Source: Eledone cirrhosa | Lineage: Eukaryota | Assembly (NCBI GenBank): GCA_964016885.1 | Contig: OZ024746.1 | Location: 88,536,001 to 88,600,000, forward strand | DNA: 64,000 bases | Direction: 5' to 3' | Part shown: piece after piece, positions 1-64,000 of the stretch | How positions within the stretch are numbered: position 1 is the first letter of the stretch | Layout of the letters: every line of letters starts with the position of its first letter | Program-made: the position numbers and the translations under genes | Notes under the pieces: generated by a model | What the model was told of the DNA's origin: nothing | The model's database searches: none | The model's input: only the letters and a program-made list of their open reading frames with translations

Positions 1-1076
1 ATTTAGCTGGCACATAAAGAATGAAATATTATACTGTTGATTATTTACCTAAATTTAAACTTTAACAAATATACCAACATATTAGGTATGTAAAGCTGTT
101 GAAGTACTTATTGTTATAAATATTGAAATAACTATTATGTATATAGGTATATATTAGTGAGCCAATATGTTTAAGGTAAATAATAACGACGAAGATAAAA
201 ATAAAATATGATAATATATTGAAGGATGTTAAGGATAAATATATACCTATGTATAACTGGGTGTAAATGCAACTAATTATTCTTCAACCAAGATATCAAC
301 ATATTATTAGATATAGGGATGTATATATATAGATATATATTAGGTATTAGTAGTGTAGTATACTTTAGGTAAATGATAACAGTTATAATCTTATCAACGT
401 GTCACATTTAAATACATATATATATACATATAAGAAAAACAACAATGAGTGCATGGATAATACAGAGTTCAAAATAATGTCTCTAATAATTTTTAGTTTG
501 GATATTTTCTCTATATTTGAATCATATATATAGAAATGTGGTAGGTATATTTAAAAATATATTAAATATAATATATAACTACATATATATTATAATACAT
601 TATTTCATGAATAAATAAGAGATCAAAAATACAGCGAAAAATTCACATTTATATATAAGTTTGAATCCCTCTCAAAATTTAGATTTTATAGTGCAGTAAA
701 TATATTTAAAAGAAATATATGCTATATTATATTATAAATACTCATCAAAAACTCATTAAAAATTTAGAGTTATAGATAAATTTCATAAACATTTATGGAT
801 TGGGTATTAAACTAAAATTTAAAAGAGATCACAAATGTATTAAATATTCACAGTTAAATAAATTCCATAAATATGTAAGGATTAGGTATTATACTAAATT
901 ATAATCATAGATAGAAATAAGGAGATAAAGAAATGATGGCATTGATCAAAATTAACAAATAATGTTGTGTGTATCAATGTTTAGGCATGTTAATTGAAAT
1001 ATTGTCATTCATTCTAGCGTTGTTTCTTCTATAGATAGTTATAAAATAAAGCAATATTAAAGGCCATTAATGTTTT

Positions 1077-1300
1077 TTACTTTTGATTATATATTCCTGG
1101 TAACCGAGTTGTTATTGGTTCTTTCTTTCTCATTTTATGTGAGGCTAAAATAGAGGACGTGGCTTTATGGAGGCAACTAGAGAATAATTCACTTTTTTTC
1201 TTAATTAGGGTCTCATAAATATTAATAATCAACAGGGTCTCCATTGTACAGAGCGGGCAGGTATTTGATATACTAGAGTTACGGTAAATTTCACAGTTCT
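1077..1300 (-). mobile_element. PLE GIY-YIG endonuclease C-terminal fragment (pseudogenic)
   Basis: ORF 1077..1334 contains YRNSSISNTCPLCTMETLLII...KKSELFSSCLHK. This matches the PY..S..C.LC..E...I...LN.RSE..S.C.H tail seen in the other PLE copies in this window. Confidence 0.7.
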
Positions 1301-1440
1301 TTGGACAAAACTTCGGAACTGTGGAATTTACCACAACTCTAGTATATCAAATAACTGCCCGCTCTGTACAATGGAGACCCTGTTGATTATTAATAATTAT
1401 GAGACCCTAATTAACAAAAAAGTGAATTATTCTCTAGTTG
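1174..1440. repeat. Near-perfect long hairpin (arms ~1174-1299 and ~1316-1440, ~16-nt loop)
   Basis: caactagagaataattcac...tactagagtt..ggtaaatttcacagttc is the reverse complement of gaactgtggaatttacc..aactctagta...gtgaattattctctagttg, with a few mismatches. Confidence 0.92.
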
Positions 1441-1720
1441 AATTATTCTCTTTTAAGACATATTTGTCTTAAAAGACTTATTTTTCAGTGACTTCTCAAT
1501 CAGACGAAAAAGGACACTCTTCGACAAACCTACATTTGGCGCAAAATCAATTTTTAACATTCACGTGTCCTCTACCGACCAATCAAAATTGTTTTGACTA
1601 CAAGAATTTTTGCAACACGAATTGGCGCGAATTTATAGTACTCATTCACGTGACATTCAACAACCAGCCAAATCTTAATACATCTGCAGCCACTTTTTTC
1701 ACATAAAACAGGAGAATTTC

Positions 1721-1790
1721 CCAAACTGATGAGATTAGAGCAAACATAACGGGAGCTCTATCTCAAAATTATTTTTGAAAAGTATTAGAA
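1721..1790 (+). ncRNA. Degenerate type I hammerhead motif (G12 lost)
   Basis: CTGATGA at 1726, stem II (GA)GATTAGAGC/GCTCTATCTC, then AAAA instead of GAAA. It lies ~130 bp upstream of (TA)n. Confidence 0.45.
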
Positions 1791-3449
1791 ATGCGCAACC
1801 AGTAAAAACTTAAAACTAAAACTGAATACTAACCAATACTTATTACTAATTTATACTTATTCCTAATTGAACTATTTTTCACTGGGAAAAATGTGTAAGC
1901 ATTTTCTTTTCCTTTTACTAATATATATATATTTATATATATATATGTACCCATATACACATATACACATTTATATATATATATATATATATATAGTAAT
2001 TTCATTAGATACCAATATTATGTGTTGGATAACTTCTAGTAATTTGAATCGTATATTTCACCATTGTATGTAAAGAAATGTGTTTTATGTTGTCTTTCCT
2101 ATTTATTCATGCATCTTCCATGCCCTAAAAACATGTCTTTGAAAAACACCAGTCGTCGACTAAAGTGTTTTTTCTATTTTGGTGGTTTTTGATTTAATTC
2201 ATGTTATACATAAAAACATATTAAATTAATAGTTTCACTCATTAAAATAGCAGTCGTACTATATATATAGTTAAAATATGTAATTTAAATTTAAAGCAAT
2301 GTTGAAAGACAAATAATTTGAAAGTATTGTTTCGTTTCATTGTGAAGACTGTTTGGCCATGTTGATAAGATTCCAGTTTGAAGCAGATGTGATAATATTT
2401 TGTAATTTATCATTTGATTATTTAACCACAGTTTTTCATATATTTTATTCAACTTAAGCCAGGAATATGTAGGATTATCCCCTCCACCCTCATAAATGAA
2501 TGCAAAGAGATTACTAACACGGGACTTGCCTTGTGACTAATAAAATAACAATAAAAATGTACGCATAATTTGTAGTTTTATATCATAATGGAAAATGTAG
2601 TGCGATTTATAACTTTGAAAATTACAATTAGTAAGAATGAGAACTTTAAAATAGACTAAAGATGTTTCTTAGTAATTCGTATGAAGTATATTCAGCATAT
2701 TCCTGTTTGACATACACAAAAACTACCTAATTAAACAGATACTTTAGATTTTACTTAAGCTTATAAGTGATGTTGGACTCAGAAAACCTGCAAACTACGA
2801 AATATATGATTTATAGGTCCTCAATAAGAGTGAAAGTTTTTCAAAACTACTCTATTAGTTTTGCAAGGAGAATACTATTTGAGTAACAAAGTGGATTTAC
2901 GAAGAAATAAATTGGGATTATAATAAGGAATAAGTGACATGTATACCAATGCAATTAATGTTTATACCAAACCCCAATAGCTGAATTAAGAACAGTCATA
3001 GTGAATAATCTCTGGTCGCCATAATTGCAATACAATTACAGTAGAGTATATCTGCCAATAACCCATGGTTTGGAGCTGTATACAGTAACTAATATCTCTA
3101 TCAAACTAATTAAATGATTTACTTATATAGCATCGCTTCATAGAAAGCATTGTACTATAGGGGTATGAAATAGGAAATCGCAAGTCAGCATTAATACTTC
3201 TAAATATTAAAGTATTTGAAACGAAAGGAAATCTAGACTTGATGTGTGATGAGAGAATTAATATAGCAGAAGTGTTTCTATCTGACATGTTATATTACTG
3301 GAGTAGATAATAAAACGATCGTTATGTTTTGGAATACATTTGAATGGTTAAAATGTCCGATGAGTCAATTGTTTTAACATATTATATGATCATATGTAAT
3401 GATATGAACATATGTAAGATAAAAGAGCATGTGCATACATATAACATAT

Positions 3450-3689
3450 TAGACAGATACCTGAATATGTCATTGACAAAACTAATGAAAAAGAGATGAC
3501 TTTAAAGGAAAATCATTTACTGCTGATATAAAAACAATATCAATTTCAACAAATTCGTTACAACATCTGAGGGAACAAGACATTATGTAAAACAACAAGT
3601 GACAATGTAAAATAAAACAAAATACAGAATTAAAATGGTTGTCCGAATCAAACTGAAATCATCACATTACCACATTTCACAAGGTAAAT

Positions 3690-3740
<51 letters not shown>

Positions 3741-4560
3741 CAATTATCATGAGACTAATGAGAAAATAAGCAAACGAAAACATAAGTGGCATCAATAATG
3801 ATATGTAACAATTACTAAAACAAATATTAACAGGAGACGTTAAAGAGCTTTTAAATCAAGAAGGACTTGACATCTTGATGACATCAATTAGATAAGTGAC
3901 GACATGTAACAGTCAAGAAGACAACACAATAAACAGAACAGCGAAGAATAGGCTAATTCATTATATTAAAACAGTATAAACAACGACTCTTACGTAAAAA
4001 ACCATCATAGAGCGTGTAGAATGTAAGGCTTTGTCTTCACCATTAGAAAACAACAATATGTCTAGGAAACCTACACGAAATGATATTCAGAAATACTCAA
4101 GGACATGGAGATAAAATCATTCCAGTGAGAAAATATGGAGAAAAGAGAAAGAGAGTTTCTAATTAATCGTTAAAGCTATGTAACAGAATGAATCTAGTTA
4201 CAAAAAAACATCCCGAATATGTGGTGAGAGTTAATGGTGCATGGGATCACATATACTAAGAACGTTGCTAAACGTATTATAATGATAAAGCATCTTTGCT
4301 AAAACCTCACACTGGATGTAGGTGTATTGCCATAAACCAGAACCTGCATTTGAAAACCGACAGGTAAAAGTATACTGGAACATGAATATTCAAACGGATA
4401 TGCAAATAAACCCATTTTCAAAATGAGCGTTTTTTTACTCAATAAAAACGAAATAATGTGTTGGATTATAAATATTTCTTTAACATCAACATTTAATATT
4501 AAGCTGGCAGATATTGAACGGGTGAACTAACCGAGACCTGTATATAATTGATACATAATT
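3450..4560 (+). mobile_element. Decayed R4/Dong-like (RLE) non-LTR retrotransposon fragments
   Basis: From 4331 it reads HKPEPAFENRQVKVYWNMNIQTDMQIN, resembling the H.PE.V.EN...KILWD..IQTD motif before the RLE nuclease. An RICGE CCHC remnant sits near 4215. Many stops and frameshifts. Confidence 0.55.
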
Positions 4561-5229
4561 TTATGTCTTTGGATTTGAACTATTTGGATAACTAATTTCC
4601 TCGGCGTTCATTACATGCTTTCTTTTTTATTTCTACAGACATCTAATTTTGTTGGATTGTCCTCGACTTCAGCATGAACAGGGTCGACAATTAAAAGTAT
4701 AACTATTGTAAAAGTATAACTATTGCAAAGATTCGCCAATTGTTGACAAGAATTAGGCAGAACCGGAATGTATTTCCTCTCCCTCGATTAGAACTAGGGA
4801 GGCTTTGGAAATTTGTAAGGAGGAAAATATTACATTCACTGTCCCCAATATTTTGGCCCGGGCGATATATATTATAATTCCACCACGCGCTTAGCAAGGC
4901 TTTTTGGATTTTTGTCTTCGTGTGACTTAGCTCCAATTGTCAGGCATGTCACAATACAACAAAGATTGTTAAGTCAGACGTAGTTCTTAGGCTAGCCCCA
5001 TGAAAGATACTTTGTACTATACTTTTTGAGGAATAAGTGGTTGTTTTTTGGGACTATTTAGTGTATTGTTGGCAGCAAACTCAGTTTCCCTTCAGATCAT
5101 GTCATTGGTTACTGGGTGAATAATAGGTGGCCTTAAAAGAGGGGGTCATTTTACATACAGAAATATAAGGCAGTGTAAGAGAGCCTTTTTCAAAATGAAT
5201 AAAAAGGATTTTAAAATCAAACCACAATG

Positions 5230-6069
5230 CAGGAATTATAGTTACGGCTATGAACATCTAGCAATTTGCAATATATTCATATTGCGAGGTCATTGTCGGA
5301 AGGACAGAATAAGAAATAGAAAGTCGGATAGAAAGACTAGATGATTATTGTCATTGATTGGAGCTTTACACTCTAAAGAAAATATAAGAAGAGTTTGTCT
5401 GAGGAAAAGATTTGTTGTATCTATCTTATTAGTGTAGATTATGTTATAAAAAAAAGAAAGCTTACAGGATATTTGATAAAAGGTGACGAAAGTTGTTGCA
5501 ATATTCAGCAGAACATATGATTCTAAATGCAACTGAAATCGTTGGTATGGAAACTTTTAACCAATGAGTTGAAAAAAGATAAGTAGATTATCTGAAAATG
5601 AGAAATCACGCGCAGTTTGAAAGACGTACATCAGGATATCAACGATAAAACAACACCCATGCCATGTATAAGTAAGGTGAGTTAAAGCATACCACTGTAA
5701 GCCATATAATTGCAACAAGAAACCAAACACTTGTTACCAACTCCGTGAAGTATAACATCTACGAAACCTCTGACATCCAGAAATGCAGACGCAGTGGAAC
5801 GAAAATATAACCGACTTGGTATGTGCTTGCGCAAAAATAATGCAAGTAACAATATGGTAAATTAATAGTGTGAAAATTATGCCAGTTATGATCAGTGCAT
5901 TGGGCTCAACCCATTGAAACTCCAAGCCTTCTGACGTTGTTTGGGTATATCATGCAAAATTCGTTTCATACCAAAACCTCCTTTACTATGCACATTTTAA
6001 GAAAATTTATATCTGTTTTGTTTACTTGTTCTGCATATATTCCATCTAAACTCTGTGAAAAGAAATAAT
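5230..6069 (+). mobile_element. Decayed R4/Dong-like LINE 3' portion with (TAA)-rich tail
   Basis: Frameshifted remnants GYEHLAI, GELKHTTVSHIIATRNQTLVTNSVKYNIYETSDIQKCRR and SVKIMPVMISALGST...HILRK resemble the clade consensus G.LK.ETE..I.AAQDQAL.TN and VPVVIGALG. Confidence 0.6.
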
Positions 6070-6288
6070 GATTTCTAGTATAGACACACGGCCAGGAAGC
6101 AATTATTTTGAGGGGAAAGTCGATTAAATCGACCCCAGTACGTTACTGGTGCTTTACTTTATCGACCCCGTAATGATGAAAGATAAAGTTAACTTCGGCG
6201 GGATTTGAGCTCAGACTGTAACAGACCGTTACGCTATGCTGAAAATCATGGCGTCCGACTCTCTAACGATACTGCCCATCCACTGCTC
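6070..6288 (-). mobile_element. tRNA-derived SINE, long subfamily, with 16-bp TSD
   Basis: Reverse complement of the family consensus, including the extra GGGTCGATTTAATCGAC segment. TSD tgtgaaaagaaataat at 6054-6069 and 6292-6307. Confidence 0.9.
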
Positions 6289-6317
6289 TTGTGTGAAAAG
6301 AAATAATAATAAGAATA

Positions 6318-6507
6318 ATTGTTTCTACTTTTGGCACAAGGCCAGCAATTATCCCAGTGCATCACTGGTGCTTTATTTTATCGACCCCGTAAGGCTGAAA
6401 AGCAAAGTTAAACTCGGCATGATTTGAACTCAGACCATAAAGGGCCGTAACTCTATGCTGCAAATAATGGCATCCGACCCTCTACCGATACTTCCAATCC
6501 TCCGCCC
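6318..6507 (-). mobile_element. tRNA-derived SINE, short subfamily, full length
   Basis: Matches the 52536-52723 copy in reverse; inserted in (TAA)n. Confidence 0.9.
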
Positions 6508-6699
6508 TATAATAATAACAATACTAAGACTCGGACTCCCACTGAGTGGTCGCAGGACGGTTTAATGGCCCTGCGCGTATCCCAGATACGGTACTTGCAT
6601 GCCTGTAGAGTTTACCTTAAATTAGCAAATTTCATAGGCAAGGGGATCAATAGTATCAAGGAAACTGATCATGCACCTGGATTAAACAACAATCCATCG

Positions 6700-7130
6700 A
6701 AATAAAAAAAATAATGCTGCAAAGGCTAACATGACTGGAAAGACCAGTTACTAATCAATAAATATAGAACTGAATACTGCAAGGGAAAATATCAACCTGA
6801 ATATGGCATGGATTGAATACCAGAATACGTTTCATAATCTTCCTCTCACACAGATAGGCATGGCAAGAATTGTATTAATAATACAAATCATGTAAGGGTT
6901 TGTGGCAAACGGTTCTGCTGATACAAACCAAGGATGGAGCTTTAAAACAGTGGGCGCATGGCAATCAACACAGGGACATTAAAGGGTATTTGCTAACCAC
7001 TGTTTATCTGTCTTTGTACTGACACTCTTATCTGAGACACTAAACAGAACTGACCTAGGGAATAAATTCTACAATAAGAAAATTAACTTCTTTGCGGGAG
7101 ATAGTCAAATATATAGTCCCACATACTCGT
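6700..7130 (+). mobile_element. R4/Dong-like RT fragment
   Basis: KDQLLINK followed after a frameshift by NLNMAWIEYQNTFHNLP, resembling KDQLLI.K...L.MAWIDYKKAFDSVPH. Confidence 0.6.
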
Positions 7131-9240
7131 GGAGTACATCAATCTAGGGCTCCCGAAATATGAAATGTAAAGTTGCTTTGTTCTTCACTGCTCTTTTTGT
7201 ATGTATTTGGGGTGGAGATATTTTGTAATTTTTGTTCGGGTTCTCTTATATATTTTGCAGCATGATTCTTACACAGTGAGACTGAGTAAATAGTAATTAT
7301 TTTGTTTCCTGTGGTAGACATTGTGGCATCAAATTTGCTAAGAAAACGTCAATGAGGTTTGTTAAAAAAAAGAAAGTGTCAATGACAAATATGTATTGAC
7401 AAGTAGTAGTATGTATCATACGCACATTAATTTCAAGTGAAATTCAGATTATCCAAATCCTTGTGAAATCAAATAAATGCAATGTTCAGTGCTTTCTTAC
7501 AACGAACATATTTTACTTGGATCAAATAATCTATGGTACACCCTCTTTCTCGTACATAATAGATAATGATTGATGTAAAGAAAAAATATCTTAACAGGAT
7601 TGAATATCATTACAGATATATGAATATATAGATAAACAAAAATATACCATTACGAATATTAACTGAGGGTTTGTAGTCCTCTACATCACAGTGAAAACTT
7701 ACATATCGTCAAGGTGTTTTGAAATGTATTCATAATCACCATCTTCATAATTTTAAGAAAACTATATTAAATCCTGATGACACCATAGTATAGGTTACAG
7801 ATAGGCAATCGTTTAAATTAATTTCTATATGATATGTATGATTTACAATGAATGAAATGCTGTTAAATATCCCAAGTTAACAAACGGTAACTTATGTTTT
7901 GGATTGAACCTACGAATATATATCTAAGCACTAATACGTAATATATTTGGTCATCATAACATTAGGCTGTAATTTGAGGTCCGTCCACAAATTTCTTTCA
8001 AACATTATGTTTCATTCGAATATAATAGTAACACATGTCTTATTCAGATATATAGTGATATATAGTAACAGCATTATTTTTGCATTTATTTGAAACAATA
8101 TATTTGGACAAGTAAAATGCAAAACATGTTTAAAACATTAGGAATAAATTAATAACATCGTTCAATTTATAAGAAATTAAATGTCAAATCTAATAAAGTA
8201 TGTATTACAAGAAAGAATAAATGTTTTCAAATTATTTTACCCTTTTCATATTTTCCGTTTTTGTGATGAGTGATTATCAAATATTCTAACATGTCAAAGA
8301 TTATGAAACAAATACTTGCTTTTTATATTTCGAAAATCAAATACATGCGTCTCATCGCATTTATAAATAAATTAATTTCATACACACAGTCATGACATTC
8401 CTGTAAAGAAGAAAAAAAACATATAATTGTTAAAAATCATCAAAGAAATTAGATAAATTATATCAAAAAATAAATCACACATGTTGTTTGTTGTATTTTT
8501 CACAGTTAATATAATTTTAATTTTCCGCATGCCTTCCATCTGAAATCAAATTATAGATCAGAGTACAGCAGGAAATTGTTGGTGATTATATGCTTCTTGT
8601 AAATGTTGTACTAATATTTAAAAAATAAGACTACAAAGCAAACGAAATCAAAAATCGTTTACGTCAATCCGTTGTTTGTATTGCCATGACAATAGCAATA
8701 AATATTTAATTTTTAATTTGACTCAAGAGCGTTGAATGTCAAGCACATTACACGAAATCATTAGTATGATTTACATAATATTCTTTATGAAATTATAGGG
8801 AATTTTCAAGGAAGGAACACAACCGAAATGTAGAAATGAAAACGACAACTGGCACCGTAGGGAATATTCGGGGAAGCCTAGTGCATGTCTAGCTATCTTC
8901 AATCAAAGTTGCATGTACTCGCCTTGTCTAAATGTTTTTTTCTACCAACTGATGTTGAATGATGTTCCACACACTAAATGCACACAGGCCACTCACGTCT
9001 ACACACCTCACTCCTCAGCAAACACAGCATTGGTCAGAAAATTATCGATTGTACATACAATTTCATTGTTACTCAATGAACAAACAAGACAGGTAGAATT
9101 ATTTGAAAAAAACATGTATATAACGTTTATTTTTGCGTATCAGGAAACTGTAAAACTAGAGAGGTCAGGAAATATTCCATCAGAACCTGCTTGACAATCC
9201 TCTCAAAGAGGAGTACAAACCCTCAGGTAATATTCATTAT

Positions 9241-9422
9241 GGATTGGCAGTATCGGTAGAGGGTCGGACGCCATGCTTCGCAGCATACAGTTATGGCCCT
9301 TGCCATTCTGAGTTCAAATCCCGCCGAGGTCAACTTTGCCTGTCATCCTTACGGTGTCGATAAAATAAAGTACCAGTAATACAGTGGGTTAATTGCTAGC
9401 CTTGTGCCAAAAGTAGAAACAC
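9241..9422 (+). mobile_element. tRNA-derived SINE with ~11-bp TSD
   Basis: A box TGGCAGTATCGG, B box GAGTTCAAATCC, core TCATCCTTACGGTGTCGATAAAATAAAGTACCAG. TSD atattcattat at 9230-9240 and 9423-9433. Confidence 0.92.
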
Positions 9423-12400
9423 ATATTCATTATGCCCCATTGACATTCGGCAGCGCGGGATAACTCACTTAGAGCGTCGTCAAACATTGTCCCTACTATT
9501 ACAATTCTGGTACACATTGTTGAAATTGTTTTTGAACATCAATACGTTTCCAATAGAGAGACAAAATGTTAGTTACATTTCAGAACGGAATGTTTCTGAA
9601 TATAGGGCTCTCTGACTTTCGAAATGAGTTGACTGGTGCTGAACAAGCTGATTGACGCTCCAATGAGGACTGATAACATGCTCGCCACTTAGCAACGGAG
9701 TGTGCTTCTATTAGGTAAATCGAATAACATATCAGATGGAAATTAAAATAGACACGTTTTTAAACCGTTTAAAAACGGAGACCTACTGAATAATCGGGGT
9801 TTCAGAGATAATGCGCTTCATCCTTCTAATATATAATATCCTTATGCTACTCACTATCATCATCATTATGCTAATGTTTATACAATTTGTAACATTGTCG
9901 CATTTCCTATCCGCTTAAAGTTCTTAGTCTATAAAATATTCGTTTAAAGCATATTATCGTATACACAGCACATAATTCCTTGTCCCATGTCCTTCATGTT
10001 ACTGGTCCAAGTCCATAATCCATTCGTGGTAAATGAAACGTACGAACATCGAAATACTTAAATAACATATATACTTGACCAGTCGATACACGAACGTTAT
10101 GAGAGCAGACACGTTTTCATTTATTATTATAGATAAAGAAAGTTAGATTTCAGGTAATTTATATCAGTTATATACGAGGGAAATGGTTTGGGTAATATAA
10201 GTAAATTAATGTAATATTTACAAATGCATGTTAGGTGCTAACACGCCTGTGTAAAATCATTTCTTTCTTTGCATAGGAAATAAAACAAACAGGCTAATAA
10301 TATGCACCTTCATGTTATGGAGAAATATATTAGATTAAAACGAATACAATCTATGTTAATAATACTTTATATACATCGACTAACTTTGCCAAAGTCAAAC
10401 GTGTAGCTGGCTAGGTTTGAATGCATACTGATTACAATAATGTACTAAACCGTTTTCACACCTTTGTCTCTTTTTTGCCTTATCGTAGCTGAAATATGTT
10501 GATGTTGTTGCTTTTCTTATTAATATTTACGCCATATATAAATAGATATCGAATAATCAGTACGGAATTAAGCAAAGATGAATCAGTAAGAGTAATCAAT
10601 TCTCTAATGCAATGAAAGAAACGATAACAAAGGTATTATAACATGATTACGGCTTCCAAAGCTTTATCACAGAAATGTATAATTAATTTAGGAATATAAA
10701 GGCTAGAATTAAGTTATCTTCCTTCTACTGTGAATTAATTAATAGCTTAATCATAGAAATAATTATTAGATCTAAGGCCGATATTTCGATGTTTGAAGTC
10801 CGTCATGATAAACAGGGAAGAGAGCGAGATACCTAATTTAAAAGAATGTGTTTTGCAGCGAAATTTCAATTTTTTCGCTGTTGAAATTTACCTTTCTGGA
10901 ATAGATATAATGACTAACAAGCATATGTTGAAAATGAGGGAATCAGCTAGTATAGCCTCCACCTCATACTACATAGCCTTCTAGCGGTAAGGAAAATGCA
11001 AATTCTCGAGTAAATTAACGTTAGAGTTTCGGAAGTGTTATGATATTCCTATTGAAGTTGAATTAAGGAATCATGTGCAATCAATTAAGGACAGGACTGT
11101 CAACTCCATCCATTTTCCAAGCTAGAGACACTTATTTAAGAGGTCAACTATGAATGTCTAGGAGTTTGATAGTACTGCAAATATAAATTTCATTGTATTA
11201 ATGATATTGGATGGAGTTGCACAGGGCCAGATTGTGATTAGGCAATATATACATATTTAATATTTACCAGTAAAAGCCTTCAACAAAATACTACAACACA
11301 ACCAACCAAAGTCCATAATAATGCTCTCACCAACCTCTCTCATTCTTTCTCTCTCCATCTATTCACAACATAAACAACTGTGTAGACAATCAGACACAAA
11401 AATATCTTAACATCCAAATCAGACACCGGAACCTACTCATCTCAAAAATAATTTGAGAAGAAATCCTCAAACGTAAACTCTAAGACAAACACAAAGACAT
11501 CACACACATACACACACATGAAAAAAACGTCACTCCGCACACAACAATTAAATACACTTTCATAACAATGCAAACACATAACACGAAAATGACCAAAAAC
11601 TACCATTAATGCCAGCAACATGTCAGCAAAGATTAAAACGAAAACATGCGACGCAAATGCTTCCAATGCCAAGCTTGGAAGAAAGGTCAATGGTGGACTG
11701 ATATCATTTTATAAACGAAGTAACGAAATCAAGAAATATGGGGATTTCTTTGGCACCAGCACATTTAAATAGCCTGAATCTCTAATAACAGTAAAAATGT
11801 CGCACAGTGTCTAACCAGTTATTAAGGAAAAATGCGATTATAGTGAATAATTCCTATAACCTCGTCAACATATATAGTTTCACCCAGGTAACAGTACAAC
11901 AAGAAATGTAAGTAGATTTTATTAACATAATTTTAAAATCTGTATTTCTTTACAATTATGTTTTAATTTTTGCCAAAACGGCGACGATCTAGTATATGAA
12001 AGTATATTGGAGATGTAATATATTTTGAATGTTTGCCGCCATTTAACACTTGCGTATAGTGACATTATATGTCTATGACGTTCCATTAAACCTGACGTTA
12101 CAACTTGCTACAGACAACATATTCTGGCAGTAACTCTTTTACACTCATCATGAAACGAATGTTTCCACCCTTTCACTATGATTAATAAGCCTTCTAATGA
12201 ATTTAGAGAAACATTTGACTATCACTGTGCAACCACTTTATTTAGCAATTTCCAAATTGCACTTATCAAAGCTTACTGCATTAACAGAAACACTAGGCTA
12301 CAAACAAACAGGTATTACTGGTACATTACGTATGCACACTTGGTTAGCATTATTAGGTTGGTTTTGTACGATACAGGTTCAAATCCTAATTAATTGAGTA

Positions 12401-12456
12401 GCTAATTGTGAGTGAACAGAATTATACCGACTATTCCCTATAATCTCATCAATATA

Positions 12457-12517
<61 letters not shown>

Positions 12518-12557
12518 GATATTAAATAAATGGAAACTATATTTATAAAACCATATT

Positions 12558-12623
12558 TATTTCGTTATATATATTTCAGGGATATCATATTAACAATATG
12601 TTATGCCATCTTCAGACAAAATA
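12558..12623 (-). ncRNA. Type I minimal hammerhead ribozyme, intact core
   Basis: Minus strand reads UAUUUUGU-CUGAAGA-UGGCAUAACAUAUU GUU AAUAUGAUAUCCCU-GAAA-UAUAUA-UA-ACGAAAUA. This gives an 8-bp stem I, a long stem II and a palindromic stem III. Confidence 0.8.
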
Positions 12624-12693
12624 CAATATAAACAGTCTTATAAATAAATAGATACGACATACCTTTCAATCACCTTGCATTTGGGAGGTTGAT

Positions 12694-12743
12694 TTGCCAA
12701 GTCATGCTGACAGGAAATATTTCCTGTCAGCATGACTTGGCAA
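12694..12743. repeat. Perfect 50-bp palindrome
   Basis: ttgccaagtcatgctgacaggaaat|atttcctgtcagcatgacttggcaa. Confidence 0.95.
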
Positions 12744-12994
12744 TCTATTTAGAACACTGGTTTAACCGCTTTACTTCCCTCCGAAGAAGAGATATTATCT
12801 CGAAAATTAAGGACATTTAAATAAATCTAAGGTAAAAGACTAATTGTCAACAATATCTTTTGCATTAGCATTCTTTATTCTATGTCCATACCTGCATTTC
12901 TTTGGGTTTATTATACATATACAAACATTTATACCTCATTACACAATGCTTCAAGTGAACTATAACCTCCTCCATATATATATATATATTTATA

Positions 12995-13026
<32 letters not shown>

Positions 13027-13027
13027 C

Positions 13028-13111
<84 letters not shown>

Positions 13112-13214
13112 AGGATGTGAGTTTTATTTTTAGCACAATAACGCAATGCAAAGATATGTTGATTTACAACTTCACTATTCAGAAGTGTTTTTTAAGCTTC
13201 ATATCATGTATCCC

Positions 13215-13285
13215 TATTTTATCTGATGAGAACGCATATATCATCCCATGATGATAGTTGTTTTTGAAATGCGCATAATAAAATA
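13215..13285 (+). ncRNA. Type I minimal hammerhead ribozyme, intact core
   Basis: UAUUUUAU-CUGAUGA-stem II (inner UAUCAUC/GAUGAUA)-GAAA-UGCGCA-UA-AUAAAAUA. Stem I is 8 bp and stem III is the palindrome AUGCGCAU. A related copy lies at 23322-23390 (minus). Confidence 0.82.
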
Positions 13286-13422
13286 CTTGGGACTCTTTTA
13301 ACCATCTTTTGATCTTATATTATATAATATATATATATATGTATGTGTGTATGTGTTTGTGCATGTGTGAGTATAAATATATGTAAATACATGTGTATAT
13401 GTATATGGATATGTAAATGCAC

Positions 13423-13468
<46 letters not shown>

Positions 13469-14375
13469 TACACAATAATCAAAACTATGATCAAATCATT
13501 TTATTTCTGACAATCGTTTCTTCCAAACATTCGTTTGTTATCATCGGAGCACAAGCAAAATTCGGACATATAATTAACTTCATATTCAATTGAACAATCA
13601 TATAAATATATGGATATTAATGTTCTCTTCAACAGTTTCATATTTACAGAGTGGAATGGATGTGACAGAGATATAAAGAGAATTGTATAATAATTAAAAT
13701 GGTACAGAGTGGAATGCCCGCGACATAGATTACAAGGAAATAGTATAATAATTAAAGAGGCATTAAGGTAGAAAGTTACTCGTAAAACGAGGACACTAGC
13801 AGTACATATTGAAGCGTGTACAGAGTGCAAATGCGTTAGGCATATACAGGACAGCTAGGTAGGAAACAAGCAATGGTACAAGGCATATATAATTACTGTA
13901 TGGCAAAGGTATCACATAAAATAACAGGTTTACAAGCATATCAAGCAGGCAAATATGTTTGTATTTAACATTATGAATGTATGGTGGATGTAATGTGATA
14001 ATTGTTTCTGTTATGTTCAAGTGTGCATGAGTTGAGAGTATTAATATTATTGTGATATTTTCAATTACATTGGTTATATGTTATTTTAGTGAATGTTTTT
14101 AATTAGTTACAGCTATGGGTTGTATATTGGTCCTATTATACTGTTATCCAGGGTTCGAGTTGTTCTGGAGTGATTCTACACATGGTTAAATTTCAGGAAG
14201 TGAGATTGTCATCTATATTGAGGAGAGCTAATGTGAAAGGGAAGGTAATTAGCGATTAATTTGTATATGATAGAAAAAAATAGAAAATATGTATAGTTGT
14301 TTACAGCTCCAATTAGTTAAATTCCTTGTGCTAATATACATTATATTGTGTTACAAGTGAATCCCTTTTATATAA

Positions 14376-14563
14376 TTGTTTCTACTTTTGGCACAAGTCC
14401 AGCAATTATGTCAGTGTATTACTGGTACTTTATTTTATCGACCCCATAATGATAAAAGGCAAAGTTAACCTCGGCGAATTCGAACTCAGACCATAAAGGG
14501 CAGTAACTCTTTGCTGGAAGGCTTCGTGTCCGACCCACTACCGATACTGCCGAACCACCGCCC
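14376..14563 (-). mobile_element. tRNA-derived SINE inside the PLE 3' UTR
   Basis: Full-length reverse-complement match to the family consensus. Confidence 0.9.
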
Positions 14564-14637
14564 AATGCTATTTATTTATATTTAATTTTAAATACAATCT
14601 ATTTCCCTATAATACATTAAAGGTCTCATTATATTGT

Positions 14638-14680
14638 AATACACTGGGTAATTGCTGGCCTTGTGCCAAAAGTAGAAACA
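14638..14680 (+). mobile_element. Extremely 5'-truncated SINE (tail only) with 10-bp TSD
   Basis: aatacactgggtaattgctggccttgtgccaaaagtagaaaca flanked by attatattgt at 14628-14637 and 14681-14690. Confidence 0.85.
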
Positions 14681-15568
14681 ATTATATTGTTATGTATCCA
14701 TTACTGAATAAAATATGAGTAAGCTATAGAAAAAAATGTATAGTTGTTTACAGGTCCAATTAGCTAAATCTCTTGTGTTATTAATATACATTATATTATG
14801 GTATAAGGGAATCCCTCACATATAATGCTATTATGTTATATATTTAATTATGAATATAATTTACTTTTCTATAATACATTAAATGCCTCATTATATTATT
14901 ATCTACCCATTACTGAATATATTAAATGGTGGTAACTTTATGTTTATTCCTAATAGTTATTGCAGAGTATAAGCTTTGAGATGAATAGGAGTTAAGTAGA
15001 GGAATGAGCTTATCATAGCGTGTGATGCTGTGGGGGTAATTATATGCTGATAAGACCTAGAGCTGAAGTGTTAATGGTGATGAGGAATTCAGATCTGGCA
15101 TTGTTATATACTAGCAGCTAGGTTTAAAGTTATGCAAAGAGTGTCGGTGGTAGTGTTGGCACATGGAACAAATTTCTGATTTTCTATTTAAAAGGTCTAG
15201 TTTAGAATATATTATAGTGCGGGTCTCTAGAAGACGGAGGTTACACAATTTAATCGGTGGTTTATACGATACGGCCCTATCTATTATTTAAAGAAGTGGA
15301 GTTGGCTAGATTGCGATTTTTGAAAGTTTTGAGATGTGAGTTATATCTCGTCTTGAAGCAGGTCGATGTTGAACCGATATATGTTTTTGAAGAGTTGTTT
15401 GTGTTGACTGTGCATGAGTAAAACATTTCTTTGATTAAGCAAATTTATATATGTAAAAACATCTGATGTATTTAGATTGAGCTATTTTTTCTTAATGGTA
15501 ATAAGGTAGTAATGATTACTGATCTTTCATGTTTATAGTTGTATATAGTTTATATATATAACTAGAAA

Positions 15569-15642
<74 letters not shown>

Positions 15643-16061
15643 TATGTATTCGGAACGAAATCGATGCGTAGATGCACCAGCATATACTCGCTATTCAAAC
15701 AGAAACTGATCATATAGGCCGTCTTCCTTTCTTTCGATTCCACCTAATTACATAACTCTTTGGTATATAATCTCCCATGGATAACATCGCTATACATACC
15801 TTACATCAAACTATTTATACGGACACGTAATTTTAGATATTATAATTTTCGCTATGCGTAATGGTTTTCAATTATGTTTAAGTTTCTCTCTAACGGTATT
15901 TTACTTCTTAAAATATACTTTCTTACAAACTGCTTAAATTACTGGGCTATTCTTTAACCACACAACTCACCCTTTTTATCTCACTCATGCGTTGCATTCG
16001 CTATATATATGCTTCGTTATATTATATTTCAAAAGGATTCCGTAACTAAATTAATTGATCT

Positions 16062-16212
16062 AAATTCCTGAGGAAATGATGGAAAAATTGTTATGCCATA
16101 TAAATAATTAATTAATTGACTGCTTAATTAATTCCTTTGATTGGTAGTACATATATCCTTACATAATTGATTGTAGAAATAATTGATTGAAATTCCATAA
16201 CTGGAGTAGATT
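16062..16212 (+). ncRNA. Possible hammerhead with expanded stem II
   Basis: CTGAGGA at 16068, then GAAA-TTCCA-TAAC-TGGAG-TA at 16189-16208 (6-bp stem III, GUA site). Stem I is weak. Confidence 0.4.
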
Positions 16213-16440
16213 CCCTTAAGAATGTATTATCTACGCTTTTTGGTTTTTCTTTTGAAATTATTATTTACGCTCTGTGGATTTCGTCGTTTTTATCTACACG
16301 TATCATAACCCATTGGATTAGAAACCGGATATCATTGATTCGTGCATGTTTTTCTAATCGGAATAATGCTTTGAGAGCTTAAATTGTGTTCCAAAATTAC
16401 TACCCATTACTCCACTTCCATTTACGCTCTCTCACACTCT

Positions 16441-16726
<286 letters not shown>

Positions 16727-16836
16727 AGGTGTGTGTGTATGTGCGTGGATGTGTATTTTTAATATACGGATTTGAAAATGTTTGCATAAAAACGTAATGA
16801 TTGATTTAATAATAACATATTAATATAATAAAACAG

Positions 16837-16870
<34 letters not shown>

Positions 16871-17490
16871 AAATATTCAATAAAGCGAGGCATATTGTTT
16901 TAGGTTTTGAAATGGCTATAAAGCTCTTTCTTTGTTATTAATTTTACGTCTATGAACTACACAACTGGCAGTGTTGAAAACGTTTGAATGAACATTAAAT
17001 AAAATGGGAAGTAACATCAAAAGTGTTTCTAATATAAAAATGGCGTACGATACTTTTTGAGAAGAAAACTATAAAAAAAAGAATACATTTTCCTTTAAAT
17101 TTTAGAAAATGAAACTATTTAACTTATATAAGGGGAAATGGAAATGTTGTATCTAGATCTGGATGATATGTAATATTTAGTTCATATCTAGTCTTGTCAG
17201 CAAAATCTCAACATGTTCGCCTAGCCTAAGTCCAATATCCCATTGCCTACTATACATGGATGTAATACTAACTCTGAAACATACATATTCATAAACTGAT
17301 AGGTGCCTGTACGGGCCTATATATGCGCATGCCCTCGTATAGATATTTATTTATATTGACAGGCATTTTCATATGCATATATTCTCGTGTTAACTGGCTA
17401 TTCACAATTATGATTGACGGATGATGTTCACAAGTGTACTCTAATAAAAAGTGTTTTGGGCAATTGTGACTATTCGTTGAAACATTATTG

Positions 17491-17743
<253 letters not shown>

Positions 17744-17976
17744 ATTATTGCTTATATATATATGGACGCGTGCACACATATACATCTGTCCGCATACATG
17801 CAAACACCTAAGCGCTTATATAGATACACATATTTAGACACACACACACAGTCACGTACATATATCTACAGGATGTCACTAAAAAATCGACATCACTTCA
17901 CATATTCACACCTCAAATGATGTTCATTTTTAGGGGGATAACCTCTATACATGCTATATATATACATATAAGTATA

Positions 17977-18016
<40 letters not shown>

Positions 18017-18017
<1 letters not shown>

Positions 18018-18272
18018 TCAGCTCAAAAGTGACACAGAGGAGACTGAGGTTAGCTGGACATGCTCATCGACATCCAGAGTTGATATTGCACTCAGTGCTC
18101 CTTTGGGAGCCCCTACATGGACACACTACAAGAGGAAGGCCAAGGTTAACGTATGTTGATGCCCTAAGGACAGACACTGGTCTGTTGGAGACGCAGGACA
18201 TGGCAGCGATAATGAGGGACAGAGACCGCTGGAGAGAACTCGTCCAAGGATCTCGGGAGTTTTACCCGCCTT

Positions 18273-18274
<2 letters not shown>
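18017..18274 (+). mobile_element. RTE/RTEX-type LINE 3' fragment embedded in (TA)n
   Basis: QRRLRLAGHAHRHPELILHSVLLWEPLHGHTTRGRPRLTYVDALRTDTG...MRDRDRWRELV is the typical RTE-group C-terminus (L.W.GH..R, RGRP, DR..WR). Confidence 0.85.
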
Positions 18275-18357
<83 letters not shown>

Positions 18358-18521
18358 TATATATATATACTTCGTTGTCAAATATATCAATATGCCCAGA
18401 CATGCAGATATATTGCCCTTGCTATGACAGTGTGGTTTTAGCTCAATGTATGCTAACTAGTATACTACAGAGCCGTTATAGTTATAGGAATAACCAAAGA
18501 GTACTTTGAAATACATTGTAT

Positions 18522-18577
18522 TATTAGCTAACAGCGTTTCCTCCATACACCATGGCAGGAATCATCAGAGCCTATAA
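18522..18577 (-). ncRNA. Type I minimal hammerhead ribozyme, intact core
   Basis: Minus strand reads UUAUAGGCU-CUGAUGA-UUCCUGC CAUGGU GUAUGGAG-GAAA-CGCUG-UU-AGCUAAUAA. Stems I and II pair, stem III is minimal, and the cleavage triplet is GUU. Confidence 0.78.
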
Positions 18578-19071
18578 ACATGAGTATATTAGTCGTTGCA
18601 TGCTCCATCGTGATGCGTCACCAGAACAAGGTTAAAGGACGAGCAGGGTGTGTCCCAAGGCCAGCGCTATATGGAAAAAGACAGAATACATGATGTACAT
18701 AATGTCATTAAATATCTTAAAAATTAAAAAATTAAAAATTACACCAAAAGTTTATCACTTAAATGGTGCAATAGATGATAAAGTCGTTGGGAGAGGGTAG
18801 CAAGGCATGAGTGAGGGTATTACTCAGCATGATCAGAAACAATAAGAAAATAATAAAAAAATAATAAATAGTACAAGAATACAGGGATAAGAAAAGAGAT
18901 TAATATAAAAATACAAAACAATGAAGGAACAAAAAGCCCCGAAACCCCCAAAAGTATAAGACAAAGCAAAGCATAGATGCATCAAAGCACAAGCTGTGCA
19001 ACAAGAGGGTGTTCAGACAGATCAATATCAAGCTTGCAAACTCTCTTGATCTGCCTGTACACCCTCTTGAT

Positions 19072-19806
19072 GAGATGAGTTTCAAAGGATAAATATACAC
19101 ACCGAAAGTATATCTAAGTGAGATAAGAGATGAGAATAACGTGGAAGAAGAATATTTATAATGCAGGATTCATTACATTTTGATTATAATACTTATAATG
19201 ATAGGTTGAAAAATTATGACTTTGTATAAAATAACATATGGTTCATGTTTTAATTATATTTATAAGATAATAAAAAAAAAACTTTTAACTTCTTAACTTC
19301 ATAACATTTAATCATTAGAGTCATCTGAGTTCTTAAAAAAATCACTTCTAACTTCCTTTACAGTTCCTTACGGTTTTTATAATATAACTAACTGGTTATT
19401 CCTTTGTAAACTCTCGTATATTCTTCTTAAATTTGGATATTTTAATTTTTAAATTAAATTAAATTAAATTTTTGACTTACAACTTTTAATAAATAAACTA
19501 TACTAGATTTTCCCTAATATATTTATTTGAATAATTTATAATCCTTAACACACACATTTAAACTAATTATTAATATTAAATTATTAAATTAAATCTTTAA
19601 TATTAAGGTAAATTTTAATCTTTAATCTTTAATTTTGATTTCTAATTTTTTATATTTTAATTTTAATCTAATTTTTCAACCTATCATTATAAGTATTATA
19701 ATCATAAAGTAATGAATCTTGCATTATAAATATTATTCTTCCACGTTATTCTCATCTCTTCTCTCACTTAGCTATACTTACGCTGTGTATATTTGAAATT
19801 CATCTC
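19072..19806. repeat. Inverted duplication (~19072-19216 vs ~19669-19806) carrying an HHR remnant
   Basis: gagatgag...gaagaatatttataatgc...gataggttgaaaaatta is repeated in reverse complement. TGATGA...GAAA-GTATATC-TA at 19068-19116. Confidence 0.85.
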
Positions 19807-20214
19807 TTCTTGCACTCTATTTTCACTATCAATTCTTTCTTTCCTCTTCTATATTTCTCCTTTCTTTTTTCTTTTTTTCTTTTTTTCTTTTTTTCTTTTT
19901 TTCTTTTTTTCTTTTTTTCTTTTTTTCTTTTTTTCTTTTTTTCTTTTTTTCTTTTTTCTCTCCCTTACATATCACCTTCTTCCAGGTGTGTTTAGTGTGA
20001 GCGCGTGTATATATGTGCCGGTGGGTGTGTGCGTGTGATAGGGAGGGGGGAGGAGGAGAATAGGGGAGGGAAGGGATGTTAGTATGTTAGTTGGGGAAGG
20101 GTGGTCAGATGAGGGGTGCAGTGGAGGTGTTAGTATTTTTAGTTGTGGGGTGGGCGGTGAAAAGGAGGGGTGTGTTAGTGGGGGATAAGTGTGGGGGAGA
20201 GGGGGGGTCGAAGG

Positions 20215-20593
<379 letters not shown>

Positions 20594-21539
20594 TATATAT
20601 ATTATATATATATAAAGGTAAACGAGATGTTGTTTCCTCAGTTGAGGTTTAGAGTAATCTGTACCTAGCAGTGTTTCAGCGTACTGTCGTGTATATATAT
20701 ATATATATATATATGGGGGTGTGGGGGGTAGGTGCAGGCTGTTTGTATGTGTGTATATATATATATATTTATATACCCACACAACCCAACATATATTAAG
20801 CCTTTAGAAAACAAATGATACGTGCAGAAACTATGATATGTGTCGCTCAACCTCAACTAATATACACATACAGCAACGCGCCATATTTACGTTGTACATG
20901 CGTATATCTGTTGCCGCGTATATGTAGTATATAGGCCTGTTTAGCGGAAAATGTAATATTCCATATAAATAAATATTTAGATTTAATAATTAACCTTTTC
21001 AAAAATTACACTATTCCTTATATGTGGCTTTAAAATTAAAAATGTAGCGAATATTTAGCAAAATGATTTATATTTCCCCCTTTCGAAAAATCAACCTTAG
21101 CTACGACTAATTAATGTTTTTAAGGAATTAATAACATCATGGTATTTTTTATTTAATTTTATTCCATCTTATTGTATTTCCCTCTTCCTCCATAAATTAA
21201 ACATGATTTACATTGTAATTAAGAAACAAAATGAGATTACATGTTTTATCTGTTGCGATGGAAAGCTAATTAATTCTCAAAATGATTTTACAAAGAACAT
21301 TTCATCATTTCATTTACTGTCACCAACCATAATGATGATTCAAATATGCTTTGAATTAAGAATAAAATTAATAACTAAAGACACATAGTGTGGTATATTT
21401 AGCGAATGAAAATAATGTTTTAAAAATAGTCTAACAATGGAGGCTATGTATGTGATGGAATTCTGAAGAGATTCAATTACTACAATTAATTATTGTGCGA
21501 TAAGTACTGCATGTTCCATAGAAAAAACACTAGTAATAA

Positions 21540-21888
21540 CTGTTTCTACTTTAGGCACAAGGCCAGCAATTTCACAGTGCATTACTGGTACTTTATTTTA
21601 TCGACCCCGTAAGGATGAAAGGCAAAGTCAACCTCGGCGCGATTTGAACTCAGATCGTATAGGGACGTAACTATGCTGGGAAGCATGGTGGCTGACCCTC
21701 TACCGATACTGCTGGCCTTGTGCCAAAAGTAGAAACAATTATGTTGTCTAGCATAATTACGTCCCTTTACAGTCTGAGTTCAAATCTCGGCGAGGTTAAC
21801 TTTGCCTTTCATACTTACGGGGCCGATAAAATAAAGTACCAGTAATGTACTGGTTTATAGCTGGACTTGTGCCTAAAGTAGAAACAAT
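21540..21888. mobile_element. Cluster of SINE copies: minus copy fused to a plus tail, then a 5'-truncated plus copy
   Basis: 21540-21712 minus, 21710-21737 plus tail, ~21757-21888 plus. Confidence 0.88.
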
Positions 21889-22754
21889 TACGTAACATAA
21901 TTTGGCTTACTCCAGACTACGGTCCAGAATCTGAGAAAACTGGTGAGGGTATGCACTGGCACAATAAATCAAAAGTAGAGTTTGTGAGATGTCAAATATT
22001 TTAAATTGCTGTGGGGAGTAGTTTTCAGTTCCTTTTCTTCAACAGAAAGATAAAAAGATGGAGGAGTTGTCTGCTCATACTGCCAGTTAGGCAAACAATT
22101 GTCATTCCTAGCACATCGAATCAAACCTCAATGTTGTTCGCGTTGAAATATATAATTGATGGGGAACTCGATGATTTAGTATATGCTGTGGGGACATGTA
22201 CAATACCTCGACGGCAAATAAAATACAATATATTATCGACACTTAATAAACGTATAATTTTGTATCTGTTATCGATTATTTAATCTAATTATATCTTTTT
22301 TCATATAAACCATAAAAACGAACTTGCAAATTTGTTTTAAAAAGATTTTAAAATAATATAGTCGCACAGTAGCAGTAAAATTATAGCAATAAAATAATCT
22401 GTTATAGTCAAACGTTGCCTTGAAATGTGTAGACAATTTAGATTTGAAAACACCCGAATTTGACTACATGACAAATATCATTAAACCTAAAAGTATTTCT
22501 GTGTGTAATTATTCGTTTCTTTAGCCACACCTTAGAATCTTATGTATAGACATGTAGATGCATATTTTTTTTATGACTCTATATGGCATATGAGGCAACG
22601 AATATGCCATACAATCAAAAACAGAATCAACAGAAGGTTGTTCTGTCATCCGCATGAAAGATCTACGTTTAATTAAGTTCTATGTGAAATGTAATTACCC
22701 AGACAAACATCATATTCATTACGATATTTGCGTATTAATCGTCGTAGTTGTGGG

Positions 22755-22807
<53 letters not shown>

Positions 22808-22812
<5 letters not shown>

Positions 22813-23170
22813 CGGGTAAAATTCCCGAGATCCATGGACGAGTTCTCTCCAGCGGTCTCTGTCCCTCATTATCGCTGCCATGTCCTGCATCTCCAACAGA
22901 CCAGTGTCTGTCCTGAGGGCATCAACATACGTTAACCTTGGTCTTCCTCTTCTAGTGTGTCCATGTAAGGGCTCCCAAAGGAGTACTGAGTGCAATGTCA
23001 ACTATGGATGTCGGTGAGCATGTCCAGCTAACCTCAGTCTCCTCTGTGTCCCTTTTGAGCTGAGTTTTGGGATGCTCCCATACAGCTCTGAGTTTTTCAT
23101 CCTCAGTGTATACTGATTAATGTTCAGAGCCATCCTCAGCATTCTCGTGTAGCACCCATCCACCATCTGA
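22808..23170 (-). mobile_element. RTE/RTEX-type LINE 3' fragment, same family as 18017-18274
   Basis: VDGCYTRMLRMALNI...ELYGSIPKLSSK.TQRRLRLAGHAHRHP*...RGRPRLTYVD...REFYPP runs directly into (TA)n. Confidence 0.87.
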
Positions 23171-23189
23171 GTATATATATATATGTGTG

Positions 23190-24760
23190 TGTGGTAAGAG
23201 GTGAGTAATATTGTAGAACAATAAAAATATGCATACACCAGATAAGTAGCACTCGACAGTTTGTAGAACTGGAGTATATATAAAGAAGAAATTAAAATAA
23301 GGTTAAAAAAGTTCCATATATGCTATTATGCGCATTACGAAAACAACATCATCCTGGGAAAAAAATTGTGTTCTCATCAGATAAAATAAGGTAACATGAT
23401 ATGAGGCTTAAATACACTTGTGAACAAGAAAGTGTCCAGCCAGCATATGACAAAAATATAAGAGAAGAGAAAACATAATAGGAAAAATGAAGAAAAGGAA
23501 AGAAGGAAAAGGGAAAAAAGAAATAGAAGAGAGGAAAAAAGAAAGAAAGAAGGAGGAGAGAGAAAGAGAAGGAGAGAGAGAGAGAGATTTTTGATCAGGG
23601 AAAGCTGTCAAAAATTGAAAAAAAACAGCTGTGAATAAGGGCTAAAAAATGTAATAATAAAAATAAATAAATAAATAAACAAATTGATGAGGGGAATGTT
23701 CTAATATACAAAGATGTATAGAATAAAGAAACTGGGTATATCATTTAATATTGAGTTTGAATACTAAGAATTGGATTAAGAAGTGTAAAAATGCATTAAT
23801 AAAATAAAAATACAATAAAATAAAATAAAATAAAATAAAATAAAATAAAAATTAAATTCAAGATAATTATAATAATTATAAAAAAGGGAGCTTTTTAAAT
23901 AAAATATAGTAAAATACAAAAAAATAAAATAAAATAAGATAGACTAGAATAAAAATAAAAATAAGAATAGTCTATCTATGTCAAAATTAAAAATTACTAT
24001 TAAAATATATATATATTTGGGGTATAGTATTTGACTATTATTTTATGTCAACAAGTAAATAAAGGAAATTGCTAGAAAGGTTTATAAATGTAGAAAGACA
24101 TATGACGTCATAAATTGTTTACAAAATCTACGAAGGTTTGAGGGAATAAAATGTTACGTCAATAGAGAAAGAAGGTGAAAGGGTTAATAATGCAGAGAAA
24201 GGGGGATTAATACATTGTAGAATATAATGAAATATGTGAGAAAAAATGTGTGAAGAGATATATGTGTAAAAAATATATGTGTAAAAAATTAACCGATATT
24301 CGTAGAATAAGTAATAGGAAATTAGCGGTAATCTTTCTGAAAGGTCTTAAAAGATGTATGAATGCAGAGACCAAATAAGTCCGTACATCTATATATTAAA
24401 GAGTTGAAATTTGAGATAAATTTTTCAGCTATAAATATATTACAAACTCTAGGCATTGGAGTAAGGTGACGCGTTGCAAATTTTACGCCAAGAGATTTTG
24501 TAATTAATGTTGTTTGTCTTTTAAGGACCAAATAAGTTCTGAGAATGCGGTGCTGGTCCTTTTAAGTGGATATTTAAATGTAGTAGAATGGTTATAGAGT
24601 CTTTATTTAAAAGAAGTAGAGCATATGTAGGTATATGTATTGGTACCAGTTACCACTTTACATTCGTAAATTAAGTTTTTATCGAGACAGAAATTACTAA
24701 GAGGACCCCCCCCCCGGAAAAAACCCATTTGATGTATGTGAACCCGAAATATATAGGGAC
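23190..24760 (-). mobile_element. 5'-truncated PLE (GIY-YIG tail, pyrimidine-rich 3' UTR, HHR remnant)
   Basis: About 24700-24400 gives frameshifted CLDKK/LIYECKVVTGTNTYTYICSTS..RLYNHSTTFKYPLKRTSTAFSELIWSLKDK..VCNIFIAEKF. HHR CUGAUGA..GUAA-UGCGCA-UA at 23380-23327. Confidence 0.78.
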
Positions 24761-26124
24761 AATCAAATCTCTCCCAAGGTAACTCTATCTCGTGTTATTA
24801 TTTTTATTTTTATCCTTTACGCTCTTTCCTACATTCTTATACACGCTACAGTCTTCTACACGCCCCACACCTCAACGTACAACACTTACATCACTCTCTC
24901 CACCACCGGATCTTGTTACCAGCCTTCCAAACGACTTAAATAAATATACCTTATCATTCCACAATGCTTCAAGCAAACTTCAGTACTCTCATATATATAT
25001 GTAAAACAAAATTTAATGTAAAAAGGACTTCTACAGGACTAAAAATATTTCGTTCGAAGGAAAACATCAGGTTTTTTCTGAAAAACTTCTAGTCCCGTAG
25101 AAGTCATTTCTGTATTAAATTTGTTGTATACATTCAACTAATGCATTAGGTACCTTATTTACTGTGATTACCCCCAATTGAACACGGGAATTCCACAGAC
25201 ACAAACACACATATCATGCATTATATATACTAACAGAAAAACCACCCTCGGGTGGTTTCCTTCTGGCATGTGTAGTGTGTATATTGATATTATACACAAT
25301 TATATATGTATGTAGATATGATACATCAAATAAAATCGTAATTCACAATATACACAGAAATCAAACGAAGTCTATGGTACACTGTACTCTGTAATCAGTA
25401 AAGTAATCCATGATACATTTATAAAAAGACGATATTATATATGAACTGCATTAGGAGAACATTAGCGACGGAAATATATGAGATATTTTTATAAGTGTTA
25501 TAATATAACGGCCACTAAAGGGATATGTTGACATTTTAAAATGTTAAAGAAGTGAATCTTTAAATAAGCTATAAAATCTATTTAAACAACAGCAACGAAA
25601 TTTAGCACATAAATTATGCAATATGCATTCATTATTTATTCAAAGTAATCAAACTTATTTTACAAACGGGGTAAACATATATATGCATGTATGTATATAT
25701 ATTTACATACTACTGTACGTCTGTATACATATATGTATGTACGTATACATACTTATATTTAAGTAACAGCCGTACTAAGAGTGAGAAATGAAATTTCGTT
25801 TCATTTCTTCCGTTTATATATATATATATATGTTCAAATCGTAAGGTATCAGATTCGCTAAGGTGAAGAAAATACTAACTATTGACAATAGGGTTTGCCA
25901 GATTCAATTTAAGAATACATCAAGAAAGTAAATACAAACAGGAATTGTGGTAACAACCAATCACCCAGTCAGCATTTGACTATGCTGTTTCGCAAATTAA
26001 TTGTGAAGAGGATCACCATTTCTGGCACATCAGTGGGTGAACAATTAGTAAGTGCCTCACTTCTAAGTATATCAGAAAACTGAATAGTGTGCGTATATAT
26101 AATAATGCACTTGGTATCAGAACT

Positions 26125-26380
26125 TCATCATCATTATTCGTCGACTACTGTCGAGATGATTGATCTCACTCTCATGCCCGAGAATTCCCTGTCCCCCATC
26201 GCTGCCCTCATGTCCTGTCTACTGATTCCCATATCCCTAGAGATAACGTCAGGGAATGACAGCTTCCTACTCCTAGTCAGGCTGGAGTTAGGGTTCCAGA
26301 GCAAGAGAGCGGATATGATTTCATTGCTGGCACGGTGACAGTGGCCAGCAAATTGAGCTCTCCGGGATTTTAGAACTTAG
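26125..26380 (-). mobile_element. Second RTE/RTEX-type LINE family, 3' fragment with (TGA)n tail
   Basis: LKSRRAQFAGHCHRASNEIISALLLWNP...SFPDVISRDMG...AAMGDREF...* followed by tgatgatga. Confidence 0.75.
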
Positions 26381-26774
26381 CGTGTCTCACAAACTCACAC
26401 CACTAAAAATAGCAGTCAAGTTTACTAGCATTTAAATTAGCTCGACAAGTTAACGGAGCCGAATATATCAAAGGTATATATTGAGGTAGACACTCAAAAT
26501 AGTCTCTTACAATAAAATAGTTCTAGGAAATATATTGTTCTTGAATTATTCTTGATTTATGCTTAAATGGAGTCTGGCAAACCCTATTATCCATAGTTAG
26601 TATTTTTTTCCCCTAAGCGAATTTGGTCCCTTACGATTTGAACACATGTATGCATATATCTGTGTTTACCTCTCTTTTATATACAATCATAATATACGGC
26701 TATTTTATTGTAAGAGACTATTTTGAGTTTCTAACTCAATATGTAACTTTGATAAATATATATATATATATATA

Positions 26775-29700
26775 CTAGCAGATGTACCCGGCTTTGCCCG
26801 GTATAACTCTCAATGGAGTAATCGTTCAAATGAAGCGAATGACTTCCGTTAAACACGACTATAGAAGTAACAATGTATATGTGTTGGCCCTAAAGATTGC
26901 CTTTGAACGTCCACTTTGAAATATCTCTGCAGCTGTTCTGCCAGCAAAATGAATCCGATGGTAACAATTTAAAGGTGGTGGCCCTGAAGAGGGCCTTGGA
27001 TTGTTCACTCTTAAAAGTCCCAGCGGCAGAGCTGTCAGCAAAGACGACTCCGATTAGAGGTGGTGGCCTTGAAGAAGTCCTTCACACGACTTTGGTGTAT
27101 CATATTTGCTTTGCTTGTTATTTTAGATTGTACCCTAGAAAAGCATGTAACAGTCGGTGGCCACAAAAATGGCCTTGGCAAGATCACGCTGGAATGTAAA
27201 AAAAATGTGTAAATAAGATGTACGGAATATTTATAACGTATAGCAAAAGCAACCTCAGAGGCGTACGTGGTATTGTCAAATGGACAAAAATAGCACACGG
27301 ATACAGCAAATGTAAGCACTTATGCAAAAGAAAAAAAACGATTAATTTTTGGTGGATAAGATGTCTACAAAACTTCCTTATAGACTTTAATTTGGGTTTC
27401 TCGCGAGTTGAAAAAGAAAATAGGTTATGTCGGCTCCCCACTCGAGAGCAACCAAATTATAGTGTATAAGGAAGTTTTGTAGACATCTTATCCACCAAAA
27501 ATTAATCGCTTTTTTTCTTTTGCATAAGTGCTTACATTTGCTGTATCCGTGTGCTATTTTTGTCCATTTGACAATACCACGTCGACATCATATGATGTTT
27601 CATGTATAATGCCGTTTGGAATGTCGGATGGCGCATCTCGAAGTCTTTGCGGAAGCCCATATTTCTCCAAGACATCTCCGCCCATTGAAGCCACTCTGTC
27701 TTCAATATCCATCAGAGCTCTGTTATATATAGCGTCTGAAAAGCCGAAATCTAAGTTTGGAGATTGCAATTGAGCGAGACACTTATATTCGTCTACGAAA
27801 TCATCTTTAAACTTTTGCCATAAAGAGTAAGGATCGCTGAATTCACAGACGTGCAAGAGGATAGCAAAAATTGCCCTTAGACTACGGGAAGGTTGTGAAA
27901 TTGCAGCTTCCGTCAAGGTTGCATCCCATTGTGCGTCATCTTCTAAAAGTCCACGCTTCAAGCAGGCTTACCTGTACCTTCTGCAGGCGTATCCATCGAC
28001 GGTTCTCAGATGAGTGAAGCAGGTCGGCCCTCTTACCTCATGAAGCAGAAGTCGCAGGTAGAAGCATTCGTGTTGGGTAGCGTGGAACGTATAAACTCGC
28101 CCAGGGCAATTGTCGAATTTCCTTTGTAGCCATTTTTTTCTGGTTCCATGTATAGTAAGACGATATATCAGTATACAGCAGAGTTCGAGCGAAGTCGTCG
28201 TGTTGACACAGTTTGAACAAAGCGGCGAGTATTTTCCTTTTGGCGAGATCGTTAGCTGAGCAGCTGTTGCATCGTTTAAATACACCCGTTGACAGTTTTC
28301 AAGGTGAACGGCAAGTTGTTTAATGACAGGTTGTCGTTGGTGAAATGGGAAGCCAACAATGCTCCAAAATGCTTCATTGCTGCTAATATATCGGCCTGCT
28401 TGGTAATCAGATACCTCGCCTCTACTGTTTTCATGACGAAGACCAAAGACCGCAGCATCCGATCCCTTGTTTACGTACTTACAAACGTATTTTATTGATT
28501 TTACTGAGTTGCAAAATTCGACGCTTTCAAGAGGATGGGGCAATATTGCACTATCCAGCTGTTGTCGATTTCGAGTTCGCCATCATCTTCAGGTCTCCTA
28601 CGCCTATAAAATGGATATCCGTCACCGCCAGTCTGTGTTTCCTGCAAAAATGGCCTGCGATATCGTTTTGTATACTTTCCGTCGTGTATGCAAGGGGACG
28701 TCATATTGAGTCCATGTCTGCAAGGATCATGGACCATGTTTGATGTGACTATAGAGAAAAGGTCCTTGTCAATCGACGGATCAGGTAGTTCGGCAGAAAT
28801 GAATTTGTCGGTGTAGTTTGAACAGATTTTTGGAACCAACCAAATCAAGATATGGGCAGGGGGCAGCCATCGTTTCTGCTATGCAACCCCAAAACCTGTC
28901 CTTTCTTTAATAAATCTATTAATTTGGATAATTTCAGGCGAAACCCTTGCTATGAGATCGTGCCTGTGTTTTGGTGTTTGACTGTGGAACAGTTCGTTTG
29001 TAATCTCCTTCCACTTGGGATTGCATGAAAAGGTTATGAAAATGTCGGGCGCCCATAATGTCGTACGTATGTCATGGCGTCCTGATTCCTCTCGTGCATG
29101 TATCTTGTTTCCCCTGTGAACGTTGTAGGCAAAATACACACTTGCCTTAAAATGTTTGGGGATACGTCGTTGTTAATTCCATCGCGTAGATGAATGCAGC
29201 ATTCAGATCGAAGTTTCTTTTGATTTAATTTAATGAACCATTATCTCTCGGACTCCATTTTAACGGCCATATCAACAGCAAATTGTTGGAAAAGGTCCCG
29301 AGAACGGTGTAGATGGTTGAATGAATTGTCCTTTACCATGAATCGGAAAGTGTAGAAATTCATGCAGGTGACAGTTTTGCTAAGATGTGCCTCACCATTG
29401 CCTGCTGAATGTTGAGGAATGCCAAAATGGTATCCGTCCTCGCCGTTGACAAATAGCAATGGATAATGGAGTGCATCGAAGGACCTGTGTGTCTCATTGA
29501 TACGCTGTAATGTGCTGTCTCGATGCTTTAGAATGATATCTACTCGTTGTGCTGTTCACCACAAATAACCGCAGCAATCTCATTACAAGTTGATGCCTTG
29601 AACCTACCAGCGTGTTCTCCAGATGGCCGTCGGCCAGCATGTATGGCCACACTAAAGTTTGGGTCGGTGGCTGTTTCCAATGCGTACTTGAAACTGCGAA

Positions 29701-30572
29701 CATAGCTGTTTTTATCATGAAGTATTTCTTGAGGTTTTATTATGGTTTCAATGTTAGTTTCGGACGAAATAGAGTTTCGCATCTCTGCCTGCTCCTGATA
29801 GATTCCAACGAAGTATAACTGAATAAATTGAGGATCCTTTTCTGCCAGAGACAGAATGGATCCAATCAAGTGGTAGATCAGCCCCTGTACCTTGAAAGTT
29901 GGCATGAACCCACGTTCCGATGCAAGCTTTGCTCCGAAGGAAACTTCGATGATTCCTCCGTCGTGTCTGTGAAAAGGAGTTGCAATGTCTCCGGGGGGAT
30001 CGTAAATGGGAGGTAGACTAACTTTACCGTTTGAACAGCACATTCCATATCTCTCCCCTGGCCACTTTTACGTATGACAAAACTAGCAAGTACAGGTCAT
30101 TTGCCCAATTTGAATATCTGCATGGACGGCGTAGTCGGAGAAGGGGTCATAGTTGAAGCCCTTCAACAACCATCGTGAATTGTAAGTCCTAGAAATGCCA
30201 CGTAACGATGACCGTCGCTGTTTATTTTGCAGAAGTCGGCCACGTCGCTGCTCTATTGTTTCAGCAGTGGCGGCGTCCCTCCTTCGTCGAAAGGCACATT
30301 GTCATTCATCCTCTCGAGCGCGAGCATCAGTAGTCACGGCAGCATCTTTGTTCCGTCGAAGTTAAAGCCGACTGTCATCCTCCTCCGCTCTTGCAGCTGC
30401 CGTCTGCACAGCATTGTGAGAACCTGATCGCAGTCGCATTTACATCTTCGGTGAGACGCCTTCGCTTTGACCTACTTGCATCATTAGATAATCGACCAAT
30501 GAAAGTTCTTTTCTTGGGGGTATTGTTTTTTAGAAAATTAACCAATGAGAACCATAAATAGTGGACAAACAA
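26775..30572 (-). mobile_element. Decayed autonomous-type Helitron (RepHel pseudogene; helicase domain missing; 5' end unresolved, possibly ~31.3-32 kb)
   Basis: Fragmented ORFs give MCCSNGKVSLP, FMPTFKVQGLIYHLIGS, LFVNGEDGY, FQQFAVDMAVKMESER, PDIFITFSCNPKWKEI, a broken HUH motif (QKR.LP/AHILIW at ~28870-28840), SIKYVCKYVNKGSD, RYISSNEAFW, LAVHLEN, ECFYLRLLL and GLLEDDAQW. The 3' end is a GC hairpin plus CTAG|T at 26778-26775. Confidence 0.93.
27265..27582. mobile_element. Foldback/MITE-like element (arms ~27265-27408 and ~27440-27582) inside the Helitron
   Basis: acgtggtattgtcaaatggac...aaacttccttata is repeated in reverse complement. The same peptide appears in the ORF track on both strands. 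Left flank TA, right flank TC. Confidence 0.85.
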
Positions 30573-32591
30573 CGTTTAAGTAAGCAAATCTAAACAGGGA
30601 TATAAATTGTGAAAAATTGTGATAAATCTAGGTGGTCCGAGAAAGTGGATATGTTTTGCAAGATTTTGTGTACCAGTCAAATTTCAGGTTTAAAGTTAGG
30701 GGCAACGCAGCGTACGAACTACCTGTGATAAAGGAAATTAAATAGTTTGGATACAGTGGTAGGTATATTAGTGTCAGAATGTTTGTTCAGTTCGAACATA
30801 GCAATAAGTAAGTACTAACCATTGAAAGGATACAGGCAAAAATGCCGAAAAATCTCAGCATTTTAAACTGGAATCTTATGACCCTTTAACTAAACCTCCT
30901 TTAATGTGACAAATATTGAAGAAGCATGCATTTCAGAAACATGGGGTACCTTATGAGAGTACACATGTTAAAAACCTACCAGTTGTCAAAAGCCAAAAGA
31001 GATGTGTAATCCTAGGTCGGACTTGACCGATATAAATAGGAGTGATTTCGCTCAATGAACAACACTTGAGTTGTCTGATTGGTTAGATAATACAAATAAG
31101 TGTGATGAAATCTACTGAACACAACTCACTGATATGCGGTTGGCCAGAGGTCGCCATTTCGCACTTAATTGAGGTGCAATTAGACGGGGAGACAACCGGG
31201 TGCAAAAACTAATCAATCATTCGCACATTTTAGGCTACATGGCTCCAAGGAGCTAGAGTACGTAGTATAACAAACAGTAAAGTATTATATTTGTATGTTA
31301 AATATTCTTGCTGAATGCTTATTTGAATATTAATTAGCACTATGGCAAACATGGTTGTGCATAATTTTAGCAGTGATCACATCACAGCTCAAACAAGTCA
31401 GACGTTTATAAAATGATAAATTATTATGAGTACATAAATCATTGTATATGAAATACATACATCTGTATGATGTACCATGCTGTGATATAGCTATATCTAA
31501 CAAACACTTCCCCGTCAAGCTTAAACTGTATGTAAATAATTTTAGTTAATATGTGTGTATGTAGTTCAGCTAATTGAGTAGGAATATATTGTTTACAAAA
31601 TCTATTCCATCTATTTAGGCACTGGTAAATTGGCATAAGTGCCTGTTGATGAGTAATAACTTGCAAATGGGTGAATGTAAAACGATACAGTAGGACATAT
31701 GGTATGATACAGGCTTAAAATGCGTTCAGTGGGAATAATATTATGTTTTATTTATAAAAACAATATGTGCTTACAGCTTCCAATGCGCTTCCCCGTACTG
31801 TGAAATACAATGGCAGAAAGAATGTTCAAAATTTTCATCAATCGTAAAGGGAGAGCCGTTCAAACACAATGTTAATGAATATCGCGTAATATTTGAACAA
31901 GAATAAGTGTGTGTATGTGTTTATGTGTGTATGTGTGGGTGTCTGTGTGCAGGATATCCATAGATTAAAGGTCAAGTAAAACTATGCTCAAGCTATTGCA
32001 ATAGAGCTTATTTAGTATAATTAAAAATTCCATACACTTAACATGTTTGTGAGAGCTTCGGTTTCAGTGTCCAGTTATAGATCCACTGTTTAATGGAAGA
32101 GACTCTCCCAAACTGGTATCACATCCAGTACTATGAAATAATCTCAAAAGAAACATTTCGCCGATTATAATTGGTTTTAAATAGTGGGGAACCGCTTTTC
32201 CAGAACAAGGGAGTTAATTCTGGAGTCTTGAATATCTGAGCCTTAACTTATAAGCTGATTGGTGTGAAAAATGGGTATGAATCATGTTGATTATTAATTA
32301 CATAAACAGCATAACCACGTTGAATAAGATCATTATCAACAGAAATCGTGGAATGTTTATCATTGCGGTATCAAGGATGGGCACTTTTGGGACATATTGC
32401 AAATATTTTAGTCTCTTAAAACATTTTCTCAATAATAAATATCTGAATACACCACCAACACCACCACCACCACAAAAAAAGACAATTGTTTGGATATTCA
32501 ATATAACTTACACGTCAGATTACAAACATATATTTATAACAGAGAGCGATTTTATTATAAAATAGATATACAAATGTTAACTGTATATATA

Positions 32592-32640
<49 letters not shown>

Positions 32641-32883
32641 GAATAATCGAGTATCGAAAAATCGGCGCACGAGTTCACGATAAACAAAATTCGACATGAG
32701 TGGCAGAGGGCTCAATAATTCAGATAAATCAGAGCTATAACTATCGTTAAAATACCAACACACATAGATCATGTCTAAAATCAACCATACGACCGAAAAA
32801 TTACGATCCGGAAGATTCGGGTCACTCAGATAAAATATCAATAAATCAATAAATCATATATATATATATATGTTTTCAATTCA

Positions 32884-33212
32884 TATCCCTTTACATACTG
32901 CGTTCAAAACCTTCTGAGGTTAACTTTGCCTTTCATTCTTACGGGATCGATAAAATAAAGTACCAGTAATGTACTGAGTAATTGTTAGCCTATGCCGAAA
33001 GTAGAAACAATTATATTGTAATACAAGTGTGCTGGATTGGCAGTATCGGTAGAATGTCAGACACCTTGCTTTGCAGTATAGTGTTATACCCCTTTGTGAG
33101 CCGCGTTCAAATTATGCCTTTCATCATTACGGGGTCGATAAAATAAAGTACCATTTAATCGAGTTTCCCCTCCCTTAAACTTGCTGGTCTAGTGCCTATA
33201 TAAGAAACCATT
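32884..33212 (+). mobile_element. Two tandem SINE copies (short subfamily then long subfamily)
   Basis: Core and tail motifs at ~32920-33009 and ~33030-33212. Confidence 0.85.
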
Positions 33213-35537
33213 ATATGTACCATTACTGGTACTTTATACAAGTAAAAATAAATGTGAAGATTAAATATTTATCAGGATTTATTGAAGAGCGGTAAAATAT
33301 CTTAATATTGAAATGATTTGAATCTGTTTGAGTTTTTCCTATTCCGTAAGTAACGAATAGCTCATTATTAAATCGGTATAACATTTTTGATTATATTGTT
33401 GTTTTCTTTGAATAATATTATATCATATAGACACACATTACAGGTAGTTATTGGTTTTCTAGCTCGTGTAGTTATTTTAATTATGTTACTGTGATCCATA
33501 TAGAATCACCATTGGAGTTGGTTTCTGCTCAATGTCGTCTCATATGTGGACAAATAAATATTTAAATGTTTATTTAATATTACATACCTATATTATCTAT
33601 GCTTTCGTAGAGATTATTATGTAGGCAAGACGGTTGCTATTTCAAGCCAAATAAGCAACCATTTAGAGACTCCATAGGCATGTCTCTCGTAAATGATAAC
33701 AGGAACCTTACAGTAACTTATTCAAAATAACACATTATTGACGTGAAGTATAGACAATAACAGCTACCATAGGTATAGCCAATTGAATTTACCTCAGTGA
33801 AAGATTCAGCTTATTTACACAAACCTTTACGATCGACGCACCTTCAAGACACTCCTATGATTCATGGTGATCAAATTGCCTTTTACCATCACTGTTTACC
33901 GTCTTTCTTTTGAGTAGTATGTGTGTGAATTCAAGTTATATAACAAAGTATGTCTCAATGGTGCCCCAAAATAAAGGTGCACTAAGGTTTGCTCAACTGG
34001 TTACTGATTTCAATAATAATTAAATAAGTCCGAAGTTAATATTATGCATTCTGAAGTTAGTCCACACATTAATCCTCAACGTTATTAAATAAAGCACATT
34101 ATATATCCTGTATGTATTTGTTTAGCCTGTGTGGTTCAAAATGAATGTTAGTCACAGGGGAGGAGGTAATGCTAAAGTGTCCGAGGAAACTAATCATAGT
34201 ACACGTTTACTGTTACTGTACCTATCTCCTCCTCTATAGATACCGAAAATATTAAATTACCTAGGAGGTTCTTACATGAAGAAATGAAAATACCGACATA
34301 TAAAACCATTAAATTAGCTTTGAAACTAATATAGATAAACCTATCCAAAGCTAAGATGAAGAAAACGTTTTAAAGTAAAATTTTATCTCAACAAGTTATT
34401 AAGCTTCGAGTCTTGTTTCTCTCCCATGAGTGACTTTATATTACCATTTTCTGCAAACAAATGAAGACATGTTTAAAATTTATCTCAGTCAGAGAACCAA
34501 TAATTTACAAACGATGAATACGGTTTTCAGCATCGATACCACGGAGTTATCCTCTGAGGAAAAAGATCAAGGAAATAATGTATCTTCTAAAGCAGGCAAT
34601 TTTAAATTAGCACTGACAAAATGTTCGCTGTTGTATGCTATGAAGTTGCCAAATAGATATGATGTTGGTTTACCGTCCAAATGTTCACGGATTCGCAACG
34701 TGACACAATGAATGAACTGCTTGATAGATTAATGGCATTTCAAGTTTTAATTCTGATTTTGTGATCATATCCTAAAATATGTATGGATCATAGCAGTAGA
34801 ATTTAGTTTTAAGTAAATTAGTTTTCAAACTGAAGCTAAAGCTGCTATCATTTCGTTATATATTTCTTTAAAATAACCTTCTCAGAACTACGACAAATGC
34901 TATCTATACAACGCTAGCATTAGCTTTTAAGATTTGGCTTACAGGCCATGTTAAATATGTGGTCTGTTTACTGATGAGATGGGTTTTAAGATATTTAAGT
35001 GGGATTTGATATCGGAAAGGAAAAAGCCGAAAGTGATACCGCAATTTGTCTCATTAGGGAAATGAACAATCGCGTCTACCAACATTATATATGCCGAGCC
35101 CGAAATGATAAAAATAACAACACAAGACATTCTGTTCGACTGTCTAATTAATCTGCCATTTAGCACACGTGGAACTGATATATCGATTGTTTTTGTGTTA
35201 CACTCACATATGTTTGCAAACACATACGTAAGGATTGTTTGTTTTACTTTTAAATCTGCTGATCAAATTTTGGAAGACGAACATTATTTAATTAAGAGGT
35301 CACTATATTCTAGGAGCGAAGGATATAGTAGGAATTCCCGGAATATATTTGCGTAACTACTATATGAAACCAATAATTAGATAAAATCTAAGTATTTTGT
35401 GGGTGAATAGGATTTGTGCATTGAAATTCCTTCATGAAAACATATATATCCGGTGGTTTTGTTATCGAAATACATTCATAAGTACATAGACACAAACACA
35501 TAGCTCAGTTTTCATCTCACATACACACATACACACA

Positions 35538-35611
<74 letters not shown>

Positions 35612-35613
<2 letters not shown>

Positions 35614-36520
35614 TATTGAAGTTTCCGTTACCATAATCCAAATGAAAATTTAAAATATATAAATAAAGGATCTTGCCATCCTCCCATCGATTTTAAAAAT
35701 CTCATCTCCAAGATTAACAGTAGGATCTTCACCCTCTCTTCCTCAGAACCGATTTTCAATAAGGCACCCACCTACCATAATAAACCCATTCAACATAGCG
35801 GATTTAGTGAACCGATTAATTAAATACCCAACAATACTAACTCCTTAAACATAATAATAGTAAAAGAAAAATAATCTGCTTCACACCCCTCTACTCTTTA
35901 GCAGTTAAAACTAATGTAGGCAAAAAATCCCTAGAACTTTAGATAAAGATTTCCCTAGAACACATAGATACTATAGGATCTTCAATAGAAACTGTGTCAA
36001 AATCAGCTACTCCTTCGGTCCCTCTATTAAATTTTATATCTTAATAAGAAAACACCCAGAGAACATCACAATTGCTCCTGTAGAGTCAAAAGTAAATGCC
36101 CATCACAAGGTAAATACAGGACCAAAGCCATTGTATATGAGGCGAAAGTGACAAACACCAGCAACAACCTACGAGCCACCAGCGAACGATATGTGGGTAT
36201 GACACAAGATAAATTCCAAACGCGTTATTACTCACGTGTCGCATCTTTCCGATATCCGGAAAAAAGATTTACAACAGCTCTGTCTAGCAGAATATGCGAC
36301 TTGAAGGACCAAGGTATCCAATATGAATTAGATTGGTCAATTTTGAACCAATCTAAAGAATATTCAAGAGGAACAAGAAGATGCGCACTCTGCATAAGTG
36401 AAAAGTATTGGATTTCACAGAATCTTAATCACCAAAAACTTGCCTAAATGCAAAAGCAGAAATGTTCAGCAGTTGCCCACACATGAAATCACTCTTGCTT
36501 TCCGGCTCATAAACTTAATT
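35612..36520 (+). mobile_element. 5'-truncated Hydra-type PLE (thumb/linker plus GIY-YIG), starting at (TA)n
   Basis: YINKGSCHPP..SSSEPIF..KRKIICFTPLYSLAVKTNVGKK..RIFNRNCVKISYS..CSCRVKSKCPSQG..IVYEAKV..RYVGMTQDKFQTRY..CALCISEK, with frameshifts. Confidence 0.88.
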
Positions 36521-36608
36521 CACTTTCAGACACTTATCCTCCATAAACTCTTGTTCTTCACTTTCCTTAACTTACCTCTTTAGATACTTCTCTTTCAGTT
36601 TCAATTAA

Positions 36609-36884
36609 TTTTTATTTTTATTTTTATTTTTATTTTTATTTTTATTTTTATTTTTATTTTTATTTTTATTTTTATTTTTATTTTTATTTTTATTTTTATT
36701 TTTATTTTTATTTTTATTTTTATTTTTATTTTTATTTTTATTTTTATTTTTATTTTTATTTTTATTTTTATTTTTATTTTTATTTTTATTTTTATTTTTA
36801 TTTTTATTTTTATTTTTATTTTTATTTTTATTTTTATTTTTATTTTTATTTTTATTTTTATTTTTATTTTTATTTTTATTTTTA
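36609..36884. repeat. (TTTTTA)n hexanucleotide tract, about 46 units
   Basis: Direct reading; lies in the PLE 3' UTR. Confidence 0.95.
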
Positions 36885-38234
36885 CTTCACATCCAATAGT
36901 AGACCAATGCCACTTGATTCACTTACTTTATATCTTAACAATTTTACATATTTAACTTCCACCTTTTCTTTCACTACCTGATATCACTGTCGCTTGTGTT
37001 TTTAACTCCAGATATTTTCCTTTGTCCCTCAGCCGCTTTTATGTATGTTTACTTGCGTATATTTTGTATCCATTTATATATGGCTGTTTTTCTTATATAT
37101 GTATGTATGCGTATGTGTGCATATATGTGTATACGTGTTCGTATATGTATACGAACTCAATCGTATGTGTGATTGTGTGTGTGTTTACATATACGTGTTT
37201 TTTATATGTATGTATATATATATATATATATATTTGGTCGCGTGCGTGCGTGTGATTAGCTGTGCATGTATGTGTATATATATGTGTATCGTATGTATGT
37301 ATGCGTGTATGTGTATGTGTGCTTTTGTGCATGAGTTTTTTTTGTCTGTACGTATATTTATATAAATATATATTTATATATATATATGTGTGTGTGTATG
37401 AGCTTTTTCGCATATATGCATGTTTTCTACTTTTTATTTATTATTTTTTTCTAATGTTACTATATATTATAACCCCTCCCACTTACTTTCTCTTTGCCTC
37501 AATTCTTTATTCTTATCTTATATATTATTTCATTAATTTATCATATTTTTATATTTGTATCGACCATTCAGTCTGACACTGCTTTGACTTTATACACCCC
37601 CTTCCCTGTATATATCACATACATGTATGTAGTTGCGCGTGCGTGTATGTTTATACGCGTGCGTCCTTTTATCCTTCTATGTGTATATATTTCAGCCATT
37701 AGTCCCTGAGTCTGTATGTTCGCTAACATTATCTTACAATTACTTTTACAACAAATATATATACACGTATTTGAGGCCACACATACATTAATATGTTTGC
37801 CCTCATGTATGTACATACGCACACATTTTTTCATTAAACACATGCAATTTGTTCATACACATGCATCTATATTTGTAAGTGCCTCCGGAATCCTCTCTCT
37901 CCACCTCTCTGACCCTTCCCCATCCACACACGCACACCGACCTACACCCCACCACACACACACCTTTTCCTGAACATACAACCCCGTTCTTCCCCCAACT
38001 CTAACTTTCACATACACACACACACACACACACACACATACACCTACACACACATACCACCTTCAGCCCTTCCCTCTCGGACACCCCACCTCCCTCTCTC
38101 CACTCAACCCGCCATCATCCCTACACGCCCCACACCCTTCCATCACCTGTTTTACTTCATGTTTATTTTAATTTTTATTATGCTTTTATATTTAATTTAA
38201 TTATATTTAAATAGTATATTTGATGGATGTATAG

Positions 38235-39090
38235 TATATTTGGTGTGTGTGCGAAGGTCTAAATTAATGTCTAAGAAATCTACGCTAGAGAGGTTGGTAG
38301 CTACTCTTATCTTAAGTCCTAACTCATTGAAGGTACAAGCTAAGTCTTTGTTTAAACCCGTCGAGGTCGTGACCAATTTTATGGCTCGATAATGACTGTC
38401 CGTCGTCGCGGTATATTCCCGTGTGGAAATCCGGGAATCTAACACGTAATATATCTAACATAAATAAGCCAACCAACGTCAGCACTGTCAAACCATCCCA
38501 AGGAGACGGCGTATAGGTCTGAAGTTGTTGACTTCTTTGCTCAGGCTGTGCGATGATTTCCCTGTCTAAACCATCGACGGTTGTGTAAGTGGTAGCGAAG
38601 TCCAACGTTTTGTTTAAAAGAGTCTCTGAGATTGACGGGTAAAAATCAACAATGTCGAACTCTGTGAACTTCGCTTTTGGGGATTTGAAGGAGTTGAAAC
38701 ACTTAATTACGAAGTCGCTGTTCTCCCACTGGGACAGGTTGGACTTGGTCCTAATGGTCTTAACTATGTTTCTGAGTATGGCCTTACTGACTAGTCCCAT
38801 ATCTGTGCGTGCCGGATTTATTACTCTACATGCGGGGTTAGAAGTAAAGTCTACCTTGTGATCTTTCAAGTGAGTAACGCCTCCCGCTTAGCTAGAGATT
38901 GTAGCTTCTTATCTACCTTAAGGGCGGCGGCAAGTTTTTTGGTTTCTGTATTAATGTCGTGGTAGGCCATAGGGTTAGCTGTCTTATATTTGGAAGTAAT
39001 ACGGTTATGGGCCAGGTTCGGAAAGTGGTGTTGTCGACTTCGTAATTATTATTAGTTTTGTCGGAAAGAATGAAAGTGTTATTAGAGGAC
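38235..39090 (-). mobile_element. PLE reverse transcriptase segment (inverted part of the 38.2-40.0 kb element)
   Basis: SDKTNNNY..LKDHKVDFTSNPACRVINPARTDMG..QWENS..FDIVDFYPSISE..GIYRDDG..VDFLDINLDL. Confidence 0.9.
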
Positions 39091-40211
<1,121 letters not shown>

Positions 40212-40385
40212 GGTGTATTATTGGTTGTGTCAAACGGTCCAATAAATTTTTATCTGCAATGTAAAGTTCTGCACGCTTTTGTATATCTCCAATTCCATTT
40301 ATGGGAACAGATAGATGATGTAAAACGGAGTATTTGTATCAAAATAAAGATCCTAAGTCATGGTATACATTTCCACTCATTTTAA

Positions 40386-40460
40386 TCACAGCACATGTTT
40401 CAATAATATAAATATCGATCGTATAGCCATGATCGATTATCACTGATCTCGTCAGGTGAA
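40386..40460 (-). ncRNA. Hammerhead motif with a single core substitution (U16.1 to C)
   Basis: UCAC-CUGACGA-stem II (AUCGAUC/GAUCGAU)-GAAA-CAUGUG-CU-GUGA, located between two (TA)n(GA)n tracts. Confidence 0.55.
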
Positions 40461-40553
40461 AATGAATTGTCTTCAAATTCTTGATATGAGGGAGAAAATG
40501 GACGGTGTTCACTCACAGAGTCCCTCATATGAAGATCAAGCAATCAAAACACG

Positions 40554-40653
<100 letters not shown>

Positions 40654-41419
40654 AGAGAGAGGATGTCGGGTAGATGGAGGGGGAGATAGAGAGAGGCGAC
40701 CGTAATATGTGCGCATGCAAATGAGCGTGGGTATGGGGAACATTCGTTTTGCGTTCGAATGTAATTTCAATCTCTTGTTATGAAAAAGAATGTTATAGAA
40801 ATGGCCAATGGGCTGGAAATGTTCTACATATATTTGTTCAATATAAGATCGTAACTCCGGATATATTTCAAGATAATCAATAAAAGATAAATATTTCGTA
40901 TGAGGAATGTTCACATAACAGAACAAACAAATTTGCTATGCACATGCGCGTTTTAATTAACAAAATATGAATTCCATACTGAAACTGAATGTGTATATGT
41001 TTATATGTTTGTGTCTATCTCATACGAGAATGTGTAATGGTTGCAGATGATGTTCTACAATTGTTCACATACAGTATTCAAAGAAACTAGTCCACTCTAA
41101 CGTAATTAGCTTCGGTTAAATTAAAGTTTGAAACAAAATCAACAGAATGAGTATTGTTTTAAATGTGCAGGAAGTGAATATCAAAGGGTTGTCTCTATTG
41201 AAATGGCACGCTTAAATAATTGTTAAATATATAATCAAATTTTTGCTACTATCTATTAATGCAGCAGCTATTTTGAAAATAACTTATACATGATAGTTTC
41301 AGATTAAGTGAGTACTGGATACTGACATTATATAATATATTGTCCACATTCTCATTCTTGTATCCTGGAGACTCTTAGTATTTCGGGTCTTACCACTTGC
41401 AGAGATATCAATTGAAGCA

Positions 41420-41840
41420 ACCCATGCTGGTAATATCCAAGTGGGACACATACCTAAGCTCACTAGTCTGAATTCTTACACATCTGTATACTCTAGGTTG
41501 TTTTGCATTCGATGGAACTTATCAGATGCCCACATTTCCTTCGGAATTCTTAATTGAGTACTGTGCAATTTCTTGAGTGGTAAACTCTGATATATTGGAC
41601 ATGGCTCTCCACACATACACAATGATCCAGCAAAACGTCTTCTATAACTCTTTCATTCGTATCACACAGCAGATAGCTCGGGCCAGAAGAATGCGTTGCC
41701 TTGTCACTTCGGAAATCAAAGATGTTATCTAGCCGCAACGGGAATTGAACGGTATAAGATTCTGAGCATCATACACGTCTAATGACACCCAGCTCTGTTC
41801 TTCTCCTCCATTCATCCTCCAGCTTTACGAACATATTGAT
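41420..41840 (-). pseudogene. Possible highly decayed Ty3/Gypsy RT remnant
   Basis: Faint peptides LEDEWRRRTELGVIRRV, FPLRLDNIF and RIQTSELRYVSHL occur in the order expected for a Gypsy RT. No YxDD motif is visible. Confidence 0.25.
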
Positions 41841-42163
41841 CCTAGCTGAAGCATTGTTATTTGCTTCCTAGTTCTGGTCATTTTCTGATTTCTTCAGCGA
41901 TGATATTGAAGATATGGTCATAGGTCCGCTGATAACACATGTTGAATATTGCTTTCTAGCAACCACTGAATATATGATCAAAGATTTCTGAATTTCGACA
42001 AATCTTGCGGAGGTGCTTTGTAATTTGCCGCATAAGAACAGTTTGTATTTATAGTACATGAACGCATAGAAAACTGAATCAAGAAATTGATCTCTTGTGA
42101 CATCCATTACATACATATATATAAATATATACATATATACATATAAATATATATATATATATG

Positions 42164-42381
42164 TATTAATAAAAGGAATTACAACTAATTTACTCGTTTT
42201 ATTTACAATCCTTTAAAATTTATAATGCTATTAGAATGAAATAGTATGGTAGAATATTAAATGTAGAGTGTTTGAATATTATTTCATTCTAATACTATTT
42301 CATTCTAATACCATTATAAATTTTAAAGGATTGTAAATAAAACGAGTAATTCAGAAAAAGTTGGAATTCCTTTTATTAATA
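42164..42381. repeat. Inverted repeat (arms ~42164-42247 and ~42292-42381) between TA-rich tracts
   Basis: tattaataaaaggaatt..ttactcgttttatttacaatcctttaaaatttataatg pairs with cattataaattttaaaggattgtaaataaaacgagtaa..aattccttttattaata. Confidence 0.9.
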
Positions 42382-42625
42382 TAATCTTCTATACACAATC
42401 ATACACACCCGTGTATAATTATCTATATATTTATATATGTATATATGCGTGTGTATGTGTGAGTGTATATATATATACATATATGTGTGTAACATTATTA
42501 GTTATTGTCCCCAAATAGCTAATGATCGAGCAGCAATATTTCAGATGTGCATTTGTTTTTAATACATATTGGTTTAATTCATCACAGGGAAAAATGTAAA
42601 TATATAACGTTAAAATATGTTTACA

Positions 42626-43623
42626 TCTCTCTATATGTAAAATGCTTGTCTGTCTGTCAGTCTGATACTATTCATTCTTAAACGGCTGGCCCAAATCAAA
42701 TCAAATTTTGCAAGGTGGGAGTGACTGTAGGAGTGACAGTGGGTGTGTCAACATGTAATTTATATTTGCATTTGCATTTGGATTAAAACAATATAATATT
42801 TTTAACATTTCTATAGTGAAATATAGTAAACGACGACGGCGACGACGACGTTTTTTATATGTGTGTGTATGTGTCTGTGAGTGTGTGCTTGTTTGAGAGT
42901 TAGTTACTACGTAAGTTGCGTACACATTATATTCACACACAGACAGTTAAACATACATCTACACATACAGATACATAGCTGATGACAGACAGGTATGTAT
43001 GTGTGCGTCTGTCTTAGTATATGTATGTGAGTGTATGTGAGAGTGTATGTGAGTGTATGTGCGCGTGTACGTGTGCGTGAGTGTATGTGCGTGAGTGTAT
43101 GTGAGAGTGTATGTGTGTGTGTGTTCATGTCTGTGTGAGTGTATGTGTGATGACTTTTATTTTCATGTGAATTAAAACAATAAAAAAGAACACACCGATG
43201 TGACTTTTGTATATGAATATGTATGTTTCTTTGAGTGTGTGTGTGCGGATTCTTTGGGTACGTGATTAGACACACACATCTACACATATGTAGCAACTGA
43301 CCAACAATTAAAAGCTATGCGAGTGTCTGCGTGAATATATGTTTCTGCGTGTGTCTGTATTAGTGTATGAGTGTGAGTGTGTAGTAACAATTTATTCATT
43401 TGGACACCAACAAAAAATTACACAATGAATATTGTTTACACTAAGGTGCTTCAAGATTGGCAGATTTTCATTTCTAACTTCTATTATCATTACCATTTTG
43501 ATATTATGTTTAATACAGATATTTTGAAATAATTATGAGAACAATAACATATCTTCATATTTATTGTTCACTCTTCTGAATAAGAGCAGCAGTAACCATG
43601 GCAACGCCGGCTAAGTCAGCTAG
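42626..43623 (+). mobile_element. Complete non-autonomous Helitron (~1.0 kb)
   Basis: Starts A|TCTCTCTATATGTAAAA..GTCTGTCTGTC..AAACGGCTGG and ends with a GC hairpin (ggcaacgcc) plus CTAG|T. No TSD; internal (TG)-rich tract. Confidence 0.8.
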
Positions 43624-43894
43624 TTCTTAATATTTGTTAACTTTATTTTCGTATATTACTACCAATTTTATCAAACTTCATTTTATATAATGTCTTGCTT
43701 AATGACTAGACCTCAGATTAATTAGAACATTATAACTTGATTTCAATTGCAAACTTTTATATCTTAAGATTCACCTGATTTCCTTTTCATACAAACTTAA
43801 CATTTTAATTGGTTCCCATTTTATTTCATTTTATTAAACCAATTTCAAAATATTTACTTTGTGAAATGTATAAATCTTACTTTCCTGAACAAAT

Positions 43895-44170
43895 GGAGGC
43901 GTGTGGCCTAGTAACATGGGTACTGGACCTACGATCATAATAGCGTGGGTTCGAATCCAGCGCTGGTTTTTGTGTTGCCTTCAATAGTTCCTTTCACTTT
44001 GCTCCTATATACTCAGCTGAACATGAGTACCAGCAATAGCTGCGGGCTTAACCATGTGATAGACTGGTGTCCTTTCCCGGTGGTGGTCGTTTACTTTCAG
44101 TTGCTTCACGTGATGGAAACTGGGATAAACACCACCTAACGAGCTTTCCGGCTTGACAGACTGAGACTTT
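43895..44170 (+). mobile_element. Second tRNA-derived SINE family with a V-domain-like segment
   Basis: A box TGGCCTAGTAA, B box GGTTCGAATCC. The internal ccatgtgatagactggtgtcctttccc resembles the V-SINE motif CCTGCGATGGACTGGCG.CC..TCC. Confidence 0.7.
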
Positions 44171-44859
44171 CCTGAAAAAGCTGGACTATCGGCATATTTT
44201 CTTCATAACACATTACAATATATGGTAATGTATGTTTTTAGATTAGATTAAATTAGTATTAGATTAAATAAGTGGCGTATTGGCAGAGCTGTTTGGACAG
44301 CTAATAGAACGCTTTGCTCTAGTGGTTCTGGTTCGTTTTGCTCTCTGAGTTCAAAGCTTTTTTTAAACCGATAAAATAGCACCAATTTCGTACTATTGGG
44401 ACCTCTACATCTCTTTCTCACTTCCTCACTCTCCCTCTCTTCTGGTATAAATCGGCTGTGTTCGCTGCTGGAGTTAGAATGGCACCCATTAAGTTTAAAA
44501 TACCCCAAATCACTCTATATGTCTCGATGCCAACCTTAAGATTTCATCAGTAATCAATAATGTATACATACATACGAAATGTTTACATCGGTGAATCAAT
44601 TTAAAACCTTATTACTTATACGCAATGAACATCTAATATGTTTAATACCCGATTTGACCAAGTAACGTTAGTAATTTAAAGTAAAGTTGTTTAATGTTGT
44701 AAAAGAAATAGGTATTGAATTAATCTGTTGACAAGCTGAATTGTTTTCTGGTAATCGAACATTTCATTATATATATATTCAAATTCGGTACCATTAACCA
44801 TTTCATCATAAGGTATTCGAAAATGTGGAGGAGGACTTCATTGTATGTAGGGTTCAATT

Positions 44860-45128
44860 GACTGACAACTTAGTATTTAACTATTACATTATTTAACAGA
44901 ACCCGAAATAATGAAAGGGAAACTTGATCCCGCAGTGGATTGAACTCAGATATTAATTGTTTCTGCTTTTTGGCACAAGGCCAGCAATTACCCAGTACAT
45001 TACAGGTACTTTATTTTATCGACCCCGTAAGGATGAAAGGCAAAGTTAACTTCCACGGGATTTCAACTCAGACCGTAAAGGGACGTAACTATGCTGGAAA
45101 GCATGGCGGTCGACCCTCTACCGATACT
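44860..45128 (-). mobile_element. Nested or adjacent SINE copies (older partial copy plus a younger copy at 44957-45128)
   Basis: Reverse-complement core and tail motifs. Confidence 0.85.
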
Positions 45129-46329
45129 CTAATGAACCGCAACACATAACGCAAGATTGATTACTTCTTGATCTAACATTCCTAACGGTACTCGCTTTTA
45201 AATGGTTAATTATGAAGATATAAGAATAAGCAAATGAAAACAATAATTGGCAACACTAACCGTTTAATTATTTGCTCTACTTTGACTCATTCAGATGAAT
45301 TGGCACAATGGTTCTGAACAAATAATGAATTGCATGGCAATCGATATGTCATGACTGTTGTGCAAATTAACATACATTAATTCATATCTAAATAAATATA
45401 GCATTATAGAGAATATCAAAGTTGTAAAGTATATGGATTCAGGGACTCGTTTATTACACAGGGGGGATGAAACATGAATTCATTACAATCGCATTACACA
45501 ATACACAGAACTAGATAGATGGCGAGGGATAAAATTGTCTCAAATATTACCTTTGACTCTACCATCAAACGTTTAGTCGACACGTATATTTTTCTTTCTT
45601 ATATAAATTCCATGCTGTAGAATATACATAGAAAATGTGTGTAAAACAAATGTTATGTAACATCACAATCTGTAAAAGTTTCTTTAGAAGTCCTTATGAA
45701 TTGTTACTTGCTTCTTATTCACAATATATTTCCTTCCTTTGGGGAATAAGATACACATCTATCGATAATAGCTTGATGCGACGAATATATAATCATTTTT
45801 CTTAACGTAAAGCGTTTATTCCTAACTATATTGAATTGGTGTTAACGGAATATATGACTGGCTTAAAATAACATTTTGATATTCTAGCTGTAGAAAATGC
45901 ATTCGATTTACAGTTAATGCTGGTATAATATGTGTTGAGCATAGTTTAGATTTATAGAAGTAAGAGATTTTTTTAACTTTTTTGTTAAACATCAAAGGAC
46001 ATCATAGAATATTCTTCTGAAGGATTTATTATTCTATATTATTTATAACTTCAATAGATATATTTTGGCACTTTCGATATATTTATAATCCTTATTTTAT
46101 ATCCGACATGCAGCATTGGCTTTTTGAAGGAATTGAAACTTATATACACATTTTAATCGATAATTGTGTAGATATAGTTTAAACGTCAATCAGATATCAA
46201 TATTTGGTATAGGATAAGTCATATTCAATTTCATATCTAGTTATTTCATGTTTCACATCAGATATTATATCTTATGTAACACATTTGTTTTATTTTTGTT
46301 AAAGACGCATCGAATAAAGGCTCAATAGG

Positions 46330-47030
46330 AGTTCGCGGCAACCAACGGCATGAACTCAATCCTTATATAATCAGCCATTATTAAGCGTTGTTTATTAATA
46401 TTTGGCAATAATACACCAATTCCAACAAAGGTTCTTGTAAACTATAGCAGCCATATAAAGATATCACTACGAAATGATATACAGAAGATTTTTCAGCAAC
46501 TGCCGTTTACAAGGTGTCTAAATATAGATAGAATTGGCTTGAATTATTATGGATATAGGCATACTATACTAGATGGTTAGTATCTACTCTCTCGGTAGTG
46601 GGTACATTAGTGGGAATAGTAGTGTTTCAACTGAAACTTTTGAAGTTGCGTATCAGATCTTGCCTGGGCATCGTAAAAGGAGGCCATCTTTGATTACTGT
46701 ACACTCCAAGGCTTTACTTTACAAAACTAAATTCTGGGAGTCTGTACGGGTTTATCACATCCAACGCATGGTGTCCGAATAGGTCAATACCGAAATCATA
46801 CATTTTGGCGTAGCTCCCAATTAATGCATCGAAAACGGTATTCGATTAATTTCCTTTCAGTTGTAATATTCTGCAAACACTAGCGACGTCATAGACTTGA
46901 CAATTATTCTGATACCCATTAATATTTCACAATATAGGACCAAATAAATCAACTGGCTTCATATATCTTGATCAGGTGAAAACTGTAGATATCTGTGTAA
47001 CTAGAATAATGTTTGTTTCTGGATACTTGG
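46330..47030 (-). pseudogene. Decayed retroviral-type (rve) integrase remnant
   Basis: PVDLFGPIL*NINGYQ..YDVASV..LK..NTVFDALI resembles the rve core .D..GPL...NG.....D.FS......L......V..AL. Multiple stops. Confidence 0.4.
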
Positions 47031-48158
47031 TATTACTATGCCATCAGATTCGAGGAAAAAGACGTGTTTGATAATTTGATTTGTCGATACAACAAAGTAC
47101 AAGAAACTTAGAGAGATTGGTGTAATCGACTTCCTTATCTACATTCATTGAAGGTATTCAGGCTAAATAAGAAATCATTATATATACAAATTCCTGGGCT
47201 TTGTAAAAATTATATATAAAATTATGAATACCCTTTAGATGTTCTAAGATACCTGACAGTTCATTATGTTTTTATATGCAACATTCTAGTCGTTTAATTT
47301 ACATTAATGTTTCAGTCATTTCGTTTCACATATGTTTTTGTTGTTAACGTTTAAGTTTCCCATTTCACAGTATTATGCAACGAAGGAGGATTCTCACTTC
47401 TTAAAGTGAAAATGCTTTGTAAAATGTACATCAGCTGGCATCTTACTGGCATCTGTCATAAACACCGAATATATTAAGTATGGAATCGATTCTATCGTAC
47501 GACAATGTCATTGAATATTCTTATTATCTCAAAATATTTATATCAAGTTCGACCAAAAGTTATAAGATATGTAACCACCATTTTGTCATTTACTTCCGCG
47601 CAGTGAAATCACCTGATGTTTCAATAGGTATTGTAGTAACTGATAAGGAGAATACGAACGATATATTGTGGTATGGGTTATTGTAATTATATACGGCTAT
47701 ATACAATAATAACACACATGAATCCTTCCTTTAATTTCTACCGTTTACGTTTACATTTCCATAGTAAATTTCTATGCTTATATTATTCCAATAAATGTAC
47801 GATTATTTTCATTTTACATTAATTGGGATATACCTTTAATCTCATAAAAAACAATAATAATATCGATATAATTGCTAAAAATGTCTTCCCGATACTATCA
47901 TTAACAGCACCATCGTGTCAGTTAAGTTAATGTAGAGGTCCATGTAATAAGTACTTCCTTAAAACATGTTGCATTCCAAACAGTGTCTGGTTATGTTCTA
48001 TGTATATTAGTGTACATATAATTATTGATCTTGCCAATGAGCATGTATTATATTTCACATATTTAATTAATTTTGATTTCATCAACCGAGTAAAGTAGGT
48101 AAGCAATGAACGACTTACTGGGATAAGCATCTAACATCATAACAGAGTGGGTAATATG

Positions 48159-48263
48159 AAAAGAGTCAGGACCTCGCCGGCTGATCTCCGGCCGATTTGA
48201 CAGCTAGATCGGATCTAGCTGTCAGAACGGCCGGAGCTCAGCCTTCAGGGCCCTGTCTCTTTT
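48159..48263. repeat. GC-rich imperfect hairpin (~52-bp arms) abutting (TA)n
   Basis: aaaagagtcagg..ggctgatctccggccg..tgacagctagatc-g-gatctagctgtca..cggccggagctcagcc..cctgtctctttt. Confidence 0.88.
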
Positions 48264-48275
48264 TATATATATAAA

Positions 48276-48313
<38 letters not shown>

Positions 48314-49781
48314 GAGAGAGAGAGAGAGATAGGGGGAAGGGGGTGACAGATGTGGGAGACAAATGAAAGCCATATAAATGATCAACAAAAATATAAAATT
48401 AACTGTTTCTGTTACGGTAAATCTTTTTCTCAAGTCAGTATATACTTAAACAATTGTATTCGAAGCAGCGCTGCTAAAGGCAACGCATATACCTATATGT
48501 TGGTGAATATCTGACCGCTATAAACACACAAGTCTTAAGAGAATATACAAAATGCATTTTGTATACCTTTCACGGTAGACAACATCGATTTCATTTTCAA
48601 CCAATGCTTAGTATATGCGAACGTTCTGGATTCTAATTAGAATGAACATTAAAAACGGATTGAATTACAATATGATATCGCCAGAAGGATTATTAACTCA
48701 TAGTAATGCATAAAGTATACAATCTCTGTAGGCTGTCTTGCACTGCCTATCCTGAATAGCTGGATATCTAAATAAATAATAATGCATTATGCAGTAATGC
48801 GTATTAATGTGTCAGCGTAAATAATTGGCAAAATAGTAGAAACGTTTGATAAAGTACACTCCATTATTCGTTGCGGCTATCCTAGAGCGGATCATGTAGA
48901 CTTTCTCTTGGAATTTCATATTTTCGGGGTCGATACATACTGTATATATCTAGTGCTGGAATAGGTTATTCTTTTCTCACTTCTATCCTCTCTAATTTTA
49001 GGGAGAAATACGTTGTAAATATCAGGTGAGGAATGAACGACCCCATCTTGAAATGCTGCAGGCACAGCGTATGATAGTTTTTTCAGGTTCCATCTATTGA
49101 CACTCTAAACATTCGATGTGTCGAAGATTGCTACAATTGTTTCTTATGAGTCTCTGAAAACATTAGACTGCATCCAGTTCTACTGCAATCTCTCTCTCCC
49201 ACGCTGTGTTGAGATCATGCGGCGTTGTGACAACATTTTAATTTTAATGATCAGTCCGATTCATATATTTTTAAAATGGCATATATACATAGGAATCTGT
49301 GGGCAATTGCCTCCAGCTACTTCTGCTTGAATTCGCTAGGTGTAGTAGCAATCAGCTTTTCAATGTTCATAGCTAGAAGCGTTTCCAAATGTTTATTTGT
49401 AAACAAATCGAATATCATTTGATATACGAAATACACATTCTTATACGTATACAGATATGACAGAGCGAAAACTTAAATATATATATATATATACATGCAT
49501 ATATATACATATATATATATATATACATATAAATATGCATGTGTGTCTGTCTGTGTGTAACTTTGCTTGGGTGTATGTGCCAGTGGGCGTTTTACGGTTT
49601 AATCAATGAATGAACGACTTACGAAATGGCTCGGCATTTTCGAGATTGAGTAAGCTGAATCGAGAATGTTATACAGGAGCAATGCGCTTTGCCGGAATAA
49701 AATAAATTGACCTCGACCAAAAAAATACAAATACTGGGTAAGTTGTATTCTAGCTTCATAAGTGATAATATTATTACTTTA

Positions 49782-50060
49782 ATGGATTGGAAGTATCGAT
49801 AGAGGGTCGGACACCATGCTTTGACGCATAGAGTCACGGCCCTTGCCATTCTGAATTCAAATCCCACTGAGGTTAACCACATTATATTGGCAGTATCGCT
49901 AGAGGGTAGGGCATTCTGTCCTGCATAGTCATGTCCCTTTACGATCTGAATTCAAATCTCGGCGAGTTTAACTTTGCCTTTCATCATTATGGGGTCGATA
50001 AAATAAAGTACCAGTAATACATATGGATAATTGCTGGCCTTGTACGAAAAGTAGAAACAA
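49782..50060 (+). mobile_element. SINE head (49782-49878) followed by a near-complete SINE (49886-50060)
   Basis: Two A/B-box heads followed by one core and tail. Confidence 0.85.
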
Positions 50061-50434
50061 TTATTACATTAAGAAGCAAGAATTCAGTTTATTTGAAAAT
50101 AATTTGATGAATATAAAAAAAAGACGATTGTAAAGGAAATGAATGAAAAATTTCCAGAACATTCTAGAACATATTGAGCAAGGCACCTCGTTCAACGCTC
50201 TAGAAATTACTTCAATTCACCGCCCTACTTCCTCTATTCTTAATGTGAGTGATTGTGTGTATGTGTCTGTATCTGTGTGCGTGTATGTGTGTGTGTGTGT
50301 GAGAGGGTGGGGTGGGGGCTTTCCATTGTATATATGTGTGTGTGTTTGTTCCTAAGTGCTTGTATGTGTGTGTTTGTTCCTACGTGTGTGTAAGTTTGTA
50401 GTTTCTTATATTCCATGAACCTGATATAATACGC

Positions 50435-50484
<50 letters not shown>

Positions 50485-51054
50485 TTTAAAGATTCTGGGT
50501 TAATATGTTTACATTCAGATATGTGTGTGTCAAATATAATGGTAAGATATATACGCACATATCTATATTTCAGATAGATACTGTAGTTATACATAAAATA
50601 TTGGCATGAATAATATTCGACACTATGAATATCATAGATGCATTAACTACCTTAATACATTTGTATTATATAGATAATTAAATATTACGATCATGTCCGG
50701 CCGTTGTATATGTGGTTCTTATCTATTATATATCTATATAAGGAATAAACCGGTTTGTGAACGACATTCTCTGAAAATATGGCTGTCGGATGTATGAGTG
50801 TGTATATTCATATGATCAAATATGTATATCACATGAACTTGTATTCTATATAAACGTGTTCAGCCATGAGCAGCAGTTAATGTGGAAGACTATTAATTTA
50901 AATGTAGCAATTACAGATGATGTATCACATACATATTCCAAATATTCTATTGAAAAATTATATCTTACAGTCTCCAGCTTGAATATGTATACATAGGCTC
51001 ATATATCCATCTATACATACACATATTCGTAAGTATATATATATATATAGTAAT

Positions 51055-51200
51055 AATAATAAATGTGAAGACTAAAATCCAAAGAGGGCTTGATAAGGAT
51101 AAATATATATCAAATATATTTATCCTTATCGCTTCAGAAGATCTAGTTAAGAGTGAAAGCAACGATTCTTTGCTTATGCTTTAATCTGTTATTTTAATAC
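51055..51200. repeat. Rearranged solo copy of the PLE terminal repeat found at 60960-61085 and 61600-61760
   Basis: gaagactaaaatccaaagagggc (minus orientation) is joined through a short palindrome to cagaagatc..gtgaaagca..ttgctta..tttaatctgttattt (plus orientation). Confidence 0.8.
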
Positions 51201-51939
51201 ATATGCGTGACTGTGTGCGTGAATGATGCGCGAGGATGTATACCTGAGTATGTGCATATATACAACGACAGAGTATTATGATAGCAAGACAAAAACTCGT
51301 GAAAAGTGTTGAAAATTTTGTACTAACTGCTGAACATTCGGCGCTTGACTTTGGATGAACGGAACAATTCCAAAAGAAAAATGATCAGTATAAATTATTA
51401 AAAGTTTTTGGCGTTTTATTTTTTTTTCATGGAATGTAGGGCATCACCCGTCACCCATTTTTGTACATCTGAGACAGAGCTGAAAAAAGGAGAATGTTAT
51501 AATGATACTAAAACCCGGTTCCATTGTCTGAAACAGAGTAAGCTGTAGTACAATTCACCAAAAAACAAATAATATTTTAGAGCCAATGTAGATATTTATT
51601 GAGAAATATTCTTCTTCGTTGTCTTCTCCTTCGTCTTTGCTCACTTATTCCTGGGATGATCGAAATGGTGGAGACTTAAATCTCGCTCTCGAGCGGGACC
51701 TATCAGAAACCGTAGTCTCTGTTTGATCAGGTTGGGTCCCCAAGTGAGACCAACCAAGCTCATTAATATTATCGAAGCATACCGCTTAGGAGGTCTATCA
51801 CAGATTCACCTGGTATTTGGTTTTACCAGCAAAATCTGTCCAGTAATCCATTCCCGAAGAATCTTATCCAAGGTATATCTCGTTGGAGGTGTCTGGCGGT
51901 AATTTAATGATATGGACCCCAGTGCTATCATCACATTTC

Positions 51940-52035
51940 TACAGATGAGTAAACTGAAGCAACCTGAAATAAAGTGTCTTGCTCAAGGAAACAACGCATC
52001 ACCCGCTCCGAGAATTGAACTCACAACCTTTCGAA
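51940..52035 (-). mobile_element. tRNA/CORE-like SINE fragment
   Basis: Minus strand: GAGTTCAATTC B box followed by ccttgagcaagacactttatttc...cagtttactcatctgt (CORE-like). Confidence 0.65.
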
Positions 52036-52535
52036 TTTAGGATAGCATGTTTGGCTTTCAGACCTATCTCCCTGCCTTTACTGGCTGGGTGCTGAAACTG
52101 GCGCATTACTGCACAGGCTGAAGAAATTGTTGTAATTATTTCTGCCTCATGTCTTCACTACTGAACGCGGCAACTGCTTTAATCGAAATCCACTCACATG
52201 TAGAGTGTGCTGCACAGGATATCTTGAGAGGATGAGTGTCTCAGTCTTCGCTGCATTGATTGCCATCATCGGAACTCAAAAAGCTATATTCATTGGTTTT
52301 GCAGAATCTTTCACAGTGAACCTCTCTCTAAAGTTTGGTTTGAAATAACCTTAAAAACTTGAACACCCAACGAAACCAGTAGAATAGGACACAAATCTCC
52401 ATCCATCCCCTAATACGATTACCACACCAAAGTGTGGAAAGATATGGTAGCCTATGGGTGCTTGTACAATTAGCGCAAAATATGTAAGACTATGGTTAAA
52501 AGGACATATGAAATGGCATTAATATAAAATATAAA

Positions 52536-52723
52536 GGGCGATGGATTGGCAGTATCGGTAGAGGGTCGGACGCCATGCTTTGCAGCAAAGAGTTACGGCC
52601 CTTTATGATCTGAGTTCAAATCCCGCCGAGGTTAACTTTGCCTTTCATCCTTACGGGGTCGAGAAAATAAAGTACCAGTAATGTACTGGGAAATTGCTGG
52701 CCTTGTGACAAAAGTAGAAACAC
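52536..52723 (+). mobile_element. Full-length tRNA-derived SINE (reference copy) with 12-bp TSD
   Basis: A box 52547-52558, B box 52612-52623, core GCCTTTCATCCTTACGGGGTCGA.AAAATAAAGTACCAG, tail CCTTGTG.CAAAAGTAGAAACA. TSD ttaatataaaat at 52519-52530 and 52724-52735. Confidence 0.93.
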
Positions 52724-53017
52724 TTAATATAAAATTCGATGCCTGGATTAAATACATCCAGTGAAAAGATTGACACACACATTTTACTTGTGGAAAATCA
52801 TTCATGGATTTGATTTACACCGCCGCGTACATCAGAGTTCCCGCAATGAAAATTATAATTTGTGTTCATGGGGAAGTGGTTTAAACCGGAGAAATTCCTG
52901 ACGTGATATTAACATGGCAGCCATCTGGCATATTCATATATGTATCAACGTCTTCATGCATATAATATTCATGTATGTATATATGTATTATGTACTATTA
53001 TGTATTATTAAAATATC

Positions 53018-53082
<65 letters not shown>

Positions 53083-53713
53083 TATATATTTATATCTATG
53101 TGTGTGTGTACGTAAGACTGGCTCTGTATCTCCATGTATCTAAATATGTATGTGTATCTTGTAGGCAAATAGTTAATGGCTCAATTTCGTAATTTATAGA
53201 TCCAGGTTTCAATTCCTTATCAGTAAATATTCCCTCGTGTTATATTGCTGCATAGCTGAAAGCATCTCTGAAATCCGCGTCATAATTGTATTTCAATTGT
53301 CCACCGACATGCTAATTGAATAATTATTTCATTGCACTGAACAAATGAACATTCAGCATCGACACCAATGTAAACCGATATATTGTGTGAGGTTTAGTTC
53401 TGTGTTTGTGTGACGTATAATATATATAATAATTCATTTCATAATGATTAAACGTATTTAAATATAATACGATCGGGCTACAGGGAGAATAATATATATC
53501 CTCATCTTAAGAATTGGCCTACACATAATTATGGAGAAGATAAAATGGATGCAATTGTGAAACGAAACCATCCCCTTGGATTTATATTGACTATGAGAGC
53601 TATTTCGCCTCTACGTTCAACGCTATCTATAGTAGATTTTCAATTATCTAAACACAAGTATCATGGAAATCAATATATACATAAATATATATATATATAT
53701 CATACAACGATAC

Positions 53714-53778
<65 letters not shown>

Positions 53779-56700
53779 AAAATGTACATATATATATATA
53801 TATTGATTTATATCTTATGTATGTGTGTATAAGTGAATTTTAATAGGTTTCATAAAATTCTGCAGACATAAATTCCACCCACTCTGACCACCTCCGAACT
53901 CATTTTGAATCCATACATATCTCAGACTAAATTTAGCAAATCACAAGTTTAAATTGATAACTTAGTTGTGTGTTTATTTAATCCTATGCGTGTTTAGTAA
54001 TAATTGAAAGTCTTCAAATTCCATCAAACTCAGGTCAACGTTCAGTAGTTGTCGTGTTTAATAGTTACATATTTCGTGCCTGATAATATTGCAAAATCAT
54101 AAAGTAAAAACAGAATATTAGTTTTCACTGTTTACATAAAATATTTACACAGAAAACCTTCTAAAATATATTGATGAATTATTCAATAGAATATGAATGA
54201 TGTTGGCGAACGTTTTCACTAAATTATGGATCAAGCAAATATATCCTCAATAATCTGCTTTCGTAAATGTAACATAATAAGTTTGCTATAAGGTGAAATA
54301 GTTTTGCTGTTTGAGCTTTCTCAAATATGAGCATGGATCATAATGCATCGATTATATGTTGGACTGTCGGTTTACAGTGAATAAATTCACAGTTTAATAA
54401 TTTGTATGTCAGAAAGGTCGTAAAAAACTTTTCGTCAATGGTGAATTTGGAATTAATAAATCATTATTGTTACAATAGTTGTAGTTGTTGAGGATTTCGA
54501 AGTTGTTGCGCTTGTTGTATTTGCTGTTATAATTGCAGAGTTATAAAATTAGAATGTATGAAATATTTGTGACGTGACGACTTTTCAATATTCCATGATA
54601 TATTTAACTGCAATACAGTCAATAAATTTGCTGCAATAAAAAATATAATGGTTCATCTTTGCAGTGAGTAAACGAGCTGTACTTTTTCTACAAGGCTTGT
54701 TTTACCAAAAATAAACTAACTTATTATTTATACTGTATCGTATATAGATGTAGAAATTATCAACTCTTTAATATTTCCTCGCTATTATGATTTAGATGTT
54801 GTATAAGTCGGGAAAATAACCATTGAAAGCCGGTAAGAAGTGAGAGTGTTATGTCTGTTTATGATTGTGTAATGCTGCTTACGAAGTACGGTCTTACAGA
54901 ACATATCAGGGGCATTTATTAAAAATGATTTACTATTTGAATCACGTCGGTTCAAATATTTTGCTATGAATTACGGCCAGCAATGCAAAATGTAATATGC
55001 CTTCTAGAGTCAACTTCAATATGTAATACATATAGTTTGGTATCTATTACGCAATAATAAATATGAAGATGTGTAGACATTGACAACAGCAATCCCCATG
55101 CCAATGTAATGATACATATCAAGATTATCATATTCCTAATCTTTCTTTCATATTGCAAATCCACACAACATTTGGATTGTGAAATCTATAAACAACATAA
55201 CTTTTATTCGTTCTTGATGTACACATTTTATATTAACATAATAGACAGTCAATAAAATTTCGCCCCCAAGACTCCCGTTATGTACAGTGCATCTAAAACA
55301 ACTATACTCTAATGTCTTCCCCGGACTACATGACTATCATGAAATAAATTCTTTTGAGAAAATATCCTGGATTTAAAATCCAGCAATGAAAATTCATTAC
55401 TTAAAAAAGCGTTACGTGATTTAGCGATATGTTGTTGCCATTGCATTTTCTTAATTTAATTCTCATCGGCCCCAGCCTTATTGCCTTTCTATAAAGAACA
55501 CTTTAGTCATTTACGAAGTGAATAGTTATATGGAATGACAGTCTGGAAAGACTTTCATCATGGCTCTGCTGATCAGAACTGACATGAGAATGAATAACTA
55601 AACATACTAAGAACTAATACATTGTTAATACTTGTAAGACCATATACTCCGTACTAATTACAGATGTATAATTTCTACTGATATCCGTTTGTTTTCAAGA
55701 AGGGCTGCCCAAATATATTTAAACACAGATCATTGATTGAAATATTTTAATGTTGTATTATCATTCATGTCACATATTAGAGCTCATGGAACTGGTCCAT
55801 GAGAAAAAGTATTAGAGCTGTGAATAATACAATGCACCAAGAATGGAACAATCTGTTGTTCCGTCGGAAATCATTCACACACCGGTTGGTTTATGAAAAC
55901 CTTCAAAACGTATAAAGCAGTCATTAACACGGGCCATTCTAAATTATGCTTAAACATAAAATATTATGTTGCAGTTACCTTTTGCATTGACCTTTTAGAT
56001 GTAAAATTAAACACCTATGAAACTGTTTGAATGGCATAATTCATTATAGAATCATATCGGTGCATATTAAATGTTGTAACTTGACTGTTATATCAAAACA
56101 CTTATTTTAATAAATTTTACATTTGGCAGTTTGTAACTAGTTTAACAAGTTATTCATAATTCAGATGATTCTTAGTTTCCTCAAACCAATTATTAAATAT
56201 TATATCTTCAAATATCCGATTTTGAAATTACTCATCTAATCATATGATCGTTTTGTTTACTTTGGTGTGCATGACCGTGAGCTTAAATGTGCATAAAGGG
56301 GTGATATTGGGGATATCGGAAACGAGAGAGTGGAATCTAAGCGTGGATATTTACAATGTTGACAGAAAGAATTTAGTTGAATATTAATGGTTGCAATATT
56401 AATGGTGAACTAGTACCTATTATAATGATACGAAGCCATACTTTGATGTTTATAAAGTCGGAGAAGGAGAAAGCAATAATAAACGAAAGATGTTGATGTT
56501 TGATATCCTTTTTGACCCCCGGTGTGCGCGAGTGAAAACCGTTAGAACCTCAGCGAAAAATAGTTTATAGTATGTTCAAATGACAACGGTGTTGGGTATT
56601 CCTTTTGTAGTCGATATAACAAATCACAATTAAGTACTAGGTCAATTTAATCAAATGTGACCTCCGCCCAAGGTTATGCTCTCATGCCAGTGTTAGAAAT

Positions 56701-56964
56701 CAAATGGAACAAATGTTGACAACAGGTTAAGATGTCTTAGAAGCAGCTTAATTTGTTTAATCAATAGTTTCAATCACACACTAAAAATATACGTAGGCAC
56801 ACATAAAATTGTTCGTTTATATAATATGGCATACTAGATAATAAGGGTATTTTATAAAATATAATATGTCTAAAAACGACCTGATATATACTTGTAACTT
56901 TATTGCTAAAATGTGTAACGAAAATCAAACATCTATAAGAATACGCCGTTCATATGTAGACAGT

Positions 56965-57200
56965 AAGCACCAACACCAACACCAACAAACAGCAGCAGTA
57001 AGAACTTGAGTAACGTCAACGAAAGAATAGAATCACCAAGCAAGTCTGTAAAATTGGCACAAACTAAAACAATAACAACAACAACAACAACACGAACAGC
57101 AACAGATGGAAACGCAGCAGCAACAGCATAAACACAGAAAAACACATCCATAACAACAACAGCTGCAAGAGCAGCAGCAGCAGCATCAACAATGGCAATA
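56965..57200. repeat. Degenerate (CAA/CAG)n low-complexity tract; a similar tract lies at ~58570-58980
   Basis: Direct reading. Confidence 0.8.
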
Positions 57201-59680
57201 TCAACAAGAAAAGTATATCCGCAGCAACATCTGCGAATATTGTGTTTCATGTGGACATAATGAGGAGCAATACGGTTTGGCTCATGTAGAAAAACAAGTG
57301 ACTATGGAAAAATGTGGGCTAACATAACCCTTCTGATTGAGATGCTAGGAGCAACGGAGAGAAATCATCGTTCGTACAGACGATATGTATATCAAGTCAA
57401 CAAAGTAGGAACACAGATACCTCAGTACCCCGCACGTTAGTCCCTCCGAATAGCTTAATTTCGGACCTGAATGATTTTCAAAAGAGAGGCCTTGCAAAGA
57501 AGTAACATGTGGCCTCCATATTAGTCGAACGAAATTGTAATATTTCCGTTTTACGTCGGAAGATAAAATGTAAAGTTATTTAGTGTAGGGGTCGTTCCAG
57601 AATTCGACATCTGGTGGATCCTTAACTGCGTCGTTATGGAGGGCAGTGAAATGCTCCTCGTAGTGAAGAAGTGACGACGAAAAATCTTGGGTGTGAGCAG
57701 TTTGCAATAATTCCTCAAATAAACCAGAGAATATTAATAACATCCCAGGCATGATTCTCCTTCCTTACGTCGCGCGTAGCTACGCTTGACCATTGCGGCT
57801 AAAACGCCTATGTGACACTAATGTAAGAAAAACGCCCACCTAGACGCTGTTTGCTTTATAAAGACGACTGAGTACCACAGGGTCACATTGCTACCAACAC
57901 TTGGCCCTAGAAAACAACAATCATAAAAAGAACACCGACAACAACCCCTGGCATGTAATGACAATATTTGCCGAATGCATCAATGCGGAACTGGACCAAT
58001 CGCTTAGGTAATTGCGGATCGTATATAGATAGCCTTCTTACATTCGTTTAGGAGATAGGGGGAGCATAGTGTGTCAATCATGCAAATCATCGCCTGTTTA
58101 ATCTACAACTTCCCGATCTGCATGGTCGACATAAATATAACTCGTAGAGCTGATTAGTCAACGATTAACCCATCGTTCTGGTACATAAAGACTAAAGCAA
58201 CCCAATTAGAGATTTAGCTAAGTGAACCTTTACAAGAGCAGATGTCAACAACAGGAAGTGGGATGATTTGAAGAGGGCGGATAGAGTACAACAGATAGGA
58301 TTTAATAGAGATGTGCAATATGACAAACTGAAAGGAAGTGTAGTTAGTAGTTACATTAGAAGAGGTGATTGCAACTGACCTATTACATCACAGATTGGCA
58401 CTAGACAATTTCCTTAATGTGATAAAAGAGGCTTGCATTGTCAGCACTAAGGCGCATGCGTTACGAAAGTAGGGAATGAAAGCTTTTTTAATGTGCCGTA
58501 TTTGCAGAGGCACAGCGTGGTAACAAACAACTACATGAATATAATTGCCATGCAGACCCCTTAATTGAGAAACCATTACAACCACCAATGTCACCGCTGC
58601 CACCCCGACCTCATCACTATAACACGGTCACCCTCAGATGAATAGTGTTGCTACCATCACCATATATTCATTAAAGACCCTGAACCTCCAACATCAACAC
58701 AACCACAACCACAACCAACAGATACTACAACATATCTGCCAACAAAATTATCATTCTGTTAACACGATCTCAACAACGACCACTAGCAACAACAATAATA
58801 TTGCCTCCAAAATGATCTTCCACGAAATCAAACTCAACCGCCACCTACAACAACAATTCCAATACCAGGAATAATATCCTTCCTTTAAGACGTCCACAAC
58901 CACTGACGCCAGCAACGAAAGCAGCAGCATCCTTATCACCGTTATGAACCACTATTAAGACAGACCAAACAACAATAAAATATATTTAAATATATACATT
59001 CATATACATAAATACATACATATACGCACATATGCTAGTTGCAAAACGTCTCATCTGTCCCTGTTTTCCTAGCAACATTCGAATGGTGTATTTCATATAC
59101 AAGTATATATTTCTTTTTTATTACCTGTCTACTCTCGTCAATTCAGTTTTGAATAATATGACATTAACTTAGTGGGAAAACAAACATATGGGTGTGTATT
59201 GCTTTCTTTGTGCCGATTAGTTGATTTAATTATGTGGCTATAATTTTTCCTGATGTCTTCTGTTATTTATGATCTGCAATGTTCTGTAGTTTTATAATTC
59301 CTACACACGTTTAAGTTTAAACCACTTATAATATGTTTTCTGATACAACATCACAAAGTAATTCACAATTAGATATTCTTTTTTGAAAGTTGTCTTCAGA
59401 GTCTTTGCAACACGAGTTTCACATCAATACGTCTAAAATAGTTTTAGTGAATAGTTGTAGATTCTCTTCGTACAAGGATGTATATTCAGTTTCCCATACC
59501 GTTTCTATCTCACATCTGGTTTTATGTATCATGTAGATTAAATATGCCAACTCCAAGTATATAATATGTGGAAAGTTATTTTGAAAGATAAATTTCCCAA
59601 CCTAGCAAGCACAGTTATAAACTCAAATAGTCTTTTACAATTACTTAGCTCAAAGAAAGGAATATTTCTGAGCCGTGTAA

Positions 59681-60362
59681 TACAAATGAATATATGATAG
59701 GGATAAACACTTATACAAGTATACATGTGTTCGCATTGCAAATGACCAAGTTAGCTAGATTGAAAAATACTAATTAAAATAATATGGTTTGCCTGTCTCA
59801 AATTTAAAATCAATAAAAACAAACTTATATTGGCAATAGCCGTGATAACTGGACAAATTTTAAATTTTAAATCTCAAATTTGTTTCGCAACAATTAAGTG
59901 AACGATCCTATTCCTGTGCTCTTCTGCAGGTATCCAGAAATTGGTAAGTTTCACTTCAATATACTTAAGAAGACTGAGAGAAATGTGTTGTTGAACGCAC
60001 ATGTGTCACAGCGCCTAGCACGTCCTATACTCGTGCCGCTAATTATAGCAGCCGGTTTTATGGGACTAAGAATTAGCTCAAAACATGGAGCCTAGAATAC
60101 TATATATAGAGTTATAAACGCAAATAATATTTTACAATCAGTCACTTAATTGTTGCGAAACAAATTTGAAATTCAAAATTTAAAATTTGTCCAGGTATCA
60201 CGGCTATTGCCAATATAGGTTTGTTTTTATTGATTTATTATTTTTAATCGAGACAGGCAAACCGTATTATTTAAATTCGTATTTTTCAATCTCGCTAACT
60301 TGGGCATTTGCAATGCGAACACATGTATGCTTGTATCAGTGTTTATCCCTATCATATTGATT

Positions 60363-60366
<4 letters not shown>
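59681..60366. mobile_element. Foldback/MITE-like element with ~220-bp inverted arms and TA at both ends
   Basis: 59681-59901 is the reverse complement of 60142-60366, with a ~240-bp spacer. The right TA runs into (TA)n. Confidence 0.85.
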
Positions 60367-60461
<95 letters not shown>

Positions 60462-60522
60462 ACAGATTAAAGTTTAAGCAAAGAATCTTCTGAAACTAAC
60501 AAAGTCAATCTCATTTTATTAT

Positions 60523-60596
<74 letters not shown>

Positions 60597-60850
60597 AAGT
60601 GATTAAGTCACACATTTAAAATTTGGCTTCTGTTTATTAAAGATGTACTGCTATATATATTTCGGTGACAGTCATCATTGGTTTTGTCGTCTCCAGGCAG
60701 TCCGAATTGGTGTGGTAGAGACAGGTACACATGTTGTTAAAGTGTTTTACTCCGTCAATACTCTGATTTGTCCAGCTACTGGGTGGGTTGTTATTTCTCT
60801 AAGGAACTGGAATCATACTGAGGTGTCGGTAAACAACCAACATATACTCA

Positions 60851-60933
<83 letters not shown>

Positions 60934-61156
60934 AATATATACTCATATGTGTATATATATATAGTAATAATAATAAATTCAAAGACTAAAATCCAAAGAG
61001 GGCTCAATAAGGATAAATATTTATTAAAATAACAGATTACTGTTTAAGCAAACAATCACTGCTTTCACCCTTAACGGAATCTTGCGTGTATGTATATGTT
61101 TAATTATTGTTGATTTTAATAACCTCTGTCATTTTCGTTCTACTAATTTATTTACA

Positions 61157-61389
61157 TTATTCTTAACTTTGCCAGTTTAAACTGGTACTTTATTCTTAAC
61201 TTTGCCAGTATAAACTGGTACTTTAAAGTACCAGTAATGCACTGGTTAATTGCTGGCCTTGTGCCTAAAGTAGAAACAATTATTCTTAACTTTGCCGTTT
61301 ATCCTTACGGGGTCGATAAAATAAAGTACCAGTAATGTACTGGTAATAGCTGGCCTTGTGCCTAAAGTAGAAACAATTATTCTTAACTC
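61157..61389 (+). mobile_element. Stacked truncated SINE insertions at one target
   Basis: ttattcttaact occurs four times, interleaved with SINE core and tail pieces. Confidence 0.82.
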
Positions 61390-61439
61390 TGAAGCCGAGA
61401 ATCATTCAGTTTTCTAAAAGGAATATTATATATATATTC

Positions 61440-62700
61440 ATTTTGACCATAACCGTGGTTCTGTCTTTGCGTGTAATTGTTCTCATCGTTCCACATAACG
61501 ACGTATTATGTTGGCTTTTTTCCGTTAATTGCCAGGGAACGTCTTCACGCACCAAAGTATCGTCTTCCTGTTTTCCTGCGTTCACAGATTGATTGATTTT
61601 TTTAGTTTCAGAAGATCCCGTTAAGGGTGAAAGCAGCGATTATTTGCTTAAACTTTAATCTGTTATTTAAAAAAAATATTTGCTCTAGGGTTCTTATATA
61701 TTTGATATATATTTATCCTTATTGGTCCCTCTTTGGATTTTAGTCTTCAAATTTATTATTGTTGACATTTGGCTCCCTTGGTTCAGTACTCTATTGACAT
61801 ATATTCATCTTACAGAAACGACCCCTGAAGATTTCTACAAAGAACATACCTGTACCTAGCAGGAAGATATATCTAAAACTTCTGATACAGAAAACCGATT
61901 CGTTCCTTAAAAGGTTGCGTTGGATGTGCCTTTTATTTCGATAACCAGGAAAAAGCGGACAATAAACAGGATAAATTTGCGTTTACAACTTATAATAACC
62001 CTCCGCGTAACCCAGCATTCTACGGTTCGAAAACGATGTATTGTAACTCATACGGATTATCAAATTTCGGAATAGGAACAATTCCTTCCAGCAGGACCTG
62101 AAGAAAAGAATTCGTTCTATTAAGGATGCTAATGCCGTGCACGTCCACTCCGACAAAGCTGGCAATCTATATCAAGTGGAGCTCAGTATTTACTATCAAC
62201 TGCTACATAATGCTGTAACTAAGGATTACGGAAAACCAATCGGACTGTCAATAACGACATCAACGATGCTGGATTTAAAATGACTTCTGAACTCAACATC
62301 CAGGACCGGACTGAAACTCTGAAACCCTCTTTCTCACCACTTTACCATAAAGGATCACAAACCCAATTTCGCCAACAACGCCTCTTTTCGGTTAATTAAA
62401 CCTACGAAGTCTGATTTAGGTAGATTTAGTAAAAGGATTTTAGATAAAATGATACCTGAAATTAGAAGCTTGGCCCCTCTTACACTGTGGAATAATTATT
62501 TCGCGGTGATTGATTGGTTCAATGGCATATGCAAGAAGGAACATTGCGGTTTTATCCAATTCCACGTCAATAATTACTACTCATCCATCACTTTACCACT
62601 TCTTCTTAGAGATATCAATTTCGTTAAAACGCTGACAGTATTTAAGGATTTCGAAGTTGATGTCATGCTTAATGCCCCTAAGTAGGTGATTAATGTCGAC
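61440..62700 (+). mobile_element. 5' portion of a Hydra-type PLE: terminal repeat with HHR, N-terminus and RT up to the first conserved motif
   Basis: STKNIPVPSRKIYLKLLIQKTDSFLKRLRW (~61834)..HSDKAGNLYQV..TIKDHKPNFANNASFRLIKPTKSDLGRFSKRILDK..VIDWF..FIQFHVNNYYSSI. An inverted partial copy of the repeat lies upstream at 60960-61085. Confidence 0.87.
61604..61654 (+). ncRNA. Hammerhead-like fold with CAGAAGA (U4A) core
   Basis: AGUUU-CAGAAGA-UCCC GUUAA GGGU-GAAA-GCAG CGAUUAU UUGC-UU-AAACU. All three stems pair. Confidence 0.6.
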
Positions 62701-62724
62701 GACTCTGTTTGCATAAAACAATAT

Positions 62725-62885
62725 AAATGTTTCTATTTTTGGCAGAAGGCCAGCAATTACCCAGTACATTACTGGTACTTTATTTTATCGACCCCGTTAG
62801 GATGAAAGGCAAAGTTAACCTCGGCGGGATTTGAACTCAGAATGGCAAGGGCCGTAACTCCATGCGTCAAAACTTGGTGTCTGAG
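62725..62885 (-). mobile_element. tRNA-derived SINE at the point where the PLE sequence ends
   Basis: Reverse-complement family match. Confidence 0.88.
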
Positions 62886-63117
62886 ATTTTCGAATATTAT
62901 AATGATATTCGAATCGTTAGAAATTATACAAACAAGCCACATTTTTAAAGCAATGTCAGTAGAATGAGCCCCTCATTCTTGCTCATGTGTTGGCATGTAA
63001 ACAGAACTGCAGACACTAATGTTTCTGGTATCACCTTTAATTCAGTACATCTGACTGTTCACCTGCCAGCTGCCAGAGCTAGTGAACATATATGGTATTT
63101 TCTACAATATACAGTGA

Positions 63118-63213
63118 CTGATCGGCCTGATTTGCATATTATCAGACTGGCTGATCAGTCAGATCTACATATTAGCAGATCCACTGATCAGCAAGATTTG
63201 CATATCACCAGAC
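63118..63213 (+). repeat. 33-bp minisatellite, 3 diverged units
   Basis: ctgatc..gat(t/c)t(g/a)catat..caga starts at 63118, 63151 and 63184. Confidence 0.8.
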
Positions 63214-64000
63214 ATATTAACTATATATATATATATATATATATAAACTATATAAACTATAATAAAGTAAGAAGAGCGGGATTGCGTACGGTTTATAATT
63301 GTCTATCCTCTTAGTAAAATAAGTTGGATTACTTTGAATAAATAATGAATGAATATTACATAATTTATCTACAACATTTCGTGGATGTTCATTAAATATA
63401 TTTTATTATTTATTTAAATGTTCAATTCTTTAAAATGTTCAAAAGTGAACACTTCCGGTGGCGATCGCTTAAATAAATGCGCATATATTTCCGTCACTAA
63501 TTTTCTCCTAATGCAGTTTATATATAATATCGTCTTTTTTTAATGTATCATGGATTACATCACTGATTAAATAAGACAGAGTAACACAGTCTTCGTTCAA
63601 TTTCTCTGTATATTGTCAATTACGATTTTATTTGATGTATCATTAATATAACTGAAAGTGTTTCTGAATGTATTAAATTATGTAGGGGACTTTCAAGTCA
63701 TGTCACCGGTATCAACTTAAACCAAATCAAATTTTATCTTTTATGGTGATTATTTCATACTAAGGTAAACGTTATTATTTGTAAATAATATAGGGTGACT
63801 TATTTGCCTTATAGTTGTTGTTTTATCATCTGTATTACTAAATATTTCACCACAAACTACGCCAACATCCTAAAGTGGTAACGCAATATTTTACAGGACA
63901 GAAAATGTTATTTTTAAATCAGAAATCAGTGAACAATTAGCTTTTCCTAACTTTTCTTGATTTTATATCGGGAGTTCAAAACTAAAGTATGTATTATTTC

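Follow-up and report, generated by a model that had tools for sequence, protein, structure and literature searches.

The four hammerhead ribozyme motifs described here, A to D, are probably the terminal 100 to 250 nt of four families of Penelope-like retroelements (PLEs), likely left as 5'-truncated insertions into TA repeats. They lie in a 64,000-nt stretch of contig OZ024746.1 of Eledone cirrhosa, which was analyzed as a whole and is called the window below. The published anatomy of Hydra PLEs and the solo PLE hammerheads reported from animals make 5'-truncated PLE ends the likely identity of A to D. Counting for it are the number of motifs above chance, their orientation toward (TA)n, the abundance of modules A and B, the structure-sparing variation in A, the fold-back of B, the PLE remnants in the window with Hydra-clade marks, and the layout of a decayed element that contains the motif at 39848. 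Counting against it are an approximately 16-fold fall in depth over module A, which is steeper than expected from random truncation, the absence of ORF remnants beside A to D, a stem III of 8 or 4 nt, the near-chance standing of D, the decay between C and its second copy, a clustering that TA density explains only partly, and a Hydra-clade assignment made from motifs.

Hammerhead motifs and their orientation to (TA)n tracts

The window is animal-type DNA, AT-rich with a GC content of 0.26 to 0.44, and contains mobile-element ORF remnants and 75 tandem-repeat rows, many of which are (TA)n. The locus begins with a (TA)n tract (12452..12522) at the 3' end of module A (12525..12698, minus strand), which runs leftward. 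Module B (12719..12973, plus strand) runs rightward and reaches a tract of (TA)n followed by (TG)n (12974..13111). Module C (13154..13326, plus strand) also runs rightward and converges with the leftward motif D (13507..13549, minus strand) on a (TA)n/(TATATG)n tract (13327..13465). The tracts were taken from the tandem-repeat listing, supplemented by the sequence itself for the second and by the TA-distance analysis for the third. Modules A and B were delimited by DNA contigs aligned to the locus and module C by self-comparison of the window. Two 58-bp tandem copies at 13645-13756, upstream of motif D, are unexplained.

By their core (CUGANGA, GAAA, UH), A and C are intact type I hammerhead motifs, and B and D carry U4C. 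Hammerhead A (12560..12621, minus strand; fold and relaxed descriptor) has C3 at 12615, an intact type I core and a predicted cut after 12566. Its stem II of 11 pairs has U10.1.U11.1 (U.U) at the base, its stem III is an 8-nt (AU)4 palindrome, and its flanks form an imperfect inverted repeat (12540-12646) able to extend stem I. Hammerhead B (12778..12812, plus strand; descriptors and contigs) is of the minimal type, with C3 at 12781, a predicted cut after 12809, an extra A before G10.1-C11.1, a 5-bp stem II, a 3-bp stem I and a stem III palindrome of 4 nt. Hammerhead C (13215..13285, plus strand; descriptors) has C3 at 13223, an intact type I core, a predicted cut after 13277, an 8-bp stem I, a G.U at the base of stem II and an 8-nt stem III palindrome. 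Motif D (minus strand; fold and relaxed descriptor) has C3 at 13547, a predicted cut at 13509 and an 8-nt palindrome with a G.U. Descriptor and fold gave A, B and C three stems around the core, with the ends in stem I; stem I of D has only 2 bp.

A strict hammerhead descriptor, which missed A and D, matched three times in the window, and all 30 shuffles were free of matches. With a relaxed descriptor, which was loosened after motifs A to D had been seen, six matches scored at least 22, compared with a mean of 0.08 in 60 shuffles, and ten scored at least 15, compared with 1.4 in shuffled windows. The two highest scores in the window were those of A (36) and C (34.5); B (18) and D (16) were weaker. 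One match in the higher group, 35985 (35934-35995, minus strand), carries C3U and falls on the antisense strand of a coding region for a PLE linker; it is probably a chance or false match. The shuffles therefore understate false matches, and this null is optimistic. Across the window, Rfam gave no match at the gathering score, and its 66 weak matches in 11500-20000 included no hammerhead.

It is extremely improbable that AT-rich, low-complexity DNA produced the motifs by chance. The false-looking match at 35985, the post hoc loosening of the descriptor, the (AT)4 sequence of stem III in A and the fact that the score level of D is reached 1.4 times per shuffled window all favor chance, but the excess at scores of at least 22, the strand-specific nearness of (TA)n, the structure-sparing variation in A and the canonical U4 in part of family B speak against it. 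Chance was rejected for A, B and C. Motif D alone is near chance and not clearly above shuffles; it is likely a decayed hammerhead.

The predicted cuts of A, B, C and D precede the downstream (TA)n by 44 to 55, 165, 50 and 44 nt, respectively, the distance for A being 55 nt, or 44 nt to the edge in the tandem-repeat listing. Seven of the ten descriptor matches have (TA)n within 200 nt downstream, against 0.116 expected, and one of the ten has it upstream. Outside the A-D cluster, the downstream proportion was 3/6 (P about 0.02). The clustering of A to D, a cluster chosen after the fact, had a P value of 0.006 when TA-anchored and 0.003 under uniform placement; TA density accounts for the clustering only partly. 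The modules are mutually unrelated, all six pairwise scores falling inside the range of 200 shuffles.

Much of the original prediction was borne out by these results. It had placed four hammerheads at these positions and strands, and all were found, with an intact core in A and C and U4C in B and D. Its further statements, that the stem sequences are unrelated and that each motif points toward a nearby (TA)n tract, agree with the values given above, and motif density was higher than in shuffled sequence. It also listed nine other sites, with mixed success: 1726, 18568, 23380 and 61609 were recovered by the descriptor and 39848, 40455 and 51135 are plausible by hand, whereas 16068 and 19068 are doubtful. 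The doubtful motif at 19068 is contained in a 148-bp inverted pair with a 74-bp palindrome (18999-19216). Many hammerhead-like copies in the window carry core lesions, as seen with the relaxed descriptor.

Repeat families of modules A, B and C

Family depth was taken from contigs aligned to 12523-12973, which spans A and B; they came from two DNA runs on a single sample. The two runs gave 4794 and 4063 contig records, most of them at least 95% alike. Summed depth in run X22, which is not a copy number, was 0.9 to 3.1 million over 12523-12634, where the AT-rich first 50 nt of the aligned region attract stray matches. It was 55,000 at 12651-12666, a drop of approximately 16-fold between 12634 and 12666 with a step at about 12645, and 31 in the junction bin 12699-12714. 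Most of the depth of module A thus lies in 12525-12650, and a minority of copies reach about 12698 with related sequence. Module B had a summed depth (X22, again not a copy number) of 0.13 to 0.45 million over 12731-12970. The high depth over both A and B, together with the value of 31 at their junction, indicates two separate abundant repeats with a rare junction.

A and B meet 5' to 5' with no TA in between. A perfect 50-bp palindrome (12694..12743), a 25-nt fold-back of the module B 5' end, abuts the 5' end of module A. Opposite-strand joints in B were found in three contigs; no inverted 5' copy or fold-back of A or C was seen. Judged from its sequence, the A|B junction could have arisen in a single event that used two templates, or through two insertions plus a deletion.

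Variable sites inside motif A preserved the core and pairs in 5/5 cases (P of 0.002 to 0.013, depending on transition weight, with 29 to 42% of possible changes being sparing). They comprise N7, the most variable, where two alternative letters occur, the two positions of an A.A mismatch in stem II, and two substitutions that convert pairs of stems I and III to G.U. No two-sided change in A was readable from the contig variation tables. The sole variable site in motif B restores canonical U4, at 14 to 16% of contig depth. Module C has a second copy in the window at 23277-23448 (minus strand), 77% alike over 175 columns. The palindrome is identical in the two hammerheads, C and the 23380 motif; G10.1-C11.1 is replaced by G.U in one of them, the other has A13U, and no two-sided change was seen between them. 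These differences reflect decay from an intact parent. Dispersed multi-copy status was seen for A and B in the contigs and for C from its second window copy. The 1726 motif was considered as a member of family C and rejected by sequence comparison.

In 82 and 72 contigs, the 3' tail and stem III of A are shared, but the sequence diverges in stem II at 12578. Since these contigs leave A with another stem II, they represent sister subfamilies that share the tail. A scan of metagenome contigs with the family A pattern gave 18 loci; BLAST showed no similarity to A for any of them, and they were judged to be chance matches. No locus was found in viral contigs. The family C pattern gave no match in metagenome contigs.

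The absence of an adjoining ORF makes it possible that some modules, A above all, are short non-autonomous elements copied in trans by PLE proteins into (TA)n. Module A would then be an element of about 125 nt whose hammerhead is closed by its own long stem I. The depth step at about 12645 coincides with the end of the imperfect inverted repeat, the depth of A is very high, and the sister subfamilies retain its 3' tail and stem III. Such PLE derivatives are also known: MRC1, in the available part of PMC8557442, is a non-autonomous PLE derivative, and more are given in the available part of 10.64898/2026.07.22.740005. However, a minority of A copies run on past the step with related sequence, a strong hairpin or subfamily divergence could yield the same step, and the fixed 5' end and promoter of A are putative. 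We consider this account possible but unlikely, and return to 5'-truncated PLE ends as the preferred one.

PLE remnants and other repeats in the window

PLE-type RT and endonuclease remnants were found in at least six places in the window. RT-like pieces lie at 35629-35835, 38254-39095 and 61810-62718. An endonuclease profile built from 150 relatives of the 39239 piece located remnants at 1116-1424, 15111-15441, 24452-24704, 36040-36515 and 39086-39678. A full HMMER search with the 39239 piece gave 2894 relatives, and a word-index search gave none. The GIY-YIG piece at 20236-20454 matches P0001 (PF01541). Pfam named GIY-YIG for P0001 only, one of three protein matches, and gave no name for the RT proteins and nothing useful for eight endonuclease relatives or for eight ORF pieces of the window; a PDB search with P0002 gave no match. 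The 20236-20454 piece belongs to a region (19669-20454, minus strand) that represents the GIY-YIG end of a different kind of PLE; it is truncated on its 5' side at (TA)n, and an (A7G)n tract breaks its 3' region.

Between 1440 and 15111, nothing was found with the endonuclease profile, and nothing above noise with RT queries. Because no ORF remnant adjoins A to D, their parent elements remain inferred. Two further links were weighed, one between motif D and the endonuclease remnant at 15111-15441 and one between the 1726 motif and the fold-back remnant at 1116-1440; neither is claimed, on account of distance and orientation. A long fold-back palindrome at 1174-1440 is made of a PLE endonuclease end.

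Among the ORF remnants, DKT lies near 39070 and CxCx5C near 36075. The remnants at 35629-36515, 38236-39678 and 61810-62718, not A to D themselves, carry the Hydra-clade marks (DKT, RWK-like, CxCx5C and a C-terminal endonuclease). Their assignment to the Hydra clade rests on motifs, not on a tree, and is a putative one.

Linkage of a hammerhead-like motif to a PLE ORF was found in the window at 39848 and 61609, not at A to D. At 38236..39980, profile and translation identified a decayed PLE with an inverted RT piece (38236-39095, minus strand) and an endonuclease end (39086-39678, plus strand), followed by the hammerhead-like motif 39848, in which A9 is changed, and then by a 3' end at (TA)n 39981. 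An intact-core motif at 40375-40468 (minus strand), with long stems I and II and a fold of -23 kcal/mol, carries G or additional bases where the cut would fall and converges with 39848 on the tract 39981-40208. The variant at 61609 lies about 200 nt upstream of the decayed PLE RT ORF 61810-62718 (61604..62718, plus strand), and an inverted copy that ends in (TA)n lies upstream.

The 61609 motif (plus strand) belongs to a four-copy hammerhead-variant family with 51135 (plus strand), 61083 (minus strand) and 60487 (minus strand). Three copies have U4A, and the family has a stem II of 3 bp with a basal U.U, U at position 17, and a 5-bp stem III with a 7-nt loop that could fold as a monomer. The copies end at (TA)n, and one precedes the PLE RT ORF. 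Two two-sided changes were counted in the family, a number equalled by 38/500 shuffles and not significant. A literature search on U4A hammerheads gave nothing relevant.

Several other repeats share the window. A dispersed, SINE-like repeat of about 190 nt occurs at 6316-6511 and in more than ten other places, 80 to 90% alike, and some copies are in fold-backs (21537-21890). ARAGORN detected no tRNA in it; it may resemble an octopus SINE. Frameshifted ORF pieces at 27554-30067 (minus strand) resemble a Helitron replication/helicase gene; Pfam gave no name for the one piece scanned. A 318-bp fold-back lies at 27265-27582, and further long fold-back palindromes lie at 42111-42444, 48154-48268 and 25009-25122. 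A 312-bp repeat, present at 18015-18326 and 22755-23066 as mutually inverted copies that are 95% alike and end in (TA)n, may correspond to the 3'-terminal part of a LINE ORF.

Relation to known hammerhead systems, mechanism and activity

The locus resembles Hydra-clade PLEs with a C-terminal endonuclease (Craig et al. 2021) in its (TA)n targets, a hammerhead 30 to 150 nt from the 3' end, the U after A9 and before G12 (U.U, found in many families), the stem III palindrome and the presence of inverted as well as 5'-truncated copies; the ORF remnants of the window share the DKT and CxCx5C marks. In the parts of PMC8557442 available to us, section 11 describes DKT, RWK-like and CxCx5C marks, hammerheads and (TA)n insertion in Hydra PLEs. 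By hand count, Files S1 and S2 give a (TA)n target in 26 of 27 Hydra families, and the supplement gives U.U at the stem II base in 14 of 25 listed motifs. The same parts place the cut site at most 200 nt from the 3' end (29 to 152 nt) in 23 of 24 families, with one family that has a 5'-end motif omitted, and show a stem III of mostly 9 to 10 nt in the published Hydra rows. In contrast to these elements, A to D have no adjoining ORF, B and D carry U4C, stem III of A to D has 8 or 4 nt without a loop, and in A stem II is longer and stem I can be extended. Both U10.1.U11.1 and U4C are listed as natural variants in the available part of PMC3088659, U4C with lower activity.

The minimal hammerheads of metazoan PLEs (Cervera and De la Pena 2014; PMC4209133) are likewise solo, heterogeneous, family-structured and numerous. 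As far as the available text of that paper goes, there are thousands per animal genome, mostly solo and in many heterogeneous families, with opposite-strand pairs 100 to 700 bp apart and with inactive monomers and weak dimers. B shares the additional nucleotide that separates 9 from 10.1, the G10.1-C11.1 pair and the shortness of the palindrome, and the locus shares opposite-strand pairs and a predicted dimer dependence. Unlike these hammerheads, A, C and D have longer palindromes, and the A|B pair comes from two unrelated families; no statement on (TA)n was met in that part of the paper. A and D appear to resemble the Hydra-clade type and B the minimal type.

Non-LTR retrozymes (Cervera and De la Pena 2020; Li et al. 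2026) are alike in being type I hammerhead repeats that lack ORFs and are related to PLE ends, and the modules could be monomers of such elements, whose tandem repeats of 150 to 450 nt give circular RNAs. Short ORF-less repeats with type I hammerheads fit this reading; solo monomers of retrozyme families are in print (10.64898/2026.07.22.740005), and an axolotl retrozyme also has U.U at the stem II base (PMC7229834), according to the available parts of these papers. Retrozymes are, however, defined by tandem units and circular RNA, and these same parts treat them as tandem. The window has no hammerhead-bearing tandem array, and no head-to-tail joint was found among the 4794 and 4063 contigs on A and B, although short contigs can hide one. 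The consistent 3' ends at (TA)n fit PLE anatomy, and retrozyme monomers are highly improbable here. The original attribution to PLE or retrozyme-like families at (TA)n was partly right: distinct, (TA)n-oriented and here ORF-less families of PLE type were seen, and retrozyme-type tandem organization was not.

If A to D are PLE ends, a PLE GIY-YIG endonuclease would cut (TA)n, and reverse transcription would be primed some tens of nucleotides downstream of the hammerhead and would usually stop early. The hammerhead-bearing end alone would then be inserted, at times with a fold-back of its own 5' end. TA tracts may be reused, and such reuse would produce clusters of motifs. Within the parent element, two copies of the hammerhead would pair via their stem III palindromes and cleave tandem transcripts as a homodimer. 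The available part of PMC11167929 describes the cut of a PLE hammerhead as protein-assisted and dispensable for insertion in vitro.

The solo copies A to D themselves are most likely decaying fossils with no matching partner in cis. Stem III pairing among A to D was complete in 4/4 self pairings and 0/12 mixed pairings, which ruled out heterodimers among them. Closure of stem III inside the monomer is predicted to cost 2.5 to 3.5 kcal/mol for A and C. As A and D lie on one strand and B and C on the other, a transcript spanning the locus carries no matching pair, and activity at the locus would be unlikely unless partners came in trans. Self-cleavage at A to D is thus predicted to be unlikely without trans partners. 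Two runs presumed to be RNA gave 8 and 10 short AT-rich matches, nearly all less than 90% alike, which speak neither for nor against expression. The active self-cleaving RNA layer envisaged earlier is unsupported at this locus, as A to D are predicted to be unable to pair mutually and many window copies have core lesions.

A combined reading would make A a very abundant non-autonomous element of about 125 nt, A|B a chimeric insertion, and dimer partners available in trans. The A element would have a swappable stem II and a conserved 3' tail and would hijack (TA)n-targeting PLE proteins. A|B would be a single head-to-head insertion copied from two unrelated RNA templates, each primed on a different strand of one TA tract, and transcripts of the many genomic copies could supply the dimer partners. 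We regard this combination as decidedly unlikely and retain 5'-truncated PLE ends as the probable identity of A to D.

A to D are new members of a described class, PLE-type hammerhead ends at (TA)n. The novelty initially attributed to dense PLE hammerheads does not hold, since a massive, diverse set of solo motifs is described in the available part of PMC4209133 and (TA)n-targeting Hydra PLEs with hammerheads in that of PMC8557442. Many Penelope families are reported from an octopus genome in PMC13282606, the available part of which does not mention ribozymes. A literature search for cephalopod hammerheads found no catalogue, although one may nonetheless have been published; this species may lack a genome-wide catalogue. 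Through their hammerheads, short unannotated repeats beside TA tracts here can be read as PLE ends. The matter would grow in importance if family A were a stand-alone short element, or if solo copies cut host pre-mRNA with trans partners.
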